Shown: positions 1 to 64,000 of the stretch, piece after piece
Layout of the letters: each line of letters starts with the position of its first letter
Position numbering within the stretch: position 1 is the first letter of the stretch
DNA from: Pyrinomonadales bacterium
GTDB lineage: Bacteria; Acidobacteriota; Blastocatellia; Pyrinomonadales; Pyrinomonadaceae
NCBI GenBank assembly: GCA_038237345.1
Contig: JBBRYU010000001.1
Coordinates: 375 to 64,374, forward strand
Length of the DNA: 64,000 nucleotides
Direction: 5' to 3'
Notes under the pieces: model-generated
Databases searched by the model: none
Told to the model about the DNA's origin: nothing
What the model saw: only the letters and a program-made list of their open reading frames with translations
Made by a program: the position numbers and the translations under genes

Positions 1-129
1 GATCGTGGGCCGCCGCGCGTACAGCAGATGATTCAACAAGGGCGCGCCCCAATGTTTCGTCTGGGCGGAGAAAACGCGTTTGACGTAACCGTCAGTTTCT
101 TCCGGCTCCACGCCTGCAATCCGCGCCAT
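1..129 (-). CDS. carboxymuconolactone decarboxylase (AhpD-like) family protein, N-terminal fragment; the gene runs off the window start
   Basis: ATG at 129-127 on the minus strand. Reads MARIAGVEPEETDGYVKRVFSAQTKHWGAPLLNHLLYARRPTI, which resembles typical CMD-family N-termini. The frame is open to the window edge. It is missing from the ORF track because it is truncated. Confidence 0.5.
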   Translation of the reverse strand, partial: MARIAGVEPEETDGYVKRVFSAQTKHWGAPLLNHLLYARRPTI

Positions 130-140
130 CTCTTGCGCCC

Positions 141-386
141 TCAGACGCGCGCCGCGTCGTCCGCTTCGACTACGCCCGCGCACGCCGGCCTGCATTGCGC
201 GGCGACGCCATCGACCGCGGCGCGCGGGCGTAACACCAACTCGCCACCGCAGTTCGGGCACGCCGCGCTCAGCGCCGCCGCACACTCAGGGCAGAACGTG
301 CATTCGTAAATGCAGATGTTTGCCGCCGCATCGCGCGCTAACGCGCGCCCGCATTTTTCACAACTATCTTTCATCAGCAACGCCAT
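141..386 (-). CDS. DUF1272-like Cys-rich zinc-ribbon protein
   Basis: ORF 141-446. The motif CEKCG...ICIYECTFCPECA...CPNCGGELVLRP matches the DUF1272 pattern. The internal Met (MALLMKDSCEKCG) at 386 is the more likely start. Confidence 0.65.
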   Translation of the reverse strand: MALLMKDSCEKCGRALARDAAANICIYECTFCPECAAALSAACPNCGGELVLRPRAAVDGVAAQCRPACAGVVEADDAARV

Positions 387-554
387 CGCCAGCAGCCTCC
401 ACAACACACATTGACACCAAACACGCCTAACAGTCAGGCGACGCAAACTGCTGACATCCTAGCGCAACTATACATATTGACAAGCACCATTTTCACCCGC
501 GCCGATGAGGCCACTATGCTGCTAGTTTGAAGCTGGCAGGATGAATGACGAGCA

Positions 555-2480
555 TCAGTTTAGAATGAACTCAATCTCTTCACGCAGCCGACCCGGTTGC
601 TGGCTGCGCTTGATCTCGATGGCGCGCACGCGCGCCGCCACATCGAGCAGACTGGCAACGTTACCGGAGAAGAACTCCTGTGACGAATCGGGCGGCGCGG
701 TCTCCCCTTGCGCGCCCTTGCGCTCCTGCCAGTAAGCTTTGATACGCTGCGCGTCGAGCCGCGCGAAGACCTGATCGAACGATTGCTTGCGCTGGTCGAG
801 CCGGATAACGGCTAGCTCATCAAGCGCGGACGTTGCAGCCGCCGCGCGCGTGTCGCCGCCGGGGCGCGTTTGCGTTTGCGCGTTGAGCATCGCTTGCACC
901 AGTGCCGTGTTGTTCGCAACGATCAACTCGTGCCCGCTGAGCGCATAACAGAGTTGCCGTCCAAGCATCGGCAGCGTGAGCGTGCGTATGTGTTGACTGC
1001 CGTCCGTCCATTGCAGAGCAGCGGTTACGCCCGCGATGGTCAGCCGGCTCTGCGCGAGGTTCGCCAGCGCACGCTCGAACGCGGCGCGCTCAAGACTGTC
1101 AGGCGCGGCGAGCGTTAGCGCGGCGGCGCGGCGAAACTCGACGAAGAGCGGCCCCGCATTCGTCTGCGGATTCGCGGCCGTCGCGGCATAGAGCGGACGC
1201 GCGGGCGCGAGCGCGCGTTGCAAGTCAGCGACAAAGCGGCTCTCCGTCGCGGCGCGCAATTCGCCATCGTAGCGCGTGTCGTTCGCGCGCAGACGCGCGT
1301 CCACTGGATCGTCAATCAAACGGTCGTAACCCTGATCGAGATAATCATAGCCGTTGCCATAACCCGCTTCGTCTTCGCCCTCGGCCGCGAAGTTCGAGTC
1401 GTCGTAAGACCGCCAACTCCAATTCGCTCCGTCGCCGCCACCATCATCTTCCGGCGCGCGGTCGAGCAGCGTGTCGCGCAATAGCGCACCCGCTCCGTCA
1501 CGCGCGAGCGCACGCACTTTGTAGTAAGGCGCGTCGGCCGGCATCAGCGCGGCAAGGCGTTGGGCGTCTGCGGCGGGCAGCGACGTGGCCGGTCGTGTCG
1601 TCTGCCCGCTCAACAGAAAACGCCGATGCTCGATCCACTTGCCCGCTTGTATTTCGAGATCGAACAACCCGGCGCGCAGCGTCTGCAACTCCGCTATGTT
1701 GCGCTGCACCCAGTAGCTTTTGAAATACCAATCGCGGTTGAGCGCGGTCTGATCGACCCAGACGGTGGCCAGATGCGGCGCGAGTTCGCGGCTGAGCGTT
1801 TGAAAAGCAGGGTCGTCGGCGAGCCGATCCTTTTGCGCGCGGCCGTTGATGTTGGCGAGTGTGCGCAGCAACAGACGCTCGTCCGTCGCCAGCACGAAAC
1901 GCCCGCGCGCCCAGGCGAACGCCAGCGTCTGTCGCTCGCGCCCCAGATCAACCTCCGCCTCGCGCCGGTAATAACTCGTACCGTCCGGCAACTCCGTCTC
2001 CTCGAAGCCATCCTTGTGCGTGAAGAACGCAGCCGCCAACGACTGTTCTTCACTAACCGGCGCGATGAGGACGAGATCGAGCCGGCCGATGTCGTAGATG
2101 GCGATGGCCGCTTTGTGCTGCGTCGCGGCGGCGAGCGTGCCCGCGTCGAGCGTGAAACCGAGCGCGTCGTTGTACTCCGTCCAGCGTTCGACGAGTTTGA
2201 GCGCGAGATGGCGGCGCGCGAACTGTTGAAAGCTCGTGCTGCTCAGGAGTTGCTGCTTGAATGTGGACTCGTCCCAGAGTTTGACGAGCGCGGGCAAGTC
2301 CGCGCACTGCGCATAGACGAGCGCGCCGCGCGGCAGATCGGCCGCGAGCGCATAGGGGCCGCGCGCCTCCCGCGTCGCACGCGCATAGACAAGCAAACTC
2401 ACGCACACGACGAGCGCGAGCGCAGCGCTAACGATAATAAGCTTTCGGTATTTTCTCCGACGAGTCTGTTTGTTATTCAT
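555..2480 (-). CDS. hypothetical membrane-anchored protein (641 aa), last gene of the 15.5-kb operon
   Basis: ORF 555-2627. The start is taken at MNNKQTRRRKYRKLIIVSAALALVVCVSLLVYA (ATG 2480), which gives a basic N-terminus followed by one TM helix. I recognise no domain. Confidence 0.7.
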   Translation of the reverse strand: MNNKQTRRRKYRKLIIVSAALALVVCVSLLVYARATREARGPYALAADLPRGALVYAQCADLPALVKLWDESTFKQQLLSSTSFQQFARRHLALKLVERWTEYNDALGFTLDAGTLAAATQHKAAIAIYDIGRLDLVLIAPVSEEQSLAAAFFTHKDGFEETELPDGTSYYRREAEVDLGRERQTLAFAWARGRFVLATDERLLLRTLANINGRAQKDRLADDPAFQTLSRELAPHLATVWVDQTALNRDWYFKSYWVQRNIAELQTLRAGLFDLEIQAGKWIEHRRFLLSGQTTRPATSLPAADAQRLAALMPADAPYYKVRALARDGAGALLRDTLLDRAPEDDGGGDGANWSWRSYDDSNFAAEGEDEAGYGNGYDYLDQGYDRLIDDPVDARLRANDTRYDGELRAATESRFVADLQRALAPARPLYAATAANPQTNAGPLFVEFRRAAALTLAAPDSLERAAFERALANLAQSRLTIAGVTAALQWTDGSQHIRTLTLPMLGRQLCYALSGHELIVANNTALVQAMLNAQTQTRPGGDTRAAAATSALDELAVIRLDQRKQSFDQVFARLDAQRIKAYWQERKGAQGETAPPDSSQEFFSGNVASLLDVAARVRAIEIKRSQQPGRLREEIEFILN

Positions 2481-2503
2481 GATGTCGCCTTGCCCGCCGG
2501 ACT

Positions 2504-3454
2504 CTATCTTTCGTCCGCGCCGAAGCGTTGTTGCGCTGCCTGCCAGACCAAATACTGCACACGCATGTTGAGCAGTTTCATGCGCGCCGCCGGCCGCGTG
2601 CGCCAGTGCCCGGCGAGCGCGTGCCATGCGCCGTCGGTTTCGAGCCAGTAAGTGTGGAGCGGCGCGTCGCCGTTGTACTTGATCACTTCAGCAGTCGTTT
2701 CGAGTTGCAGGCGTGGCCCGCTACTGGCTGCGGTGGCGGGCACGACTGTGTAGCGTGTGGTCATACGCTCTTTAACCGCGCTCCAATCCGCGCCGCGATA
2801 GCCCGCGACCGGTTTAATCTCTTCTTCCGTAAACTCCGCCACCTGTTCGAGCACACCGTTAATTAATTTCAGCACGCGCGCTTTGCGCACGTATGTGGTC
2901 GTATCGCCCGTGCTTTCATGCAACACCAACTCGTGCGTGCCGGGTTTGATCAGTTCCGGCAACTCAAGCCAGTTGCGATACGGATAATCCTCAGAGCGCA
3001 GCCACGCCGAGAGCGCGGCGCGCAACTGCCAGCCGCATTCATCGCGTTGCAGGATGAGCGCAACCGGCTGCTCGAAACGCGCGAAGGTGAGCAACGCTTC
3101 CAACTGGCCGTCGCCGTCCAGCTCGGCATAACGCACGCGCGCCTCTGCCGCGCGCTCCGGGTATTCACGGTCGCGCTCGTAGTCGTAATAGACGTGCGCC
3201 ACGCCGGGACGCAGATAAAGCCGCCGCAATGTTTCGCGCCGCACGCCTACGTCCTCGCTCTTGAGCGCGACGAGAATCGCCTCCGGGCTGGCGAAATATG
3301 CTTCCGCCAGACAGCGCGCTGACGTGGTTGGGCCGGGCACGAGTCTGGGCGCGAACGTAAACAGGCCCGCGATAAAAGCGTAGAGGCAGACCGCGAGCAG
3401 ACTGCTGCCGAATCCGAACCCGAACGCGATCATGCGTGAGCGCCAACGCCACAT
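2504..3454 (-). CDS. hypothetical membrane-anchored protein (316 aa)
   Basis: ORF with an N-terminal hydrophobic helix (IAFGFGFGSSLLAVCLYAFIAGLF). It begins 19 nt downstream of the TPR giant and ends 23 nt upstream of the next gene. Confidence 0.7.
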   Translation of the reverse strand: MWRWRSRMIAFGFGFGSSLLAVCLYAFIAGLFTFAPRLVPGPTTSARCLAEAYFASPEAILVALKSEDVGVRRETLRRLYLRPGVAHVYYDYERDREYPERAAEARVRYAELDGDGQLEALLTFARFEQPVALILQRDECGWQLRAALSAWLRSEDYPYRNWLELPELIKPGTHELVLHESTGDTTTYVRKARVLKLINGVLEQVAEFTEEEIKPVAGYRGADWSAVKERMTTRYTVVPATAASSGPRLQLETTAEVIKYNGDAPLHTYWLETDGAWHALAGHWRTRPAARMKLLNMRVQYLVWQAAQQRFGADER

Positions 3455-3473
3455 AACGAGACCTCCCTTTCAT

Positions 3474-6400
3474 TCAAAGCCGCGCGACGAAACGCGCGTC
3501 CACCGTCAGCGCGTGCTTGTACGTCCTAGCTTCCTGCGTCGTCTGTAAACGTGCGATGCGCGCCGCGCTCGCGCGTCGCTCCACATCGCTTGCGAGCAAT
3601 GCGAACCGCGCACGCTCAAACGCGGCTGCGCGCTCCCACTCGCCCACCGCTTCGGCCGCCGCCGACAGCGCGCCAAGCAACTCAAGCCGCGCCGCCACCG
3701 CACGCACCTGCGCACGCGCCGCCAAAGTCTGGAAAGGGCTGTTGCTTGTTGCGGCAACCTCTTGCGCGCTCAGCCGCTCATTATCTTGCGCGTCCGCAGC
3801 GACAGTTTGCGCATCATCACTGCTCGCCTCGTCCGCTCGCGTCTTGCTGGCGGACTGTAATCCAGCATCAAGCTCGGCCAAACGTAATGCTGCGCGCGGC
3901 CGCTGCATAGCGATGTACACGCGCATCAACGCTCGCGCCGCTTCACCTTCGGGCAGACCGAACGCGGGCCACGGATCAATACTCTGACCGGCCGCGAGCG
4001 CGGCGGTTAAACTTACCCGCGCGGCCTCGGCTTGGCTGTCTTGCTGTTCGAGCAAGGCACTGAATGCATATAAGTAAGAGTTCGGATTGATTGTCGTGAG
4101 CTTACTGACAACTGTGCGGGCCTCCGCGCTGCGCCCCGCGCCGACGAGCGCCAACGCCTCAAGCGCCGTCGTCATCTCGCTATCTTTAGTTTGTGCCGCC
4201 ACGCCCGCGCGCAATGTTGACCATGCATCGAGTTTGTCGCCGACTATCTCCGGCGCAAGCCACACTGCCTGCCAGCGTGCGCGGCGCGTCGTCGTGCGAT
4301 CCGCGATGATCGCGGCGAGACCTGCGAGCGCATCATCCTGTTGCCCGTGCGCGGCGAGCAGGCGCACCAACTCGATGCGGTTGACTTCATCCGCAGGCGC
4401 AAGCTCGCGCAAGCGTTGGCGATAATTAATCGCATCGTCGTAGAGACCAGCCGTGGCCGCTGTGTCTGCGGCCAGCACGAGCGCAGTGTTGAGGTTGATG
4501 TTGTAAGCGGCGGCGGGCAACTCGATACCCGTCTCCCCGACCGCGTAAGGCTTGAGCCAGGCGGCGGCGGCGAGCGTCGCTTCTGCGGCAGGCCGTGACT
4601 CCTCCTGCCCTAGCTCAATCATCAGCCGCAACAGCATACGACCGCGCGCCTCATCCTGCGCGTTGAAGGCGAACCGCGCGAGCGCGGCGAAGCGCGGCGC
4701 GTCGTATTGCGCCAACGCGAGCGCACGTGTATAGGCGGCGGCGAGCAACTCTGTCGCCTCGTCGCCGTGCCCTTCCGCGCGCAACAGCGCCACCGCCTCG
4801 TTCAAGCGGGCCGTATCCGGCGGCTTGACGGCCGTGAGTTGCGCGCTGGTCTCAACGCCGACCAGATGCTTGAGCGCGGCGACCGCCTGCGCGCTATGAC
4901 CGGCGCGCAAGTCCACCCGCGCAGCCGCGAGCCGCAGCCACAGCGGGCGCGCATAACGGCCCTTCAATTCCTGTTCGATGCGATTGAGCAACGCACGCGC
5001 TTGCGCCGGCTCGCCTGTGTCGCACAGATAGGTCAGATAGCGACTCGCCCACGTGAGGCGTGCGCTCGTCGGCTCGGAGATTTTGAAATCGTTTTCGTGA
5101 TCAAGCGTCTCTTCAGCTTCGCCGGCGTGCCAATGCTTTTGCAACTGCTCGTTGTAATCATAGTCGCGCTCGTAACTGCTCAAGCCCGCGCTGCGCGCAA
5201 GCAACAACTCGTAAAACGCGCCCTGTGCGCGGCGGGCGACGAGCGCCTCGGTCACGATCAACTCCGGCAACGCGACGCTCGCCGGCACGGCCGCGCACAA
5301 CGCGCGGAAGAACGCTACCTGCGCTTCATTTGCCTCCGGCAGATGCGCGTGCGCCGCAGCTACGATTTCATCCGGCTCAACGCGTGCCGCAGCCGGAGGG
5401 TCGTCCGGCACGCCCGTCGGCCGCGCGTTGAATGAACCACTCAAGGCGCGCAGTAGCGGCTTGTAGTCCGCGAATTGTGCGCGCTCGTCGCCGGTATAAG
5501 TGTTGTGCTCGTCTTCGTTCGCACCTTTGAGTCGCGCGGCTAAGATGGGGAATAACTGCGTGCGCGCTTCCGCCGCCAGTCCGTGCGCGGCGAGCGTGCG
5601 CAGGTAAAGCGCGCAAGCTTCATGCGTAGGCGCGTCGCCCGCGATGAGTTGTCGCCATTCGGCACGGGCGCGCTCGCGTTCGCCGTGCTGGAAGTAAGCT
5701 GCGCCGATGTCTGCGCGCAGTTGCTGATCATCCGGTTGTGCTGCGAGCGCGAGTTGCAGATGTTCGAGCGCGCGGGCCGGGTCGCGTTGCGCGAGATACC
5801 AACGACCAAGTCGCGCCTGCTCGGCAGCATCGTGCGGCCGATTCTCGATCAGCGCGGGCAGCAGCGCGCGGCTCTTGCGGCGTTGTTCAGACTCGTCTGC
5901 CTGATAAAGCCATTGCCCGTAACGCGCGGCGAGTTGGAACCAGTCGTCGCCGACGAGTTGCCGTCCCGTGTCGGGGTGTTGCGTGATCAGTTCGCCGATG
6001 GGTTTGAATTGCAACGCCGTGACGAAATAGTTTTCTCTATCGGCTGTGGTCTCGCCGAGCGCGAGGCTCGCTTCGGCGTTGCGCGCGAGTTGCCATGCGC
6101 GCGGCATGGGCGCGTGCGCAATCGCGTCGTGCGCCAACGCGCCTTCATTGGCCGTCAACAGGAAATTGATCAACCGCACTTGATGCGCTGACGGACGCTC
6201 CGCACGCTGTTGCAACTCCGCGCGGCCTTCAGGGCCTGACTCCAACAGCGCGGCGAAGTAGCGCGTGATGAGCGCGTCGTCCTGCGCGACCGGCGGCGCG
6301 GTCAGCGCACCTGTCTGTTCGTAGTAGGCGCGCAACGCCGACAACTCGCGTCCGCCGTCACCCAAGAGGCGCGCATACTCGGCGCTGAGTTGCGCATAGT

Positions 6401-9400
6401 TGAAGCTGTTGCGCGCGACATCGCGCCCCTGCTCTGTATCTAACAATTCGACGATGCGGGGAAACTCCCCCGCCGCGTTGTAGAAATCTACGAGCGCGTG
6501 CAGTCGCGCGTGATACTGTGCGGCGTCGCCGGCCGCAAAGGCCGCGTCCTTCTGCGCGCGCAAAATCTTCTCTTCGAGCGCACCGAGACCTGCCCGGCGA
6601 CTCAAATTCTGCAACAGCGCGCGTGTGCCGTGCGGATCGTGTGCGCCTTTGAGCGCGTCGTCCGCGCGCGTCTGCCAATCGCGGAAGAGCGCGATCAACT
6701 CATCACCCGTCGCGCGCTCGGCCGCCAACGCGCCCACCGCTTCGGGCAATGCACTGTCAAGCACTTGCAACCGCTCGCGCGCTTTGCTCGCCTGTTTTTC
6801 GTCGCCCCCATCCGCATCAGTCAGCAAACGCTCGCGCAGTTGCCACAGCCGCGCCGCGATTTGATCGAGCGCTTCCTCTGCGCGCAAGGTCTGCACATAG
6901 CCCGCGATATCTGCGGCGCGCAGGTCGCTCTTGTAGGGCGCGGCACTCAGCGCGGCGAACGCCTGCCGGTAAGCGGCGACGGCTTGCGCCTGTTCATCGC
7001 CGTGCAGGCGCGCGGCGGCGGCAAACTGATCGTGCGCGGACTGCGCCGCGGGCGTGGGCTGCGGTTCGGGCGGCAACTTCTGCCGCGCCACTTCGGCTTC
7101 GCGCTTGCGCCCCAACTGCGTGAGCAGCGCGACGGTCTTCCGGATGTATTGTGGATCGTCGTTCGATAGCTCGGCCGCTTGCGCGAGCGCGCCGAGCGCG
7201 CCGTCATAATCCTTGCCGCGTTTGGACACATCTGCGAGCGCCGCATAGAGGTCGAGCATTTCAGGCTGATTGGCGAGCGCGGCGCGATAGTTGGCGGCGG
7301 CGGAGTTGAAGTCGCCATTCGCTTCGTAGATGCGCGCCAGCACGACGTTCCAGCGATAGTTTTTGTAAGCCTGCTGCGCCGTCTGTTTGTAATAAGCGAC
7401 GAGCGCATCGCCGCCGCCATAGCGTTTGACGTAGACCAGCGCGGCAGCGAGCGTCTGTTCGTCGTCCGGGTCGCGGTTGATGATCTCTATGTGCTGCGCG
7501 ACCGCCGCGCGATAATCTTTCAGCCGCGTGAACGCATCGAGCATCTGCGTGCGCAGTTCGGCCACTTGCGCCCGCGTCGTCTTGAGGTCGCCGTCCTGCG
7601 CTTTGATCGCCGCCAGCGTCTCGCTGAAGACCTGCGCGAGCGCCGCGCGCTGTCCGGTGCGTACGTAGAGCCGCGCCAGTTCGTGAAAGACATCCGTATT
7701 CAGCTTGTCCTCTGCATGCAACGCGCGCAGCACACGCTCGGCCGCGCCCGTATGATTCAACTCCAACTCGCGCGCAGCCAGCCGGCGCGCGAAGAGGTAG
7801 TGGAAGCGACCGCGACCGCGCGTCACACCAGCGCGCAGCACGTCGAGCGCCGCCGCGCGCCGCCCCAGCCGCCAGTAGAAATTCGCGGCCTCGCTTAGCA
7901 CACCATAATTCGTCGGATACCGGCCGCGCAGTTCATCCAACACAGACATGGCCGCGCTCGTCGCGCCCGTGCCCGCGTAACTCTCCGCCAGTTGCAAACG
8001 ATAAGAGATGCGCGAATGCGGCCCTTGCGCGCTCTCGGTCAGACGTTTGAGCGCGGCACGCTCGCCGTCCTTATCCTCAACTTCAGAGAAGATCGCACGT
8101 GCGCGTGCAAGAAATTGCTGCTCGTGTCGGGCCGTGATCTCTTGCCGCAACAGGGCCGACGCTTCCGTCCGCTGCCCCGCCGCTTGCAATAACGCGGTGT
8201 AGCCAAGCACGAGTGGCGCATCAGCGCGCACGTTACGCCGCGCCTGCGCCCACGCCTGTCGCAACTGCGCGGGGATACCCGGTCGCTGATAGAGCGTGAG
8301 CAGTCGCCGCTTCGCGCGCTCGTAATCATCCGCGTTCTCAGCGAGCGCGTATGCGTACTCGCCGAGCGCGGCCGGCAGTTGGTGTTGCGCTTCGAGGATC
8401 GCGCCGGCCTGGAAAGCGTAGCGCGTCTGATCATTCATCTCTGCGCGCAACTGTTTAATGATGCGCAGGGCGTCCGCATATTGGAAGTAGTCCCAATAGA
8501 CGGTCGCCGTCGCGAGATACGTCTCCGGCTCGCCACGCCCTAAGGTGATGAGTTGTTCCCACTCGCCGCGGGCGCGGTCGTAATTGCCCAACTCGGCCTG
8601 CAACTCACCGGCGCGCGTGCGATAGTCGGCGGCGGCGGGCGCGGCGTCCGCGAGCGCGTGGCTCGTGGCCGCGGCCTCTTCTAAGAAACGCCGATTGTGC
8701 TGTCCCAGCGAGCGTGTGAAAGCGATGAGTCGTTCAGCATATTCGGGCGTGTTCGGGTAGAGACGATTCAATTCGCGGTAGGCATCAATCGCGTCCTCAT
8801 AGTCCGAGAGCCACGCGGCGGCATCGGCGCGAAAAAGCTTATAAGGCAACACGGCCAACGCGCCCGGATCATTTTCCGCCTGCGTGCGACAACGCGCGCG
8901 CGCCTGTGCGAGATAAGCGCGCAACTCATTTTGCTTGGCGAGGTAAGCGAGAAACTGCTCGCGCGTCTCGCGCGAAACGAAAAAGTATTCGGCCAGCAAC
9001 GCGCGCCACTCACCCCAACGCTCATGCGCGCTGTAGAACTGCAACAGCCCTGCGACGAAGCTCATGTTGTGCGGGAAACGTTCGTGCGCGCGACTGTAGA
9101 GACCGAGATAAAGCCCCGCCTCGAAGCTCGCGGCATCGGCGTATGCGCGCGCGGCAACGAACTGCTCGAGATAGGCGGCCGCCTCTTCGTCATTCATCTG
9201 CGCCAACAACTCGCGCGAGAACTGCGCAAACTCCTGCTTCCGCTCGCGGCGCAGATACCAACGCGCCATGCGGTCGCGCCACACGTTGTTGGGAAATTGT
9301 TTCAACGCGGCTTGATAGACGCGCAACTGTTCGTCGGCCAGCTTCGTCTGCCCGAGCCATTGCAGCATCTGTTCGTATAGCCCCGGCTCGGCCGGATACT

Positions 9401-11459
9401 TTTTGATCTCGGCGCTGTAGAGCGCGAGTATGTCGGTGGTGCGCTCGTCGCGCGCGAGCGCGGCAACGTAGCGTTCAAGCACCGCCGCGTAGGTGACGCT
9501 GTCCGCGCGCTCGCCCGTGCGTGTGCGCCAGCGCGCGGTCGGCACGGCCAAGTGATCCTGATACTGCGGGTGATCGTAGTAGTAATAATTTCCGCTCGTC
9601 GGCTCGCCGTGGCCCGGAATGTCTATGCCGCGATTCGAGTCCGGCGGATAGGCGGCGGGCGCAGGCTGCGCGTCAGTCGGTTCGGCGTTGACGTTGAGCG
9701 TCTGCACCTGTTGGGCTTCATCGGCGGCGGACTGCGCCTGTTGCGCGGCGGGCACGAGCGGCGTGCCGGGCTGGCGGTGTTGGCCGAGGTGATCGAGGAT
9801 GCGTTGATAGAGCGCAGGCTCTTTGTCGTGCTGTTCCAGCGTCACGTAGCAGTCGGCCAGCTTCAACGCCACTTCGGGAAATTGCGGCGCGTCGCCGTAA
9901 CGCCCCTCGAACTCGGCGAGCGTCGCGGCGGCCACATCCAGCTCGCCCGTCGCCGTGTAGAGCCGCACGATGTCGAGATACATCTGCGCCAACTCCGGCG
10001 CGGTCGGATACTCCTGCTTATATGCGCTGAAGATGCGATACGCGGCGGCGCGGTTGAAATACTTGACTGCGTCGCCTTCTTCCTTGCTTAACTCAGACTG
10101 CGGATTTGTGTCCGAGAAGAGCAGCGAGAGGATGCCGCCCGTGATGCCCGGATGCGGATCGGCGGTGGCGATGTCCTGATAAAATTTCAGATCGCCGGCG
10201 GTCAACGCCAGCCGCTCGCCATTCGCATCGGAGAGCAGCGCAAACAATTGATAGAGCACCTTCGCGCGCAACTCGCCGCCCGGCTTGAGACCGCCCTGCA
10301 AGTAGAGCGTGTAGAGAAAACGCGACGCGGCATCGGCGTAGCCTGCCGCTAAGAGCATGCGCGCGATGGTGGCCAACTCTTCCGGTTGCCATTGCACCCC
10401 GCGCGCCGCCCGCGCTTTCTCCAATTGCACGAAGATGTCCGGGTCTGTCTCGTAGGCGTGTTGCGTGAAGTGCGCGAGCCGCACGGCCGCATCGTAGTTT
10501 GTCGGGTCGCGCCGAAAAGCGGTGCGCAACTCGCGCCCGTAAGCGCGAAAGCGATCATGGTCTTTGAGGAATTCGTAGAAGGATTCGGACAACTCGTCCG
10601 GCCAAAACGGATCGAAGGCGGCTTGATAAATTTGCTCCACCTCGCGCGTTCGCCCCAGCGTGTCGAGTATCTCCGCTTCTTTTACGAGCAATTGCGCCGA
10701 GCGCGCGGGAAAGCGCGTCTTGTGTGCGCGCAGCACTTGCAGGGCCGCCGCGTTATTCCGCTCAGCTATTAATTTATCTATGTACTGCTCGATGATCTCG
10801 TAGGCGGACGGGTCTTGCGCGATCACACCTTCGTAAAATTCAGGCGCGAGATATTTTGCCAATCGATGCACGCGCGCCAACTCGACCAACCGCCTCAGCA
10901 AACTTGCCTGCGCCGCGACGGGTGCGCGCGTGAGCAGACGCTCAAGCACGGCCGCTTCTTGCGCGAATTCGGCGCGACGGTCGTAGAAGGCAGCGAGTGT
11001 TTCGAGCGCAGTGTCGCTGTCGTGTTGCAGCGCGACGTAATGCTCCAACTCGCGCGTGGCCTCGTCAGCGCGGCCGAGTTTCTCGTCGAGCTGCGCGAGT
11101 TTGAGAAGTATTTCAGGCTCGTCCGGATGTTTCGTTTGCACGTCGGCAAGCCGGTTGCGCGCTTCCGCTGTCGGGTACGGCACGAGCGCCTGTGCGCCGA
11201 AGAATTCCGTGCGAGTGAACAGGGCCGTTTCGATGAGCGTTGCCGGTTCGTGCTCGCGCGCAGCGACGACGCGGTGCGGTTGCACGATGGCGAGCGCGGC
11301 GTAGGCGCAGAGGCCGGCGAGCAAGAGCAGGCGCGGGACGGAGATAAGCCTCACGCAAAGACGCAAAGACGCAAAGGCGGACGCAAAGCGATCTCCTGCG
11401 CGCTCGCTGCGCGTTTCTCTTTGCGCCTTCGCGTCCTTGCGTGAGCCTGTCCGTTTCAT
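3474..11459 (-). CDS. giant TPR-repeat protein (up to 2661 aa) with an N-terminal membrane anchor
   Basis: Uninterrupted 7986-nt ORF. It has Ala/Leu/Arg/Tyr-rich TPR-like periodicity throughout and no Walker A motif. The hydrophobic segment is RLISVPRLLLLAGLCAYAALAIV. The start is uncertain: ATG 11459 overlaps the upstream stop as ATGA, while an alternative in-frame GTG at 11354 would place the palindromic element 11350-11445 in an intergenic gap. Confidence 0.85.
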   Translation of the reverse strand: MKRTGSRKDAKAQRETRSERAGDRFASAFASLRLCVRLISVPRLLLLAGLCAYAALAIVQPHRVVAAREHEPATLIETALFTRTEFFGAQALVPYPTAEARNRLADVQTKHPDEPEILLKLAQLDEKLGRADEATRELEHYVALQHDSDTALETLAAFYDRRAEFAQEAAVLERLLTRAPVAAQASLLRRLVELARVHRLAKYLAPEFYEGVIAQDPSAYEIIEQYIDKLIAERNNAAALQVLRAHKTRFPARSAQLLVKEAEILDTLGRTREVEQIYQAAFDPFWPDELSESFYEFLKDHDRFRAYGRELRTAFRRDPTNYDAAVRLAHFTQHAYETDPDIFVQLEKARAARGVQWQPEELATIARMLLAAGYADAASRFLYTLYLQGGLKPGGELRAKVLYQLFALLSDANGERLALTAGDLKFYQDIATADPHPGITGGILSLLFSDTNPQSELSKEEGDAVKYFNRAAAYRIFSAYKQEYPTAPELAQMYLDIVRLYTATGELDVAAATLAEFEGRYGDAPQFPEVALKLADCYVTLEQHDKEPALYQRILDHLGQHRQPGTPLVPAAQQAQSAADEAQQVQTLNVNAEPTDAQPAPAAYPPDSNRGIDIPGHGEPTSGNYYYYDHPQYQDHLAVPTARWRTRTGERADSVTYAAVLERYVAALARDERTTDILALYSAEIKKYPAEPGLYEQMLQWLGQTKLADEQLRVYQAALKQFPNNVWRDRMARWYLRRERKQEFAQFSRELLAQMNDEEAAAYLEQFVAARAYADAASFEAGLYLGLYSRAHERFPHNMSFVAGLLQFYSAHERWGEWRALLAEYFFVSRETREQFLAYLAKQNELRAYLAQARARCRTQAENDPGALAVLPYKLFRADAAAWLSDYEDAIDAYRELNRLYPNTPEYAERLIAFTRSLGQHNRRFLEEAAATSHALADAAPAAADYRTRAGELQAELGNYDRARGEWEQLITLGRGEPETYLATATVYWDYFQYADALRIIKQLRAEMNDQTRYAFQAGAILEAQHQLPAALGEYAYALAENADDYERAKRRLLTLYQRPGIPAQLRQAWAQARRNVRADAPLVLGYTALLQAAGQRTEASALLRQEITARHEQQFLARARAIFSEVEDKDGERAALKRLTESAQGPHSRISYRLQLAESYAGTGATSAAMSVLDELRGRYPTNYGVLSEAANFYWRLGRRAAALDVLRAGVTRGRGRFHYLFARRLAARELELNHTGAAERVLRALHAEDKLNTDVFHELARLYVRTGQRAALAQVFSETLAAIKAQDGDLKTTRAQVAELRTQMLDAFTRLKDYRAAVAQHIEIINRDPDDEQTLAAALVYVKRYGGGDALVAYYKQTAQQAYKNYRWNVVLARIYEANGDFNSAAANYRAALANQPEMLDLYAALADVSKRGKDYDGALGALAQAAELSNDDPQYIRKTVALLTQLGRKREAEVARQKLPPEPQPTPAAQSAHDQFAAAARLHGDEQAQAVAAYRQAFAALSAAPYKSDLRAADIAGYVQTLRAEEALDQIAARLWQLRERLLTDADGGDEKQASKARERLQVLDSALPEAVGALAAERATGDELIALFRDWQTRADDALKGAHDPHGTRALLQNLSRRAGLGALEEKILRAQKDAAFAAGDAAQYHARLHALVDFYNAAGEFPRIVELLDTEQGRDVARNSFNYAQLSAEYARLLGDGGRELSALRAYYEQTGALTAPPVAQDDALITRYFAALLESGPEGRAELQQRAERPSAHQVRLINFLLTANEGALAHDAIAHAPMPRAWQLARNAEASLALGETTADRENYFVTALQFKPIGELITQHPDTGRQLVGDDWFQLAARYGQWLYQADESEQRRKSRALLPALIENRPHDAAEQARLGRWYLAQRDPARALEHLQLALAAQPDDQQLRADIGAAYFQHGERERARAEWRQLIAGDAPTHEACALYLRTLAAHGLAAEARTQLFPILAARLKGANEDEHNTYTGDERAQFADYKPLLRALSGSFNARPTGVPDDPPAAARVEPDEIVAAAHAHLPEANEAQVAFFRALCAAVPASVALPELIVTEALVARRAQGAFYELLLARSAGLSSYERDYDYNEQLQKHWHAGEAEETLDHENDFKISEPTSARLTWASRYLTYLCDTGEPAQARALLNRIEQELKGRYARPLWLRLAAARVDLRAGHSAQAVAALKHLVGVETSAQLTAVKPPDTARLNEAVALLRAEGHGDEATELLAAAYTRALALAQYDAPRFAALARFAFNAQDEARGRMLLRLMIELGQEESRPAAEATLAAAAWLKPYAVGETGIELPAAAYNINLNTALVLAADTAATAGLYDDAINYRQRLRELAPADEVNRIELVRLLAAHGQQDDALAGLAAIIADRTTTRRARWQAVWLAPEIVGDKLDAWSTLRAGVAAQTKDSEMTTALEALALVGAGRSAEARTVVSKLTTINPNSYLYAFSALLEQQDSQAEAARVSLTAALAAGQSIDPWPAFGLPEGEAARALMRVYIAMQRPRAALRLAELDAGLQSASKTRADEASSDDAQTVAADAQDNERLSAQEVAATSNSPFQTLAARAQVRAVAARLELLGALSAAAEAVGEWERAAAFERARFALLASDVERRASAARIARLQTTQEARTYKHALTVDARFVARL
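11350..11445. repeat. REP-like imperfect palindromic element
   Basis: Left arm ctcacgcaaagacgcaaagacgcaaaggcggacgcaaagcg. Right arm cgctgcgcgtttctctttgcgccttcgcgtccttgcgtgag. The 9-bp termini are perfect (ctcacgcaa / ttgcgtgag), and there is an internal tandem gcaaagac. Confidence 0.5.
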
Positions 11460-13903
11460 CAGCGTGCCAACACTGCGATCCGCAGTTCCGCGCTCGACTG
11501 GTTATGCGCGAAGTCTTCGGCCGTGACCGTCAACACATACTGCCCGGCGGCCAGCGTTGCCGGCACACGCAAGACGCCCACGTTCGTCTGTTCTTTGTCC
11601 GACCAGACAAGCTGCGCGGGCTGTGCGCCATAAAGTTTTGCGATCAAGCGCACGGTGTCGCTGTCCGCCCCGACGCGCACGCGCAACTCATCGCCCGCGC
11701 GCACGGTCTCGGCCGCTACGCTCACGCGCAGCTTCGGCGCATGACTGTCCACGACGAAACTCTTCTCTTCCTGATAGCCGCGCCCGCCCTTGTCCGTGAG
11801 CAGCAGGCGACAACGATACGCGCCGTCAGGCAGCCACGCGGGCGCGAGGAAGCGCACTTCCCAGACGCCCGCCGCCGGCAGATATTGCAACGGCAGAGTC
11901 TCGCCGAATGGCAGCACGGCGAAGACAGCGTTGATTGACTCGTCGGTCTTGACGCGCAAGACGGGATCGCCCGGTTGGATCAGGCGCGGGCGCAACAGTG
12001 CGCGCGGCGCGGCGAGGAACGCGGTGTAGGGCGTGGCGAACTTATATTTTTCGGCGAGGCGGATGATCTCCGCAATGTAGTCTTCGCGCTCGCCGTCCAA
12101 ATCCATCGCGCGCAAGAGCGCATCCACGCGGGCGCGCGCCCAGAGACGCGGCACGTGCTCGTGCGTGTCGTCGAATTCGGGCAGCGCAACGGTGCGCGCC
12201 AGCTTGATCGTCTGCGCGCCGTATTGACCTTGCACCGCGATGGTCGTTTGCGGCGCGGGCTGTTTGTAGCGACCGACGAAGGCCACGCTTGAGCCGTCGA
12301 AGCTGTGCGCGTCCGGCGCGGCATAGATTTGATAGAAAACTTTCTTGTCAGCGGTGAAGCGTAAGTCTTCGATGTTGGGCGTGCCGACTTTGGCGAAGAA
12401 GAGGCGCAGTTGCGTCGTGATGTCTTCGGTCTCGCGTGCCCCGGCGAAATAGCCGTGCGTCTTTTGCGCGAGCGTTTCCAACAGCGTGCGATTGGCGTCG
12501 CCGCCAAGCGCGAAGGCGAAGACGCGCACCGGGGCGATGCTCTGTGCATCTTTGCGCGGCCCGCTTGGCTTTTGTCCGTCGAAGAGACGAATGATCTCCT
12601 TCAAGTCGGTTGTGCCGAGCGTCGGGTTGGCGTCGGAGATGAGGACGATGCTGCGCTCGCCCGGCGGGAGCGCGGGCGCAAGTTCCAACGCTTTGGTGAA
12701 TGCTTTGCGCAGGTCTGTGCCGCCGCCGAGCATAGAGCCTTTGACGAAGGCCAGCGCTTGCTCGACGTGCTCAGGCGTCGCGGTGAACGGCGCGGGCGCA
12801 AGCACGTTTGTGTGTTCGTTGAAGAGGACGAGATTGAAACTGTCTTGCGGCGTCAGCCCATGCAGAAAATAGTCGAGCGCCTCAACCGCGCGAGCCAGTT
12901 TATCGCCGTACATCGAGAGCGACGTGTCGCAGAGCAAGACAAGATTGCGCGGTTGCTGAAATTGCGGCTGCGCGGCATTGCTTTGGCCGCCGGATTGCGC
13001 GTGTTGTTCGTTGAAGATGGCGCGGGCGGCGAAGTAGCCGTCGGGGTTGCGCGCGGCGAGCGCGGGATCGCGCAGATCATAGGCCGTGATCTGTTCGGGC
13101 GCGCGGTAGGCGATGAAGGAGAGCGTGCTGGCGGGCACATCGATCCGGTAGTCGAACGAGAAATCTTCTTGTAACGCGAGGTCGCGTGCTTGCAAGTCGG
13201 CCGTGAACTCGTGTGCATTGCTCGCGGTCACGCCGAGCGGATATGCGCCCGTCTGCGGCGCGAGCGGCGTGAACGGATAATCGCTCAGCACGTGCAGGTG
13301 CAAGTTGAATTCGCCGACGTGCTGCGGATCGCCAAACGAAGGTTTCAAGGGGAAGGTGAAATGCGAGACGAGACCTTCGACCGGCAGCGTCTCTGTGTAC
13401 TCAAGCTCGACGCGCTTCGTGCCGTAGGCGGGGATGGGCCAGACTTTGGCGTTGAAGGCGGCGCGTCCTTCGTGCTCGTCGTCCTGTTGCAAGAGACCGG
13501 GGTCGAGTTGCGGTTGCTTGAGTTGCGTGTAGATGGCGTTGGCGCGGCGCTTCTCCAGCATCACGCCGGGGATGCGTGTGTCGCCGTCCCACACGGCGAA
13601 GTCGGAGACAGAGGCCGGCGGCGGCAGCGCGAACAGGAACTTGCCTTCGAGCGCCTGCGCCGTGTGGTTGTCGAAGATTTGCCGGACGCGCACGCGCGCG
13701 TGCTGATTGTCGATCAGCACATCCACGTTCATCACCTGCAACGAGAGCAGACGCTCGTCCGGCTTATCTTTCAGCGACGAAGGCACGAGCACGCCCGATT
13801 GCGCCGCGCTCCGTTGTGCGGGCCAACAGAGGGCCGCGCCGAGCGCGAGACCAAGCAAGGCAATAACGAACCTGGTGCGAGAACTATGGTGTGTCGCTCT
13901 CAT
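11459..13903 (-). CDS. VIT domain + von Willebrand factor type A domain protein with a C-terminal Ig-like region, secreted
   Basis: VIT-like segment LSLQVMNVDVLIDNQHARVRVRQIFDNHT...FAVWDGDTRIPGVMLEKRRA. vWA MIDAS-type segment LVLLCDTSLSMYG. The start is taken at MRATHHSSRTRFVIALLGLALGAALC (ATG 13903, signal-like), only 2 nt after the upstream stop. Confidence 0.85.
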   Translation of the reverse strand: MRATHHSSRTRFVIALLGLALGAALCWPAQRSAAQSGVLVPSSLKDKPDERLLSLQVMNVDVLIDNQHARVRVRQIFDNHTAQALEGKFLFALPPPASVSDFAVWDGDTRIPGVMLEKRRANAIYTQLKQPQLDPGLLQQDDEHEGRAAFNAKVWPIPAYGTKRVELEYTETLPVEGLVSHFTFPLKPSFGDPQHVGEFNLHLHVLSDYPFTPLAPQTGAYPLGVTASNAHEFTADLQARDLALQEDFSFDYRIDVPASTLSFIAYRAPEQITAYDLRDPALAARNPDGYFAARAIFNEQHAQSGGQSNAAQPQFQQPRNLVLLCDTSLSMYGDKLARAVEALDYFLHGLTPQDSFNLVLFNEHTNVLAPAPFTATPEHVEQALAFVKGSMLGGGTDLRKAFTKALELAPALPPGERSIVLISDANPTLGTTDLKEIIRLFDGQKPSGPRKDAQSIAPVRVFAFALGGDANRTLLETLAQKTHGYFAGARETEDITTQLRLFFAKVGTPNIEDLRFTADKKVFYQIYAAPDAHSFDGSSVAFVGRYKQPAPQTTIAVQGQYGAQTIKLARTVALPEFDDTHEHVPRLWARARVDALLRAMDLDGEREDYIAEIIRLAEKYKFATPYTAFLAAPRALLRPRLIQPGDPVLRVKTDESINAVFAVLPFGETLPLQYLPAAGVWEVRFLAPAWLPDGAYRCRLLLTDKGGRGYQEEKSFVVDSHAPKLRVSVAAETVRAGDELRVRVGADSDTVRLIAKLYGAQPAQLVWSDKEQTNVGVLRVPATLAAGQYVLTVTAEDFAHNQSSAELRIAVLAR

Positions 13904-13905
13904 TT

Positions 13906-16035
13906 TTACTCGAAGTAACTCGCGCCAATGCGCGCGATGCCGTTCGTCGTGCCGAAGTAAACATGCTGCCCGTCGCCCGTCACGCTGAGCACGGTCGGCG
14001 CGGGCAGTTCCGCTTGCAGATGCGTCCACTTTTGCGTGTGTAAATCCAGAACCCACACGCCATCGAGCGTGCCCGCATAGAGCCGCGCGCCATCGCTCCA
14101 CAGGGCGTTTGGGTTGACGACGAACCCGCCGGTCTCGGCCGCGAACGGACGCAACTCGCCCGCCGGCATCAACTCAAATACGCCGCCGCCATACGTGCCG
14201 ATGAACAGGCGCGGCCCCGCAGCGCAGAGGGCCGTCACCCAGTTGTGCGTGAGTTTGGAGTTAGCGTCCGTGAAGACGCGCACGACGCGCCCCGCCGCGA
14301 CTTCGGCCAGCCCGCCGAGCGTGCCGACGAAGATCGTGCGGCCGCGCGGCAACACTGCATAGAGGCTGTTGCTCGGCAACCCTTGCACGGTCGTCAATCC
14401 CCGCCAACGCCCTTGCGCGCCCAAGCTAAGACCGCGACTCGTCGCGCAGACCAACTCCGCACTCTGCCCATGATGCGCCGCGCCCGCCGCAGTTGTTTGC
14501 CCCGCGTTCCCTTGCGCGGGCAGCACAGCGACGCCGGTGATGGCATTGCTCAACAGGCCATCGCTTGTCGTCAGGCTTGTCTCATGCAACGCCGCATCGA
14601 AGTGCGCGAGTCCCTGTGCGGTGGCCACATGCATCGTGTTCGTGTCGGCCGCGAATGAGAGCGCGTTGATCTCGCGCGCCGTTTCTGTGGCCAGATGTGT
14701 GAGCCGGCGACCGTCGGGCGCGAGCAGGTCTATGCCGGCGCGGAAACTGCCGGCCCAGAGACGACCCGCACCGTCGAGCGCGAGCGCGGCGACCGTGTTA
14801 CTCGCCGGCCCGCGTTGTTGCGCGTCGGGCTGCATGAACGGCATGAGCGCGAAGAGGGCGCAAGTTGTGCGCGCTGAACTAGAGTTTGTCGTGTCAGACG
14901 TGTTGTCATTTGTGCGCCAGACGCCAACGCTCGTGAGCAGCCAGAATTGATTATCAAGCGCGAGCAGGCGGCAATCAGTCGAACTTTCATTCGCCGCTTG
15001 CGCGTCGCGCCATATGATAGGTTGGAGTTGCGGCCCGCGCGTCGCGTGCTCTGCCAACACGAACAATTTGCCGTCGTCCTGACAGAGCAGCACGCGCCCG
15101 CCGAGTTGTTGCAGGCTGGCGAGCGACGGCAGCGTGGCGATGAGGCGAAACGGCTGCGCCCGCGCCTGTTCAGCCGCTAACAACTCATCGACACGCGCGA
15201 CCGCGAGTCCGAAATCGGTAGCGACCAGCACGCGCGCGTCGTCCGCCGCTATGCCAACCACGCGGGCAGAGGGCAGCCCCGCAGCCGTCGTGAAGTGCAG
15301 CCAACGTCCGGCCTCGCGCACCCACAGTCCGTCGGCGTATGTGCCGACGTAGAGCCGCGCGCCCGCGCGCATGAGACAGTTGATCGCTGTCAGCCGGCGC
15401 TCGTCCGCGCCCGCTTTCAGTTCTGTGAACTGCCGCCCGTCGAACTCGATGAGACCGCCCGCGAACGTGCCGATGAGCAACCGGCCCACATCGTCGAGCA
15501 GCGCGGTGATCGCCTGCGGCTGGCGGTCGGGCCAACGATAACTCTCGAAGTGTGCGCCGTCGAAGGTGACGAGACCTTGCGTGCGCGTGCCGATGAACAG
15601 CTTGTCATGCCACACGATCAGGCTCGTGAGATCGCTTTCGGGCAGACCGTCCAGCACCGTGTAGTGATGCACGGGCGCGCCTGTCTGCGTCAATTCGAGC
15701 AGCCCGCCGTCGGTCGCGGCGAAGTACGAATCGTGCAGCCGCGCGACGGCGCGGACACGTTGTGTGCTTTGCCAGATTTGCAACTCCGGCCGGTTGAGCG
15801 TCAGGTGTGGTTTTATCTCAAACGGAATGACGTGCTGTCGCTCAAGCCGCGCCCGTTCGTCGGCGAGGCGCGCACGCGCATCTCGCTGCACGCGCCCCGC
15901 GCCGAACAGACAGACGAGCGGCAACAAAACTGCCAGCCCGACGAGCAGCCTGCGCTGGCGCACACACGCGGCACGCGTGCGCGCTATGCTCCCGCGCAGA
16001 GCAAGAGTGTACGCAGGCAAACTCGCCCGGCTCAT
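13906..16035 (-). CDS. membrane-anchored beta-propeller repeat protein (two-component-regulator-propeller-like repeats)
   Basis: ORF 13906-16320. Recurring motifs of the type GLPSNSLYAV, GGLIEFDG, TLDGVWVLD and YFGTTNGIARI occur at roughly 45-aa intervals. A TM helix (LLVGLAVLLPLVCLFGAG) follows the proposed start MSRASLPAY (ATG 16035). The start is uncertain. Confidence 0.75.
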   Translation of the reverse strand: MSRASLPAYTLALRGSIARTRAACVRQRRLLVGLAVLLPLVCLFGAGRVQRDARARLADERARLERQHVIPFEIKPHLTLNRPELQIWQSTQRVRAVARLHDSYFAATDGGLLELTQTGAPVHHYTVLDGLPESDLTSLIVWHDKLFIGTRTQGLVTFDGAHFESYRWPDRQPQAITALLDDVGRLLIGTFAGGLIEFDGRQFTELKAGADERRLTAINCLMRAGARLYVGTYADGLWVREAGRWLHFTTAAGLPSARVVGIAADDARVLVATDFGLAVARVDELLAAEQARAQPFRLIATLPSLASLQQLGGRVLLCQDDGKLFVLAEHATRGPQLQPIIWRDAQAANESSTDCRLLALDNQFWLLTSVGVWRTNDNTSDTTNSSSARTTCALFALMPFMQPDAQQRGPASNTVAALALDGAGRLWAGSFRAGIDLLAPDGRRLTHLATETAREINALSFAADTNTMHVATAQGLAHFDAALHETSLTTSDGLLSNAITGVAVLPAQGNAGQTTAAGAAHHGQSAELVCATSRGLSLGAQGRWRGLTTVQGLPSNSLYAVLPRGRTIFVGTLGGLAEVAAGRVVRVFTDANSKLTHNWVTALCAAGPRLFIGTYGGGVFELMPAGELRPFAAETGGFVVNPNALWSDGARLYAGTLDGVWVLDLHTQKWTHLQAELPAPTVLSVTGDGQHVYFGTTNGIARIGASYFE

Positions 16036-16519
16036 TCGTTCCAGTCGTGGTCGTTCGTTGTCGCGCACGTCTTGGTCTATGTTGTTCGTCTGTACATGGC
16101 GGCCCGTTAACCGCATCACGCGGATTATCAGTGCGGAGCGGGCTAAGGCGACACGTGCCGCCGGACAGTGCGCGCTCCGAGTCAGTACGGCGCGCAGCCC
16201 GGCGTGTTGAACAGCTACGCATGTGGGTTGGCACACGCGCGCGTATGTGGCTAGACACAGTCTGAGCTTGCTATGACCGAGTTGCAGAGCACGCAGTCGG
16301 TTTACCATGGCGCGGAACAAATTATCTGTCTTCGCGTCCGGGGCATCTACGAGTACTCATACGTGGCGCGGGCCGCCACGCCGGGCCGTATCATTGTGTC
16401 CCCGCCCAAAGCCGAAGAGATGTACAATCCTGAAACCTTCGGGCGCGGCGCGACCGACCGCGTGATCGTTGAATGACTGATGAGCAAGAGCGCGACCTCG
16501 CCGCGCGCAGACCAAGCCA

Positions 16520-17554
16520 ATGACTGACTCAACCTCACTCTTTTCCGCGCTGCTCGCGCAAAAGCAACAAGCTTACGGCAAGGCTTTGGAGTACGCCTGC
16601 GCCGCCGCACTGCTCGACTGGCTGCATGCGCACGGGACGCTAAGCTCGCTCGCCGACTCCGATGCGGCGCAGACTGCCCGCCGCCGCTACGACGCGCTCG
16701 CGCCCGAGACACGCGCCAAATACGACCTCGGCGCGACGGCCGGCGTGTGCCTGCTCGCGCGCCTTGAGCCTGTGTTGCAAACGCCCGCCGCGAGTGATCG
16801 CTTCACGTTGCGCATACAAGCGGACGCGCAGGGCGAAGCGGGCGATGTGCGCGATGTCGTCGCGGCGAACGAGCGCGGATGGACGCTCGGCGTCTCGGTC
16901 AAGCACAACAACGACGTGGCGAAGAACCCGCGCCTCGCGCGTACGCTCGACTTCTGTCAACACTGGACGACGCGCCCCTGCGACGCCGCCTACTTCGCCG
17001 CGATCAAGCCTGTCTTCACCGAACTGGAACAACTCGCCACCGTCGGCGCGCACTGGAGTTCGCTCAATCTCACCGAACAGGAGAAGGCCGCGCGCTTCTA
17101 TCGCCCCGTCATGACGGCGCTCGCGGCGCAACTCGAACGCCTCGCGCGCCAGCACGCGGATGCGCCCGCCGCCCTCACCGCCTACTTCCTCGGCCGCCCG
17201 GACTTCTACAAACTGATCGTCTCCATGCCCGACCGCACGACGACCGTGCAAGCATTCTCTTTCGCGGGCACGCTCGGCCGCGGCGTAAGCATTGAAAATC
17301 AAAGCGCAGTCAAACAGTCGCCAGACACAGACAAGCCGGCTGTCAACATCGCCCGCCTGTCCTTGCCCGGCAAGCTGAACATCGTCGCATTCAAACCACG
17401 TTCCGCCAACACCATCTTGCTGACCTTTGATCAAGGTTGGGCGTTCTCCCTGCGCCTGCACAATGCCTCGTCACACGTCGAAGCAAGTCTCAAGCTCGAC
17501 GTGCGGCTGACCAGTGCGCCGCCCGAGCTCGTTAAGTTGCAAGTACGGTGGTAG
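16520..17554 (+). CDS. possible HaeIII-family (PD-(D/E)xK) restriction endonuclease; solitary
   Basis: 344-aa ORF. From memory, the N-terminal GKALEYACAAAL and the core GDVRDVVAANERGWTLGVSVKHNNDVAKNPRL resemble the HaeIII-family signature (D...S/ExK followed by KHN..A.K..RL). This is not verified by alignment. Confidence 0.5.
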   Translation: MTDSTSLFSALLAQKQQAYGKALEYACAAALLDWLHAHGTLSSLADSDAAQTARRRYDALAPETRAKYDLGATAGVCLLARLEPVLQTPAASDRFTLRIQADAQGEAGDVRDVVAANERGWTLGVSVKHNNDVAKNPRLARTLDFCQHWTTRPCDAAYFAAIKPVFTELEQLATVGAHWSSLNLTEQEKAARFYRPVMTALAAQLERLARQHADAPAALTAYFLGRPDFYKLIVSMPDRTTTVQAFSFAGTLGRGVSIENQSAVKQSPDTDKPAVNIARLSLPGKLNIVAFKPRSANTILLTFDQGWAFSLRLHNASSHVEASLKLDVRLTSAPPELVKLQVRW

Positions 17555-17593
17555 AAGCGATGAAGATTGAATGAGGGGTAACGGGCGTCGTAA

Positions 17594-17660
17594 CATAGAG
17601 GGCACAGAGGCGGCACCGAGATCACAGAGTCTGCTCCGTGTCCTCTGTGTGCCTTCTGTG
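17594..17660. repeat. REP-like imperfect palindrome between convergent genes; possible bidirectional terminator
   Basis: Arms catagagggcacagaggcggcaccgag and ctccgtgtcctctgtgtgccttctgtg around the loop atcacagagtctg. The cacagag / ctctgtg units repeat. Confidence 0.45.
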
Positions 17661-17697
17661 TTGAAACCGGCCGCGGCTGACACACAGCTCAGAGCAA

Positions 17698-18315
17698 TTA
17701 ACTCTTCGCCAGCAACTCTCTGCTCTCGACGATCTCCGCGCCTGCTGCCGCCATCTCGCGCAAGGCGCGCTCCGTGTCGCCCGTATTGACTTCGACGCCG
17801 CGACAAGCATCTTCGACGACCGTTGTGCGGAAGCCGAGCGCGACCGCGTCGAGCGCGGTGAACTTGACGCAGTAGTCTGTGGCGAGACCGGTGATGACCA
17901 CATCCGTCACGCCCTGCGCCTTGAGATAGTCGCCGAGACCTGTAGCGCGCCGGTGCTCGTTGTCGAAGAAGCCGCTATAAGAATCAACCTCCATGTCCGT
18001 GCCTTTGAGGAAAGTGCGCGCGATGCGGCCCGTGTCGAGCGCGGGCACGAACTCCGCGCCGGCACTCTCCTGTATGCAGTGCGGCGGCCAGAGCGTCGCG
18101 AAGCTTGAATGACCGGCGGGATGCCAGTCCTTCGTCGCCACGATCAGAGCGAAGTGCTTTTGTAGCTCGTTCACGACCGGCACGACGCGGTCGCCATCGC
18201 GCACGGCGAGCGCGCCGCCCGGACAGAAATCGTTTTGAATATCCACGAGGATGAGCGCGCGTTTAGTCTGCGCGCCCGCCACCGTTCGCCCTTGCGACTC
18301 ATTCGTGCCTGTCAC
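17698..18315 (-). CDS. pncA: nicotinamidase/pyrazinamidase (isochorismatase family)
   Basis: ALILVDIQNDFCPGGALAV, KDWHPAGHSSF and TGLATDYCVKFTALDA are the catalytic Asp/Lys/Cys and metal-site motifs of PncA. Confidence 0.85.
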   Translation of the reverse strand: MTGTNESQGRTVAGAQTKRALILVDIQNDFCPGGALAVRDGDRVVPVVNELQKHFALIVATKDWHPAGHSSFATLWPPHCIQESAGAEFVPALDTGRIARTFLKGTDMEVDSYSGFFDNEHRRATGLGDYLKAQGVTDVVITGLATDYCVKFTALDAVALGFRTTVVEDACRGVEVNTGDTERALREMAAAGAEIVESRELLAKS

Positions 18316-18327
18316 TTGCTCACTCCT

Positions 18328-18807
18328 TCATGCGCCATCGCCATGTGCCAAGACGCGCACGGTCTGGCCCGGCGCGAGTCGCCCCGTTTGAATGACGCGC
18401 GCGTAAAGCCGCGACTCGCCGGGATGCAACTTCTGTGAGATGCGTTCGAACTCGCCGCCGATGAACGACTCAACGAGTGAGTTGCAAGGGTTGGCGGGTT
18501 TGCTGATCTCAATGATCACTTCGTCGCCGAGCGCGAGACGCGCGCCAGGTGCGAGTTGCGCCCAATCAAGTCCCGCCATCGTCACGTTCTCGCCGACCGA
18601 GCCGGGATAGATCGGATGCCCTTCGGCCTGCAATGCTTCGATGCGCTCAAGCGCGTAGAGACAGAGGGCGCGCTCCGGCCCGCCGTGTATGTCTGGATGC
18701 TCCTGCCGGTCGCCGACGAGACCCGTGGGCGTTAATAGGGCTTCAGCTACGGGCCGCTTCGGCACACCGCCGTCCGAACAGTTGAGTTGATGTATGTGAC
18801 CTTGCAT
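18328..18807 (-). CDS. MOSC domain-containing protein
   Basis: GGVPKRPV...GLVGDRQEHPDIHGGPERALCLY...GSVGENVTMAGLDW is typical of the MOSC beta-barrel. Confidence 0.85.
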   Translation of the reverse strand: MQGHIHQLNCSDGGVPKRPVAEALLTPTGLVGDRQEHPDIHGGPERALCLYALERIEALQAEGHPIYPGSVGENVTMAGLDWAQLAPGARLALGDEVIIEISKPANPCNSLVESFIGGEFERISQKLHPGESRLYARVIQTGRLAPGQTVRVLAHGDGA

Positions 18808-18828
18808 GGGGAATCCTTTTTGCGCGTA

Positions 18829-18999
18829 TTAAGTTGCCCGCCGGCCGCGCGGCTCCGGCTTGTCGCCCAGATTCGATTTGTCCTTCGGCAACTCCTGCGA
18901 CTTGCCATCCGACTTACGCGCGCTCGTCGCATCGCGCATCCTCTTATTCTGTTTGTCCGTTCGTTGCCCGTCTTTCTTCTGTCGCTCCTTATCTGACAT
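18829..18999 (-). CDS. small highly basic hydrophilic protein (56 aa), absent from the ORF track
   Basis: ATG at 18999 is preceded by AGGAGGG with a 3-nt spacer. Reads MSDKERQKKDGQRTDKQNKRMRDATSARKSDGKSQELPKDKSNLGDKPEPRGRRAT and ends at TAA 18831-18829. It lies in the gap between the MOSC and P-loop genes. Confidence 0.4.
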   Translation of the reverse strand: MSDKERQKKDGQRTDKQNKRMRDATSARKSDGKSQELPKDKSNLGDKPEPRGRRAT

Positions 19000-19022
19000 A
19001 TACCCTCCTGTTGGCTCGTTAA

Positions 19023-19658
19023 TTAAACCGCAACTGCCGTTTGTACAGCCCGCACGCGCGCTAACAACTTCGGCAACTCCGCGCGCGTGTACACGGGAAT
19101 GCCGTGCAACGCATCAGCGTCTGCGGCGGCCGCGCGCCACGCCGCAAATTGCGCCCGCGCGGCCGCCGCATCGTTCGTCTCTTCCGTAAACAGATAAAGC
19201 GCATCGCAACGCGCGAGCGCGCGGCGGGCCGTCGGCTTGATCTTCTCCGCGCATTGCGGCACGCACATGATCATGAAGTCAACCGGCACGTACGGCAGAA
19301 AACTGTTGCCCTCGACCAGCACGCCCGGCGCACGCACGCGCGCCAGCGCTTGTCCGATGCCGCGCTCGACCTGTCCATCCGTGGCGATGAGCCAGTGGAC
19401 GTTCGCCGCGCCCGCGTCCCAGTAGCGGCCCGTGTCTTTGCCCGGCGTGTAAGTCTCCGCGCGCCCTGAGCGCAGCGTCGGCTCGTCGCCAAGTAGATGA
19501 CTCACACAACAGGCATGCGGGTCTTTGCCGCACGAGCGATAGTGCCCGCGCGTCTGCTTGATCGCCTCCCAGCCGGGCAACTGACGCAGCAATTCGCACA
19601 CGAGCGTCGTCTTGCCCGAGTTAGACGTGAAGCCACCGATGGCGACGGTCGTAAGCAT
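19023..19658 (-). CDS. MobB-like P-loop NTPase, Cys-rich, function unknown
   Basis: Walker A segment VAIGGFTSNSGKTTLVCELLRQL, followed by HYRSCGKDPHACCVSH. There is no confident family assignment. Confidence 0.55.
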   Translation of the reverse strand: MLTTVAIGGFTSNSGKTTLVCELLRQLPGWEAIKQTRGHYRSCGKDPHACCVSHLLGDEPTLRSGRAETYTPGKDTGRYWDAGAANVHWLIATDGQVERGIGQALARVRAPGVLVEGNSFLPYVPVDFMIMCVPQCAEKIKPTARRALARCDALYLFTEETNDAAAARAQFAAWRAAAADADALHGIPVYTRAELPKLLARVRAVQTAVAV

Positions 19659-19837
19659 GCTCTACCAGCCAGATTTTAATGCAACTACGAGCTGCGCGTG
19701 AAGGACACACGACGCATTTGTCATCTGAGCAAGCACGGTTAGCCCTACGTCTGCGCCGCGCACACTTGGCAAGGGTGCGGCGTGCGCTATAGATTAGCAA
19801 CGCGAAATCGCTTACCCCGGAGGCTTGACGAAGCGGC

Positions 19838-20188
19838 ATGGCAGCGGACGAAGAACAGAGTGCGCGCTTACGCGAAGTTTGCGCGGTGCTGGCCCGGCAC
19901 GGCGAGTTGGCGCTGCAAGGCGCGCCGCCCGAGTCGGCCGCTTACGACTGGCTCGCGCACGGCTTCGATGATGCGGAAGAGATAGACGAGTGGCTGTGCG
20001 CCCGTTGTTTTCGCGCCCGCCACGCGCGCGACCTTGAGCGCGCCGGCTTCACGCCCGCACAGGCCCGTTTGCGCACCAATGCCGGCCGCATTGCTTATCA
20101 AGACACCATCGCCTATAAACTCGCGCAAGGCGATCTCACGATGGACGAGGCACGCCGCATCATCACCAGCGATTTCTGGGACTTATAA
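19838..20188 (+). CDS. hypothetical protein (116 aa)
   Basis: ORF with GGAGG about 15 nt upstream. No recognisable domain. Confidence 0.45.
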   Translation: MAADEEQSARLREVCAVLARHGELALQGAPPESAAYDWLAHGFDDAEEIDEWLCARCFRARHARDLERAGFTPAQARLRTNAGRIAYQDTIAYKLAQGDLTMDEARRIITSDFWDL

Positions 20189-20235
20189 AACCGCCCGCGC
20201 CCGACCGCGAAACTGCTAAAGGAGTGGCCCCTTAG

Positions 20236-21462
20236 ATGCCGAACGATGCCGCCGCACGTCCGCTCACCGTCCTCTGTCTGGCAAGTTATGAGAAGGGACA
20301 TGAATTCTTGCGCGAGTGCAAACGACAGGGCGCGCGGGTGCTGCTGCTCACCTCGCTCAGTCTTAAGGACACGGCTGATTGGCCGCGCGCAGCCATAGAC
20401 GAAATCTTCTACATGCCCGATGTGGACAAGCAGTGGGATGTAGAGGACACCTGCAAGAGCGTCAGCTATGTGGCGCGCACCGAACGAATTGAGCGCATCG
20501 TCCCGCTTGACGATTTCGATCTGGAAAAGGCCGCCGCGCTGCGCGAGCACCTGCGCGTCCCCGGTTTAGGCGAGACCGCGACGCGCTACTTCCGCGACAA
20601 GCTCGCCATGCGTATGCAGGCGCAAGAGGCGGGCCTACGCGTGCCCGAATTCATCCACACGCTCAACTACGACAACTTACGCGCTTACATGGCGCACATC
20701 CCTGCGCCGTGGCTCTTGAAGCCGCGCTTCGAGGCGTCCGCCACCGGCATCAAGAAGATCAACTCGCCCGCTGAACTCTGGCCCGCGCTCGACGCGCTCG
20801 GCGACCGGCAATCTTTCCACCTGCTCGAACGCTATGTGCCCGGCGACATCTATCACGTTGATTCCATCGTCTATGATAACGAAATCCGCTTCTCGATCTG
20901 CAACCGCTATGGTCTGCCGCCGCTCGACGTGGCGCATGGCGGCGGCATCTTCTCCACGCGCACGCTGGCGCGCGGCACAGCCCAAGAGCAAGCCTTGCAA
21001 GCGGCCAACCGCGCCGTGCTTCGTGCGCTAAAACTCCCGCGCGGTGTCTCGCACACGGAATTCATCGGCAGTCATCAGGATGGCGAGCTTTATTTTCTCG
21101 AAACGGCGGCGCGCGTCGGCGGCGCGAACATCGTGGAGTTGATCGAAGCGGCGACCGGCATCAACCTCTGGGCCGAGTGGGCCAAGATCGAGATCGCCGG
21201 CGGCAAACAACCCTACCACGTGCCGCTCGCCAGCGCCGATCACGCCGGCTTGCTCGTCTCGCTCGCGCGACAGGAATGGCCCGACACATCCGCCTACAAC
21301 GACCGCGAGATCGTCTGGCGGATGAACAAACCCGCGCACGTCGGTCTCATCGTCCGCTCGCACGACCCCGCGCGCATCGATCAACTCATCGCCGACTACA
21401 CCGCGCGCTTCCTCCGCGACTTCAGCGCGACGCTCCCGCCGACCGCGCGTCCGACGAGTTAA
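20236..21462 (+). CDS. ATP-grasp domain protein (408 aa), paralog 1
   Basis: AAAGGAG precedes the ATG. Architecture is a pre-ATP-grasp N-terminus (VLCLASYEKGHEFLRECKRQGARVLLLT), then a central WLLKPRFEASATGIKK, then ELYFLETAARVGGANI. It is collinear with the ORF at 21553-22779. Confidence 0.8.
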   Translation: MPNDAAARPLTVLCLASYEKGHEFLRECKRQGARVLLLTSLSLKDTADWPRAAIDEIFYMPDVDKQWDVEDTCKSVSYVARTERIERIVPLDDFDLEKAAALREHLRVPGLGETATRYFRDKLAMRMQAQEAGLRVPEFIHTLNYDNLRAYMAHIPAPWLLKPRFEASATGIKKINSPAELWPALDALGDRQSFHLLERYVPGDIYHVDSIVYDNEIRFSICNRYGLPPLDVAHGGGIFSTRTLARGTAQEQALQAANRAVLRALKLPRGVSHTEFIGSHQDGELYFLETAARVGGANIVELIEAATGINLWAEWAKIEIAGGKQPYHVPLASADHAGLLVSLARQEWPDTSAYNDREIVWRMNKPAHVGLIVRSHDPARIDQLIADYTARFLRDFSATLPPTARPTS

Positions 21463-21503
21463 ATGACGTAGATTCAAAGCGACGAATAGAGCAGAGCGTA
21501 TGT

Positions 21504-21538
21504 GCCGGGAGCGCAGGCATCCTGCCTGCGCTCCCGGC
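21504..21538. terminator. perfect 16-bp hairpin between the convergent ATP-grasp genes (bidirectional terminator candidate)
   Basis: gccgggagcgcaggca tcc tgcctgcgctcccggc. Confidence 0.7.
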
Positions 21539-21552
21539 GCGCAACTGCGTTG

Positions 21553-22779
21553 TTACTCGGCCCGTTCGGGCGGCGGCGCGACCGCGCTGAAGTCGGTGCT
21601 GAAGCGGCGGGCGTAATCATCTAACAGTTCGAGCACGCGTTGTTGTGCGGGCGCGCGGACGACGAGGCCGATGTGGTGGCGTTTGCGCACGCGGTAGGTG
21701 ATCTCCGCATCCGTGAAGGCGGACGTGTCGGGCCATTCGTGGCGCGCGAGCGAGAGCGCAATGCCGGCGTAGTATTGCTGCGGCGGGGACAGTTCATAGC
21801 CGCCGTTCGCTTCAGCCAGTTCAAGCTTGGCCCATTCGCGCCAGATGTTAAGCCCGCTCGCGGCCTCGTGCGTCTCGGCAATATATGCGCCGCCGACGCG
21901 CGCCGCGATTTCGAGAAAGTAGAGCTCACCATCGGCCGCGCTCTTGATGAACTCGGCGTGCGCCGCGCCGCGTCGCAGCCCGAGCGCGCTGATCACTTGC
22001 TGATTAAGACGTAACAACTCGGTGCGCCCGGCCGCGTCGTAAGCAACTGTGTAAGAGAGAAAGACGCCGCCCCCGTGCATCACGTCGAGCGGCGGGCGGC
22101 CGTAACGATTCACGCACGCGAACAGCACTTCGCCGTTCAAGACCAACGAGTCCACGTGATACACGTCGCCGGGCACGAAGCGTTCTAGCAGATGAAAGGG
22201 CGCACGCTCGTGCGGTCGCTCGCGCGCGTCGAGTTCTTCGAGGGCGCGCCAGAGTTGTTCCGCGTCATGCACTTTCCTGATGCCGATGGCGGACACATCT
22301 GTGCGCGGCTTGAGTACCCACGGCGCGGGCGTGCGCCCCATATAATCATGTATGTCTGCGCGGTTGATCGCGCCGACGAAGTCGGGCACGCGCAGGCCGG
22401 CGGCGCGGGCCGTGTCGCGCATGGCCAGTTTGTCGCGGAAGCGGCGCGCGGTCGAAGCATCCATGCCGGGCAGACGCAGATGCTCGCGAATGAGACCGGC
22501 CGTGATCACGTCGAACTCTTCGAGGGCGACGAGGCGCGCGATGCGTTGCTGGCGCGCAAGCTGCGTGACGGCGTGAATGAAGTAATCAGGGCCGGCGTCC
22601 TGCGGCAGCACGATGAACTCGTCGAGACCATCGTGCGGCCAGTCCTCGTGCCGCCACTTCTCTTTCGTGAGAAGCACGACGCGCGCTCCCTGCTGCTTAC
22701 ACTCACGCAGGAAATCAACGCCCTTGAAGAAACTGGCGAGACAGACGACGGTCGGCGTGTTTGGCGGCGAGTCGTTCAC
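21553..22779 (-). CDS. ATP-grasp domain protein (408 aa), paralog 2
   Basis: VVCLASFFKGVDFLRECKQQGARVVLLT, WVLKPRTDVSAIGIRK and ELYFLEIAARVGGAYI. It has the same length as 20236-21462 and is collinear with it over its full length. Confidence 0.8.
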   Translation of the reverse strand: MNDSPPNTPTVVCLASFFKGVDFLRECKQQGARVVLLTKEKWRHEDWPHDGLDEFIVLPQDAGPDYFIHAVTQLARQQRIARLVALEEFDVITAGLIREHLRLPGMDASTARRFRDKLAMRDTARAAGLRVPDFVGAINRADIHDYMGRTPAPWVLKPRTDVSAIGIRKVHDAEQLWRALEELDARERPHERAPFHLLERFVPGDVYHVDSLVLNGEVLFACVNRYGRPPLDVMHGGGVFLSYTVAYDAAGRTELLRLNQQVISALGLRRGAAHAEFIKSAADGELYFLEIAARVGGAYIAETHEAASGLNIWREWAKLELAEANGGYELSPPQQYYAGIALSLARHEWPDTSAFTDAEITYRVRKRHHIGLVVRAPAQQRVLELLDDYARRFSTDFSAVAPPPERAE

Positions 22780-22964
22780 GTGCGCGTTCCTTTATGATAG
22801 GAGGGTCGCAGGGGCAGAAACACGCACGCAGTAAGTGTGTCTGCCGCCCGCGTGCGCGTCATGCGCCCTTACTGCGTGCGGGCTTCCGCATGCTCATTCA
22901 ATGAGTTGCGGCGGCAGTATATAACAGCCGCGCGCCAGGGGTCATTGCCACACAGACGGGAAAG

Positions 22965-22993
22965 CCCGCGCGAATTCAATTAACTCGCGCGGG
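22965..22993 (-). terminator. 9-bp GC hairpin downstream of the TonB-C gene
   Basis: cccgcgcga attcaattaac tcgcgcggg, located 26 nt past the stop at 23019. Confidence 0.55.
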
Positions 22994-23018
22994 CCATTGA
23001 TGCAACATACGCCGTCGC

Positions 23019-24500
23019 TCAATAGATATTGAAGTTGTAGACGACGGAGACGTACTGCGAGACTTTGTGCCCGTCCTTCTCGGCCGGCGTGAACTGTATT
23101 TTGCGCGCCGCTTCAATCGCCTTCTCCGTCAACCCATCAGGCAGACGCTTAATGGGCACGATGCTCAGCACCTGCCCCGACGCGGACAAGACCATGCGCA
23201 ACGTGACCTCGCCCGTGACGTTGTTCTTGCGCGCTTCTTCCGTAAACTGCGGCTCCGGCTTCGCCGTGATGACCGCGCGGCGGGTCACGTCATGCACGGT
23301 GAATACTGTTTTTGCGTAGTCTATCGTGCCGCCGCGATCACCGGGGCCGCCGCCGCCGGGTTTCTTCGGGCCGCCGCCTGTGTTCCCGCCCTCGCCGGGG
23401 CCATAGCCGTTACCATTGCCCGTACCGACGCCGCCACCATTGCCGTCGCCGATACCGTTGCCGTCACCTGAGCCGGATGACAACTCGGTGGCTTGCGATT
23501 TCGGATCGCCGTATGGCAGCGCGCGTGCGTCGGGCGGAAAGAGTACCGGATCGCCTTCGAGCGTGGCCGGCGTCGGCAAGTGCGCGTTTAGTATGATCGG
23601 CGGCTTCGGGTCGGGCGCTACGAGTGGCGGCTGCCACGTGGCCGGCGGCAGTTTGCCCTGAATCGCCGGCAGCGCCTCGTGTCGTCCGCCACTACCGCCG
23701 CCGCCCGGCCGCTCCTTGTTCTGCAACGAGCCGCCGCCCGCGCCGTGACTCGCCATCCCGGCCGGCCCCGCCTCCTGCTTCTGCTCCGGCGGAATAGTAT
23801 TGACGACCCAACCCGTCACTTCCAAACCTTCGTTGGCATTGCCGGCGAGCGTCGGATACGCCTTGTGATAACCCTCAAGCGCGACGACCGCACCGACAAG
23901 TGTTAAGACAACGACGAGCGCGGTCACGAGTCCGTAGGCAACATTCTCGCGCGCCAACCCGCGCCGCAACAACAAGCTGTAACCAACGGCCGTGCGCTGC
24001 GTGAACCCGAACGGATCACGCTTGAACTCCGGCCACGTCAAACGCGACGCCGCCGTGACCGCGCTCATCTCAGTCGTCAAACGCGCGAGCAGCCCCGCTT
24101 CCGGCAACAATGTTAACTGATACTCCGCCCGCGCGGATGTGCCTGCGACAATCACCGGTGCCCAGTCGTCGCCAATCATTTCAGCAACCGACATATTCAA
24201 TGCCGGCATGGGCGCGCGTGCGCCGTCCGTTTGGTCAGACCGCGCTTCAGCCAAGACGGCCGCCAGCATGTCGGGTTGTTGCTCTGTGACGAGCGGCAGT
24301 CCGTCCACCGGACAGAAACGGAACTGCGGTGCAAATTCTTCATAGCACATCGGACATCGCTTCATCTCTTCTTCCTCCTCCGCGCGCCGGCTCACCTGCC
24401 GGCGATATGAATCCAGCACGCGCGAGCGCAGCGCATCGGGCGCTGGTCTAGCGCGCCAACTCAGCAGCAATAGCTTCAATGCCTGCTCTTCGCTCATCAT
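23019..24500 (-). CDS. TonB C-terminal domain protein with an N-terminal zinc-ribbon and one TM helix; putative anti-sigma partner
   Basis: Start overlaps the sigma gene stop as ATGA. CPMCYEEF..FCPVDG zinc-ribbon, TM helix VAYGLVTALVVVLTLVGAVVAL, a Gly/Asn/Pro-rich linker, and a C-terminal TonB_C-like segment (AKPEPQFTEEARKNNVTGEVTLRMVLSASGQV). Confidence 0.8.
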   Translation of the reverse strand: MMSEEQALKLLLLSWRARPAPDALRSRVLDSYRRQVSRRAEEEEEMKRCPMCYEEFAPQFRFCPVDGLPLVTEQQPDMLAAVLAEARSDQTDGARAPMPALNMSVAEMIGDDWAPVIVAGTSARAEYQLTLLPEAGLLARLTTEMSAVTAASRLTWPEFKRDPFGFTQRTAVGYSLLLRRGLARENVAYGLVTALVVVLTLVGAVVALEGYHKAYPTLAGNANEGLEVTGWVVNTIPPEQKQEAGPAGMASHGAGGGSLQNKERPGGGGSGGRHEALPAIQGKLPPATWQPPLVAPDPKPPIILNAHLPTPATLEGDPVLFPPDARALPYGDPKSQATELSSGSGDGNGIGDGNGGGVGTGNGNGYGPGEGGNTGGGPKKPGGGGPGDRGGTIDYAKTVFTVHDVTRRAVITAKPEPQFTEEARKNNVTGEVTLRMVLSASGQVLSIVPIKRLPDGLTEKAIEAARKIQFTPAEKDGHKVSQYVSVVYNFNIY

Positions 24501-25108
24501 TGCTTCAACTCCCGCGCGCTCGGCCCGCTCGCCAGATACGGCGCGAGTTGCCGCCGTAAGTTTTCCCGCGCACGCGCGAGCCGCGCCTTGACCGTGCCTA
24601 CGTCCGCGCCGACCACCGCGGCGATCTCCGCCAGACTCAACTCTTCATACTCGAACAGCACGAGCGCCTCGCGTTGCAACGGCGACAAATTCATCACCGC
24701 GCGTTGGACGACTTCGGCCAACTCGGCCGCGAGCAGTTGGCGCAAAGGCTGTTGCGCTTCCTGCGTGTGCGGCTCGTCATGCAAATCATCGAGCGCGATC
24801 TCGACGCGCGGGTGGCGAAACTGTTTGAGCGCGAGATTGCGCGCCGCCGCGTAGAGATACGTGCGCAGACTGGCGCGCGTCGGATCGAAGCTGTCGGGTC
24901 GTTTGAGCAAACTGAGAAAGCAATCGTGCGTTACGTCTTCGGCGCGCGTCGCCGAGCCGAGCAAGCGATAGGCGAAGCGATAGATTGCATCGCGGTAACG
25001 CTCGTAGAGCAAGAGGAACGCGGCCTCTTCGCCCCGGCGCGCGCGCTCGATGAGCGCCTCGTCTGTCGTCTGATCGGGCAACCTGCTTCGGCTCGTTTCC
25101 GGCCCCAC
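24497..25108 (-). CDS. ECF-type RNA polymerase sigma-70 factor
   Basis: Region 2 (LLYERYRDAIYRFAYRLLGSATRAEDVTHDCFL) and region 4 (LSPLQREALVLFEYEELSLAEIAAVVGADVGTVKARLARAR). Confidence 0.9.
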   Translation of the reverse strand: MGPETSRSRLPDQTTDEALIERARRGEEAAFLLLYERYRDAIYRFAYRLLGSATRAEDVTHDCFLSLLKRPDSFDPTRASLRTYLYAAARNLALKQFRHPRVEIALDDLHDEPHTQEAQQPLRQLLAAELAEVVQRAVMNLSPLQREALVLFEYEELSLAEIAAVVGADVGTVKARLARARENLRRQLAPYLASGPSARELKQ

Positions 25109-25324
25109 GGCTTGCTCACGGAGGTATTACCGCGACGATGGCAAAAGAGACGCTGCGGAGGCCAAATATTTTGCGTCGCTCTGCCACCGATGTTGTCGCT
25201 TGGAAGCCGACATACTCCGACGCGGTTGCATGAACGCGAGCCCCGGCGCGAAAAATAAATATCCGCCGTGTGGAAACCTGACCCGAACAAGCGCGCATCA
25301 CAGCGCCAATTCGGAGGTAGCCCC

Positions 25325-28300
25325 ATGCGCCGTAGATGGCTTGCCCTTCTACTCTGTCTCGCAGTGTGTCTCGTCTGCGCCGTCCGCTTCGTCGCCGCCG
25401 ATGACAACACGCTGCGCGTCAACGAAACCGCCACGCAGATTCTCTTCAGCGCCGAGCAAACGAGCGTCACGCTCGCCGTTGCGAACGACACGGGCCGCGC
25501 GTTGGGCGTGCGCCTGCGTGTCGAGTTGCTCGACACGCACGACGTTGTGCGCGCCGCCGCTACGCGCGCCGAACAACTAAGGGCCGGCGCGAATCGCGTG
25601 CCCGTCGTGCTCAAGCCGTCGCTGCTCGCCACGCTCAACGACAGCGAGCGCAAACTGATCTTGTGGTATCGCCTGCGCTACACCGTCACGGCCGATACCG
25701 GCACGCCCGTGCTGGCCGCGGGCGTCATCTCCGTCAATCAACTCGGCACGCCCGATCTGTTCGAGTTGCACGTCGCCGCGCCTGAGTACGCGCGCGAGGG
25801 ACAAACTATCCGCGCGCGTGTCCGGGCCGCGCACCCGCTGACGGGGCAACCCGCGCCCGGCGTCAACGTCGCCGGCGAGTTCACCTTCGACGGCCCCGCC
25901 GGCGACGATGTGGAGTTGAAGGCGGCGAGCGTGACCGACCCGGAAGGTTATGCCGCACTCAACTTCGTGTTGCCGCGCAACGTGGCTGCTGATGAAGGCG
26001 AGTTACAGATCACGGCGCGGCGCGGCGACTTCGCGCAAGCGGCCGCGCAGGACATACACTTCGATCATCACGCGCAAATTCTAATCAGCACCGACAAGCC
26101 GCTCTATCAACCGGGGCAGACCTTGCACGTCCGCGCGCTCGTCTTCACACCGGCCAAGCGCGCGCTCGCCGCCACCGAAGCGATGCTAACGATCAGCGAT
26201 CCGGAGGACAAGACCGTCTTTCGCGCGCCGCTTAAAACGTCGCGCTTCGGCGTCGCCAGCGTTGACTGGACGCTGCCGGAGAACACACGCCTCGGCGATT
26301 ACCAACTCAACGTGAAGATCGAAGACGGCCGCTACGAAGACTCCGAGAATCGGGCGACGATTCGCATCAGCCGCTACGACTTGCCTAACTTCGCCGTGAA
26401 CGTGAAGCCCGACCGGCCTTATTACCTGCCGGGGCAAAACGCGGCGGAGGTCGAAGTGCGCGCCGATTATTTATTTGGTGAACCGGTCAAGCGCGGGCAC
26501 GTGCGCGTCGTGCGCGAGACCGGGCGCAAGTGGAATTATCGCGAACAGAAGTGGGACATTGATGAGGCGGAAAAGTGGGAAGGCGAGACGGACGACGCGG
26601 GTCGCTTCGTCGCGCACGTCAAGCTAACAGCCGCGCACGAAGATTTTGCCGACGAGAATTATTCCCGCTTCCGCGATCTCTCCTACGCCGCCTACTTCAC
26701 CGACCCGACCACCAATCGCACAGAGCAACGCCGCTTCGACCTGCGCCTGACGCACGACGCCATACACGTCTACGTGATCGAAGGGCACGAGCGGCAAGCG
26801 CAGGATTTGCCGTTCGAGTTCTACGTCTCGACCTCTTACCCCGACGGTTCGCCGGCCGAGTGCGCCGTCGCGCTGCGCCAACCTGTGGCCGAAGCGGACG
26901 AGCAGGACAAAGACAAGCAAGCGGCGGACAGTGCGCCCGCGTTGCGTACCGTGCGCACGAACAAATATGGCGTAGCAAAGGTGACAGGTCTCGTGCTGCC
27001 GCGCCGTGTGGCAGCAGACGCAGAGGATGTCAGTCTCCGTTTCGTGGCGCGCGACGACAAAGGCATGACGGGGCGGCACACGCAACAGTTCTATCCGACG
27101 AATAATCCGGTCATCCGCGTCGCGACCAACAAGGCGCTCTACCGGCCGGGCGAGCCGTTGGCGGTCGAGATCACGGCCAACCGGCCGGAGTTGAAGTTGG
27201 TCGTGGACGTGGCGCGCGACTTCAAAATGCTGCGCTCCGAGTTCGTGCAACTGCACGACGGCCGCGCTACGTTGACCTTGCCCACCAACGCTGAATTTCA
27301 CGACGAGATCACCGTCGCGGCTTACACGTTCGCGCGCTTGAGCTATGACGACAACGATGACGCTTACGTGAAAGGCTGGCGCACAGTCCTCTTCCCGCGC
27401 AGGCATGATCTGCAACTCGACATGAAGTTGAGCAAAGACACGTATCAGCCGGGCGAGGCGGCGCACGCCGACTTCCGTGTGCGCGACGGCGCGGGGCGCG
27501 CGACCGAGAGCGCGCTCGGCATCGTCGTTTTCGACAAAGCGGTGGAAGAGCGCGCCCGCACCGACGGCGAGTTCGGCACGAACAGCTTCTACAATCTCTA
27601 TCGCTACTGGCACGGCACGAACGCGCTCGCCGGCATCGCGCGCGGCGATCTCAACCGGCTCGATCTCGCGCAACCCTTGCCTGCCGGTCTCGATCTCGTT
27701 GCCGAGATACTGCTGCGCGATGAAGGTCTCGCGCCGCAACTATTCGGCGGGCTTGATCTCAACGTGAACGAGAGCGCAGTCTTCGACAAACTCGTGGCGG
27801 CCCAACTCGCCGCGCTACGGCAGATACTCGAAGGGCAATACGTCGCGCAGGCGCTCTATCCGGCGGACGCGGCGGCCATGCAGCGTCTGCTGTCAACGTG
27901 GGGCTTCGACTTCGCGGCGTTGCGCGATCCGTGGGGCACGCCCTTTCGCGTGCGCTTCGCGGTCGCGCGCGAGAACGACGTGCTCGAAATAGTCAGCGCG
28001 GGCGCGGACAAACGTTTCGACACGGCCGATGATTTCGTCGCCACGCGCCTCCTGCGCCCCTACTTTCGTTTCACCGGCGAAGCGATCAATCGCGCCGTCG
28101 CACGCTTCCACGCGCGCACCGGCGCATACATCCGCGACGCCGCGACGCTCAAGAGCGAGTTGGCCCGCGAAGGCATAAACCTCGACGCGCTGCGCGATCC
28201 GTGGGGCCAGCCTTATCGTTTAAGCTTCAACGCGGCGGGCAAACTCTATCTCGTCGGCGTGGAGAGCGACGGCCCCAACGGCAAACTCGATCCCACGAAT

Positions 28301-31300
28301 GACCCGCACGCCGACGACTTCCACCTCTGGACGGCGCAGATCGATTACAGCACAGACCTGCGCGCCCGGCTCGACACGGCGCTCGCGCGCCACTTCGATG
28401 TGACCGCGCGCTTCCCGCAAGACAAGCCGGAGTTCGAGGCCGCGCTTGCACGCGCCGGTCTGGCCGCAAGCGCGCTCAGCGATCCGTGGGGTCATCCCTT
28501 CTACGTCACGTTCCGCCAGAACGCGCGCTACGCCGACCGCGTTGTCGTCCAGTCTTACGCACAATACGGGCAGCAACCGAAAGAGCGCACGGAGATCACG
28601 CCCGTCACCCAGACCGTCAACTTCATAAACCTGCGTAGCGCCGGCCCCGACGGCCAAGAAGGCACTTGGGACGACTTCGACGTGGCCACCATCTTTCGCA
28701 TCATCACCGAGCAAGGGGCGCAGGACAAGACGCCGCAGCCCGCACGCACGCCTGTCCAACTGACCGGCGGCAGTGGCGCGATCCACGGCACAATCACCGA
28801 TCCGGCCGGCGGGGCTGTTCCGGGCGCAACCGTGCAGGCGACGCACAAGTACAGCGGCCAAGTTTTCAGCGCGACGAGCAACGACGACGGTACGTATCTT
28901 GTGCGCAATCTGCCGGCCGGTTTTTATTCGGTCGCCGTTTCGTCGCCGGGCTTCAAGAACACGGTCATCACGGAAGTGCCCGTGCAGGCGGCGAACCTGA
29001 CGCAACTCGACGTCAGGCTCGAAGTCGGCTCGGTCTCTGAGGCCGTGACAGTGATGGGCGGGCAGAGCGGACTCGTAGAGACTTCAAGTACGTCGATCTC
29101 CAGCCGCCAGATAACCGAGTTGCCGGTGAATAGCAGAAATTACGTTAACCTTGCAATGCTCAAGCCGGGTATACATGTCGTGACCAAGCCCGGCGCAGAG
29201 ACCGCAACGCCGCGCCTACGCGAATACTTTCCCGAAACGCTGCTCTGGCAGCCGTCGCTCGAAACTGATCGCCGCGGGCGCGCACAACTCGACTTCAAGC
29301 TGGCCGATAACATCACGACTTGGAAGTTGTCCGTCTTCGGCTCGACTGCCGATGGCGAGGTCGGCGCGGTCGAGCGCGAGGTGCGCGCCTTCCAACCGTT
29401 CTTCGTCGAGCATGATCCGCCGCGCGTCTTGACCGAGGGCGACGAGATCATGCTGCCCGTCGTGCTGCGCAACTATCTCGCACGCGCGCAGCAAGTCGCC
29501 GTGCGGATGCAGCCCGCCGACTGGTTCACGCTGCTCACCGCCGCCGAGTTGCGTGCGCAAGTTCCTGCGGGCGATGCGACGCGCGAGATTTTTGGCTTCC
29601 GCACCGTCGCATCTGTCAAAGACGGCAAGCAGCGCGTCACCGCCATCGGCGCGGACGCGCGCGACGCGATTGAAAAGCCGATCAGCGTTCACCCGGACGG
29701 CGAAGAGATCGCGCAGACAAGCGCGCAACTGCTTGGCGCGAACGGCGTGCTCGAAACGGACGTGCCGGCGAATGCCATCCCGCGCTCCGCGCACGCAGAG
29801 TTGAAGCTCTATCCGAATTTGCTGACGCACGTGATCGAAAGCGTCGAAGCGATCCTTGTGCGCCCGCATGGTTGCGCCGAGCAGACGCTCTCTTCGACGT
29901 ATCCGAGCCTGCTCGTCTTGCGCCATTACAAATTGCTGCATGGCAACGCCGCGCAGTTGCCGCCCATCGCCGTCAAGGCGGATAAATATTTGCGCGCGGG
30001 CTACGACCGCTTGCTCTCTTACCGCGCGCCCGGCGGCGGCTTCTCTTACTGGGGACGTGGTGAGGCGGATGTCGCGCTCACCGCCTACGCCGTCCGCTTT
30101 CTCGAAGACGCGCGCGAGTTGCTGCCGATTGACGAAGACGCGCTGCAAGCGGCGCGCACGTGGCTCGTCGCGCAACAACAAAAGGACGGTAGCTGGCCCG
30201 CTTACGAGGGGGACAAGAAGCGCTCCGACCGGCGCACGCTGCTGCTCACGGGTTACGTTGCCCGCGTGTTAGCACGCCACAAGGACGAAACGGCCGCCAA
30301 CAAAACGCAGACGCAAACACCCGCGCCAACGCCAACGGCCGGCAATGATCCCGCGCCTGCGCCGCAGCCGACCGCGTTGCAACGCGCGCTCGACTTTCTC
30401 GCGCCGCATCTCGACGAGATTGACGAGCCTTATTTTATCGCGGCTTACACCATCGCGGCCGTAGATGCCAATGCGCCGCCTGCCGCCATCGCCAAAGCCA
30501 CGGCGCGTCTGCGCACGCTCGCCAGACGCGAAGCGGATGGAAGCTATTGGGCGCTTGAGACGAACACGCCGTTCTACGGTTGGGGTCTCGCCGGGCGCAT
30601 CGAGACGACCGCGCTGGCCGTACAGGCGCTCACGAAAGCAGTAGGCAGTGGACAGGCAGAACAAGGCGACTCGCTGCCCGTTGATGATCTGCTCGCGCGT
30701 AGCACTATCTTCCTGTTGCGCAATAAGGATCGCTATGGCGTCTGGCTCTCGACACAGGCGACCGTCAACGTGCTCGATGCGCTCGTCGCGCTCTCCCCCA
30801 CACGCGGCGCGGGCACAACAGACGGCCCTGCGGCCGTCGTGCCCGCGTCGCGTGCCGCCACCGAACCGGCTGAAGTCTTCGTCAACAATCAACGCGCCGG
30901 CACGTTGCTCTTGCCCGCAGACGAGCGGCTTGATGCGCCGCTCACGCTCGACCTCACGCGCTTTCTCACGCCGGGGCAGAACCGGATCGAGATCAAACGC
31001 ACCGGCACGGGCAAAGCTTTCGCGCAGGTGGTCACGACCTACTACGTGCCGTGGCCGCAGTCTGCGGGCGCGGCGGCAACGCACCATGCCGCGCCGCAGT
31101 CGGCGAGCGCGCTCCGCCTTGCGATCAACTTCGACAAAGTTAAAGCGATGACGGGTGAAGAGGTCGCGTGTCGCGTTGAGGCCGAGCGCGTCGGCTTTCA
31201 CGGTTACGGGATGCTGCTCGCGGAGATCGGTCTGCCGCCGGGCGCGGACGTGGATCGCGCGTCGCTTGAGCGGGCGATGAAAGAGTCGGGCTGGGAATTG

Positions 31301-31519
31301 AGTAGCTACGACGTGCTGCCGGATCGCCTCGTCGTCTATCTCTGGCCGCGCGCGGGCGGCACGCAGTTCACATTCACCTTCCGCCCGCGCTACGGGCTGA
31401 GCGCGCAGACCGCGCCGTCAGTGCTATACGACTATTACAACCCGGAGGCGCGCACCATCTTAGCGCCCACGAAGTTCAACTTTAACGAACGCGCACGGAT
31501 AGAACAGGCGCAGCAGTAG
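25325..31519 (+). CDS. alpha-2-macroglobulin family protein (2064 aa) with an intact thioester motif, three GspG-like inserts and a CarboxypepD_reg-like domain
   Basis: Start at MRRRWLALLLCLAVCLVCA (ATG 25325, GGAGG upstream). MG-domain-like N-terminal half. Three DPWG-containing units at about 27850-28680. IHGTITDPAGGAVPGATVQA...DDGTYLVRNLPAGFYSVAVSSPGFK at about 28780-29010. The thioester box GCAEQT has its CAEQ codons at 29873-29884. Confidence 0.85.
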   Translation: MRRRWLALLLCLAVCLVCAVRFVAADDNTLRVNETATQILFSAEQTSVTLAVANDTGRALGVRLRVELLDTHDVVRAAATRAEQLRAGANRVPVVLKPSLLATLNDSERKLILWYRLRYTVTADTGTPVLAAGVISVNQLGTPDLFELHVAAPEYAREGQTIRARVRAAHPLTGQPAPGVNVAGEFTFDGPAGDDVELKAASVTDPEGYAALNFVLPRNVAADEGELQITARRGDFAQAAAQDIHFDHHAQILISTDKPLYQPGQTLHVRALVFTPAKRALAATEAMLTISDPEDKTVFRAPLKTSRFGVASVDWTLPENTRLGDYQLNVKIEDGRYEDSENRATIRISRYDLPNFAVNVKPDRPYYLPGQNAAEVEVRADYLFGEPVKRGHVRVVRETGRKWNYREQKWDIDEAEKWEGETDDAGRFVAHVKLTAAHEDFADENYSRFRDLSYAAYFTDPTTNRTEQRRFDLRLTHDAIHVYVIEGHERQAQDLPFEFYVSTSYPDGSPAECAVALRQPVAEADEQDKDKQAADSAPALRTVRTNKYGVAKVTGLVLPRRVAADAEDVSLRFVARDDKGMTGRHTQQFYPTNNPVIRVATNKALYRPGEPLAVEITANRPELKLVVDVARDFKMLRSEFVQLHDGRATLTLPTNAEFHDEITVAAYTFARLSYDDNDDAYVKGWRTVLFPRRHDLQLDMKLSKDTYQPGEAAHADFRVRDGAGRATESALGIVVFDKAVEERARTDGEFGTNSFYNLYRYWHGTNALAGIARGDLNRLDLAQPLPAGLDLVAEILLRDEGLAPQLFGGLDLNVNESAVFDKLVAAQLAALRQILEGQYVAQALYPADAAAMQRLLSTWGFDFAALRDPWGTPFRVRFAVARENDVLEIVSAGADKRFDTADDFVATRLLRPYFRFTGEAINRAVARFHARTGAYIRDAATLKSELAREGINLDALRDPWGQPYRLSFNAAGKLYLVGVESDGPNGKLDPTNDPHADDFHLWTAQIDYSTDLRARLDTALARHFDVTARFPQDKPEFEAALARAGLAASALSDPWGHPFYVTFRQNARYADRVVVQSYAQYGQQPKERTEITPVTQTVNFINLRSAGPDGQEGTWDDFDVATIFRIITEQGAQDKTPQPARTPVQLTGGSGAIHGTITDPAGGAVPGATVQATHKYSGQVFSATSNDDGTYLVRNLPAGFYSVAVSSPGFKNTVITEVPVQAANLTQLDVRLEVGSVSEAVTVMGGQSGLVETSSTSISSRQITELPVNSRNYVNLAMLKPGIHVVTKPGAETATPRLREYFPETLLWQPSLETDRRGRAQLDFKLADNITTWKLSVFGSTADGEVGAVEREVRAFQPFFVEHDPPRVLTEGDEIMLPVVLRNYLARAQQVAVRMQPADWFTLLTAAELRAQVPAGDATREIFGFRTVASVKDGKQRVTAIGADARDAIEKPISVHPDGEEIAQTSAQLLGANGVLETDVPANAIPRSAHAELKLYPNLLTHVIESVEAILVRPHGCAEQTLSSTYPSLLVLRHYKLLHGNAAQLPPIAVKADKYLRAGYDRLLSYRAPGGGFSYWGRGEADVALTAYAVRFLEDARELLPIDEDALQAARTWLVAQQQKDGSWPAYEGDKKRSDRRTLLLTGYVARVLARHKDETAANKTQTQTPAPTPTAGNDPAPAPQPTALQRALDFLAPHLDEIDEPYFIAAYTIAAVDANAPPAAIAKATARLRTLARREADGSYWALETNTPFYGWGLAGRIETTALAVQALTKAVGSGQAEQGDSLPVDDLLARSTIFLLRNKDRYGVWLSTQATVNVLDALVALSPTRGAGTTDGPAAVVPASRAATEPAEVFVNNQRAGTLLLPADERLDAPLTLDLTRFLTPGQNRIEIKRTGTGKAFAQVVTTYYVPWPQSAGAAATHHAAPQSASALRLAINFDKVKAMTGEEVACRVEAERVGFHGYGMLLAEIGLPPGADVDRASLERAMKESGWELSSYDVLPDRLVVYLWPRAGGTQFTFTFRPRYGLSAQTAPSVLYDYYNPEARTILAPTKFNFNERARIEQAQQ

Positions 31520-31580
31520 CTCAACCACGTGACAGAGTCAAGTCTAAGAAGCTGTTTGCAACAGTCCCGTGAGGGACGGA

Positions 31581-31707
31581 ATGTTTATAGTCTAAGGCGC
31601 TTGGTTAGCAACTTAGCTCCGTAGGAGCGGCATGTCCATATTCCGCTCCTACGGAGCTTGGTAGTTAGCAGGCCGGTCGGCTACAAACATCTCGCTCCTA
31701 CGGAGCT
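31581..31707. repeat. cluster of three copies of a short palindromic unit (core GCTCCGTAGGAGC / GCTCCTACGGAGC)
   Basis: agctccgtaggagcgg (31615-31630) and ccgctcctacggagct (31643-31658) form a perfect 16-bp stem. A third copy, cgctcctacggagct, lies at 31693-31707 and is preceded by ctacaaacat. The inverted atgtttatag is at 31581-31590. A separate gtccc-gtga-gggac hairpin is at 31564-31577. Confidence 0.5.
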
Positions 31708-31789
31708 AAGAATTTGCACATATCTTCTAAATTTGGCCTGGGCTGATTGACACTGTTAAGCTAAGCCCAATCTCAAAAGGAGGTGTTGC

Positions 31790-32818
31790 ATGCGTCTGAC
31801 CGAGATGGTCGCCTGCGCGGGTTGAGCGGCGAAACTCGCGCCGAGCGATCTCGCCCACGTGCTGGGCGGCTTGCACATTCCAAAGTCTGCCAATCTGCTT
31901 GTCGGCATCGAGACGGCGGACGATGCCGGCGTGTATCTGCTGCGCGACGACCTCGCGCTCGTGCAGACCGTGGACTTCTTTACGCCGATTGTTGACGACC
32001 CCTACGACTACGGCCGCATCGCCGCGCTCAACTCGATCAACGACGTGTGGGCCATGGGCGGCACGCCGATTACCGCGCTCGCTGTCACTTGCTTCCCGAA
32101 AAAAGGTCTCGACTTTGCGATCCTCGGCGACATCATGCGCGGCGGCTTGGACGTGTTGACGGAACACGGCGTCGCCCTCCTCGGCGGGCATAGCGTGGAC
32201 GACCAGCAGATCATGTTCGGCTACGCCGTCACCGGCACGATCCACCCGCAACGGATCATTACTAATCGCGCCGCGCAAGTCGGCGACGTGATCATTTTGA
32301 CGAAGCCCATCGGCACGGGCGTCATCTCGACCGGCATCAAATTCGGCAAGGCGAGTGAGCCGGTAATGCGCGCGTCGCTCGACACGATGCTGCTGGCCGG
32401 GCGTGAGGCGGCGGCGGCGATGCAAGAGTTCGGCGCGCACGCGGCGACTGATGTGACGGGCTTCGCGCTGCTCGGTCATGCGTGGGAGTTAGCGCATGCC
32501 AGCAACGTCACCCTTGAACTTGAGGCGGCGCGCGTGCCGCTCATCAACGGCGCGTTGGCGTTAGCCGCGCAAGGGTTGTTGACGAGTGGCGACAAGACGA
32601 ATCGGCGCTATGTCGGCGACGACGTGCGGTTGGGTGATGAGATCAGCCCGGCCGTAGGCAACCTGCTCTTCGACCCGCAGACGGCCGGCGGCCTTTTGAT
32701 CTCCGTCGCGCCGGAGCGCGCCGACGCACTGCTCGCGCGCCTCAGTGAGCGTTACAAGGACGCAAGTATCATCGGGCGTGCGGTCGCGCGCGGCACGCAT
32801 GCCATCGTAGTCAAATAA
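31790..32818 (+). CDS. selD: selenide, water dikinase with an in-frame UGA (selenocysteine) at 31823-31825
   Basis: AAAGGAGG then ATG at 31790. Reads [30 protein letters not shown] and runs in frame into track ORF 31859-32818 (AIR-synthase-like body DDAGVY...[15 protein letters not shown]). The UGA aligns with the catalytic Cys, and a Lys lies at +3 as in the GCGCK loop of E. coli SelD. Confidence 0.85.
31840..31870 (+). other. candidate SECIS-like stem-loop downstream of the selD UGA
   Basis: GCCG/CGGC plus AGCG/UGCU pairing with a GGG bulge and a 12-nt loop, 17-47 nt after the UGA. Found by hand folding only. Confidence 0.3.
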
Positions 32819-32820
32819 TT

Positions 32821-33657
32821 ATGCACGAACAAAACTTCGCTCAAACGGAAGCACCGGCGGAACAACAGATAGAGATGCCGCGTGTCGCCTCCCCGCGTCG
32901 CCGCGTGGCGTCGCTGATACTTAAACTCAGCATCTGCCTCGTCTCATTGCTGACGCTGCTCGGCGGCTCGCTCGGTGAACATTTCTACCAGCCTGAAGCT
33001 TTTAACGATGCTCTCAGTGCGCCGTTGGCACAGCAGAGCAAGCCCGCGCCCAAAGCCACGCCCACCACCGCGGACAAGCTTGACCGGCCAGTCAGCGAGC
33101 CTTACACGGGCGACCTGTCGATCTTTGAAGACCCGAAGCGCGCGGAGCGGTTGCAGATCGAGCGTGTGATGGACTTGTTACAACTCAAGGAGGGCACAAG
33201 CGTCGCGGACATCGGCGCAGGTTCCGGTTGGTTCACGGTGCGGGCGGCGCGGCGCGTCGGCAGCGCGGGCGCGGTCTATGCCGTCGAGATCAATCAGGAC
33301 TATCTCAAGCACATCGCCGCCCGCGCCGCGCAGGAGAAGTTGCCGAACATACGCCCGGTGCTGGGGCGCGAGGACGATCCGCTCTTGCCGCCTGCGAGCG
33401 TCGATGCCGTGTTGCTCTTAAAGACTTATCACGAGATCGCGCAGCCCGTCCGCCTGCTCCGCAACCTGCGCCCGGCGTTACGCAAGGGCGCGCTCGTCGG
33501 CATCATTGATCGCAACGGCAAGGGCGATGATCACGGGCTGGATGTGGGCGTGGTGCTAAAAGAGTTCGAGCGCGCAGGCTATGAGCGCGTGGCGCAGTAC
33601 GACTTCGTCAAGCCGGACAAGATGGACTATTTTTTGATCTTCCGCGCGCGGAGTTAA
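32821..33657 (+). CDS. class I SAM-dependent methyltransferase with an N-terminal membrane anchor
   Basis: ATG lies 2 nt after the selD stop. TM helix LILKLSICLVSLLTLLGGSL. SAM motif I VADIGAGSGWFTVRAA, followed by VYAVEIN. Confidence 0.8.
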   Translation: MHEQNFAQTEAPAEQQIEMPRVASPRRRVASLILKLSICLVSLLTLLGGSLGEHFYQPEAFNDALSAPLAQQSKPAPKATPTTADKLDRPVSEPYTGDLSIFEDPKRAERLQIERVMDLLQLKEGTSVADIGAGSGWFTVRAARRVGSAGAVYAVEINQDYLKHIAARAAQEKLPNIRPVLGREDDPLLPPASVDAVLLLKTYHEIAQPVRLLRNLRPALRKGALVGIIDRNGKGDDHGLDVGVVLKEFERAGYERVAQYDFVKPDKMDYFLIFRARS

Positions 33658-33674
33658 TGGGCTGTGGCTCGAAG

Positions 33675-35507
33675 TTAATCAATGCCCCGCCGGCCGAAAC
33701 TGATAATGTTCCGCCCACGCCCCTTAATTGTTGGCTGCTCCGACAAAACTGACTGGACGACTGCCAGCCGCGCTTGCAGACGCGCTTCCGGCCGCTGAAA
33801 TCTGTCCGCGTCCGCGCGGGCGCGGGCGAAGTCCACGCGCGCGAGCGTCGTCAGCGTCCCGCCGCATTGCTCAATCAGCGAGCGCCACATATAACCGCCC
33901 TGCCCGCGCAACTCGTCCTGCTCAAACTGCTCTTGCCCGAAGCCGTCAACGACGGCCGCCGCCGCTATCAGTTCGTTCAGTTGATCGATCCGCGTTTCCA
34001 CGATCTCGAAGGCGCGGGCCGGCGCGAGCGCCACGTAAGCCTGCGCGATTTGCAGTTGCAGGGAGAACTGTTCCGCGTTCTGCGCCCGCCCGCTCAATAG
34101 GTTGGCCGCTTCGTCCACCAATTGCCGCGCCGCTTGCGGCTCTTTGCCGGCCAACATGCGCGCCAGATTGAGCAAGACGTTCACCCGCTCGTTGAGCGCC
34201 TTGACATGCTCTAACAAATGCAGCGCCCCCTCCACGTCGCCGCGCTGGGCCGCCTGCCAGAGCGCACGCTGTTCGAGGCCGCGCAACATCTGTTCGCGCT
34301 GCGGCTTGTTCTCTACGTGCGTGCGTATGATCTCGCGCGCCCGCTCCAAGCCGCCCTCGTTGAACGCGCGCTCGGCCGCCACTTGATACAGTTGGCCGCG
34401 CATCTCCGGCGGCGCATTCGCGGCGGCTTCGAGTAGCGCATCCACCGACCCTTTCTGCAAAAGCGGTTCATACTGTCGCCACACCGCAGCTTGCGGATTC
34501 ACCACCTGCTCATACTCCGTGATTTGCCGCCGCAGCGTCGCTGCCTGCGTGGGCGCATAACGCTCCACATCCGGCAACACCTGCTGCAACGTCGAGATCA
34601 GGCCATAGAGATTGCCTGTCTGTCGTTGCGCGGGCGATGCGTTGTGCAGCGCCTTCATCATGGCGTTAACCAACTCGCGGCGCATTTGCTCGTCTACGTG
34701 CAATTGGCGCGGGTTAGGCAGGTTGACGCTCTGCTGCCCGGCGTTCGCCGGCTCGGCCGTGCGTGTCGCTTGCAACAGATAGGCCGCCACGTTGGTCGCT
34801 TCGCCTTCGCGCAGGAAGTCTGCGGCGCGCAGTTTCTGTGCGATCTCGCCCGCGAGTGTGTCGGCCGCTGCGGGACTCTTCTGTCGCAACTGCTCCAGCA
34901 CCCCCGCCAAACCGTATGACATCCCCCGCTGCAAAGTCTCTTCGGCCAGTCGGAGCGCTTGTTGCGGATCGGCGGCGCTGGTCTGTTCCGCGAGATTCAA
35001 CTCAAGCGCTAAGTCCGGATCGGGCTGTTGATTATATGCGCCGGGCTGAACGGGCGGCGGCGGTTGGCGCGTGGCGCGCAGGAAATCGAGCGCGAGTTTC
35101 GGATCGCGCCGGGCGACGAACTGGAGCAACTGTTGGCGCAACTGCGCGGGCGTGGAGATCAGATTGTAGTACTGCGGATCGTCGCTGGCGACGGCCTGCA
35201 TCATGGCGGTCAGATTGTTCATCGCCATGCTGAAGAGTTCGCGCGCACGCGCCTTGTCGCGCGGCCACAGCAACTCGGCGCTAGTCGCCTGCAAGCGGAC
35301 GCGATTCTCCGGCAGCTTGAGACTCTGCGCCTCTGTAATGATCTCGTCGAGCAGCGCGAGTGCCTGCGGCTCAAGTTCTTTGTCCACTGCGGGGCGCGGC
35401 TCAGCGCGGCGCGTGGGGGTCAGTTTCTCCGCACTCTGACCCATAACAGTCGCCGCGAGGAGCGCGAGAGAGAGCAGGCTGGCGGTCAGCAGCTTGGCCG
35501 GGTTCAT
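33675..35507 (-). CDS. hypothetical secreted alpha-helical repeat protein (610 aa)
   Basis: ORF 33675-35564. The start is taken at MNPAKLLTASLLSLALLAATVMGQS (signal peptide-like). No domain recognised. Confidence 0.7.
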   Translation of the reverse strand: MNPAKLLTASLLSLALLAATVMGQSAEKLTPTRRAEPRPAVDKELEPQALALLDEIITEAQSLKLPENRVRLQATSAELLWPRDKARARELFSMAMNNLTAMMQAVASDDPQYYNLISTPAQLRQQLLQFVARRDPKLALDFLRATRQPPPPVQPGAYNQQPDPDLALELNLAEQTSAADPQQALRLAEETLQRGMSYGLAGVLEQLRQKSPAAADTLAGEIAQKLRAADFLREGEATNVAAYLLQATRTAEPANAGQQSVNLPNPRQLHVDEQMRRELVNAMMKALHNASPAQRQTGNLYGLISTLQQVLPDVERYAPTQAATLRRQITEYEQVVNPQAAVWRQYEPLLQKGSVDALLEAAANAPPEMRGQLYQVAAERAFNEGGLERAREIIRTHVENKPQREQMLRGLEQRALWQAAQRGDVEGALHLLEHVKALNERVNVLLNLARMLAGKEPQAARQLVDEAANLLSGRAQNAEQFSLQLQIAQAYVALAPARAFEIVETRIDQLNELIAAAAVVDGFGQEQFEQDELRGQGGYMWRSLIEQCGGTLTTLARVDFARARADADRFQRPEARLQARLAVVQSVLSEQPTIKGRGRNIISFGRRGID

Positions 35508-35758
35508 CACCACCTCACGTTGATAAAAACTGTTCGGACGGTTTGCAGGGGCACGAAACATCAACGCCGTCGGACGCGAAAACTTGCGCCACCGTAGATG
35601 CGTTGTGCGTTGTGTGCTTCTCTGCGATGCGCGGAACTGCGTCGGAGGATGCTTGTCCGGCAGCGCCGGTGCGCCAACTTCTATGCGCCGGGTAACTTGC
35701 TGCTTGCCTGTAGGGGCGAATGCTCTGTCCCTACAAAGCTCAATACTTTGCTACGCGC

Positions 35759-35974
35759 TTACAGCCCCGCGTCTTCCTTCTTCTTCGTCCACATAGACGC
35801 GATCTGGTGCGCCTCCGCCAGCGTCAAATTATCATAGACATCGGCATCGTTCTGTATCTCGCCGTCCTCCAACTCGCACACCTGCCAGTCCGGCGCGTTC
35901 GGATCATTGCCTGTCCGCCCCGGCGATATCCTGATCTCCCACGTCACGTTCGCACTGCTCTCTTGTTCAGCCAT
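35759..35974 (-). CDS. small acidic hypothetical protein (71 aa)
   Basis: ORF with AAAGGAA upstream. Weak support only. Confidence 0.4.
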   Translation of the reverse strand: MAEQESSANVTWEIRISPGRTGNDPNAPDWQVCELEDGEIQNDADVYDNLTLAEAHQIASMWTKKKEDAGL

Positions 35975-36215
35975 TAAAATAGATTCCTTTCATCTGTCCG
36001 GGATTGAAAATAATAAGGCGCACGCTTATCTCACGACGTGGCGCAGCATAACTAACACTCCGGCCCGCGCGCAACGTGTGCCCGCGCGTTTCCGCACCAA
36101 CGCGGGCGTACATTTTCGCGCTGCGGGCTGGTGAAATGTACGGTCGGCATCGGCGGAGACATACATTTGACAGCCATCGAAGGGGTACGGTAACGTGGAC
36201 AACAATTCCGCATGC

Positions 36216-36291
<76 letters not shown>

Positions 36292-36621
36292 ATTCTTTTC
36301 AACTACTTGTGGCTGCGCCGAGAAGCTGAGGTTGGGGCACGGTACCGTCTTGGTAACGTAACTCCCCAAATACTTCGTCGGTAGTGGGGAGTAAGGTGGG
36401 ATAGTAGATAATCTGAACCCAATGGCCACTATCTCCCTTAAATGTCTCCACTACCATTTCTGTTAGAGCTTATGTAGCTGGACGTTACGGAGGACTTGAG
36501 TGGGAACGAGCAGAGCAGCGCGCGACGTTTCATTCGACCCCTTGAGGATTAGGCACTCGCCCCCGTTTTGAACAGCCTATCTAGATTTAAGGGATTGATG
36601 CGGCGGTGATGCGCAGCCCCG

Positions 36622-37047
36622 CTAAGAAGGCTGAAAGGATGACAGGATGATCCACTCCGCGCCGAATGCTTCCAAAGTCTGAAAGCGACCCTCCGCCTTC
36701 ATCTGGTTAATACGTTGGCGGGTAACACCCAAGCGCCTGGCCGCCTCACTCTGGCGGACGTAATCCTCGAACATCTGCCACTCTGCAGACTGTTCCCCGG
36801 CATTGCGCACAAGGACTTCAAAGAGAGTCTTGGCGTTGCCGGCCGGGCGGTCAAACTGCTGTAACTTGCGCCACTTCTCCCGCGTTTGGCTGCGCTCATC
36901 CTGCCCTTCCCATACCCATGCCTGACAATCGCGGCAACGATATTTCTGTCGGTCGCGCGCCCGCCCAAAGCGCCATAGGAAACCGCCGCACTTGGGACAA
37001 GGCGGCCGAGACCGGCGCTTCAGCGCAATCTCAGTCCATGCTCCCAT
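36622..37047 (-). CDS. zinc-ribbon + helix-turn-helix protein (IS1 InsA-like N-terminus), orphan next to the tRNA
   Basis: CPKCGG...YRCRDCQ zinc ribbon and a C-terminal SEAARRLGVTRQRINQMKAEGR HTH. It sits in a locally lower-GC patch. Confidence 0.5.
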   Translation of the reverse strand: MGAWTEIALKRRSRPPCPKCGGFLWRFGRARDRQKYRCRDCQAWVWEGQDERSQTREKWRKLQQFDRPAGNAKTLFEVLVRNAGEQSAEWQMFEDYVRQSEAARRLGVTRQRINQMKAEGRFQTLEAFGAEWIILSSFQPS

Positions 37048-37162
37048 AATATAGCTCCCTGCGACTCAATCTTTGGTAGTGTCTTGATTTGCCGGCTGAT
37101 TGAGCGGTACTCGCTGTTCAACTTCCCGCCGAGACTCAACGCAACGCTGGCACAGTTGTCTG

Positions 37163-38659
37163 TTACTGCTTTTGTCCCAACCAGCGCAGTGCTTCGGGCC
37201 GCGCAATCGAAGACGGCACTGAGCCGAGCGTGTAGCCGGCGATCTCTTTCATCAACCTTTCGGCACTGGCGCGGTCGCCTAAGCCATCGTGTGCGCGGGC
37301 CAGCAATAGTTTGATAAATATGTCGTCCGCGTTGGCTTGTTTGAGATGTTCGAGCGCGCCCTTGTAGTCGCGTTTTTCGAGCAAGATGTAACCGACCAGA
37401 TAATGATAGCTTTTCGTGTAAGCAGGATTCGGGTTGCCGGCCTTTGCCAACTCGGCGCGCATCCAGTCGGCTTGCTGCATAGCTGCATCGAACTCGCCGA
37501 TCTTCGCCAGTATGCGCCCACGCGCATGGCGATAGCGCCCCTCCCAGAGCAGTTTGTCGGTCTCGGAATAATCCGGCGAGCGGCGCGACGCCTCGTAGCC
37601 TTTGCGATAAGCGTTCGCTGCTTCGATCAAACGGCCCGCTTCCAGATAAGAACGACCGAGCGCGTCCCAACCTGAATTGATCATGACCCATTCGTGCTCC
37701 GCTTCGGCGATGGCGATGGCCTGCTCGTAGTATTTCGCCGCCTCTTCGATCTCGCCCTGGTGCACATAGGTGAAGGCCGCGGCGAAGAGTAGGCCGGGCC
37801 GATCCGCTCCCTTCGTGCGCTCTAGGCCCGCGCGGTAATCCGCCCGCGCGCCCGCCACGTCGCCGGCAAAAAACTTTGCGTCGCCGCGCCGCCGATAGAC
37901 GTTGATGTAATCGGGATCGATCTTCAGCGCACGCGTGTAGTATGCGACGGCCTTGTCGAACTGCTGCATCTGCTGATAGGTGTGCGCGATGGTCTGATAC
38001 GGCTCGGCTTCGTCGGGCAGTAGCCGCGCGTAAGCCTCGCGTACTGCGAGCGATTGAGCAAACTCGCCGCGCGTCGCATGCATCTCGCCGAGCGCGTTAA
38101 GGGCCGGCGCAAACTTCGGGTCGCTCTCCGTCACGCGCTTGAATTCCGCCAATGCTTCCGCGCGCCGGTTGGTCGCATTGTAGAGTTGCGCTAGACGTGT
38201 GCGCAGCCGCGCGTCCGCTGGTAGCAGCTTGACTGCCTGCTCCATCAGTTCGATGGCTTTTATGAGTTTGCTATCAGCCTGCGCTTGCCAACTTAAAATC
38301 AACAACCGCTCCGGCTCAGATACCTGAGCGACCAGCTCCGCCGCCTTCCTGATGTGGGGCACGGAATCACCCGCCAGCCCGCGAAACAAGTATCCAAGCG
38401 CGAATTGCGGATCGGCTTCGATAGCTTGCTGAAAGAGGAGGGTCGCCTCCTTCAAGCGCGTGCGGTCGTATTTCGCGAGTCCCTGCTCGAAGTAGACGCG
38501 TGCCTTCTCAGATGAGGTGGTGCAGGCCAGCTTCGACTTGTCGTCTGCGGCTGATGCTTGTGCTACACACAACGCGAGCATGAGGCAACCAAGTAATTTT
38601 GAAATGTGCGTAACGGCTTGGGCATTAAAGAAAGGCCAAGTAAGTTGGGCTTGCCGCAT
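37163..38659 (-). CDS. TPR-repeat protein, secreted
   Basis: Start at ATG 38659 with GGAGG 8 nt upstream. Signal-like LLGCLMLALCVAQASA. Multiple 34-aa TPR units (e.g. AVAYYTRALKIDPDYINVYRRRGDAKF). Confidence 0.8.
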   Translation of the reverse strand: MRQAQLTWPFFNAQAVTHISKLLGCLMLALCVAQASAADDKSKLACTTSSEKARVYFEQGLAKYDRTRLKEATLLFQQAIEADPQFALGYLFRGLAGDSVPHIRKAAELVAQVSEPERLLILSWQAQADSKLIKAIELMEQAVKLLPADARLRTRLAQLYNATNRRAEALAEFKRVTESDPKFAPALNALGEMHATRGEFAQSLAVREAYARLLPDEAEPYQTIAHTYQQMQQFDKAVAYYTRALKIDPDYINVYRRRGDAKFFAGDVAGARADYRAGLERTKGADRPGLLFAAAFTYVHQGEIEEAAKYYEQAIAIAEAEHEWVMINSGWDALGRSYLEAGRLIEAANAYRKGYEASRRSPDYSETDKLLWEGRYRHARGRILAKIGEFDAAMQQADWMRAELAKAGNPNPAYTKSYHYLVGYILLEKRDYKGALEHLKQANADDIFIKLLLARAHDGLGDRASAERLMKEIAGYTLGSVPSSIARPEALRWLGQKQ

Positions 38660-38792
38660 GCCAGAGACCTCCGTAGATTTGTGTGGGCGAAAACTATCAC
38701 GCATCGAGATACATGTCGAGACTGCTTGCGGTATGATGACGTTCCAGTCGTGTAGTTCTAAGAGAAGTTAATAGTCCTAATCTTGCTCCGAG

Positions 38793-40370
38793 GTGTTAGT
38801 GAGATACCGCCCCGCTCACCGTTATAAATTTTCCGCCTCATGCGTCGGGTTAACGCTATGCCTCGTCTTGCTCGCGGGCTGCACGGGCAGGCGGTCAAGC
38901 ACCGAGCATGAACTGGTCATCGGCGCGCGTGCCGACGACTACGTGGTCGAACCGCTCAAGTCGAAGCTCGGCATGTATCCGCTCAACGCTCAAATCTGCG
39001 AACCGTTGGTGCGCATCACCGCCGATTACCAAATCGAGCCGCTGCTGGCGGTTCGTTGGGAGCATCGGGGCAACACATGGCGTTTCTTTCTCCGCCCGGG
39101 CGTTGTCTTCTCTAACGGTCAGCCGCTCACGAGTGAGGCCGTCAGGTACACCTTCGCGCGGTTAGTGCAAGGCGACCGCGCCGGAATTTATCAGCACATC
39201 TATCTCGACGAGAATTCGGTCAGTGTAGTGGACGACCTCACGGTAGACATCACGCCCGCGCGCCCGAATGAACGACTGCTCGAACAGCTCGGGCACGCGA
39301 ACTACGGCATTATCGCTCCCGGCACGGAGCCTGCCGCCGAACCGGTTGGGACAGGCCCGTTCAAGCTCGTCGAGTACCAGCGCGGCCAATGGCTCAAGCT
39401 TGAACGCAACGTGCGGTATTGGGGCCAGCGCCCGCCGCTGGGTCGTCTGACCTTTCGCTTCCTGCCCGACGACACGACACGCGTGTTAGCGCTGCAAGCG
39501 GGTGAGGTCGGCATGATCCTCGACGTGCCGCGCGAACAGGCGGCCACGTTACGCGCGCAGAGGGGAACGCGCGTGGTGGAAGCACCCGTGGGTCGCGTCG
39601 CGTCAATCTTCCTCAATATTCACGGTCAGGCGTCCCATGATCTTCTGGCAAACAGGAACCTGCGGCGTGCGCTCGCGCTGGCGCTCGACCGTCGCGCGCT
39701 GATTGAAAAGGTGTGGGAGGGCAACGGCGAGTTGGTCGCAACTATCGGCCCGCGCGCGATGCTCGGCGAACACGGCTCAATGGTAGCGGGCTTTCCCTAC
39801 GATCCGCAGGGGGCGGCACAGTTGCTGACGCAAGCAGGATGGACGCCGGGCGCGGACGGCGTGCGGGTGCGCGAGGGGCGGCGGTTGACGTTGACGATCA
39901 TCGCGTGGCCGGAGTTCGACACGGCGACAATCGAGTTCTTGCAGGGACAACTCGCAACCAGCGGAATCGAATTGCGGATCATGAGATCTCCCGACGCGGC
40001 TTCCTATCAGGCGCGGGTCGAGTCCGGCGAGTTCGATCTCGATCTCGAAGGCGCTAATCAGAATGACGCCAACCCGCTCTTTCTGCCCGCGCTGCGCTTC
40101 TATTCTAAAGCAACCAGCAAGACTGTCCGCTACTTCGCGCCCGGCGGTCGTTTCGATGCGGCCATCGAAGCCGGTCTGGCCGCGAATGAGCGCGGACAGG
40201 TCATGCTCCGCTCTGCCGAAGCGCAGCGCATCCTCGTTGACGAGGAAATTGTCGTCATCCCGCTCGCCGGGCTGAAACGCATCTACGCGATGCGCGCCGA
40301 AGTGCGCGGCTTCACCCCTCATCCTTCGCTGTTGCACCAGCGTTGGGATACGATCTCTGTCGAGCGATGA
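38793..40370 (+). CDS. ABC transporter substrate-binding lipoprotein, family 5 (NikA/DppA/OppA type)
   Basis: Lipobox LLAGC. Family-5 SBP features such as GTGPFKLVEYQRGQWLKLERNVRYWG. Confidence 0.85.
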   Translation: MLVRYRPAHRYKFSASCVGLTLCLVLLAGCTGRRSSTEHELVIGARADDYVVEPLKSKLGMYPLNAQICEPLVRITADYQIEPLLAVRWEHRGNTWRFFLRPGVVFSNGQPLTSEAVRYTFARLVQGDRAGIYQHIYLDENSVSVVDDLTVDITPARPNERLLEQLGHANYGIIAPGTEPAAEPVGTGPFKLVEYQRGQWLKLERNVRYWGQRPPLGRLTFRFLPDDTTRVLALQAGEVGMILDVPREQAATLRAQRGTRVVEAPVGRVASIFLNIHGQASHDLLANRNLRRALALALDRRALIEKVWEGNGELVATIGPRAMLGEHGSMVAGFPYDPQGAAQLLTQAGWTPGADGVRVREGRRLTLTIIAWPEFDTATIEFLQGQLATSGIELRIMRSPDAASYQARVESGEFDLDLEGANQNDANPLFLPALRFYSKATSKTVRYFAPGGRFDAAIEAGLAANERGQVMLRSAEAQRILVDEEIVVIPLAGLKRIYAMRAEVRGFTPHPSLLHQRWDTISVER

Positions 40371-41320
40371 AACGCTACGTACTCATCCGCATTCTTTCTC
40401 TTATCCCCCTCTGGCTCGGCATCTCCGTGCTCGCCTTCGCGTTGAGCAATCTCGCGCCGGGCGACCCGGCGACGGTGATCGCGTACCGTCTCTCGGACGC
40501 GCCGCCGAGCGTGGAGCAGATCGCGGCCATCCGCCGCGAATACCACCTGGACGAGCCGCTACCCGTGCGCTACGCGCGATGGCTCGCCGCGGCGGCGCGG
40601 GGCGACCTCGGAATTTCGTACCGGACAAAAACGTCTGTGCTCAAGGAGCTAGCCGCACACTTTCCCGCGACGCTCCAGATCGCGTGTGCAGCGCTCATCA
40701 TCGCCCTTGTTATCGCCCTACCATTCGGCGTGCTGGCGGCGATGCGGCGCGGCTCCTGGTTCGATCACGGGGCGCGGGTGGGCGCGCTGCTCGGCGCGTC
40801 GTTGCCTGGTTACTGGCTGGGTTATCTGCTGATCCTCATTTTCTCCCTTGTCCTCGGCTGGCTGCCGGTGGCCGGACGCGACGGGGCGGGGTCGGCGGCG
40901 TTACCGGCGCTCACGCTCGGTCTCGGTACGGCGGCGACGCTCGCGCGCCTAACGCGCTCAAGTCTGCTCGAAGTGCTGGGCGAAGACTTCATCCGCACGG
41001 CGCGGGCGAAAGGACTCGGTGAGTGGGCGGTCGTCTGGCGGCACGCATTGAAAAGCGCGCTCATCCCTGTGCTGACTGCGACTGGCATCGCTTTCGGTCA
41101 TCTCCTGGGCGGCGCGGTGATAGTGGAGGAAATCTTCGCGTGGCCCGGCGTCGGACATCTGTTAATGAGCTCGATTTACGACCGTGACTACCCGATGATT
41201 CAGGGCTTTGTGCTTTTTATGGGCACGGTTTTCACGCTGCTCAGTCTCCTCATTGATCTCTCGTACCTGTGGATTGACCCGCGTATTCGTTTGGCAAATG
41301 GCAGGCGGGTGGACTGGTGA
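40367..41320 (+). CDS. ABC transporter permease (NikB/DppB type)
   Basis: ATGA overlap with the SBP stop. MKRYVLIRILSLIPLWLGISVLAFALSNLAPGDP. EAA-like loop FIRTARAKGL. Confidence 0.85.
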   Translation: MKRYVLIRILSLIPLWLGISVLAFALSNLAPGDPATVIAYRLSDAPPSVEQIAAIRREYHLDEPLPVRYARWLAAAARGDLGISYRTKTSVLKELAAHFPATLQIACAALIIALVIALPFGVLAAMRRGSWFDHGARVGALLGASLPGYWLGYLLILIFSLVLGWLPVAGRDGAGSAALPALTLGLGTAATLARLTRSSLLEVLGEDFIRTARAKGLGEWAVVWRHALKSALIPVLTATGIAFGHLLGGAVIVEEIFAWPGVGHLLMSSIYDRDYPMIQGFVLFMGTVFTLLSLLIDLSYLWIDPRIRLANGRRVDW

Positions 41321-42246
41321 GCGGCGAGCGTGAAGTTTTTGCAGACGCGCGGGCGCACCGCGACTCGTTCGACGTGGCGGGGCGCAGGGCGTTATCAACC
41401 GCGTGGCTGGGCGGCGGGCAGCAGGGTGTTCTCCGACGATTGGTGCGCGACCGGGCGGCGGTTGTGGGGCTGGTCATCATCGTGCTGCTCGTGGCGCTCG
41501 CGCTCGCCGCGCCGCTCCTCGCGCCGCACGACCCGGCAGCGCAACACCTCCATGCGCGACTCGCAGCACCGAATCTCACGTTCCCACTCGGCACGGATAA
41601 TCTCGGGCGCTGTCTGTTGAGCCGTTTGCTATACGGCGCGCGTGTGTCGTTGGCGGCGGCGACGGCGGCGGCGTTGCTGGCGTTGCTGATTGGCGTCAGC
41701 GTCGGCGCTATTGCCGGCTATGCGGGCGGGTGGGCAGATGTGGTGATCATGCGGTTTGTGGACTTGCTGCTCGCCTTTCCGCTGCTCGTTTTGGCGCTGG
41801 CGATTACGGGCTTTATCGGTGTCGGTATGGGCAGCGTGCTCGTCGGAGTGGTGAGCGTATGGTGGGCGTCTTATGCGCGCATCGTGCGCGGGCTGATGCT
41901 CTCTTTGCGCGAACGTCCGTTCGTCGAAGCCGCGCGGGCGATGGGCGCAGCCCCTGCCCGCATCATCATTCGTCACCTGCTCCCGAATGTGCTGCCACCC
42001 GTCATCGTGCTTGCCACATTGGAAATGGGCGGTTTGCTCTTAGTCATCTCCGGGCTTAACTTTCTCGGTCTCGGTGTGCAGCCGCCGACGCCGGAATGGG
42101 GCGCGATGCTCAACGACGGGCGACCATTCTTGCGCAGCGCGCCGCAACTGATGATCTACCCGGGCCTGGCGATCAGCCTCGCCGTCATGGCGTGCAACCT
42201 GCTCGGTGACGGACTGCGGGACGCGCTCGATCCATACTTGCAGTAG
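41317..42246 (+). CDS. ABC transporter permease (NikC/DppC type)
   Basis: GTGA overlap with the upstream gene. HPLGTDNLGRC-type motif (FPLGTDNLGRCLLSRLLYGARVSL). FVEAARAMGA loop. Confidence 0.85.
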   Translation: MSGEREVFADARAHRDSFDVAGRRALSTAWLGGGQQGVLRRLVRDRAAVVGLVIIVLLVALALAAPLLAPHDPAAQHLHARLAAPNLTFPLGTDNLGRCLLSRLLYGARVSLAAATAAALLALLIGVSVGAIAGYAGGWADVVIMRFVDLLLAFPLLVLALAITGFIGVGMGSVLVGVVSVWWASYARIVRGLMLSLRERPFVEAARAMGAAPARIIIRHLLPNVLPPVIVLATLEMGGLLLVISGLNFLGLGVQPPTPEWGAMLNDGRPFLRSAPQLMIYPGLAISLAVMACNLLGDGLRDALDPYLQ

Positions 42247-42260
42247 CTTGAAACCGGTGG

Positions 42261-42632
42261 CTATTTGCGCGTTGCGAACCGCGAGAGCGCGAAGAGGCTT
42301 TTGCGCACACCCGCGCCCTCCTTTGTCAGCCGGTATTCAACGCGCGGCGGTATTTCCGCAAACTCCTGACGGCGGATCAGCCCTGCGCCTTCAAGTTCGG
42401 CGAGCCTGATGGTCAGGGTTGACGAACTCATGTCGTCCATTTCGCTCCGCAGGTCGCCGAAGCGCATACACGCGCGCTCCCCGATCAGGAAGAGCAAGCG
42501 CAACGCGTACTTGCGCCCGATGATCTGCACAAGCCCGGTCGTGGCGCAGATGCACTCGTGCCCGGCGGCGGCGATGCGGTCGATACACCCGCACGCATTC
42601 TCTGCGGGCACGCTTAGGATCGGCAATCCCAT
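42261..42632 (-). CDS. HxlR-family winged-helix transcriptional regulator
   Basis: GRKYALRLLFLIGERACMRFGDLRSEM..MSSSTLTIRLAELEGAGLIRRQEFAEIPPRVEYRLT. Confidence 0.8.
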   Translation of the reverse strand: MGLPILSVPAENACGCIDRIAAAGHECICATTGLVQIIGRKYALRLLFLIGERACMRFGDLRSEMDDMSSSTLTIRLAELEGAGLIRRQEFAEIPPRVEYRLTKEGAGVRKSLFALSRFATRK

Positions 42633-42665
42633 CTATGACTCCCATCGGTCACACGCCGCAGCTTA

Positions 42666-43076
42666 TCAATTCAACGAGTTCTGGTGCGGCTCATGCGCGG
42701 GCAAGAAATGTTTACACGCGCCCTCGATTGAGTCGGGGTCGTGGCAATCACAGTCCGGCTCGTCGCACTCGAAGTGGCCCGGCTTGAGCATCTCCTCGAA
42801 CTCGTCCGCGAAGCGGCGACCACCTTCTCGCTTCCCTTGCTCCGTTAATGCGTACTTGTCGTCGCCAACCCGTTTGAGCAGCCCGGTAGACACCATCTCC
42901 TCCAGATTGTCCGCCAGGACATCATCTCCGGCACTGAGAAACTTGCGCAGGTCGGCAAGGGTGAACTCCTGCCCGAAGCCCTCGCCCGCCATCCAGTACA
43001 TCACCTGCAAGACTTCATCGCGCCAGTAGACGCTGTTGACCGGATCACCGGCCTTATGTTTATCCTGCTCCGGCAT
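42666..43076 (-). CDS. hypothetical protein with a winged-helix-like core and a Cys/His-rich tail; last gene of the hydrogenase operon
   Basis: 136-aa ORF. C-terminus reads GHFECDEPDCDCHDPDSIEGACKHFLPAHEPH. Confidence 0.6.
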   Translation of the reverse strand: MPEQDKHKAGDPVNSVYWRDEVLQVMYWMAGEGFGQEFTLADLRKFLSAGDDVLADNLEEMVSTGLLKRVGDDKYALTEQGKREGGRRFADEFEEMLKPGHFECDEPDCDCHDPDSIEGACKHFLPAHEPHQNSLN

Positions 43077-43090
43077 AATACCTCACCTCA

Positions 43091-44032
43091 TTAAAGAGCC
43101 ACCTTCACCTTGTCGTCTTCAACTTTCGATGGCATAGAATGAAGTCGCAACTCGGGTTTTTCCACACAAGCGCCCGCGCGTCTCAAGTTGTAACTGTACC
43201 CGTGACAGGTGCAGGTAAGCACGGGGCTATCGAACAGCGCGTCGTCGAGCGTGCGCCCCGACTCGGCGGGGCAGGCGTTACGGTAAGTGTAGAACTCGCC
43301 GTCTAGTTTACAGACCAGCAAGTTGATCTCGGCGTAATTGACGACCTTGAATTGCCCATCCTCGAACCCCAGTGCGCGCACGACCGAGACCCAAGTGCCG
43401 CTCACGTTCGTCGTGTCGGGGCGCGGTCTTTTGATCTGCACCAACTTGGCGGGCGACGCTGCTGCCGCCTCACTTCGCGGCGGAGCGATCATCGCGCCCA
43501 GCAACGCGGCAGCTTTGGCCGTCGCTTCGACTTGCTCGGCCACGCCCTCGATGTCAATCCCCAGAAGTTCGGGCGCGGCCACATCAAGCACCTTTTCAAT
43601 TTCCAGTTTCAGCGCCGCCACCGGCGGAGCGCCTTTGCCGTTGCGCATCAAACGCAGGAGCGCGCGCCCGTCGTCCACACCGAGCAACTTCACGTCGCAG
43701 CCTTGCGCGATTAAAAAGGGGCGCAGCTCTTCAATCGCCCTCGCCACCCTCGTTTCCAACTCTTCCGGCAGGAGATCGTGTATGGTCAGGATCGCACGGA
43801 TGACCTCATCCCCCAGCATCCGCGAGTATATCTCGCTCTTCATCGGCAGCGACTCGAAAGTCGCCAGTATGCGGCGCAGCACCTCCCCGTGCAGTTTGAG
43901 GATGATCTGCACAATGTCCAGAGCTTGCTCGCGCGCTTCCGTGTCCGGGTATTGTTCAAGCTCCGCGACGAGCGCGCTCAACTGCCCGAGCAGTTCTTCC
44001 GCATCGTAGTCCTGAGCCTCGCCCGCGCTCAT
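43091..44032 (-). CDS. NifU-C-like domain fused to a Rieske-like domain
   Basis: IEELRPFLIAQGCDVKLLGVDDGRALLRL resembles the NifU C-terminal fold. The C-terminus has CTCHGYSY (Rieske box 2), but box 1 reads CPAESG, so the His is missing. Confidence 0.65.
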   Translation of the reverse strand: MSAGEAQDYDAEELLGQLSALVAELEQYPDTEAREQALDIVQIILKLHGEVLRRILATFESLPMKSEIYSRMLGDEVIRAILTIHDLLPEELETRVARAIEELRPFLIAQGCDVKLLGVDDGRALLRLMRNGKGAPPVAALKLEIEKVLDVAAPELLGIDIEGVAEQVEATAKAAALLGAMIAPPRSEAAAASPAKLVQIKRPRPDTTNVSGTWVSVVRALGFEDGQFKVVNYAEINLLVCKLDGEFYTYRNACPAESGRTLDDALFDSPVLTCTCHGYSYNLRRAGACVEKPELRLHSMPSKVEDDKVKVAL

Positions 44033-44562
44033 CCGCGCTTCGCCTTCATCACTTCAGCCTTAACGAGTTCAATCGCCTCGCCCACACGGGCTGCGACGAC
44101 GGGGCTGAACTCCAACCCGAAATCCTCTTTCTGCGGCTCGATCTCGACGATGGTCACGTCATCGGGAAGAACGCCGAAGTGCTTGCAGACGATCAAAAGA
44201 TTTTCCAAACTGATGACCCCGGTGATCGCCTCTTCGACGCACGCCTGTATCCCGGCATTGTCGGGCAGCACCCCGTCCCAGGCGTACACCTCCAGCGTGC
44301 CCGGTTCGCGCCCCCGGTTAGCAGCGCTGACGAGCACGACCTTGTCGTATTTAACGGGAGACTCTTCGAGCCACTGGTAGATCATGACGGGGCCGAAATT
44401 GAGGTCTTCGACGTGGACGTGCGGGGGCCAACCCATCTCCGCCATTTCCCCATACAGCACGCGCCCGAATGACAGGTCGCTCATGTTGGAATAGCCGATG
44501 CCCGAAACCAGCACCCTACTGATTTCGGAATGCGGAATGCGGATTTCGGATTGAAGAGTCAT
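44029..44562 (-). CDS. hydrogenase maturation endopeptidase-like protein (divergent)
   Basis: VLVSGIGYSNMSDLSFG stands in place of the GIGNxxxxDDGxG motif. The size (177 aa) and the position directly after the large subunit fit. It overlaps the downstream gene as ATGA. Confidence 0.65.
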   Translation of the reverse strand: MTLQSEIRIPHSEISRVLVSGIGYSNMSDLSFGRVLYGEMAEMGWPPHVHVEDLNFGPVMIYQWLEESPVKYDKVVLVSAANRGREPGTLEVYAWDGVLPDNAGIQACVEEAITGVISLENLLIVCKHFGVLPDDVTIVEIEPQKEDFGLEFSPVVAARVGEAIELVKAEVMKAKRG

Positions 44563-44613
44563 AAGACAGAAACATTCTTTGGCTTGCTAATCCGAAATCC
44601 GCATTCCGAAATC
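44521..44613. repeat. 25-bp inverted repeat bracketing the start codon of the maturation protease
   Basis: Left arm gatttcggaatgcggaatgcggatttcggatt (44521-44552). Right arm aatccgaaatccgcattccgaaatc (44589-44613). The reverse complement of the right arm equals the left arm minus one tandem atgcgga copy. ATG 44562-44560 lies in the loop. Confidence 0.7.
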
Positions 44614-44624
44614 TGCCATCGTTA

Positions 44625-45899
44625 TTATCCTTCAGCCGAACAGGCACAGGTGTTGACCTCGCGCACGATCTCGCGCTCGCCGCCGTAGATGTGCGTGGTG
44701 CAGGGCATGCAGGGATCGAAGCTGCGGATGGCGCGGAGCATGTCCACGCCCGTGAAATCCTCCGGGCGCGCGTAGTCTTCGAGGATCGGCGTGTTCAGCA
44801 CGGCCTCTTCGTAGGGGCCGGGGTTGCCGAACGGATCTTTCGGCGAGGCGTTGAAGGTGGACGGCGTGACAATCTGGTAGTTAGTTATTGCGCCCTTATC
44901 TAGCGTCAGGTGGTGCGACAGATAGCCGCGCCCCGCGCCCCAGAAGCCGACGCCGATGCGCTCGCCCATCGGCACCTCGAATTTCGTGCTGACTTTGTCC
45001 TCACCCTTGCGCAAGAGGTCGAACGCCTTCAAGACCATCGTGTAGGCGACCATCAGGTTGTAGCCCATGCAGTAGGCGCGCGCGCGGTTGCGCTCGAAGG
45101 CGTTCCACACCGTGGGAATCTTCCACTCGAAATCCATCTCGCGCAGCATCGTCTTCGGCATGTGAAACTTGAGGCTGTGGCCGGTGGCTTCCATGAACTG
45201 GTTCTTCGGCATCAGCCCGGCGGCGGCGGTCGTCCAGATGCGGGCGTAGGCCCCGGCTTCGACCACCTGCCTGTCCCAGCGCGGCGCGGTGTCCCACGTG
45301 TAGCGATCCTTCCAACTCTCCTTCGACGGCTTCGGCAGCGTCTCTTTATTCCACGGATGATTCGGCGAGAGCGGCGCGCCCGACGGGTCGGTCATAAACC
45401 GCTGTTTGCCGTTTTGGTTCCAGTCTTCGTAATAAGAGTGTTCGACGAACTCTTCGAGACCGAGGTTGAGCTGCTGCAACTTCGTCGTGACGAGTTGGCC
45501 GTCAATGACCGCGCCCGGTGTCGCCCAACGTGCTTCGCCCCACTCGTTGCACCGCGCGTAAGACGCATCGTAAGAGTTCTCGTCGTCCCACATGCCGAGG
45601 TCGATCATGTTTGCCGCCCGCGCGCCGACCTGCTTGTATTCGGGATTGTAGTCGTAGAAGAACTCGGTGAGATCGTCCCATAGCAGGATCATCCGCTTCG
45701 TCCAGTCGATCATCTTCTGGAGCCGCGTGTAGGTCTCGTTGAAGTCCGTGATCGTGACTGTCGAGGACATGCCGCCGGGCACGACCGTCTGCGGGTGCGG
45801 GTACTTGCCGAAAAGCACGGAATAGGCTTCACGCGGTACGCGCGTCATCTTGAGACCATCGAGATACAACTTGCCGGAGAGCGGGTTTAAGCCCTTCAT
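44625..45899 (-). CDS. [NiFe]-hydrogenase large subunit, C-terminal 424-aa part
   Basis: FGKYPHPQTVVPGG region and the C-terminal Ni-binding box RSFDPCMPCTTH. It is in the same frame as 45915-46496, separated only by TAA plus 15 nt. Confidence 0.85.
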   Translation of the reverse strand: MKGLNPLSGKLYLDGLKMTRVPREAYSVLFGKYPHPQTVVPGGMSSTVTITDFNETYTRLQKMIDWTKRMILLWDDLTEFFYDYNPEYKQVGARAANMIDLGMWDDENSYDASYARCNEWGEARWATPGAVIDGQLVTTKLQQLNLGLEEFVEHSYYEDWNQNGKQRFMTDPSGAPLSPNHPWNKETLPKPSKESWKDRYTWDTAPRWDRQVVEAGAYARIWTTAAAGLMPKNQFMEATGHSLKFHMPKTMLREMDFEWKIPTVWNAFERNRARAYCMGYNLMVAYTMVLKAFDLLRKGEDKVSTKFEVPMGERIGVGFWGAGRGYLSHHLTLDKGAITNYQIVTPSTFNASPKDPFGNPGPYEEAVLNTPILEDYARPEDFTGVDMLRAIRSFDPCMPCTTHIYGGEREIVREVNTCACSAEG

Positions 45900-45914
45900 G
45901 ATGTCACCGATAGT

Positions 45915-46496
45915 TTAGAACTGATGAACCTCGGCGTTCGCTGCTTCCGTCACCTTCGCCTTCTCCCACATCGCCGGGGTGGTCGCTTCGACGACGACCT
46001 GCGAGTAGTCCGGGCCGGCGAGCAGGAAGAGATGGAGCGGGTGGTCGTACAGAAAATCGAGCGCGAGCGCGAGATTGCGCAGCACCGTACCGAGCGGCGG
46101 CGGCGAAATCCCGAAGGCCATCTCGATGGCCTCGCAAGCGGCGGTCGAGTGGACGCCGCCGCAGACGCCGCAGGCGCGACTCGAAATATAGATGGCGTCC
46201 CGCGGGTCGCGCCCCTTCAGGATCACTTCGTAGCCGCGAAAGATGGTCGCAATCGAGTTGGCGTCGAGGAACTTGCGCTCCTGCAAATCGGCCACGGCGT
46301 GGAACGAGAGCGCGCCCGCCACGCGCGTCACCGGCGAGATGCTGACATCCTTGATGTGCCCGTTGCGCGCGAGCAGTTCTTCTAGCTTGTCACGCTTGAT
46401 CTCACGCGGTTTGTAGGCGTAAGGGTCAACCATCCCGCCTTTGAGGTGCGCGTTACCCTGCGCGTCGAATTCAACTGGAAGATTCTTGAAGCACAT
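45915..46496 (-). CDS. [NiFe]-hydrogenase large subunit, N-terminal 193-aa part, ending at an in-frame TAA (45917-45915)
   Basis: Contains the L1 box SSRACGVCGGVH. The N-terminal motif reads SPVTRVAGAL instead of the usual PxTRxEGH. Confidence 0.85.
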   Translation of the reverse strand: MCFKNLPVEFDAQGNAHLKGGMVDPYAYKPREIKRDKLEELLARNGHIKDVSISPVTRVAGALSFHAVADLQERKFLDANSIATIFRGYEVILKGRDPRDAIYISSRACGVCGGVHSTAACEAIEMAFGISPPPLGTVLRNLALALDFLYDHPLHLFLLAGPDYSQVVVEATTPAMWEKAKVTEAANAEVHQF

Positions 46497-46604
46497 TTAT
46501 AGGAAGTCTCCGTTGCCACCTGTTCTCGCGTTAACTTAAGGTCTGCCTGTCTCAGAATGAAACCGCTCATCACGCGACACGGTTATGGAAAGCGACAGCC
46601 TGTC

Positions 46605-46928
46605 TCAGAAGTTAAAAGTTTCTTCCTCGGCGACCAAGAGAACCGGCGGCCCGCCGGTGGAAATTGAAGTGGCGTGCGCTAACGTCTCCTGCCCGCCGGC
46701 GGAAGCGGCACAGGCTTCGAGGGCTGCCATTGACGGAAAGTGGATTTCCGCGATCCGGTGAAATGCAGGCTCGCCCTGTGGGGAGCCGAACACCTTCGTC
46801 GCTATGAATTTGGTCTTGCCTGCCAGCTTTTCAATGGCCATCGGCACATGCTCGTCTTGATAGGCTTTCTCGAAGGCTTCGAGATCATCCGGGCGAGGGT
46901 ACATCACGATTAGTTTCACTCCAGCCAT
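46605..46928 (-). CDS. EthD-family protein
   Basis: Start MAGVKLIVMYPRPDDLEAFEKAYQDEHVPM (ATG 46928, GGGAGGG upstream). This is the typical EthD pattern. It lies between the small and large subunit genes. Confidence 0.75.
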   Translation of the reverse strand: MAGVKLIVMYPRPDDLEAFEKAYQDEHVPMAIEKLAGKTKFIATKVFGSPQGEPAFHRIAEIHFPSMAALEACAASAGGQETLAHATSISTGGPPVLLVAEEETFNF

Positions 46929-46950
46929 TTTCCCTCCCGTCAACAAGTGC

Positions 46951-48375
46951 TCAAACTCTCTTCGCCGCTTCCTTCGCCCGATCTTCGGGCAGCACCTGAT
47001 AATCACTGTCACCATAGACACGACCGGGAAGGCTCCGGTGTCCCAGGGGGAACTTCACCTGCGGATTTCGTTCGGGACGCTTCGCACCTTGAAACTGCAT
47101 CGCCTCGTAGAAGACTTCGAGAATCCTGTGCGTGAGCGAAGTGTTGCCCTTCTCCATCGCCCACCCGCTCGGCACCGTGTCGTGCCAGCGTATTTCGCGG
47201 TTGCGCTCGCGCTGGCTGATGCGCCGCAGCGGACGGATGATCGAGCCGAGCAGGCGCGAGGCGTTGCTCGACACGAGCGATCCCGGCGGCGACTTGTAGA
47301 AGGGCGAGAACTTGTCGGGGAAGCCGGGCATCGTGCAGCCGATGCAAGGCGCACCGGAGTTCATGCACCCGCCCATGTGCGCGATAGCGCCCTTCTCCGT
47401 GATGTTGCAGTTGACGACCGGCCCCCAGCAGCCGATCTCCACTAGACACTCCTTGTCGCCGTACTCTTTCGCGAAACTCCCTTCCTCGTAGAAGCCGGCG
47501 CGCACGCAGTGGGTATGTACCGTCTCGGAGAACTGCCACGCCGGGCGACCCAGCTCGTCGAACTCAGGTAGGGGGCCGAGACCTTGCAGGAAGAGGAGAA
47601 TCGCCTGCACCGCGTCGGTGAAGTTGTCGCCGACGGGGGCGCAGCCCGGAATGTTGATGACGGGCAAGCCGAGAGCGGAGCGGTAATCTTTGCCGAGCCA
47701 ATCCATCACGCTCATTGAGCCGGTGATGTTGCCGTAGGCCGCGGGGATGCCGCCCCACGTCGCGCACGTGCCAACGGCGATAACGGCCGCCGCGCCCGGC
47801 GAGAGCCGCTTGATCCACTCGGCGGTCGAGACGCGCCGGCGCTGATTGCTCGGTGCCCAGAGGGGCAGCGAGCCTTCACCGGCGAACGGCTCGCCGCCGG
47901 CGGTCAAATTCTCGTCGGGGATCGAGCCTTCGTAAGCAATGACGTAAGGGCCGTCGAGTTCCCCCCGCTCGGCCATCAACAGCGATTGGATGTAATGGTC
48001 GCCAGCTTCGAGTTGCAGCACGTAGTGGTGCAGGATGACGAGCGGCACGCCCGGAATGGAGCCGGTCAGCAAATCTTCGAGCGCCGGTTCGGTCGCGCCG
48101 CTCACAGAGACGGTGCAGCCGTCGCAACTCATCCCGGCGAGCCAGAAGACGTAGACCTTCTCTAACGGGCCGAGACTAAGCATGGTCTTGCCCTGCGACT
48201 CGTGTATGTCTTCGATCAATTCTTCCGACGTGCGTCGCCCGACGTTGCCAACTTGATCCGGCAGGCTGGTCGTCGATGAAATACGCTGCTTATGACTACC
48301 AGCCTCGCCGCCGTGTTTCTCAGGAATCTCGCCCATTAAATTTCCCTCTCCCCATGCTGTGCCAGCGATGCTCAT
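46951..48375 (-). CDS. [NiFe]-hydrogenase small subunit (long form, no Tat signal)
   Basis: FWLAGMSCDGC, AVGTCATWGGIPAA, NIPGCAP, and the distal cluster CWGPVVNCN...GGCMNSGAPCIGCTMPGFPDKF. There is no RRxFxK plus hydrophobic region. A C-terminal extension of about 110 aa is present. The start overlaps the upstream small gene as ATGA. Confidence 0.85.
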   Translation of the reverse strand: MSIAGTAWGEGNLMGEIPEKHGGEAGSHKQRISSTTSLPDQVGNVGRRTSEELIEDIHESQGKTMLSLGPLEKVYVFWLAGMSCDGCTVSVSGATEPALEDLLTGSIPGVPLVILHHYVLQLEAGDHYIQSLLMAERGELDGPYVIAYEGSIPDENLTAGGEPFAGEGSLPLWAPSNQRRRVSTAEWIKRLSPGAAAVIAVGTCATWGGIPAAYGNITGSMSVMDWLGKDYRSALGLPVINIPGCAPVGDNFTDAVQAILLFLQGLGPLPEFDELGRPAWQFSETVHTHCVRAGFYEEGSFAKEYGDKECLVEIGCWGPVVNCNITEKGAIAHMGGCMNSGAPCIGCTMPGFPDKFSPFYKSPPGSLVSSNASRLLGSIIRPLRRISQRERNREIRWHDTVPSGWAMEKGNTSLTHRILEVFYEAMQFQGAKRPERNPQVKFPLGHRSLPGRVYGDSDYQVLPEDRAKEAAKRV

Positions 48376-48662
48376 CCACGCAGCAACGCTTCGCCCACCG
48401 TACCCACGTTTGCGTCCACGTTGGTGAAGTGCGCCGCGACGGATTCCAGCCCGCCCGCGAGCGCCGTCAAGCCCCCGTTGAGCGTCTCCACCCCGCCGAG
48501 CATCTCCGTCTCTTTCTCAATCGCGCGCACGCCCCAGTTGATCTTCTCGATATACTTTCGCACCGATTGGAGCGTGCGCAAAATCAGAAAGAGAGACACG
48601 ACGAGCGCGATCAGCAAACTCGCGGCGAGCAGCGCCGTCAGGATCGTTAACAGCAATATCAT
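48372..48662 (-). CDS. small single-pass membrane protein D (96 aa), DUF948-like architecture
   Basis: GGAGGAGG precedes ATG 48662. MILLLTILTALLAASLLIALVVSLFLIL, then ...ETLNGGLTALAGGLESVAAHFTNVD. Paralog of protein B. Confidence 0.7.
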   Translation of the reverse strand: MILLLTILTALLAASLLIALVVSLFLILRTLQSVRKYIEKINWGVRAIEKETEMLGGVETLNGGLTALAGGLESVAAHFTNVDANVGTVGEALLRG

Positions 48663-48663
48663 C

Positions 48664-48969
48664 TTACGACCTCCTCCCGACGAGCGCGGCCCCGACCGCA
48701 CCCAGCTTCTGTTCAATCGAAGCCGACCCCGCATCAATCGCGCCGGCAACAGCCAGAATCTTCCCGGCCACGCCCCTCGTCGTTTCCAACCCCGAGATCA
48801 GAGCGGTGTTGCGCACGATGCCCTGCGCCGCAGTGAGCGTAGTGGACGCGAGTTGCAGGATGTCTCTCTCTGTCCGCACGATCAGGAACACGAGTTTCAA
48901 AATAAACAGCGTCAGGATGAGCGCGACGATTAAGGTCGCCGACCAGACGATGATGATCGCAGTGTCCAT
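48664..48969 (-). CDS. small single-pass membrane protein C (101 aa)
   Basis: MDTAIIIVWSATLIVALILTLFILKLVFLIV, then ...VRNTALISGLETTRGVAGKILAVAGAID..SIEQKLGAVGAAL. Paralog of protein A. Confidence 0.7.
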   Translation of the reverse strand: MDTAIIIVWSATLIVALILTLFILKLVFLIVRTERDILQLASTTLTAAQGIVRNTALISGLETTRGVAGKILAVAGAIDAGSASIEQKLGAVGAALVGRRS

Positions 48970-49016
48970 AGTTCACTCGCCTTTCAAATGACGGGGCGAC
49001 TCCGAGTCGAGAGCAG

Positions 49017-49316
49017 TCACACCATCTCACCGATGCCGAGATGCGCCGCGACTGCGTTCAAGCTCTCGTCCACCCCGGAGAGATGCCCGTCAACCGACTG
49101 CAACCCATCCCCGACGCTTGTCAACCCGCCGTTGATGAATTCCAGATGCCCCTGCAAAGGCGCGGTGTTCTCCCGCGCCTGAATCAGCCCGCGCTTAACT
49201 TCGGCGAGCGCGCTGCCGATGCGCCAGAGGTAGAAGCAGATCGTAATCAGGCTCACGGCCAGCGCCAGCACCAGCACGACGGCGTAGATGACAGTCAGCC
49301 ACGTAAGTAGTCGCAT
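49017..49316 (-). CDS. small single-pass membrane protein B (99 aa)
   Basis: Start MRLLTWLTVIYAVVLVLALAVSLITICFYL (ATG 49316, GAGGTG upstream), then ...EFINGGLTSVGDGLQSVDGHLSGVD. Confidence 0.7.
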   Translation of the reverse strand: MRLLTWLTVIYAVVLVLALAVSLITICFYLWRIGSALAEVKRGLIQARENTAPLQGHLEFINGGLTSVGDGLQSVDGHLSGVDESLNAVAAHLGIGEMV

Positions 49317-49320
49317 CCCG

Positions 49321-49629
49321 TCACCTCTTCGGCGCGAGCGCATTGCCGAGCGCCGCTATCGTGTTGTCAATTGATTCCGCGCGCGTGTTGATCGACTGCG
49401 CGGTCTCCAGAATCTGCCCCGCGACCCGGTTGGTCACGTTCAGCATCCAGATCGAGACGGTGTTGCCCGCGATCTGTTTGCCCGCGTCCCAGATGTTGCT
49501 CGCGTTCTTGTTCACGCGGTTGGCCGCCGCGATGAGCATGATAAGCAAAACCGCGACGATGACGATCACCACCGCGCCCGCGACGAGCGAGTAAGTCCAG
49601 ATCGTCATCGTGTCCATGTGCTCGAACAT
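49321..49629 (-). CDS. small single-pass membrane protein A (102 aa)
   Basis: Start MFEHMDTMTIWTYSLVAGAVVIVIVAVLLIMLI (ATG 49629, AGGAGGG 8 nt upstream), then ...AGNTVSIWMLNVTNRVAGQILETAQSIN..SIDNTIAALGNAL. Confidence 0.7.
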   Translation of the reverse strand: MFEHMDTMTIWTYSLVAGAVVIVIVAVLLIMLIAAANRVNKNASNIWDAGKQIAGNTVSIWMLNVTNRVAGQILETAQSINTRAESIDNTIAALGNALAPKR

Positions 49630-49630
49630 C

Positions 49631-50428
49631 CTATTTCCCTCCTGCTTCAACGGCGTTGCTTGCGAATTCATGTAGGAGAAAATCTGCCACGCGCGACAGC
49701 TCTGCGACGATGGGAGCAGTCACATCGTAATCAATCACCGCGCGCCCCGTCCTGTCAGCCTCGGTTACGTTCTCATCGAAAGGAATGCCAGCTATTAGTT
49801 GTAAATCGTGCTTACGGCAATATGCCCGGACGGCTTCCTCGTCCTGCGGACTGCGGAGTTTGTTGCCGATGCCGTAGATGCGCTTTAGCCCTAGTTCGCG
49901 CGCGAGCGGCACAGTTCGTCCGGCGGTCTCCATCGAACGATAGTAAGGCTCAAGGACGACGAGCAGCGCGTCAACGTATCTGAGCGTGCCCCGGCTCAGA
50001 TGTTCGATAGAAGCCTCCATGTCCATCACGGTCACGCTCTCTGTACTGTTGACGATCTCACCGACGAGGCTGCGCACGGCAGCGTGTGCGCCGCAGAGTC
50101 AACCCGCGCCCGCGTGATCGACGCGCGTGCCGACCAGCACCGTCACACCGTCGGGGGCCTTCAGCCCGTACTGGCTGATGATCTCGGCCACCGGTCTCGT
50201 CAGCACATGTCGGGTCGCGCCCGTCTCGTCCTCGCGCCGCTCGACGATGCTGCGCGGTATTGACTCGATCTCCACGCCGGGGCCGACGCCCAGAGCCTGT
50301 AAGAGATTAGGATTCGGGTCGCCGTCAATCGCGAGCACGGGCAGACCGCGCCGGGCCAACAGGCGTGTGAGCGTCGCCGAGATGGTAGTTTTGCCGGAAC
50401 CGCCTTTACCACTGACCGCAATCTTCAT
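49631..50428 (-). CDS. CooC-type (MinD/ParA superfamily) nickel-insertion ATPase with an in-frame UGA at 50101-50099
   Basis: Track ORFs 50099-50428 and 49631-50077 share one continuous frame. The joined product is 265 aa: MKIAVSGKGGSGKTT..., AIDGDPNPNL, GTRVDHAGAG-UGA-LCGAHAAVRSLV, VMDMEASIEHLSRGT. The UGA replaces the first Cys of the CooC CxC motif. Confidence 0.75.
50069..50094 (-). other. candidate SECIS-like hairpin after the CooC UGA
   Basis: mRNA GCGCAC-ACGCUGCC-GUGCGC (6 perfect bp, 8-nt loop), extended by 2 bp across one mismatch. The perfect stem begins 7 nt after the UGA. Found by hand folding only. Confidence 0.35.
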
Positions 50429-50524
50429 AGACTGACTCCTAGTTCAAGGAAACCGTTTAATTGAAGCTGTGGGTTCGCGCTCATCATACTCCCGGCGCTG
50501 TTACATGAAAAGAGTTAATACTCA

Positions 50525-50591
50525 CTTCGATTTATCGAAGCGTGCGCAAAAGGGAATTGTGAATCCGCAGGGCGCAATCTACAATCCGCAG
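50525..50591. promoter_or_regulatory. divergent control region: a 7-2-7 palindrome and two AATCCGCAG direct repeats
   Basis: cttcgat-tt-atcgaag at 50525-50540. aatccgcag at 50562-50570 and again at 50583-50591, giving a 21-nt period. The region lies between the CooC-led operon (minus) and the protease-permease operon (plus). Confidence 0.4.
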
Positions 50592-50593
50592 TT

Positions 50594-51097
50594 GTGATGA
50601 GAATCCTGATCGCCGGTGTCGGAAATGTGCTGCGGGGCGATGACGGCTTCGGCGTCGAAGTAGCGCAGGCGCTCGCCCGCAACCGTAACCTTCCTGCTAC
50701 CGTCACACTATTCGAGGCTGGGATAGCCGGCATCCCGCTCGTACAGGAGTTGATGGACGGCTACGACGCGCTCATCATCGCGGACGCCGTCGAGCGGGGC
50801 GGCGCGCCGGGCACGATTTATGTTATCGAGCCTGACATTGCCGATCCTGCCCTCCTTGATCCTGCCGCGCTACACGCTTCGTTAGCCGATGCTCATTACA
50901 CGGAGCCGTCAAAAGTCTTAATTCTGGCCAAGGCGTTGAGCGTGTTACCGCCGCAAGTATTCGTCGTCGGTTGCCAGCCGGCGGGCTTCGATGAGTTGGG
51001 GGCTGAACTGAGCGCGCCGGTGCGGGCCGCGGTGCAGTTGGCCGTCCAACGCATAGCAGCGCTGGTCGCGCGCCTGAGTCAGCAAGAGACATTATGA
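50594..51097 (+). CDS. hydrogenase maturation endopeptidase (canonical HybD/HupD type)
   Basis: MRILIAGVGNVLRGDDGFGVEVAQAL, ALIIADAV and DAHYTEP. Its stop overlaps the downstream ABC permease start as ATGA. Confidence 0.85.
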   Translation: MMRILIAGVGNVLRGDDGFGVEVAQALARNRNLPATVTLFEAGIAGIPLVQELMDGYDALIIADAVERGGAPGTIYVIEPDIADPALLDPAALHASLADAHYTEPSKVLILAKALSVLPPQVFVVGCQPAGFDELGAELSAPVRAAVQLAVQRIAALVARLSQQETL

Positions 51098-52101
51098 GAT
51101 TGCGCCGCCGGTTAATCGCACGCTTATCCGGCCGCCTGCTCATCAAGCGTGCCGTGCAATCGGCGCTCTTAATCCTCACGCTCATCATCATCAACTTCCT
51201 GCTGATTCATCTCGCGCCGGGCGACCCTGTGCATATCCTCGCCGGTCAGAGCGGCGACGAAAAATACTACGAGTTCATCCGCGCGCAATTCGGTCTCGAC
51301 CGCCCGCTCGCAACGCAACTCTGGATTTATCTAGCGCGCGTGCTGCGCGGCGACTTCGGCTACTCGCTCGGCTACCAGCAGCCGGTCAGCGCCGTCATCC
51401 TCGCGCGTGTTCCAGCGACGCTCCTGTTAACGCTCAGCGCTGTATCTCTCTCGTCGGTCGGCGGTGTGGCGCTCGGCGTCGAGGCCGCGCGCAGAGAGAA
51501 TTCGCTGACAGATGGCGCGATCAACACCTTCGCGCTGGTGGGCTACTCCGTCCCTTCCTTCTCCATCGGCCATCTGCTGCTCATCGTCTTCGCGCTCCGC
51601 CTCGGTCTCTTCCCCGTGCAAAATATGTCTTCCGCGCAACAGGAGTTGACGGGCGCGGCTTACGGTCTCGACGTGCTCGCGCATCTCGTCTTGCCGGTCG
51701 TGTCGCTCGCCATCGTCTACCTCGCACAGATCATGCGCCTGACGCGCACGGCGATGCTGGGCGTGCTGGGCGAGAACTTCATCACCGCAGCCCGCGCTAA
51801 GGGCTTGCCGGAGCGCCGTGTGCTGTACGGGCACGCGTTGCGGAACGCGCTGTTGCCGATTGTCACGGTCGTCGGCCACGACTTCGGCATGCTGCTGAGC
51901 GGCGCGGTGTTGGTCGAGACGGTGTTCGCGTGGCCGGGTCTCGGCCGGCTAATGATCGATGCGCTCGCCATGCGTGATTACCCGGTCTTGCTGGGGCTGT
52001 TTCTCATGATCTCGATCAGCGTCGTCGTGTTGAATTTCATGATCGATCTGATCTATGCCGCGCTCGATCCGCGCATCAACTATGGACGAACAAGCAAATG
52101 A
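51094..52101 (+). CDS. ABC transporter permease (NikB/DppB type), second set
   Basis: LLIKRAVQSALLILTLIIINFLLIHLAPGDP. FITAARAKGL loop. Confidence 0.85.
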   Translation: MRLRRRLIARLSGRLLIKRAVQSALLILTLIIINFLLIHLAPGDPVHILAGQSGDEKYYEFIRAQFGLDRPLATQLWIYLARVLRGDFGYSLGYQQPVSAVILARVPATLLLTLSAVSLSSVGGVALGVEAARRENSLTDGAINTFALVGYSVPSFSIGHLLLIVFALRLGLFPVQNMSSAQQELTGAAYGLDVLAHLVLPVVSLAIVYLAQIMRLTRTAMLGVLGENFITAARAKGLPERRVLYGHALRNALLPIVTVVGHDFGMLLSGAVLVETVFAWPGLGRLMIDALAMRDYPVLLGLFLMISISVVVLNFMIDLIYAALDPRINYGRTSK

Positions 52102-52979
52102 GGCGCGAGACGATCAACTTACGCGCGCCGGAGAGTTGGGTCATCTGGCACAGCTTCAGGCGCAGCCGGACGGCAGTGGCCGGCGTTATCCTACTGCTGC
52201 TCTTTCTCTGTGCTGCCCTGTTTGCCGCGCAGATCGCGCCGCGCGATCCGCAGCAGACTTCGGCCGCAAGTCTCCGCCCGCCCTCCGCGCAGTTCCTGTG
52301 CGGCACGGACGATCTCGGCCGCGACGTGTTCAGTGGGGTCGTGCATGGCGCGCGTATATCAATCTCGATAGGCGTCACCGTGGCTCTGTTGAGCAGTTTG
52401 CTCGGCGTGTTGATTGGCGCGACGGCGGGCTATGCGGGTGGACTCGTTGACGATCTGTTGATGCGGCTCACGGAGCTTTTCATGATCCCGCCCAGATTCT
52501 TTCTGGCCCTCATCACCGCCGCGCTCTTCGGCTCGACCATGTTCACGCTGATCGCTGTGCTGAGCGTCACCTACTGGCCGCATACGGCGCGACTCGTGCG
52601 GGCGGAAGTCATGTCACTCAAGGAGCGAAGTTTTGTCGAAGCCGCCCGCGCCATGGGCGCGAGTCCCGCGCGCATACTATTTCACGACATCATGCCGAAT
52701 GCCTTGCCGCTCATCGTGACCAACGTCGTGCTAATGGTGGGCGGGGTAATACTTGTCGAAGCGGGGTTGGAATTTATCGGTCTCGGCGACAGCAGGTACA
52801 TCAGTTGGGGCTACATGCTGCACAACGGCGAGCACTTCATCCGCGATGCATGGTGGATCATCTTCTTCCCGGCGCTGGCCATCTCGCTGCTCGTCCTCGC
52901 GCTCAATGCCGTCGGCGACGCCCTCAACCGCGCGCTTGACCCTAAATCGCGGAGAGAAGGTCTCAGTAAAATTATCTGA
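52098..52979 (+). CDS. ABC transporter permease (NikC/DppC type), second set
   Basis: ATGA overlap with the upstream gene. FLCGTDDLGRDVFSGVVHGARISI. FVEAARAMGA loop. Confidence 0.85.
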   Translation: MRRETINLRAPESWVIWHSFRRSRTAVAGVILLLLFLCAALFAAQIAPRDPQQTSAASLRPPSAQFLCGTDDLGRDVFSGVVHGARISISIGVTVALLSSLLGVLIGATAGYAGGLVDDLLMRLTELFMIPPRFFLALITAALFGSTMFTLIAVLSVTYWPHTARLVRAEVMSLKERSFVEAARAMGASPARILFHDIMPNALPLIVTNVVLMVGGVILVEAGLEFIGLGDSRYISWGYMLHNGEHFIRDAWWIIFFPALAISLLVLALNAVGDALNRALDPKSRREGLSKII

Positions 52980-53047
52980 CGTTTGGCTTCTTCCAGCGCG
53001 TAATAATGCCTAATTCCACTTGCTTCACCAGCACTGGCTTTAGGCGC

Positions 53048-53079
53048 TTGACTCCGTACTTGGGTACAGGGTGTAAGCT
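53048..53079 (+). promoter_or_regulatory. mer-type operator/promoter with an overlong spacer
   Basis: gcTTGACTccgtacttgggtacagggtgTAAGCT: -35 TTGACT, a 19-20-nt spacer holding an imperfect dyad (ACTCCGTAC-TTGG-GTACAGGGT), and -10 TAAGCT. As I recall the Tn21/Tn501 merOP (GCTTGACTCCGTACATGAGTACGGAAGTAAGGT), the first 14 nt (GCTTGACTCCGTAC) are identical. The element ends about 10 nt before the merR-like ATG. Confidence 0.6.
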
Positions 53080-53088
53080 CTCACTGAG

Positions 53089-53502
53089 ATGAAGAACACG
53101 GCGGACAGCATAACCAGCAGCGAACTGGCGAAACGTAGCGCGGTGAATTTGGAAACCATTCGTTACTACGAACGGCAAGGGTTGCTGCCAAAGCCGCCGC
53201 GCTCGGCAGCAGGTTATCGGTTATTTTCGTTAGCCGAGGTGCGGCGCGTTCGTTTCATCAAGCGGGCACAGGAACTGGGCTTCTCGTTGAAAGAGATCAA
53301 AGAGTTGCTTGCCCTGCGCGTCACACCCGGCACGACCAGCGCGGACGTGCGCAAACGGGCAGAAGCCAAGATTGCCGACATCGAGGAGAAAGTACAGACC
53401 CTGCGGGCCATGCAGCAGGCTTTGACCCGATTGACCGCCACTTGCTGCGGCGACGGAGCGATCAGTGAATGTCCGATTCTTGAAAGTCTAAACGTAGAGT
53501 AA
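53089..53502 (+). CDS. MerR-family heavy-metal-responsive transcriptional regulator
   Basis: VNLETIRYYERQGLL, RVRFIKRAQELGFSLKEIKELL and a C-terminal CCGDGAISECPILESL. The position matching the third Hg ligand of MerR (the THC box) reads TTS. Confidence 0.85.
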   Translation: MKNTADSITSSELAKRSAVNLETIRYYERQGLLPKPPRSAAGYRLFSLAEVRRVRFIKRAQELGFSLKEIKELLALRVTPGTTSADVRKRAEAKIADIEEKVQTLRAMQQALTRLTATCCGDGAISECPILESLNVE

Positions 53503-53514
53503 GGAGAACATGTA

Positions 53515-53790
53515 ATGGCTACTAATCAGAAACGTAAAATCGAAGTCTTTAGTGCCGGCTGTGCGGCGTGCGAGGAGACCGTTAAACTGGTCAATCAGAT
53601 CGCCTGCGAGTCGTGCGAGGTGGAAGTCCTGGACATGCGCCGGGATGATGTGGCGGCGAGAGCCAAGCAGTACGGCATACGCACTGTCCCGGCCGTGGTC
53701 ATTGACGGGAAACTGGCCGATTGCTGCGCCGGTCGGGGCGCGGAGGAAGCTACGCTCAGAGCCGGCGGTCTGGGCGTGCGGCTGTCTTAG
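53515..53790 (+). CDS. small thioredoxin-fold protein (Thioredoxin_3-like)
   Basis: KIEVFSAGCAACEETVKLV (CxxC) ... YGIRTVPAVVIDGKL. Confidence 0.75.
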   Translation: MATNQKRKIEVFSAGCAACEETVKLVNQIACESCEVEVLDMRRDDVAARAKQYGIRTVPAVVIDGKLADCCAGRGAEEATLRAGGLGVRLS

Positions 53791-54504
53791 ATGAATCCGT
53801 TTGATTACATTGAGAGCGTGTCGGCTTCGGTCGCGCAGTACCCGTTCATCGCGCTGCTCGTCGCGGCCGTGGGTGGCGCGCTCTCGACCAGCACTTGACC
53901 CTGCACGTTCCCTGCGGGCGTAGGGGTCATCAGCTATGTCGGCGCGCAGGTTGAGGGCGCACCGGAGGAGCGACGGCGACGGCGGGGTATGCTGATCTCC
54001 TTCGCCTTCTTCTTCGGTGTTGTGCTCAGTCTGCTCGTGCTCGGCACGGCCGCCGCCTTGCTCGGTCGCTTGCTCGCACGCTGGAGCGCGGCCTTTGCCG
54101 TCGGGACAGCCGTGTTCTCGTTGGCAGCGGGATTGATCGCGATTTGCGGCCCGGCCGTGCGCCGCCGCTTCCCCGACCCGGAAGTCGGCAAACGCGGCGG
54201 CATCATCGGCGCGTTCCTGTACGGCCTCTGTTACAGCGTGGCCACCATCATCACGTCCGCCGGGCCTCTGTTGCTGTTGCTCACGGTTGCCGCCGCCATC
54301 GGCCGGCCGGCGTATGGCGCGGCACTCTCGCTCTCGTATGCTATCGGGCGCGGCGTGCCGTTTCTGCTGTTGGGCTTATTTGCCGGCGCGGTGGGCGCGG
54401 GGCTCGCGCGCATCGGGCGTGCGCGGCGTATCGCTGAGATTGTGAGCGGGGTCGCGCTCGTGGTACTGGCCATTTACTTCGCGCGCCTGGCGCAAATGCT
54501 ATGA
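53791..54504 (+). CDS. CcdA/DsbD-family membrane protein with an in-frame UGA at 53896-53898
   Basis: ATG 53791 directly abuts the upstream stop. Reads MNPFDYIESVSASVAQYPFIALLVAAVGGALSTST-UGA-PCTFPAGVGVISYV... and continues in frame (66 codons) into track ORF 53989-54504. The PCxxP box of TM1 is encoded upstream of the track ORF start. Confidence 0.7.
53909..53926 (+). other. candidate SECIS-like hairpin after the CcdA-like UGA
   Basis: UCCCUGC-GGGC-GUAGGGG: 7 bp including 2 G-U pairs, with an apical loop that starts GG and lies 20-23 nt after the U of UGA. Found by hand folding only. Confidence 0.4.
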
Positions 54505-54513
54505 CTGCCGGCG

Positions 54514-54897
54514 CTAACTTTTAACGCTCGCCTTATAACCCATATTCACGATGACCTGCACGAGCTTCTCTCGTGTAGTGCGCCCCGGATCATATTCGAC
54601 GACCGCTTCTTTACGCTCGTAACTCACGTCGACCGTGATTACACCTGCGGTGCGCTTTAACATGGCCTTGATGCCGGTGGCGCAACTGTCGCAATGCATC
54701 CCTTCTATCGCCAACAGCACGCGCTCGGACTGTGTCTCAGCCTTGGGCGCAGCCACAACTAAGGCGTGCGGTGCGCGCATCATCAACTCCGCAGCGCCGG
54801 CCATGACGAACGCGCTCACGGCGAGAGTGAGCATAGCGCGCCACGCGCCCGGCTTGATTGTGCGCTCAATACTTTTTCCCAGCTCTAACATTATCAA
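54514..54897 (-). CDS. heavy-metal-associated (HMA, MerP/CopZ-like) domain protein with an N-terminal hydrophobic segment
   Basis: VLLAIEGMHCDSCATGIKAMLKRTAGVITVDVSYERKEAVVEYD. Confidence 0.75.
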   Translation of the reverse strand: MIMLELGKSIERTIKPGAWRAMLTLAVSAFVMAGAAELMMRAPHALVVAAPKAETQSERVLLAIEGMHCDSCATGIKAMLKRTAGVITVDVSYERKEAVVEYDPGRTTREKLVQVIVNMGYKASVKS

Positions 54898-55048
54898 TAA
54901 CCTCTCAAGTCAGATGTTCTGCATTAACCATAGACCATGTAATTTACCGTGGCCACCAATAAAGCGAAAGCCCACGGCAAAAGGCCGGCAGCGCCATAAG
55001 TCGCATGTTGAATGTTCTTTCGCCATTATCAAATTTTTGGCGAACAGC

Positions 55049-56752
55049 TCAATGCATCCGCTTTCTTTTTTGCCAGAGGAGCACGCCCGTCCCAAGGGCA
55101 AGGAACATAACAAAGGCGAGTAGCAGATAGAGACTACGCCGCGGGAAAGAGTCTGACGCCGCGTGGCGACGGTGTTCGTCAGCCGCCCACCACGCGTCTT
55201 GCGCGAAGTAGACGTTGGCTTTCGCGCTCCACAGGTACATCCCCTGCAACCCGGACTTGTAAGCGGCACCGGAGTTCGGTTCGTACAGCCAGAAGTACGG
55301 CACGTCTTTGACGAGGATGTCCTGCGCCTCGAAGTAATAGGCAGTGCGCTTCTGTCTGTCCAACTCGGCGGCCGCGCGCGCGAACAGTTCGTCAACTCTT
55401 GGGTTGCGATAGCCCGCGCCGTTAGAAAAAGGGATCGGCCCGATGTTTGATGAGACGACCGTGCGCTTAACGCCGATGTCCGGATCGGGGCCGTTCTCGA
55501 AAGAGGCGAAACCCAGATCGAAATCCTTTTTGATATAGACGGCGTCAACCGCCGCGGCGAACTCCATCAGTTGCAGGTCAACCGCGATGCCCACCTCGCG
55601 CAACTGATCGCGGACAGCTTCGGCCACCTTCGCGTAAGAGGATGCGTGGACAAACCTCAGATGAAACCGTATCCCCTCAGCAGCGCGCTTGTAGCCGGCT
55701 TCGTCGAGCAGTTGGTTGGCACGGGCGACGTTATGCTCATACTTGGCCACGTTTGGGTTATACGCCCAACCGAGACTGTGTGACACCGGCCCGGTGGCGG
55801 CAACGCCCTGCCCAAACAAAACCTTTGCCACTAAGAAGTCCTTATCAAGCGCGTGCGCCATCGCTTGCCTGACGCGCAAGTCAGAGAGCGGCGCTCGTGT
55901 GAGGTTCGGAACGAGCGTCTCGACGGTGGCATAGCCTTCGCGGCCTTTGTCGGTGACGACGACACCGGGCGTGCTCTTCAGCCGCGCCAAGTCGAGCGGC
56001 GACGCGCCTAATAAATAATCCACCTCGCCGCGCTCAAACGCGATGGTGGCCAGCGCGCCGCTCGGCATGACCTTGTACACGATGCGATCCAGATACGGTT
56101 TGCCCTGTTTGAAATACCGTTCGTTGCGCACCAGCGTCAGGTGATCGCCCTTCAGCCACGCCTGAAACTTGAACGGCCCGCTGCCGACGGGATTCGTGTT
56201 ATGCGGGTTCGTGAGCGGATCGGTGTTTTCGTATAAGTGCTTCGGCAGCACGGGCGCGTTGGTTACGTCAACGAGTTGGAGAAAGGCGGCGTATGGTCGG
56301 TCGAACTCAAAGACGACGGTGTGCGAGTCGGGCGTGGTGATGCGGCGCAGATTGTCGCCTATCGAACTGCGTGTGCGCGAGTGGTACTTCAACAACAGTT
56401 GCTCGAACGTAAAGCGCACGTCTGCCGAGGTGACGGGCACGCCGTCGTGGAAAACTGCGGTGGGCGCGAGGTGGAAAGTGTACGCCCGCCCGTCGCGCGA
56501 GACCTCCCAGCGTTCGGCCAGGTCGGGCACAGGATTCAACTTGAAGTCGTGCGCCACTAGCCCACTGAAGATCGAGCCGCAGATGAGATGCACACCGCCC
56601 TGCGTCGTGATGGCGGGGTTAAGTCCGCCGGGGTCTGACGAGATGGCGACGACGACGCTGCCGCCGTAGCGAGACTCTTGCCCATGTGCTGAGACGAGTA
56701 AAAACGCATGAGTAAGTAGGAAAATGAAAATGATTCGCGCACTCTTGAACAT
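55049..56752 (-). CDS. ABC transporter substrate-binding protein, family 5, second set
   Basis: Start MFKSARIIFIFLLTHAFLLVSAHG (ATG 56752). GSGPFKFQAWLKGDHLTLVRNERYF. Confidence 0.85.
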   Translation of the reverse strand: MFKSARIIFIFLLTHAFLLVSAHGQESRYGGSVVVAISSDPGGLNPAITTQGGVHLICGSIFSGLVAHDFKLNPVPDLAERWEVSRDGRAYTFHLAPTAVFHDGVPVTSADVRFTFEQLLLKYHSRTRSSIGDNLRRITTPDSHTVVFEFDRPYAAFLQLVDVTNAPVLPKHLYENTDPLTNPHNTNPVGSGPFKFQAWLKGDHLTLVRNERYFKQGKPYLDRIVYKVMPSGALATIAFERGEVDYLLGASPLDLARLKSTPGVVVTDKGREGYATVETLVPNLTRAPLSDLRVRQAMAHALDKDFLVAKVLFGQGVAATGPVSHSLGWAYNPNVAKYEHNVARANQLLDEAGYKRAAEGIRFHLRFVHASSYAKVAEAVRDQLREVGIAVDLQLMEFAAAVDAVYIKKDFDLGFASFENGPDPDIGVKRTVVSSNIGPIPFSNGAGYRNPRVDELFARAAAELDRQKRTAYYFEAQDILVKDVPYFWLYEPNSGAAYKSGLQGMYLWSAKANVYFAQDAWWAADEHRRHAASDSFPRRSLYLLLAFVMFLALGTGVLLWQKRKRMH

Positions 56753-57096
56753 AAACACACCAATGAGCCATTTCTGCAATAGCAAGGTGGCTGCGTAGCA
56801 GAACGCGCAGGCTCACCAAGGCACGCAATTCCCCTATAGCTCCCTGCCTGCCGGCACAAAGCCGTGACCTCTGTGTAAGCTCGTGCAAAATTAACTTTAA
56901 CTATATCATCAACCGGCGGCTTGGGAATTCCGCTAAATTAAAGCATCCCAACAGATGCTAAACGCATCTATGCCTATCTGCTTGAGAAGGCAGAGGATAT
57001 ACTAACTTGTGCGACCTGATGCTGACCCGTACAATGGGCCTTGCACGGACTTTCACGCCGTGTGCCGCCCAGCGACGGCTCAAGCGATAGTGGAAG

Positions 57097-57151
57097 AGAG
57101 GCCGCCGCGCTTAAGTAGTTCGATGAAGCGCCGCCGGCCTCTGAGTTTTTT
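57097..57151 (+). terminator. terminator-like hairpin plus T6 run immediately upstream of the TPR gene start
   Basis: agaggccgccgcgctt ... aagcgccgccggcctct gag tttttt. The outer 8 bp and inner 6 bp pair around an internal loop. Confidence 0.45.
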
Positions 57152-57164
57152 CGACAGGTAGGTG

Positions 57165-58925
57165 ATGCACATTATGCTCAGACGCGCGTTTAGCTTAACT
57201 ATCATCGCTCTCGCCAGCTTGTGTTTCGTTGCGCCGCCGCAGGCCCGTGCGCAGACGGCGCGCGGCAATGATGTCGTGATCGTGTTGCCGTTTGAGAATC
57301 AGTCGAACCGGGCCGAGTTCAACTGGATCGGCGCGAGTTTCGCGGATGCGCTGACCGAGTTGTTGAACGTGCCCGGTCTCGCCGTCGTCTCGACCGACGA
57401 GCGCGAGTTGCTCTTCCAGCGACTACGGCTGCCGCTCTCGTCCGTGCCCTCGCGCGCGACCGCGATCAAGCTCGCGCAGGAGGCGAAGGCTACGCTCGTC
57501 GTGCTTGGCTCGTATGACGTGACCATGAAGCAGGATGCGAAAGCGCTGCCGGACATACGCGGTACGGTGCGCGTCGTGCGCGTCAACGAAGGCCGGCTCG
57601 CGGGCGATGTGATGTCCGACGGGCGTTGGGGTTGGCGGCCGTTCGACTTCGGCGACGCGCTAACCAATTTGCAACAGATGGAAGGCACGCTCGCCTATCA
57701 AGTGTTGTATCAGCGCGACAAGGCTCTGCCCTTTTCGCTGAACAAAATTTTGGAACAGGCGAAGAAAGTCCCGCCCCGTGCGCTCGAAAGTCTGGCGAAG
57801 GGCATCATGACCGAAGACCGCGAGAAGCGTTCCAACTATTTGCAGAACGCGCTCAAGGAGTACGAGAAGGTGAACGCGGGCGCGGTCTATCCGGCGGCCG
57901 CCTTCGAGTTGGGCAATCTCTACTATCGGCAGGAAGACTGGAAGAAGGCGGCGGAGTTCTACACGAAGCTACAAAGGAAAGACCCGCACTACGCCGAGGC
58001 GAGTTTCTACGCCGCGCTCGCTTACTGGCGCATGCACGATCTGCCGAACGCATTAGGCCTACTCGCGCCGCTCACGTCCGACGTGCCGCTCACGGGCATC
58101 TACAACAACGCGGGCGCGCTTTCGGCGCAGGCCGCCCGCGCCGAAAAAGCGCCGGCCGAGCGCGAGCGACTGTTGAAGGATGCGCTCACGTTTCTGGAAC
58201 GCGCACGCGACACCGCGCCCGATGATCCGGCCGTGCGCTACAACTATGCCTACGCGCTCTTCCTCGCCGGCAAGTTCGCTGAGGCGGCGGATCAACTCCG
58301 CGCCATGCTCACGCTGAAACCGCGCGACGGCGAGGCTCTGTTCGTCTTCGCCAAGTCACTTGAGCGCGCGGGCCAGACCGAGCCGGCCACGAATGCCGAT
58401 AACGAAGCACGGCGCTATCTCGCAAATTACGCGAAGGCGCAGACCGAATGGCAGAAGACGCAGACGCTCGCGGAAGTGCCGTTGCGTTTGAACGAGAAGT
58501 TTGATCGTCCCGATTACATCGCGGTGGTGATGCCGCCCGTCGGCAGCGACGCGCCGGCCGACACGACCGTGCAGGATTTGCTCGCCAAGGCCAAGGAGCT
58601 TTATCAAGCGGGCAACGACGACGATGCGCTGTCCCAACTCAACCGCACGCTGATGGTTGAACCGATGAACGCTGAAGCGCACCTGCTGATCGGGCGCATT
58701 TACCTGCGGCGCGGCGACCTCCAGCGCGCCGTCGCCACGCTGAAGACCGCCCTCTTCTGGTCTGAGCAGAAACTGATCGACGCGCACATCCTTTTGGGGC
58801 GCATCTTCCTTGAGAAGGGTGATCGCGCGCAGGCGTTGACGCACGCACGCGCCGCCATTCAACTCGACCCCAACAATCAAGAGGCCATCGCCTTGCAACG
58901 GCAGGTTGACATGAGCGCGAAATGA
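57165..58925 (+). CDS. TPR-repeat protein, secreted
   Basis: Signal-like LRRAFSLTIIALASLCFVAPPQARA. TPR units such as AHLLIGRIYLRRGDLQRAVATLKTALFW. Confidence 0.8.
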   Translation: MHIMLRRAFSLTIIALASLCFVAPPQARAQTARGNDVVIVLPFENQSNRAEFNWIGASFADALTELLNVPGLAVVSTDERELLFQRLRLPLSSVPSRATAIKLAQEAKATLVVLGSYDVTMKQDAKALPDIRGTVRVVRVNEGRLAGDVMSDGRWGWRPFDFGDALTNLQQMEGTLAYQVLYQRDKALPFSLNKILEQAKKVPPRALESLAKGIMTEDREKRSNYLQNALKEYEKVNAGAVYPAAAFELGNLYYRQEDWKKAAEFYTKLQRKDPHYAEASFYAALAYWRMHDLPNALGLLAPLTSDVPLTGIYNNAGALSAQAARAEKAPAERERLLKDALTFLERARDTAPDDPAVRYNYAYALFLAGKFAEAADQLRAMLTLKPRDGEALFVFAKSLERAGQTEPATNADNEARRYLANYAKAQTEWQKTQTLAEVPLRLNEKFDRPDYIAVVMPPVGSDAPADTTVQDLLAKAKELYQAGNDDDALSQLNRTLMVEPMNAEAHLLIGRIYLRRGDLQRAVATLKTALFWSEQKLIDAHILLGRIFLEKGDRAQALTHARAAIQLDPNNQEAIALQRQVDMSAK

Positions 58926-59006
58926 AAGATGCGGGAGGGTAGCTTGAGTGATCAAGCGGCCCTTAACTGTTGTCCTGCAACCTTCATCCCTCATCATTAT
59001 TTTGAT

Positions 59007-59294
59007 ATGCTCTCGCCCGCAGTGATTATCCCGCTCGCGCTCGTCGGCGCTGTATTACTCGGCGTGCTGGTGCTGGTGATAACGCTATCGCGACACAAGA
59101 AAGGCGCGACAGGCGAGCTTGATCTAACGGGTCGGGTTGGCTCAATCGTCGCGGCGCTGCGACCGGAGGGCGCGGTGCTGGTGGACGGCGAGTTGTGGCG
59201 TGCGTGCGCGGCGAACGGCGACGAGATCGCGCGCGGGCGCGTGCGCGTCGTCGGTGTGCGCGGGGTCGTGCTGGAAGTCGAAGCGGAAAGTTAA
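59007..59294 (+). CDS. NfeD-like membrane protein (C-terminal OB-fold)
   Basis: MLSPAVIIPLALVGAVLLGVLVLVITL, then GRVGSIVAALRPEGAVLVDGELWRA...GRVRVVGVRGVVLEVE. Confidence 0.7.
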   Translation: MLSPAVIIPLALVGAVLLGVLVLVITLSRHKKGATGELDLTGRVGSIVAALRPEGAVLVDGELWRACAANGDEIARGRVRVVGVRGVVLEVEAES

Positions 59295-59323
59295 GCGCGG
59301 GCTAAGCCGGGCAACATTCTCTC

Positions 59324-59545
59324 ATGCCCATGATGTCGCAGGACGAAGCGGACGATGTGCGCTATTCGGCGCTCGAAGAATTTCGGCGCGACGAGCGCCG
59401 ACCGGCGATTATCCTGCTGCTCATGCTGCTCATCGCGGCGGCCTTTTTCGCGTTCGGCATCATGGTCGGCCGCTGGACGGTCGCTGCCGATAAAGCACAT
59501 GCTGAAGGCATGCAACCCGCCGCCACGGTCGCACCGGCCAATTGA
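59324..59545 (+). CDS. hypothetical single-pass membrane protein (73 aa)
   Basis: ORF with the hydrophobic segment PAIILLLMLLIAAAFFAFGIMV. Weak support only. Confidence 0.4.
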   Translation: MPMMSQDEADDVRYSALEEFRRDERRPAIILLLMLLIAAAFFAFGIMVGRWTVAADKAHAEGMQPAATVAPAN

Positions 59546-59716
59546 TTCGCTCCTAATTTCCAGAAATCATCTTCCTGTGGCACGCAGAGTGCTTTAAGTG
59601 ACTGCGGCAAGCACGGAGGAAGTTAAACCGTGACCCCGCCGCCATCACTTCTCTGAGCGTGGCCTGCCGCTACGCCAGCCGCCCGCCGAGCGACCCTACT
59701 TAAATCACATCTTTCC

Positions 59717-59752
59717 AGAACCCGGTGACCTTCCGGGTTCTCCCGCTTTTTT
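59717..59752 (+). terminator. 9-bp hairpin followed, after 5 nt, by T6
   Basis: agaacccgg tgacctt ccgggttct cccgc tttttt. Confidence 0.4.
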
Positions 59753-60051
59753 GGGGCCCATTTATTCTTCGTCCGGCTTATGTGCACAACAAGTCAGGCA
59801 CATGATGAGTTCGTGCGCCTATTATGAAATCGCGCTGTCTGACTGACTAGAGCCGGTCAAGGTGACAATTATTGTCGCGCGGCGGGTGACATTTTTCCGC
59901 GCTTCTGCCTTAAATCGTCTAGCGCTCGACGCATTTTGGTGAGCGCCCACTGCTGCGCGAAAAATATTTTCCTGTAGCAAACGGCCGCACCGCGTCGCGT
60001 TTGTCCGCAGCGCGATGACGCACGCGCGCCGCCTCTGTTAAACTCCGCCCC

Positions 60052-61731
60052 GTGCCGGATGCAGTGCCACTCGATGCGTCAAGCGTGCGCCGTCGCTCAC
60101 GGCTTCGGGCACTGGCGCGCACTGCCGCGCCGACGCGCGTCGAGTTCGCGTCCGCCGTGTTGTCCGCGCTGCTGCTCGCCCTCGCTTTTCCGGATTTCGA
60201 TCTCTGGCCGCTCGCATGGATCGGTCTCACACCATTGCTCGTCAATATCGCGCGCCGCCCACGCGCACGGCCAAGCTTTCTGCTCGGCTGGACGACCGGT
60301 ACCCTCTTCTTCTACGCCTCGTGTTGGTGGCTCACACACTCGATGATCCACTACGGTGGTATCCCCGCCGCCCTTGCCTTCCCTTTACTCGCGCCCGGCG
60401 CATTGATCGTCGGTCTGTTTCCGGCCTTGTTCGCGACTGCGCTCGCGCGTCTGTGTGCGCGTTGGGGCACACGCGCACTATTGATCGCGCCGCCCCTGTG
60501 GGTCGCGCTCGAATGGGCACGGCTCGGTGCGACCGGTCAACTATGGAACGCCATCGGCTACTCGCAGGCATATCAGCCCGCGCTCATACAGACCGCGCGC
60601 TGGGGCGGCGTCTATGCCGTCGGCTTTCTGCTCGTAGCCACGAACGCTGCGCTCGCCTACGCGCTCGTGCGGCGCAATGCGCGCGCTGCGTTGACCGCGC
60701 TGCTTGTCTTTTTCGTCGTCGCACTTATCATCACGCTGCCGCTCTTCATCGCAACGCGCGGCCCGCACACGAGCGGCGCAGAGCTACCGTCCGCCGTCGT
60801 CATCGCCGTACAGCCGAACGTCGCGGTGAACTTCGACCGCATGCCGGAAGAGACCGCCGCACTCATCGCGCGGCATCTCTCGCTGAGCGCGGACGCATTG
60901 CGCCAGTGGGATGAGACGCAAGCGCATGAACGTGAACGTGCGCCAACCGATGGCCTTGCTCCACAACTTGCCGGCGCGTGGGCGGCGACGCCGCGCGTCG
61001 TCGTCTGGCCCGAGTCGCCGATGAATTTTAGTTACGCGCGCGATGCGGAGTTCCGTGCGCTCGTGAGCGAGTTCGCGCTGACACATCAAACGGCCGTGCT
61101 GTTCAATTCGCTTGAGCCGGCGCCGGCGGGCGGCGCGTACAATGCGGCGGTGTTGATAGACGCAGGGGGCCGGCTCGCGGCGCAGTATGATAAGATTCGC
61201 CTGCTGCCGTTTGGCGAATATGTGCCGTTGCCGCGCTGGTTTCCCGGCGCGTGGCTGTTGAGCGGCGTGGTGGGCGATTTCACGCCGGGCACGAAGTATC
61301 CATTGCTATCCATCGGCACAGCACGCGGCGGGGTGTTCATCTGTTTCGAGTCCGCGTTCCCGTCCATCGCGCGCACGTTCACACGTGCAGGCGCGGACGT
61401 GCTGATCAACATCTCGAACGACGGCTACTTGGGGCGCACGCCGGTCATGCGCCAACATTTAGCGAACGCGATCTTTCGCGCGGTTGAAAACAGGCGTCCC
61501 ATCCTGCGGGTGACGAACACAGGCATCAGCGCATACATTACACCGCGCGGCAAGATTGAGGACACAACGAACAGTTTTGAGCCGGCCGTGCGCACATGGA
61601 TGGTGGCGCGCTCAATTGACAGCCAGACTTTCTACACGCAGCACGGCGATCTATTCGTCGCGCTCTGCACCATGTTCACTGGATTATCTTTGCTGCTAAC
61701 ATTCAAAGGCCAACGGCAATTGAAGAATTAA
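60052..61731 (+). CDS. lnt: apolipoprotein N-acyltransferase
   Basis: Multi-TM N-terminal half plus a CN-hydrolase domain (VVWPESP, FICFESAFP, LINISNDGYLG). GTG start. Confidence 0.85.
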   Translation: MPDAVPLDASSVRRRSRLRALARTAAPTRVEFASAVLSALLLALAFPDFDLWPLAWIGLTPLLVNIARRPRARPSFLLGWTTGTLFFYASCWWLTHSMIHYGGIPAALAFPLLAPGALIVGLFPALFATALARLCARWGTRALLIAPPLWVALEWARLGATGQLWNAIGYSQAYQPALIQTARWGGVYAVGFLLVATNAALAYALVRRNARAALTALLVFFVVALIITLPLFIATRGPHTSGAELPSAVVIAVQPNVAVNFDRMPEETAALIARHLSLSADALRQWDETQAHERERAPTDGLAPQLAGAWAATPRVVVWPESPMNFSYARDAEFRALVSEFALTHQTAVLFNSLEPAPAGGAYNAAVLIDAGGRLAAQYDKIRLLPFGEYVPLPRWFPGAWLLSGVVGDFTPGTKYPLLSIGTARGGVFICFESAFPSIARTFTRAGADVLINISNDGYLGRTPVMRQHLANAIFRAVENRRPILRVTNTGISAYITPRGKIEDTTNSFEPAVRTWMVARSIDSQTFYTQHGDLFVALCTMFTGLSLLLTFKGQRQLKN

Positions 61732-61938
61732 ATGAATCGTAATTCGACTAGCACGAAGATACTTTTCCACGCCAGCACCGGCTCGCTAGTCATAGGTGTG
61801 CTAACGATCTCCGTGACGCTGTTTGGTGCAGTGCTTTATTATTTCGATCTCAACGAAGGCTGGCTGACTTGGACTGTTTACTTCGCCTTACTTTGCACGG
61901 CGGGACTGTGGCTTACGCGGCGTAAGTCACTCAAATAG
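61732..61938 (+). CDS. small two-TM hypothetical protein (68 aa)
   Basis: ATG directly abuts the lnt stop. There are two hydrophobic segments. Confidence 0.4.
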   Translation: MNRNSTSTKILFHASTGSLVIGVLTISVTLFGAVLYYFDLNEGWLTWTVYFALLCTAGLWLTRRKSLK

Positions 61939-61975
61939 CATTGTCATCACTTAACCTTTGCTACAGAGGATACAA

Positions 61976-63086
61976 ATGATCGAGACTTTATCAACCCAAG
62001 AGTTGCGCGCAAGCTATGACGACCTGCGCACGCGCGTCGAGCAACTCGGGAGGTTTCTTTGATGTCGCGGCGAAGCAAGATGAATTAGCGCGCATTGAGA
62101 CGCAAGCTTCTGCGCCAGATTTCTGGCAGGATCAAGAGGCGGCGCAGAAATTGTTGCAGCAGCGCAGCCGCGTGGAGAAAGTTGTCACGCGCCACCGCCA
62201 GTTCGAGTCCGAGATTGCGGACGCGGGCGTGCTCTTTGAATTCGCGGAGGAAGACGAAGCGAGTCTCGGCGAGTTGCGCCAACTGCTCGCCCGACTTGAA
62301 CAAGAGATCGGCGCGGCCGAGACCGAAATGCTGCTCTCCGGCGACAACGACGCCTTGCATGCCATCTGCACCATTCATCCTGGCGCGGGCGGCACGGAGT
62401 CGCAGGACTGGGCCGAGATGCTCCTGCGCTTGTATCTGAAGTGGGCCGAGCGGCGCGGCTTCAAGACCGAAGTGATCGACTACCAACCGGGCGAAGAAGC
62501 CGGCCTCAAGAGCGTCACGTTCCGCGTCGAAGGCGAATACGCTTACGGTCTCTTGTCCGCCGAAGCGGGCGTGCATCGGCTCGTGCGCATCTCGCCGTTC
62601 GATCAGGCGGCGCGGCGACACACGTCGTTCGCTTCGCTCTTCGTCTATCCTGAGATCGACGAGAACATCGAGGTTGAGATCAACGATAAAGACTTGCGCG
62701 TCGATACTTATCGCGCGACCGGCGCGGGCGGACAGCACATCAACACGACCGATTCGGCCGTGCGCATCACGCACCTGCCCACGAACATCGTCGTCCAGTG
62801 TCAGAACCAACGCTCGCAACATCAGAATCGCGCTGTCGCCATGCAAGTCTTGCGCGCACGCCTCTACGAACTCGAACTGGAAAAGCGCCGCGCCGAGACC
62901 AGCGCGCTCGAAGCGAACAAGGCCGACATCTCGTTCGGCTCGCAGATCAGAAACTACGTGCTGGCGCCCTACCGGCTCGTTAAGGACACGCGCACCAAAC
63001 TTGAGCGTGGAGATGTTGACGCGGTGCTGGCCGGTGACATAGACGATTTCATCAAAGCCTATCTGCTCGCCCAGCGAGCGGCATAG
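61976..63086 (+). CDS. prfB: peptide chain release factor 2, with the programmed +1 frameshift at CTT TGA (62057-62062)
   Basis: Frame 0 reads MIETLSTQELRASYDDLRTRVEQLGRFL-TGA, with an internal SD-like GGGAGG at 62048-62053. The +1 frame continues as DVAAKQDELARIETQASAPDFWQD... It carries the RF2 motifs SPF and GGQHINTTDSAVRITH. Confidence 0.9.
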
Positions 63087-63130
63087 GGTTAGCGCAGACT
63101 GATTCGTTTTCCCGGACTGAGGGACAGTTT

Positions 63131-64000
63131 TATGGCCATCACACAGGCAGACGCGCGGGCGAAGCAGCTCGCGCCGCGCAACACACGGCTCAACGAGATC
63201 GTCGCCATCGCGCTCTTCGCGCTGGGCGCGCTGCTATTATTGTGCCTCGTCTTCTTCAACCCGAACGACAATTCTATTAACTCGGTTGGCGCAGCCACCA
63301 CGCATAATCTGGTCGGGCCGGCCGGCGCTTACGTCGCGGACGCGCTGCTGCAAACGCTCGGACTCGCTGCGTATCTTTTGCCCGTGCTGCTCTTCATGCT
63401 CGCATGGCGACGCTTTCGCACACGCCGGCTGCACGCGCCGTTGCAACGCGTCGTCGGTCTCGTCACCATCCTGCTCGCCGCCGCCTCGCTCCTTGCACTG
63501 TTCAGTCTCCCCCTGCTTTTCGACGGGCGCGTGCGCGCGGGCGGCATGACGGGCACGCTGATCGCCGGCACACTCGTGGGCGCGTTGAACACGGTCGGCG
63601 CGGCGATTTTGCTGACCGCTATCGCGGCGACCGGCTTGCTGTTAGCGACCAACTTCTCCTTCGCCCGCGCCTACGAGCGTATGGCTGGCTCGTTCGGTGA
63701 TCGATTTGCTTTCTTCCGCGCCGTGCCTGAACGTTTCCGCGCATGGCGCGCACAACGCGGCGCACTCACGGAGCAGCGCGCGGAGCAACGCCGCATCGCC
63801 GAGGCCGAACGCGAAGCGAGTCGCAGCGTGGTGAAAACCGAGCGTGAACGCTCGCTCGCGGGTCAGGTCGAAGACTTCATGCGCAAGACCGACCCGGCAC
63901 AAGACGCGCTCGCCTCGTCGGCCATACGCCGCGCGGCGACAGCCGCCGCAGAGGCCGCGCCGCAGCCCGTCGTGCGCCCCGATGAAGCCGCCGCCGCTCC
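63131..64000 (+). CDS. ftsK: DNA translocase FtsK/SpoIIIE, N-terminal membrane domain and linker (runs off the window end)
   Basis: ATG 63131. Reads MAITQADARAKQLAPRNTRLNEIVAIALFALGALLLLCLVFF...LVGPAGAYVADALLQTLGLAAYLLPVLLF, the FtsK 4TM pattern. The frame is open to the window edge, so it is not in the ORF track. Confidence 0.8.

Follow-up and report, generated by a model that had tools for sequence, protein, structure and literature searches.

We identified a minus-strand gene in the window (the whole 64-kb stretch of DNA that was analysed) and consider it very probable that it encodes a CooC-type ATPase of 265 residues in which UGA codon 110 specifies selenocysteine (Sec) and which serves as the nickel-delivering NTPase of a [NiFe]-hydrogenase. 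In the proposed mechanism, a SECIS hairpin with a 5-bp stem and a CGUGC loop, located 20 nt past the UGA, would direct Sec decoding and place Sec at the position of the first Cys of the CxC metal motif. Dimerization of the ATPase would then create a site of two Se and two S atoms, to which the invariant His115 might add a further ligand, and the protein would deliver nickel to the hydrogenase large subunit, doing the job that HypB does elsewhere. The features on which this reading draws are collected in Table 1.

Table 1. Location of the ATPase gene, its candidate recoding elements and associated genes in the window.
Feature	Position	Strand	Evidence or remark
CooC-like (MinD/SIMIBI-type) ATPase, full gene	49631..50428	-	Pfam CbiA 9e-18; CooC1 3KJE E 9.4e-30; same-length orthologues
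Deviant Walker A GKGGSGKTT with signature Lys8	50384..50410	-	G7, K8, G9, G10, G12, K13, T14 and T15 invariant
In-frame UGA, putatively read as Sec (U110), first position of U-L-C motif	50099..50101	-	alignment to CooC1 CxC
Cys112 codon (50095-50093) and invariant His115 codon (50086-50084), completing U-x-C-x-x-H	50084..50095	-	48 homologues
SECIS-like hairpin GCUGC-CGUGC-GCAGC	50069..50083	-	stem +19..+23 with +29..+33, loop +24..+28
Four short single-helix membrane protein genes (HylTM-like)	~49629-49321, 49343-49017, 48969-48664, 48662-48372	-	span 48372..49629
[NiFe]-hydrogenase small subunit	46951..48375	-	Oxidored_q6, NiFe_hyd_SSU_C
[NiFe]-hydrogenase large subunit, C-terminal DPCMPC (Cys, not Sec)	44625..46496	-	best PDB match group 1h enzyme 5AA5, E 4.9e-152
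Hydrogenase maturation protease-like gene	44562-44029	-	in span 43091..44562
NifU/Rieske protein, HylE-like	44032-43091	-	in span 43091..44562
Hydrogenase maturation endopeptidase (HupD/HycI type), divergent, then two ABC permease genes	50594..51097	+	same layout in L001, L002 and L087
selD, selenophosphate synthetase, itself a selenoprotein (UGA 31823-31825)	31790..32818	+	hairpin GCCCA-CGUGC-UGGGC 31853-31867
prfB, release factor 2	62016..63086	+	TIGR00020, 510 bits vs cut-off 370

A first-pass annotation of the window, made from the sequence, had proposed that two adjacent open reading frames form a single frame broken by a TGA. Translation confirmed this, as minus-strand positions 50428 to 49631 form one frame of 265 codons followed by TAG, with TGA at 50101-50099 (codon 110) as its sole in-frame stop in the context GTRVDHAGAG-*-LCGAHAAV. 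The Walker A segment MKIAVSGKGGSGKTT and the downstream segments AIDGDPNPN and VMDMEASIEHLSRG that had been picked out were all present. A Shine-Dalgarno sequence (AGGAG, 50440-50436, minus strand) precedes the gene, and the tight packing to the following gene was likewise confirmed, with a 1-nt gap to the next ATG at 49629 and a GGAGG within the 3' end of the ATPase gene. In public databases the gene is annotated as two fragments, one of 109 and one of 148 residues (the latter starting at GTG 50077), and surveys of either selenoproteomes or hydrogenase maturation genes have therefore missed it.

The product had been described as a full-length CooC/MinD-like ATPase in which the TGA takes the place of the first cysteine of the CooC CxC motif, and both statements were borne out by comparison with CooC1 of Carboxydothermus hydrogenoformans. 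CooC1 (3KJE/3KJG/3KJH/3KJI) is a MinD-type ATPase that binds Ni and acts in maturation of the Ni,Fe CO dehydrogenase; the CxC motifs of two subunits together form a Ni/Zn site that lies at the dimer interface and is controlled by nucleotide. Structure 3KJE was the closest sequence match in the PDB (E 9.4e-30, residues 1-231), whereas matches to Mrp, MinD and NifH (E 1e-6 to 1e-3) were confined to the P-loop region. The TGA aligns to Cys112 of CooC1, the first Cys of GSQCYC, such that U110-L-C112 of the window ATPase falls on C112-Y-C114. Among 48 homologues, the three segments named above (Walker A with the signature Lys, switch I and switch II, respectively) were invariant, as were G109, C112 and H115. 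A structure model was generated for the Cys homologue P0004, which is 55% identical and was used as a proxy for the window protein (pLDDT 88.9); its best Foldseek match was again CooC1 3KJE (TM 0.74-0.77), followed by MinD, FleN and the nitrogenase Fe protein. Relatives carry the JGI label 'CO dehydrogenase maturation factor'. No cobW, HypB or UreG Pfam match to the window ATPase was found and a motif scan for G3E GTPases was negative, with the Walker A being of the MinD type.

Both proteins share a deviant Walker A with Lys8, a switch I and a switch II of the form DMxAxIEHLxRG, and their metal motifs (C-x-C in CooC1, U-x-C in the window ATPase) occupy equivalent columns of the alignment. The window ATPase probably works like a CooC, with putative Ni binding and ATPase activity. 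The two proteins differ in that Sec would replace the first Cys, in that the window motif continues as U-L-C-x-x-H while CooC1 (GSQCYCRENS) is without that His, and in an overall identity of only ~30%, the level of homology on which Se is proposed as a Ni ligand. The window ATPase also neighbours [NiFe]-hydrogenase and hyp genes instead of cooS/acs, and the UGA form is carried by aerobic soil phyla, unlike CooC1, whose hosts are anaerobic carboxydotrophs.

Comparison with relatives revealed that the UGA is widely conserved. A TGA at the same codon was found in seven further metagenome contigs from independent samples (L001-L006 and L087) and in 48 of the 80 closest species-representative (GTDB) genomes, at protein identities down to 47%, giving 55 independent contigs beyond the window. 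The 48 genomes belong to Acidobacteriota, Chloroflexota, Actinomycetota and Vulcanimicrobiota; all UGA-form sequences are from metagenome-assembled genomes or metagenomes and none from a cultured strain. The remaining 32 genomes carry TGC or TGT at this column. Of 47 full-length database homologues, 46 likewise have Cys there and the other reads W, from a TGA. The family therefore presents the Sec/Cys pair by which the first-pass annotation had proposed to judge the site. In a rough neighbour-joining tree, Cys forms were nested inside Sec clades.

The region downstream of the UGA contains a conserved hairpin at +19..+33, which was predicted independently by RNAalifold. It consists of a 5-bp stem and a 5-nt loop (CGUGC, with GU at loop positions 2-3), the loop being separated from the UGA by 20 nt. 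In UGA forms, 98.3% of cells were paired in this register compared with 7-52% in slid registers, and pair types had changed on both sides (UA 36/CG 12; GC 32/AU 12/UA 2), which constitutes covariation; none of 500 shuffles equalled its pairing or its covariation score. The same columns were 38% paired in Cys forms, from which the hairpin is absent. The published bacterial SECIS model specifies a loop of 3-9 nt, a stem of 4-16 bp, a G within the first two nucleotides of the loop, a location 16-37 nt after the UGA and a minimum free energy (MFE) of at most -7.5 kcal/mol (PMC13188914). Loop, stem, G and spacing of the hairpin fit this model and its energy comes close, with the core at -6.4 kcal/mol (weaker than the published limit) and the consensus at -7.96. 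The search for a SECIS element suggested by the first-pass annotation thus yielded a covarying hairpin specific to UGA forms, at a near-miss energy. Six hairpins with a 5-bp stem and CGUGC loop occur in 128 kb (both strands of the window), and only those of the CooC-like ATPase gene and selD have a TGA 16-37 nt upstream.

In one actinomycetotal locus (L041), two of the five stem pairs were broken and a bulged variant was needed. The MFE fold of an 81-nt region was no stabler than shuffled sequence (z = +1.8), which is uninformative at 62% GC. The GC hairpin that had been noted at first, beginning 7 nt past the UGA and pairing +11..+16 with +25..+30, can form in this sequence but was not supported by the comparison: 76.7% of cells were paired and 128 of 500 shuffles did as well. 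The conserved register is instead +19..+33.

The selD gene of the window was claimed to need UGA decoding itself, and it is indeed of the Sec type; its hairpin has the same CGUGC loop as that of the ATPase gene. A Sec-dependent selD implies the rest of the Sec machinery, of which tRNA-Sec, selA and selB were absent from the 64-kb window and the retrieved loci. ARAGORN searches of the window and of 88 loci detected no tRNA-Sec; the only tRNA of the window is tRNA-Glu, which was also the only Rfam match at gathering thresholds. RF2 is encoded, which shows that UGA serves as an ordinary stop in this organism, and of the 23 genes in the window with domain support, 9 terminate with TGA.

As the first-pass annotation had claimed, the ATPase gene stands at the head of a [NiFe]-hydrogenase operon, with the hydrogenase genes downstream. 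Hydrogenase subunit, transmembrane (TM), protease and NifU/Rieske genes adjoin the ATPase gene in nearly all 80 loci. The HylTM-like genes are conserved, being called at 96-102 aa in L001-L003 and L087 and detected by tblastn in most loci. The cluster, of an oxygen-tolerant hydrogenase, has the gene content of group 1l (short TM ORFs, a Rieske-type HylE, a HupD protease and a group 1h-related large subunit) and is putatively assigned as group-1l-like on this gene content and on similarity to 5AA5. In acidobacterial, Bacteroidota and Haloferax loci (three annotated), hypF, hypC, hypD and hypE lie beside the ATPase gene without hypA or hypB. A motif scan of 1.06 Mb of loci (~10 kb flank per locus) detected no HypA or HypB signature, while the HypC motif was present in 32 loci. 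With hypCDEF present and no HypA/HypB found, the nickel step is left without another candidate, and the [NiFe]-hydrogenase is the probable client of the ATPase. Annotated neighbours comprised [NiFe]-hydrogenase subunits, proteases and hyp genes, and no CO dehydrogenase gene was among them; given this neighbourhood of hydrogenase genes and not cooS/acs, the protein is best filed as a hydrogenase-associated CooC-like subfamily.

In this contig, the large-subunit gene itself contains an in-frame TAA (45917-45915) where relatives have Lys (AAA/AAG). A second recoding site was considered here and rejected, because the codon is TAA and relatives have Lys; the stop is therefore a lesion or an error, and the client enzyme may be inactive in this genome unless the contig is wrong.

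Several other readings of the UGA were weighed against Sec insertion. If the codon simply terminated translation, the gene would be split into a 109-residue P-loop fragment and a separate 148-residue fragment initiated at GTG 50077. Gene callers give exactly these two ORFs in every database, and a GTG lies seven codons past the TGA in most sequences. However, codons 111-117 are constrained and behave as coding sequence: in the 48 UGA forms, codons 111, 112 and 115 always encode Leu, Cys and His, respectively, and vary only among synonymous codons, all of which are in use (TGC/TGT for Cys112, CAC/CAT for His115). The presumed restart codon 118 is GTT, not a start codon, in four lineages (L039, L044, L045 and L049), and where it is GTG it lies inside the conserved hairpin loop without a preceding Shine-Dalgarno sequence. 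A split would also cost the protein its CxC motif, from which no Cys homologue deviates, and 32 relatives have Cys at the UGA column. These data contradict the two separate truncated products that the first-pass annotation had allowed for, and we regard this reading as very improbable. Slightly more improbable still is that UGA is read as Trp, Cys or Gly without selenium, through a reassigned code or leaky near-cognate decoding. One JGI gene model (P0008) gives Trp at the codon, and every UGA form has a C following the UGA, which in E. coli is a weak termination context. Against this stand the encoded RF2 and the use of TGA as a stop in the window, the restriction of the covarying hairpin to UGA forms, and the recurrence of its loop after the selD UGA, which is a classic selenoprotein site; none of the carrier lineages is known to have recoded UGA. 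The idea that the TGA is a pseudogene lesion, or a sequencing or assembly error in this contig, has next to no probability. The unique nonsense TAA in the neighbouring large-subunit gene would be in keeping with it, as would one relative (L053) with several stops, but 55 other contigs, whose samples and assemblers are unrelated, have the identical TGA. Synonymous divergence around the TGA is saturated and dN/dS is 0.01-0.13 for both residues 1-109 and residues 111-250, i.e., both gene halves are under purifying selection. The comparative sequence data refute an error as well as the pseudogene against which the first-pass annotation had argued, and Sec insertion at codon 110 is the reading that we adopt.

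A different possibility is that the protein is a true selenoprotein that does not insert nickel, acting instead as an Fe-S carrier or inserter for the unusual small subunit, in positioning or assembly of the hydrogenase on the HylTM proteins, or as a Se-S redox switch. We consider this unlikely. The structural neighbours after CooC1 include MinD, FleN and the nitrogenase Fe protein, in which a 4Fe-4S cluster bridges the dimer interface; the ATPase gene directly precedes four membrane-protein genes, and the invariant His115 lies outside the CooC1 motif. However, similarity to CooC1 is far stronger than the P-loop matches to Mrp, MinD and NifH, the Sec/Cys pair falls exactly on the Ni/Zn ligands of CooC1, and the nickel step of a cluster with hypCDEF but no HypA/HypB lacks another candidate. 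A nickel-delivering ATPase thus remains our preferred reading.

Among known systems, HypB proteins (the G3E GTPase and the Mrp/MinD type of Thermococcus kodakarensis, 3VX3 and 5AUN-5AUQ) have the same job as is proposed here, as nucleotide-driven dimers that hand Ni to the large subunit, and the Thermococcus protein is an example of a MinD-type ATPase working for a hydrogenase. CooC and HypB have very similar architectures in which the metal site is coupled to the nucleotide site (PMC9164220). In contrast to HypB, the window ATPase is not a G3E GTPase and is without an ENVGNLVCP-type motif, it resembles 3VX3 in the P-loop only (E 3.7e-5), and no HypA partner was seen near it in the motif scan of the loci. 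The CobW-related selenoprotein NF041053 (COG0523/CobW, Sec motif UxxC) was catalogued in 2026 (PMC13188914). As the only catalogued selenoprotein in an NTPase metallochaperone family, it is the nearest precedent for Se in a metal-trafficking NTPase; however, it belongs to the G3E GTPase branch, has another motif and no hydrogenase link, and its NCBIfam model is not matched by the window ATPase. A further parallel is offered by the [NiFeSe] hydrogenases, such as that of Desulfovibrio vulgaris Hildenborough (PDB 2WPN, 5JSH). In these enzymes Sec is a Ni ligand and its use is tied to oxygen robustness (PMC13188914). Their Sec is located in the catalytic large subunit, whereas here the large subunit has Cys (DPCMPC) and Sec would reside in an accessory ATPase.

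The published group 1l cluster resembles the one described here in its run of short TM ORFs, Rieske-type protein, maturation endopeptidase and large subunit closest to 5AA5, and its phyla overlap with those found here, including Bacteroidota, Chloroflexota and Acidobacteriota. In Acidobacteriota loci, however, the TM genes precede the small subunit instead of lying between the subunits. The published description gives no label to the additional conserved ORFs and is silent on both selenium and a CooC-like ATPase.

The earlier statement that CooC is not among the described bacterial selenoprotein families also held. A CooC/MinD-type ATPase is missing from the 119 families of the 2026 selenoprotein catalogue (PMC13188914), and no such selenoprotein appears in the deep-Sep text and supplements, the BSepDB main text or NCBIfam release 20. 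Literature pairing CooC with selenoproteins or selenocysteine yielded incidental co-occurrence only, and no relevant paper was found on nickel metallochaperones that contain Sec or on CooC within clusters of uptake hydrogenases. With few exceptions, the prokaryotic selenoproteins catalogued so far are redox enzymes or small proteins of the thiol type; Sec at the site where a P-loop metallochaperone transfers its metal would be a different use of selenium. The UGA-form family is not rare, being found in ~50 soil-bacterial species of phyla that prevail in oligotrophic and desert soils, and a published study attributes the oxidation of atmospheric H2 in Antarctic soils mainly to hydrogenase of the group 1l type.

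More speculatively, it is quite possible, if short of probable, that the protein is the first Sec-containing nickel metallochaperone, a CooC-derived ATPase that replaces the HypA/HypB step for the group 1l hydrogenases of aerobic soil and desert bacteria living on atmospheric H2. Acidobacteriota, Chloroflexota and allied phyla would then possess a selenolate Ni site, their H2 scavenging would be selenium-dependent, and Sec may keep the metal-transfer site working in air. If the protein is indeed a Sec-containing nickel-delivering ATPase, the missing nickel-insertion factor of these hydrogenase clusters would be identified, selenium availability would be linked to trace-gas metabolism, and the family would offer a natural Sec/Cys pair for probing the role of selenium in nickel handling under oxygen.

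Translation of the CooC-like ATPase gene gave one frame of 265 codons closed by TAG, with AGGAG upstream of its ATG and a single internal stop, the TGA at codon 110 (context GTRVDHAGAG-*-LCGAHAAV). The first-pass annotation had joined 50099-50428 and 49631-50077, the same two ORFs found in a mechanical listing, into one frame with the next gene packed tightly behind it, and both points held: that gene begins 1 nt past the TAG, and GGAGG lies within the ATPase 3' end. Pfam matched the product only to the general CbiA/MinD/ParA P-loop domain, and an NCBIfam search returned no model at or above cut-off. Its closest solved relative was CooC1, the Ni-binding ATPase of Carboxydothermus hydrogenoformans (PDB 3KJE, E 9.4e-30, residues 1-231), and the TGA aligned to the first Cys of the CooC1 C-x-C motif (GSQCYC), where it had been predicted to fall. 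The predicted model of a Cys homologue (P0004; pLDDT 88.9) also matched CooC1 best (TM 0.74-0.77), followed by MinD, FleN and nitrogenase Fe protein. The motif reads G-U-L-C-x-x-H in UGA forms versus G-C-[ML]-C-x-x-H in Cys forms, and His115 is invariant in the family, whereas CooC1 lacks it.

A protein search returned seven clusters, each exactly 148 residues long and 81-99% identical to the C-terminal half of the ATPase, which indicates that the gene is interrupted at this point in other assemblies too. TGA occupied codon 110, with synonymous differences nearby, in all six contigs examined from these clusters (NCBI MAGs, a JGI metagenome and Logan assemblies of three unrelated runs). Scanning GTDB with one genome per species yielded 80 related loci, of which 48 carried TGA and the other 32 TGC/TGT, so that the UGA column pairs with Cys among orthologues. 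The UGA forms, all from MAGs or metagenomes and down to 47% identical to the query, were found in Acidobacteriota (Pyrinomonadaceae, Blastocatellia, Chloracidobacterium), Chloroflexota (Chloroflexia, Tepidiformaceae, Limnocylindria), one Actinomycetota MAG and one Vulcanimicrobiota MAG; the Cys forms were found in Bacteroidota, Rhodothermales and Dormibacterota. Cys forms (Ktedonobacteraceae, Dormibacterota and P0004) nested within UGA-form clades in a rough neighbour-joining tree, as is usual where Sec and Cys have been exchanged. In Acidobacteria MAG9 (L053), a close relative, the matched region contains four stops in frame, one of them the conserved TGA; the copy may be frameshifted or decaying, or the assembly may have an indel. 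The CooC-like gene and hydrogenase cluster of L024, titled a Heliobacteriaceae MAG, fall with Blastocatellia (L025), which may reflect a wrong taxonomic label or a transferred cluster.

This organism uses UGA as a normal stop codon, as RF2 is encoded (prfB; TIGR00020, 510 bits) and TGA terminates 9 of the 23 domain-supported window genes; prfB appears to be a single uninterrupted ORF (profile positions 8-352). The interrupted gene could be read as a pseudogene or as two separate polypeptides, and public annotation presents it as two entries, a 'CO dehydrogenase maturation factor' of 109 residues and a 'hypothetical protein' of 148. Both readings are excluded by the constraint on the gene. Four full-length orthologues share the 265-codon frame, and purifying selection acts on both sides of the UGA (Nei-Gojobori dN/dS against six orthologues, with dS ranging up to saturation, of 0.014-0.13 in residues 1-109 and 0.05-0.13 in residues 111-250). 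Directly after the UGA, codons vary only synonymously: Leu111 (CTC/CTT/CTA/CTG), Cys112 (TGC/TGT) and His115 (CAC/CAT) are fixed in all 48 UGA forms, and codon 118, the supposed GTG restart, is GTT in four lineages. This supports the single product claimed for the gene. Among database entries of the UGA form, P0008 (a JGI model) translates the TGA as Trp, P0001 and P0003 are models of 208-218 residues that skip the UGA region entirely, and the rest are fragments of 109 and 148 residues; all are artefacts of the UGA.

A plain fold of 81 nt was uninformative, and the 6-bp GC hairpin noted earlier 7 nt downstream of the UGA found no comparative support. From the 48 UGA forms, RNAalifold predicted a different structure, a 5-bp stem (+19..+23/+29..+33) with a 5-nt loop, CGUGC. 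Its cells were paired in 98.3% of cases, compared with 7-52% in slid registers and 38% for the same columns in the 32 Cys forms, and none of 500 shuffles matched the observed pairing or covariation. One pair was U-A in 36 sequences and C-G in 12, and another G-C in 32, A-U in 12, U-A in 2 and G-U in 1. These compensating changes join a first codon position (Ala/Thr/Ser117, Ser/Gly120) to a synonymous third position (Ala116, Arg119), a coupling that protein selection alone does not account for. Published constraints on bacterial SECIS elements are a loop of 3-9 nt with a G within its first two positions, then G or U, a stem of 4-16 bp and a UGA distance of 16-37 nt (PMC13188914), and the ATPase hairpin fits them. 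It is short; its core folds at -6.4 kcal/mol, marginally less stable than the published limit of -7.5, and in one sequence (L041) it forms only as a bulged variant. The window's selD, itself a selenoprotein, was said to need UGA decoding and does carry the classic in-frame UGA, followed 32 nt on by GCCCA-CGUGC-UGGGC; the stem length and loop shared with the ATPase hairpin point to a SECIS type specific to the lineage. Only six hairpins with a stem of 5 bp and a CGUGC loop occur in 128 kb (both strands), and only those of the ATPase gene and selD have a TGA 16-37 nt upstream.

Coordinates of features in the window and in related loci
Feature	Sequence	Coordinates	Strand	Remark
ATPase gene	window	50428-49631	-	TGA 50101-50099
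ATPase hairpin	window	50083-50069	-	
selD	window	31790-32818	+	UGA 31823-31825; hairpin 31853-31867
prfB (RF2)	window	62016-63086	+	
Hydrogenase large subunit	window	44625-46496	-	in-frame TAA 45917-45915
Family-5 substrate-binding protein and permease sets	window	38793-42246	+	
	window	51094-52979	+	
	window	55049-56785	-	
HaeIII-type restriction endonuclease	window	16520-17554	+	
Very long ORF	window	3474-11459	-	2661 residues
Very long ORF	window	25268-31519	+	2083 residues
hyp genes	L087	1925-7494		acidobacterial Sec form
hyp genes	L068	8770-14888		Bacteroidota Cys form
hyp genes	L088	11539-16744		Haloferax Cys form
HicA/HicB pair	L002	6896-7329		close relative
CooC-like match	L053	8001-8652		four in-frame stops

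On its own strand, the ATPase gene is followed by four short membrane-protein genes, genes for both [NiFe]-hydrogenase subunits (small, then large), a protease-like gene and a NifU/Rieske protein gene; genes for a HupD-type endopeptidase and for ABC permeases are transcribed divergently. The large subunit has a C-terminal DPCMPC, marking a [NiFe] rather than [NiFeSe] enzyme, and its nearest structure is group 1h 5AA5 (E 4.9e-152). By tblastn, almost every one of the 80 loci, Sec and Cys forms alike, has the same gene set around the ATPase gene, with TM genes between the small and large subunits in Chloroflexota and Bacteroidota. In gene content, the set matches the published group 1l (Hyl) cluster description, which mentions neither the ATPase nor selenium. 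At the TAA that interrupts the large-subunit gene, twelve close relatives encode Lys (AAA/AAG); the stop is therefore read as a contig-unique single-base nonsense mutation or assembly error, not a recoding site, and leaves the family-wide ATPase conclusion unaffected. The two family-5 sets flanking the cluster had NikA nickel-binding proteins as best NCBIfam matches, below cut-offs, and no adjoining ATPase subunits were seen; L001, L002 and L087 retain the permease pair that follows the HupD-type protease. In L002, a HicA/HicB toxin-antitoxin pair separates the small- and large-subunit genes. In three distant loci hypF, hypC, hypD and hypE adjoin the ATPase gene with no hypA or hypB beside it, and no HypA/HypB signature motif turned up in 1.06 Mb of related loci, where a HypC motif, as a positive control, matched 32 loci. 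This lack of HypA/HypB near ATPase genes is only suggestive.

In line with the first-pass annotation, CooC does not figure in the selenoprotein surveys consulted. No CooC, CbiA or MinD-type ATPase is among the 119 prokaryotic families and subfamilies of a 2026 review, whose nearest entry is a CobW-related GTPase (PMC13188914), and none is mentioned in the deep-Sep main text and supplements, the BSepDB main text or Haft's 2022 preprint on eight unexpected families; targeted literature searches also found nothing. We therefore rate it as a probable new selenoprotein family and as a hydrogenase-associated, predicted Sec-bearing branch of CooC ATPases.

SelB and tRNA-Sec would insert Sec at codon 110. 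In CooC1 structures, the dimer makes a nucleotide-gated metal site from C-x-C, and by analogy the two U-x-C motifs of an ATPase dimer would form a similar site, to which His115 may supply an extra ligand. PMC9164220 describes metal and nucleotide sites that are separated yet coupled. The client would be the neighbouring hydrogenase's large subunit, with the ATPase filling the HypB role. Given the MinD, FleN and nitrogenase Fe protein matches, a role as Fe-S carrier or in assembly stays the main functional rival. At neutral pH a selenolate is deprotonated, and after oxidation it is re-reduced more easily; speculatively, Sec would suit a metal-transfer site that has to work in air.

Follow-up and report, generated by a model that had tools for sequence, protein, structure and literature searches.

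CcdA (PDB ID: 5VKV, from Thermus thermophilus; PF02683) is a minimal transmembrane thiol-disulfide electron transporter of six transmembrane (TM) helices, in which TM1 and TM4 are unwound at their motif positions and the TM4 Cys forms the catalytic disulfide. To our knowledge, electron transport, and not metal transport, is the only role described for this fold. Intramembrane soft-metal sites are known from the P1B-type ATPases, where the site is a C-P-C motif in an unwound TM helix. MerE and MerT of the Tn21 mer operon, which have two or three TM helices and are partnered with a MerR-family regulator and the periplasmic HMA protein MerP, likewise carry a vicinal Cys pair halfway along their first TM helix. 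In MerE, where the pattern is T-C-P-C-x-L-P, this Cys pair is experimentally critical for the transport of Hg(II) and CH3Hg(I) (PMC5715351). Some membrane metal transporters are already known to be selenoproteins, among them a MerT-like family and, with a UxC motif, the SO_0444 family (PMC13188914), and a table of actinobacterial 'CcdA-type mercury transporters' exists (PMC12195606).

The window, which is the whole stretch of 64,000 nucleotides analysed here from a Pyrinomonadales bacterium, contains a CcdA-like gene whose called open reading frame (ORF) begins at Met67 (53989). A sequence-only reading of the window had proposed that the frame upstream of this ORF supplies the missing TM1 and that a TGA is its sole interruption. 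This proves to be the case, since from 53791 to the stop the frame is open except for a single in-frame TGA (53896-53898) and the joined protein of 237 aa and about 25 kDa gains the start of the DsbD_TM domain: Pfam DsbD_TM matches it over profile positions 4-215 with 42.8 bits (cut-off 27.1 bits) and the short ORF over positions 46-215 only, with 27.9 bits. The translation around the UGA reads ...GGALSTST-U-PCTFPAG..., which places U36-P37-C38 in the middle of TM1. The ATG follows immediately after the TAG stop (53788-53790) of the preceding thioredoxin-fold ORF, as had been stated. When the full protein was used as a tblastn query, about 30 genome loci gave a match to residues 1-237 that runs through the UGA. 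Positions 53791-54504 are thus one gene and not a truncated one. The coordinates of this gene, its key codons and its neighbours are presented in Table 1.

Table 1. Features of the CcdA-like locus and of the selD gene in the window, with the observations that support each of them.
Feature	Coordinates	Strand	Supporting observation
selD (selenophosphate synthetase), own in-frame UGA at 31823-31825	31790-32818	+	365 bits against TIGR00476, residues 2-310
MerR-family metal-sensing regulator, first gene of the cluster	53089-53502	+	Pfam MerR_1 and MerR-DNA-bind
Small cytoplasmic thioredoxin-fold protein, Cys pairs CAAC, CESC and CC	53515-53790	+	Pfam Thioredoxin_3, 41.4 bits
CcdA/DsbD_TM-fold gene, complete, 237 aa, very probably a selenoprotein	53791-54504	+	Stop TGA 54502-54504; tblastn over residues 1-237 across the UGA
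UGA very probably read as selenocysteine, U36	53896-53898	+	Aligned with the invariant Cys of 44 full-length homologues
Pro37-Cys38	53899-53904	+	Cys38 corresponds to the TM1 active-site Cys in the PCxxP box of canonical CcdA
Putative bacterial SECIS hairpin, 7-bp stem, tetraloop GGGC (53916-53919)	53909-53926	+	RNAalifold gives exactly this helix
Ser156 codon	54256-54258	+	Aligned with the second redox Cys of canonical CcdA, in TM4
HMA (MerP/CopZ-like) protein, N-terminally anchored or exported, GMHCDSC	54514-54897	-	Pfam HMA, 55 bits

Existing annotation of the family follows the short ORF. Homologues which are at least 70% identical are all N-truncated (160-195 aa), and the matches with about 100% query coverage are all at most 66% identical and all have Cys in the U column. 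Public records list the family members as N-truncated 'thiol:disulfide interchange' or 'cytochrome c biogenesis' proteins; because these entries are N-terminally truncated, the family annotation can be corrected and a family model can be built. Homologues that began at the equivalent of Met 53989 would have spoken against the longer gene, but they do not begin there: TM1 is present in the 44 full-length relatives, and there is no conservation of Met67.

The residue opposite the UGA is Cys in every full-length relative. C36, P37, C38, T39 and P41 are invariant in the 44 full-length homologues, which is the outcome expected from the sequence-only reading for a Sec/Cys position. At the nucleotide level, TGA fills the U column in 31 genome and 56 metagenome loci, against TGC or TGT in 7 and 13, respectively, and the named genome loci with TGA belong mostly to Acidobacteriota and Gemmatimonadota. 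TGA at one codon over so many loci is far more than chance. Cys-forms are represented, for example, by proteins of Nocardioides (WP_331063310.1) and Gemmatimonas (WP_291155123.1), and a crude NJ tree suggests that Sec arose once from Cys, with later Sec-to-Cys reversions. The 35 codons located 5' of the UGA are stop-free in 31 loci (the other two frames are interrupted in 30 and 22 of them), and the variability of these codons is highest at the third position (0.59), followed by the first (0.32) and the second (0.15).

A 7-bp hairpin with a tetraloop starting with GG had been noted 13-30 nt after the UGA, and it is indeed present at this distance, counted from the U of the UGA, with a predicted dG of -9.7 kcal/mol. 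The published bSECIS model describes a loop of 3-9 nt, a stem of 4-16 bp, a G in the first two loop positions, a distance of 16-37 nt from the UGA and a dG <= -7.5 kcal/mol (PMC13188914). In the window, the distance from the UGA codon is 10 nt to the start of the hairpin and 17 nt to its apical loop, so that the GGGC loop of 4 nt, the 7-bp stem, the spacing of 17 nt and the folding energy all fall within the four published constraints. Pairing of the hairpin is complete (100%) over 31 distinct sequences, among which pair 18-27 is UA in 26, CG in three and GC in two; these compensatory changes are synonymous, being located at the third positions of CCN (Pro) and GUN (Val) codons. In 40 further metagenome sequences, the core of six base pairs (alignment columns 15-20 with 25-30) is likewise 100% paired, and the loops read N-G-[G/U]-N without exception. 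Among the Cys-forms the hairpin is just 67-71% paired and most of them lose it. Single-sequence folding of the 50-65 nt past the UGA gave insignificant z-scores and a different minimum-free-energy fold; the SECIS assignment therefore rests on the comparative data. The alternative minimum-free-energy fold, which pairs the UGA itself, was rejected, as it is 81.9% paired in the alignment, lacks covariation and does not rise above shuffled sequences.

Two further in-frame UGAs had been pointed out in the window and, together with the one described here, had been placed at redox or metal-binding Cys positions; all three assignments hold. In selD the UGA coincides with the known Sec/Cys site of this protein, and in a CooC-like gene the UGA at 50099-50101 lies opposite the first Cys in the C-x-C motif of CooC1, so that a U-x-C takes the place of the Ni-binding C-x-C. 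The presence of selD, itself with a UGA, is evidence that the genome decodes Sec. In the 64-kb window, searches for tRNA-Sec and for curated SECIS families (ARAGORN, Rfam) returned none, with tRNA-Glu as the only tRNA found; selA and selB were likewise not found in the window, NCBIfam scans of the ORFs around selD giving no SelA or SelB, and the predicted fold of the region past the selD UGA shows no clear SECIS. Considering the conserved Cys column, the conserved and covarying hairpin within the published bacterial constraints and the selD gene in the same window, we judge with high confidence that the UGA at 53896-53898 would be decoded as selenocysteine with the help of the bacterial SECIS hairpin, and the CcdA-like protein is very probably a real selenoprotein.

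The protein has the six-helix CcdA/DsbD_TM fold, with the N-terminus outside and the positive loops inside; Lys and Arg are absent from the sequence up to residue 60. A profile search of the PDB gave CcdA (5VKV) as the sole sequence match, in which 'SPCVLP' of TM1 is placed opposite 'CPCtlP' of the family and the Cys of 'TPCIGP' in TM4 is placed opposite Ser156, which is invariant (n = 45 sequences). An AlphaFold model was made on P0003, a Cys-form 65% identical to the window protein, and is of moderate confidence (pLDDT 68); in this model TM1 is broken at residues 36-38 and TM4 at residue 156. Foldseek of the model returned 5VKV as the top match with a probability of 1.00 and a TM-score of 0.44-0.46. 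The CcdA-like protein thus shares with CcdA the six TM helices, the unwinding of TM1 and TM4 at the motif positions and Cys38 in the PCxxP box. However, of the two catalytic Cys of the CcdA electron transporter only the TM1 residue (C38) is present, and two residues upstream of it, where CcdA has Ser, the family has an additional Cys or Sec (C/U-P-C). Since the canonical TM4 Cys is the invariant Ser156, the textbook working of CcdA is excluded for this protein. By its sequence features, it falls into a separate CPC/UPC subfamily with the vicinal pair on TM1 and an invariant Ser in place of the TM4 Cys. The genetic context differs as well, CcdA being found with cytochrome c maturation and the present gene with metal resistance.

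The CcdA-like gene is part of a MerR-regulated soft-metal module. The MerR-family regulator scores similarly against the NCBIfam models for MerR (135 bits), CueR (125) and ZntR (121), all under the respective cut-offs. Orthologues resembling the window MerR (45-79% identity) are present 5' of the CcdA-like gene in about 12 related loci, and in many other loci the nearby MerR-family genes are more distant only. For the thioredoxin-fold protein a match to the NCBIfam MTH895/ArsE-type model lies under the cut-off and a signal peptide is not evident in the sequence; of some 45 related loci, about 9 have this gene, and its Cys pairs are for the most part conserved there. The most conserved partner is the HMA gene, which is convergent and immediately 3' on the opposite strand in 24 genome loci and whose product has a signal-peptide-like or anchor-like N-terminus. 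The best NCBIfam matches of the HMA protein are the models for a UxxU metal-binding (seleno)protein, MerTP and MerP. Related loci add P1B-ATPases (in most loci), Csp1-like storage proteins and RND pumps, and in the linked P1B-ATPases Y-P-C replaces C-P-C. A MerA-like gene was seen among the related loci only in L030 and one other, and neither MerA nor a P1B-ATPase adjoins the CcdA-like gene in the window. Single-linkage clustering of the neighbouring ORFs joined the MerR, HMA and ATPase proteins in a single chained cluster and is therefore used as qualitative context only. Taken together, the CPC-type CcdA subfamily, the Y-P-C P1B-ATPases and the exported HMA protein point to an uncharacterised soft-metal handling module.

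The explanation that we favour overall, with modest confidence, is that of a Sec-containing CcdA-fold protein in a soft-metal module, with metal-site chemistry. The most likely function of the U-P-C box would be that of an intramembrane site for the binding or translocation of soft metals, like the CPC of MerE TM1. The two motifs resemble each other ('LTCPCHLP' in MerE and 'STCPCTLP' in the CcdA-like family), and both proteins are accompanied by a MerR-family regulator and an HMA protein of the periplasm. Differences from the mer proteins are the six TM helices, the replacement of the first Cys by Sec and the fact that MerA is not adjacent. The hhalign match to MerE is local and covers 16 columns with a probability of 53%, so that homology to MerE is not demonstrated, and the CcdA-like protein gave no match to Pfam MerE (PF05052) or MerT (PF02411). 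The P1B-type heavy-metal ATPases share the CPC motif in a TM helix and are genetically linked in most related loci, but they have another fold and the CcdA-like protein is without ATPase domains.

How such a site might transfer metal can be outlined, and we give this scheme an even chance of being right. U36, C38 and possibly S156 would form an intramembrane site for a thiophilic ion such as Hg(II) or Cu(I)/Ag(I). The periplasmic HMA protein would deliver the ion from its CxxC by ligand exchange, and the ion would be handed across the membrane to cytoplasmic thiols, either of the thioredoxin-like protein or of the HMA domains of an ATPase. A parallel would be the passage from MerP to MerT/MerE, where transport cannot proceed without the Cys pair halfway along TM1, and a selenolate may make the first ligand-exchange step faster and the binding tighter. 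As MerA and a P1B-ATPase are not adjacent here, an importer of toxic metal would be without an obvious sink at this locus.

A redox role for the same residues, which we regard as rather unlikely, would rest on a reversible selenenylsulfide between U36 and C38, both on TM1, in place of the TM1-TM4 disulfide of CcdA. Electrons would be relayed from a cytoplasmic thioredoxin (the adjacent thioredoxin-like protein or a general one) to the exported HMA protein, whose CxxC would be kept reduced and metal-competent in the oxidising periplasm, a DsbD/ScsB-type role in metal tolerance. Such a role is in line with the known contribution of DsbD/ScsB to copper tolerance and with the redox activity of the C-P-C disulfides of Mia40. 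The DsbD_TM threshold is passed, the electron transporter CcdA is the only structural relative and Cys38 is its canonical redox Cys; a CxxC protein of thioredoxin fold is translationally coupled upstream and another CxxC protein, the exported one, is the most conserved partner, so that the HMA and thioredoxin-like context fits a redox relay equally well. Most bacterial selenoproteins, moreover, resemble thiol oxidoreductases and have their Sec where a redox Cys would be (PMC13188914). However, an invariant Ser takes the place of the second catalytic Cys of CcdA, the thioredoxin-like gene is absent from the majority of the loci and a periplasmic acceptor of the TlpA/ResA type was not seen in the neighbourhoods. 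The tight linkage is with P1B-ATPases and metal-storage genes rather than with cytochrome or disulfide pathways, and a CPC in the middle of a helix is the classic metal-binding motif of MerE and the P1B-ATPases.

Both of these explanations have Sec at position 36, and two further explanations dispense with it. That the UGA is a genuine stop, arising from a pseudogene or an assembly or sequencing error or separating a 35-aa peptide from a 171-aa ORF that begins at 53989, agrees with gene callers and public records, which annotate the downstream part alone, and with the fact that the remaining Sec machinery is not visible in the window. It is nevertheless very improbable, considering that TGA occurs at the identical codon in 87 independent loci, that the 35 upstream codons evolve as coding sequence and that relatives have an invariant Cys in this column next to a SECIS hairpin with covariation. 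The truncated annotations, moreover, begin at many different codons, and the loss of TM1 would remove the only conserved Cys of the fold. A variant code, in which UGA is Trp or Gly and the residue is not selenocysteine, might be suspected from three in-frame UGAs within one 64-kb window, but it is scarcely credible. The CcdA-like gene itself terminates with TGA, and TGA is therefore not reassigned. All three UGAs lie opposite a functional Cys and not opposite Trp or Gly, SECIS and selD are present, and known UGA-reassigned lineages are of low GC content, which is 62% here.

The CcdA-like family is absent from the May 2026 catalogue of prokaryotic selenoproteins, and a search of the literature on CcdA or DsbD selenoproteins and on CcdA in mer operons found no description of it. 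A tblastn search of 72,556 plasmids with the CcdA-like protein gave no matches. The only NCBIfam match of the protein is TsoB (NF045694), a rhodanese/DsbD fusion-like family which alone among the catalogued selenoproteins has a TM domain of the DsbD type; this match is of 35.6 bits against a cut-off of 805 bits and spans profile positions 175-392 of 572, i.e. the TM-domain part alone, without a rhodanese domain. TsoB is a fusion of 572 positions with two Sec in a UxxxxU motif and is listed among the rhodanese-like proteins, whereas the CcdA-like protein has another architecture and motif. With the MerT-like and SO_0444 selenoproteins it would share Sec in place of Cys in a short metal-ligand motif of a membrane transporter, and with SO_0444 also the U-x-C spacing (PMC13188914). 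These families are unrelated to it, however, and the NCBIfam scan of the CcdA-like protein gave none of their models.

More tentatively, and with odds somewhat against it, we consider that a large clade of soil bacteria may have put the CcdA fold to a new use, giving either its first metal-translocating member or a single-helix selenenylsulfide relay which reduces a periplasmic metallochaperone. Both reactive chalcogens would have been moved onto one helix (C/U-P-C) and the TM4 Cys discarded. The metal-translocating variant might possibly act as a Cys-donating partner of those P1B-ATPases that lost the first Cys of their CPC (Y-P-C). Either variant, if true, would amount to an intramembrane selenocysteine chemistry that has not yet been described for this fold.

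With about 87 loci, and with genome loci mostly in Acidobacteriota and Gemmatimonadota, two dominant soil phyla, a widespread selenoprotein family is gained, which soil bacteria commonly possess and whose probable role is the handling of toxic soft metals. Its selenocysteine is positioned in the middle of a TM helix, at the active-site box of a fold with a solved structure, which makes the CcdA-like protein a tractable system for asking what advantage selenium has over sulfur in a membrane metal or redox site. Together with the U-x-C of the CooC-like protein and the UGA-containing selD, the presence of this family suggests that the lineage uses selenium for metal ligation more than has been appreciated.

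The frame that opens at ATG 53791 abuts the preceding thioredoxin-fold ORF, whose TAG stop ends at the base before it, and translation confirmed that it is broken by one TGA only, both as claimed in the sequence-only reading. Translated across this codon it gives MNPFDYIESVSASVAQYPFIALLVAAVGGALSTST-U-PCTFPAGVG..., and mechanical ORF calling had placed the start only at Met67 (53989). Against the Pfam model DsbD_TM (cut-off 27.1 bits) the short ORF scores 27.9 bits over profile positions 46-215 only and the joined protein 42.8 bits over positions 4-215. The gain of positions 4-45 indicates that the upstream 66 codons supply the missing first helix together with the PCxxP box, as had been proposed. 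Since this gene and many others here terminate in TGA, the codon is not globally reassigned.

Coordinates of the features discussed, in the window or in related genome loci (L handles)
Feature	Position	Strand	Remark
MerR-family regulator	53089-53502		first in gene order
Thioredoxin-fold protein	53515-53790	+	C16-A-A-C19, C30-E-S-C33, C69-C70
CcdA-like selenoprotein gene	53791-54504	+	open 238 codons to TGA stop 54502-54504
In-frame UGA	53896-53898	+	sole interruption of frame 53791-54504
Bacterial SECIS hairpin	53909-53926	+	RNAalifold helix, columns 14-20 with 25-31
HMA protein, N-terminal anchor	54514-54897	-	convergent with selenoprotein gene
selD	31790-32818	+	UGA 31823-31825; 365 bits to TIGR00476
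CooC-like P-loop ATPase	49631-50428	-	in-frame UGA 50099-50101
[NiFe]-hydrogenase large-subunit-like gene	44625-46496	-	in-frame TAA 45915-45917
Cys-form Gemmatimonadota hairpins	L034:6119-6136, L039:6119-6136		perfect 7 bp at SECIS position, -11.6 kcal/mol
Small Cys-rich peptide	L005:5665-5901, L015:5301-5471, L011:5705-5929, L008:1-147		recurs between ATPase and CcdA-like gene

In a search of 5.8 billion proteins, matches of about 100% coverage were all 233-254 aa long and at most 66% identical, and those of at least 70% identity were all just 160-195 aa long with a query coverage of 68-82%, which is the pattern that gene callers give when a conserved in-frame stop cuts an ORF. The truncated entries begin at many different codons and Met67 is not conserved, so a shared start at this Met without TM1 is not found among the homologues. 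Full-length relatives all read S-T-S-T-C-P-C-T-L-P at the motif, with C36, P37, C38, T39 and P41 invariant in 44 proteins; the alignment suggested in the sequence-only reading thus places Cys in the U column in 44 of 44. A genome scan with one genome per species yielded 48 loci, about 30 of which gave a tblastn alignment that continues across the stop codon. Read directly, codon 36 is TGA (Sec-form) in 31 loci, which belong to Acidobacteriota (Pyrinomonadaceae, Blastocatellia, Thermoanaerobaculia and others), to many Gemmatimonadota and to one bin that carries the label Clostridia. It is TGC or TGT (Cys-form) in seven loci, one sub-clade of Gemmatimonadota and a Nocardioides accounting for these. 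In metagenomes, scanned independently, the codon is TGA 56 times, TGC 8 times and TGT 5 times. The 35 codons upstream of the UGA are stop-free in the 31 loci, the other two frames being stopped in 30 and 22, and pairwise differences in this region peak at third codon positions (0.59 vs 0.32 and 0.15).

The 7-bp hairpin reported earlier behind the UGA is the sole helix that RNAalifold predicts when given an alignment of the 55 nt from the UGA in 32 Sec-forms. Its stem holds standard pairs in 217 of 217 cells, and pairing falls to 38-71% when the 3' arm is slid by 1-3 nt. Pair 18-27 is U-A in 26 genome Sec-forms, C-G in 3 and G-C in 2; both columns are synonymous third positions, of Pro (CCN) and Val (GUN) codons, and therefore protein constraint cannot account for the covariation. 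The six core pairs are 100% paired in 40 further distinct metagenome sequences, where pair 18-27 is UA in 33, CG in 3 and GC in 4, pair 19-26 is GU in 36, GC in 2 and AU in 2, and pair 15-30 adds one U-A. Sec-form loops are GGGC, AGGU, AGGC, GGGU or GGUC, the second position always being G, followed by G or U. Cys-form loci are just 67-71% paired here, and the full stem is kept in 2 of 6 distinct genome and 1 of 12 distinct metagenome Cys-forms. The window hairpin (stem of 7 bp, loop of 4 nt with G at positions 1-3, spacing of 17 nt, dG of -9.7 kcal/mol) fits the published bacterial SECIS model (loop 3-9 nt, stem 4-16 bp, a G among the first two loop nucleotides, UGA-to-loop 16-37 nt, dG <= -7.5 kcal/mol; PMC13188914), a SECIS prediction being what the sequence-only reading had called for. 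Folded by itself, the window sequence takes a different minimum-free-energy structure, which is statistically unremarkable and not conserved on the alignment, so the SECIS assignment depends on the comparative evidence.

Selenocysteine decoding and family membership are demonstrated at the level of comparative sequence data, and U36 is very probably selenocysteine. In a crude neighbour-joining tree without support values, rooted on distant Cys-forms, the Gemmatimonadota and Nocardioides Cys-forms are nested inside the Sec-forms. Two Gemmatimonadota Cys-forms keep the hairpin with loops (CAGC in L034, GAGC in L039) that are without the G[G/U] present in every Sec-form loop. Nesting and a kept hairpin lacking the required G are consistent with Sec-to-Cys reversion, and these hairpins may tentatively be regarded as fossil SECIS elements.

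Two other UGAs in the window also lie at Cys positions, as had been pointed out. That of selD is at the known Sec/Cys site; single-sequence folding found no clear SECIS after it. In the CooC-like protein the U stands where CooC1 (PDB 3KJE) has the leading Cys of its metal-binding C-x-C, so that the motif becomes U-L-C; 20 nt past this UGA there is a 5-bp hairpin whose loop is CGUGC. Because CooC has no occurrence in the text of a 2026 selenoprotein review, this protein may be another uncatalogued selenoprotein. tRNA-Sec, selA and selB were not found within the 64-kb window. The hydrogenase-like gene, interrupted by TAA (..AEVHQF*TIGDIMKG..), may be split or a pseudogene, or the TAA may come from an error in sequencing; its C-terminal motif DPCMPC indicates Cys, not Sec.

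Among PDB sequences the family profile matched only T. thermophilus CcdA (5VKV), which was also the only convincing Foldseek match for a Cys-form of 65% identity as modelled by AlphaFold (pLDDT 68, pTM 0.58, all-helical, TM1 broken at residues 36-38 and TM4 at 156). In TM1, CcdA 'LSPCVLP' aligns with 'tCPCtlP', so that C38 corresponds to the canonical active-site Cys, and CcdA has Ser in the U/C36 column. In TM4, 'TPCIGP' aligns with 'TTSaGP'; where CcdA has its redox Cys, the family has Ser156, invariant in 45 sequences. The selenoprotein is therefore a member of the CcdA structural family without one of the two Cys that define CcdA catalysis. Lys and Arg cluster in loops 1, 3 and 5 (RRRRR, RRR..K.R, R.R.RR) and the N-terminus is acidic, which gives N-out, C-out topology and puts U36 near the centre of TM1.

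The gene stands between a thioredoxin-fold gene, itself preceded by a MerR-family regulator, and a convergent HMA (MerP/CopZ-like metal-binding) protein. The regulator scores similarly, and below cut-off, against MerR, CueR and ZntR models, so no metal can be named. The Cys pairs of the thioredoxin-fold protein are largely kept in its orthologues; three exceed the need of a simple redox thioredoxin, which suggests metal binding. Its Pfam family, PF13192, includes two catalogued selenoprotein families (CxU, UxC). Across related loci the HMA protein, exported or anchored and encoded on the opposite strand, is the neighbour that recurs most constantly; several of its copies have classical signal peptides, and many loci carry a P1B-ATPase of 800-1100 aa directly upstream. 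Csp1-like four-helix Cys-rich proteins, CusA-like RND pumps and ArsR/ArsC-like genes also occur, and two loci, one of them L030, have a MerA-like flavoprotein. The order MerR - HMA - CcdA-like - ATPase is retained in more distant CPC-type relatives, which are 40% identical and come from Alphaproteobacteria and Acidobacteriales. In the helix before DKTGT the linked ATPases (noted at L002, L013, L015, L016, L018, L024, L030, L031, L034, L041 and L042) read G-Y-P-C-A-(L/V)-G, not CPC, CPH or SPC; one group has FN and M-A-A-S-V where the Cu(I)-type motifs are YN and MxxSS, and one group has an extra C-terminal HMA domain. Possibly these ATPases form an unusual subgroup whose function is coupled to that of the CPC/UPC membrane protein. 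The small Cys-rich peptide (..YRCPDxxCGCEIEVxKGA...PRCCCGKEMxK..), for which NCBIfam gave no match, may be metallothionein-like.

As to function, we infer, with middling confidence, that U36 and C38 form a putative intramembrane soft-metal site. This is favoured because the canonical disulfide partner is gone while the vicinal C/U-P-C is invariant, because the partners mirror MerR/MerP, and because the other U-x-C of the window, in the CooC-like protein, replaces a metal-binding C-x-C. Moreover, the catalogued selenoproteins already comprise membrane transporters, among them a Cu/Zn efflux family with U-x-C and one that is MerT-like (PMC13188914). MerE ('LTCPCHLP') likewise has T-C-P-C-x-L-P midway along its first TM helix, and experiments show that it needs this Cys pair to transport Hg(II) and CH3Hg(I) (PMC5715351); the likeness is local and short (hhalign probability 53%) and does not prove homology. 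A U-C selenenylsulfide relay keeping the periplasmic HMA protein reduced, the main rival, agrees with the only known activity of the CcdA fold and with the coupled Trx-like gene; we consider it rather unlikely.

Among the prokaryotic selenoprotein families tabulated in a May 2026 review there is no PF02683 or CcdA entry, the only DsbD-related item being the rhodanese/DsbD fusion TsoB (UxxxxU), whose model gives the window protein 35.6 bits against a cut-off of 805 bits, and literature searches found no CcdA-type selenoprotein. Public Sec-form records are N-truncated to 148-195 aa (MBA3356087.1 from Pyrinomonadaceae, for instance, has 191 aa) and bear the name 'cytochrome c-type biogenesis protein' or 'thiol:disulfide interchange protein', which is a systematic mis-annotation. 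The selenoprotein follows a standard decoding mechanism and standard Cys-to-Sec logic; behind it stands an uncharacterised CcdA subfamily.
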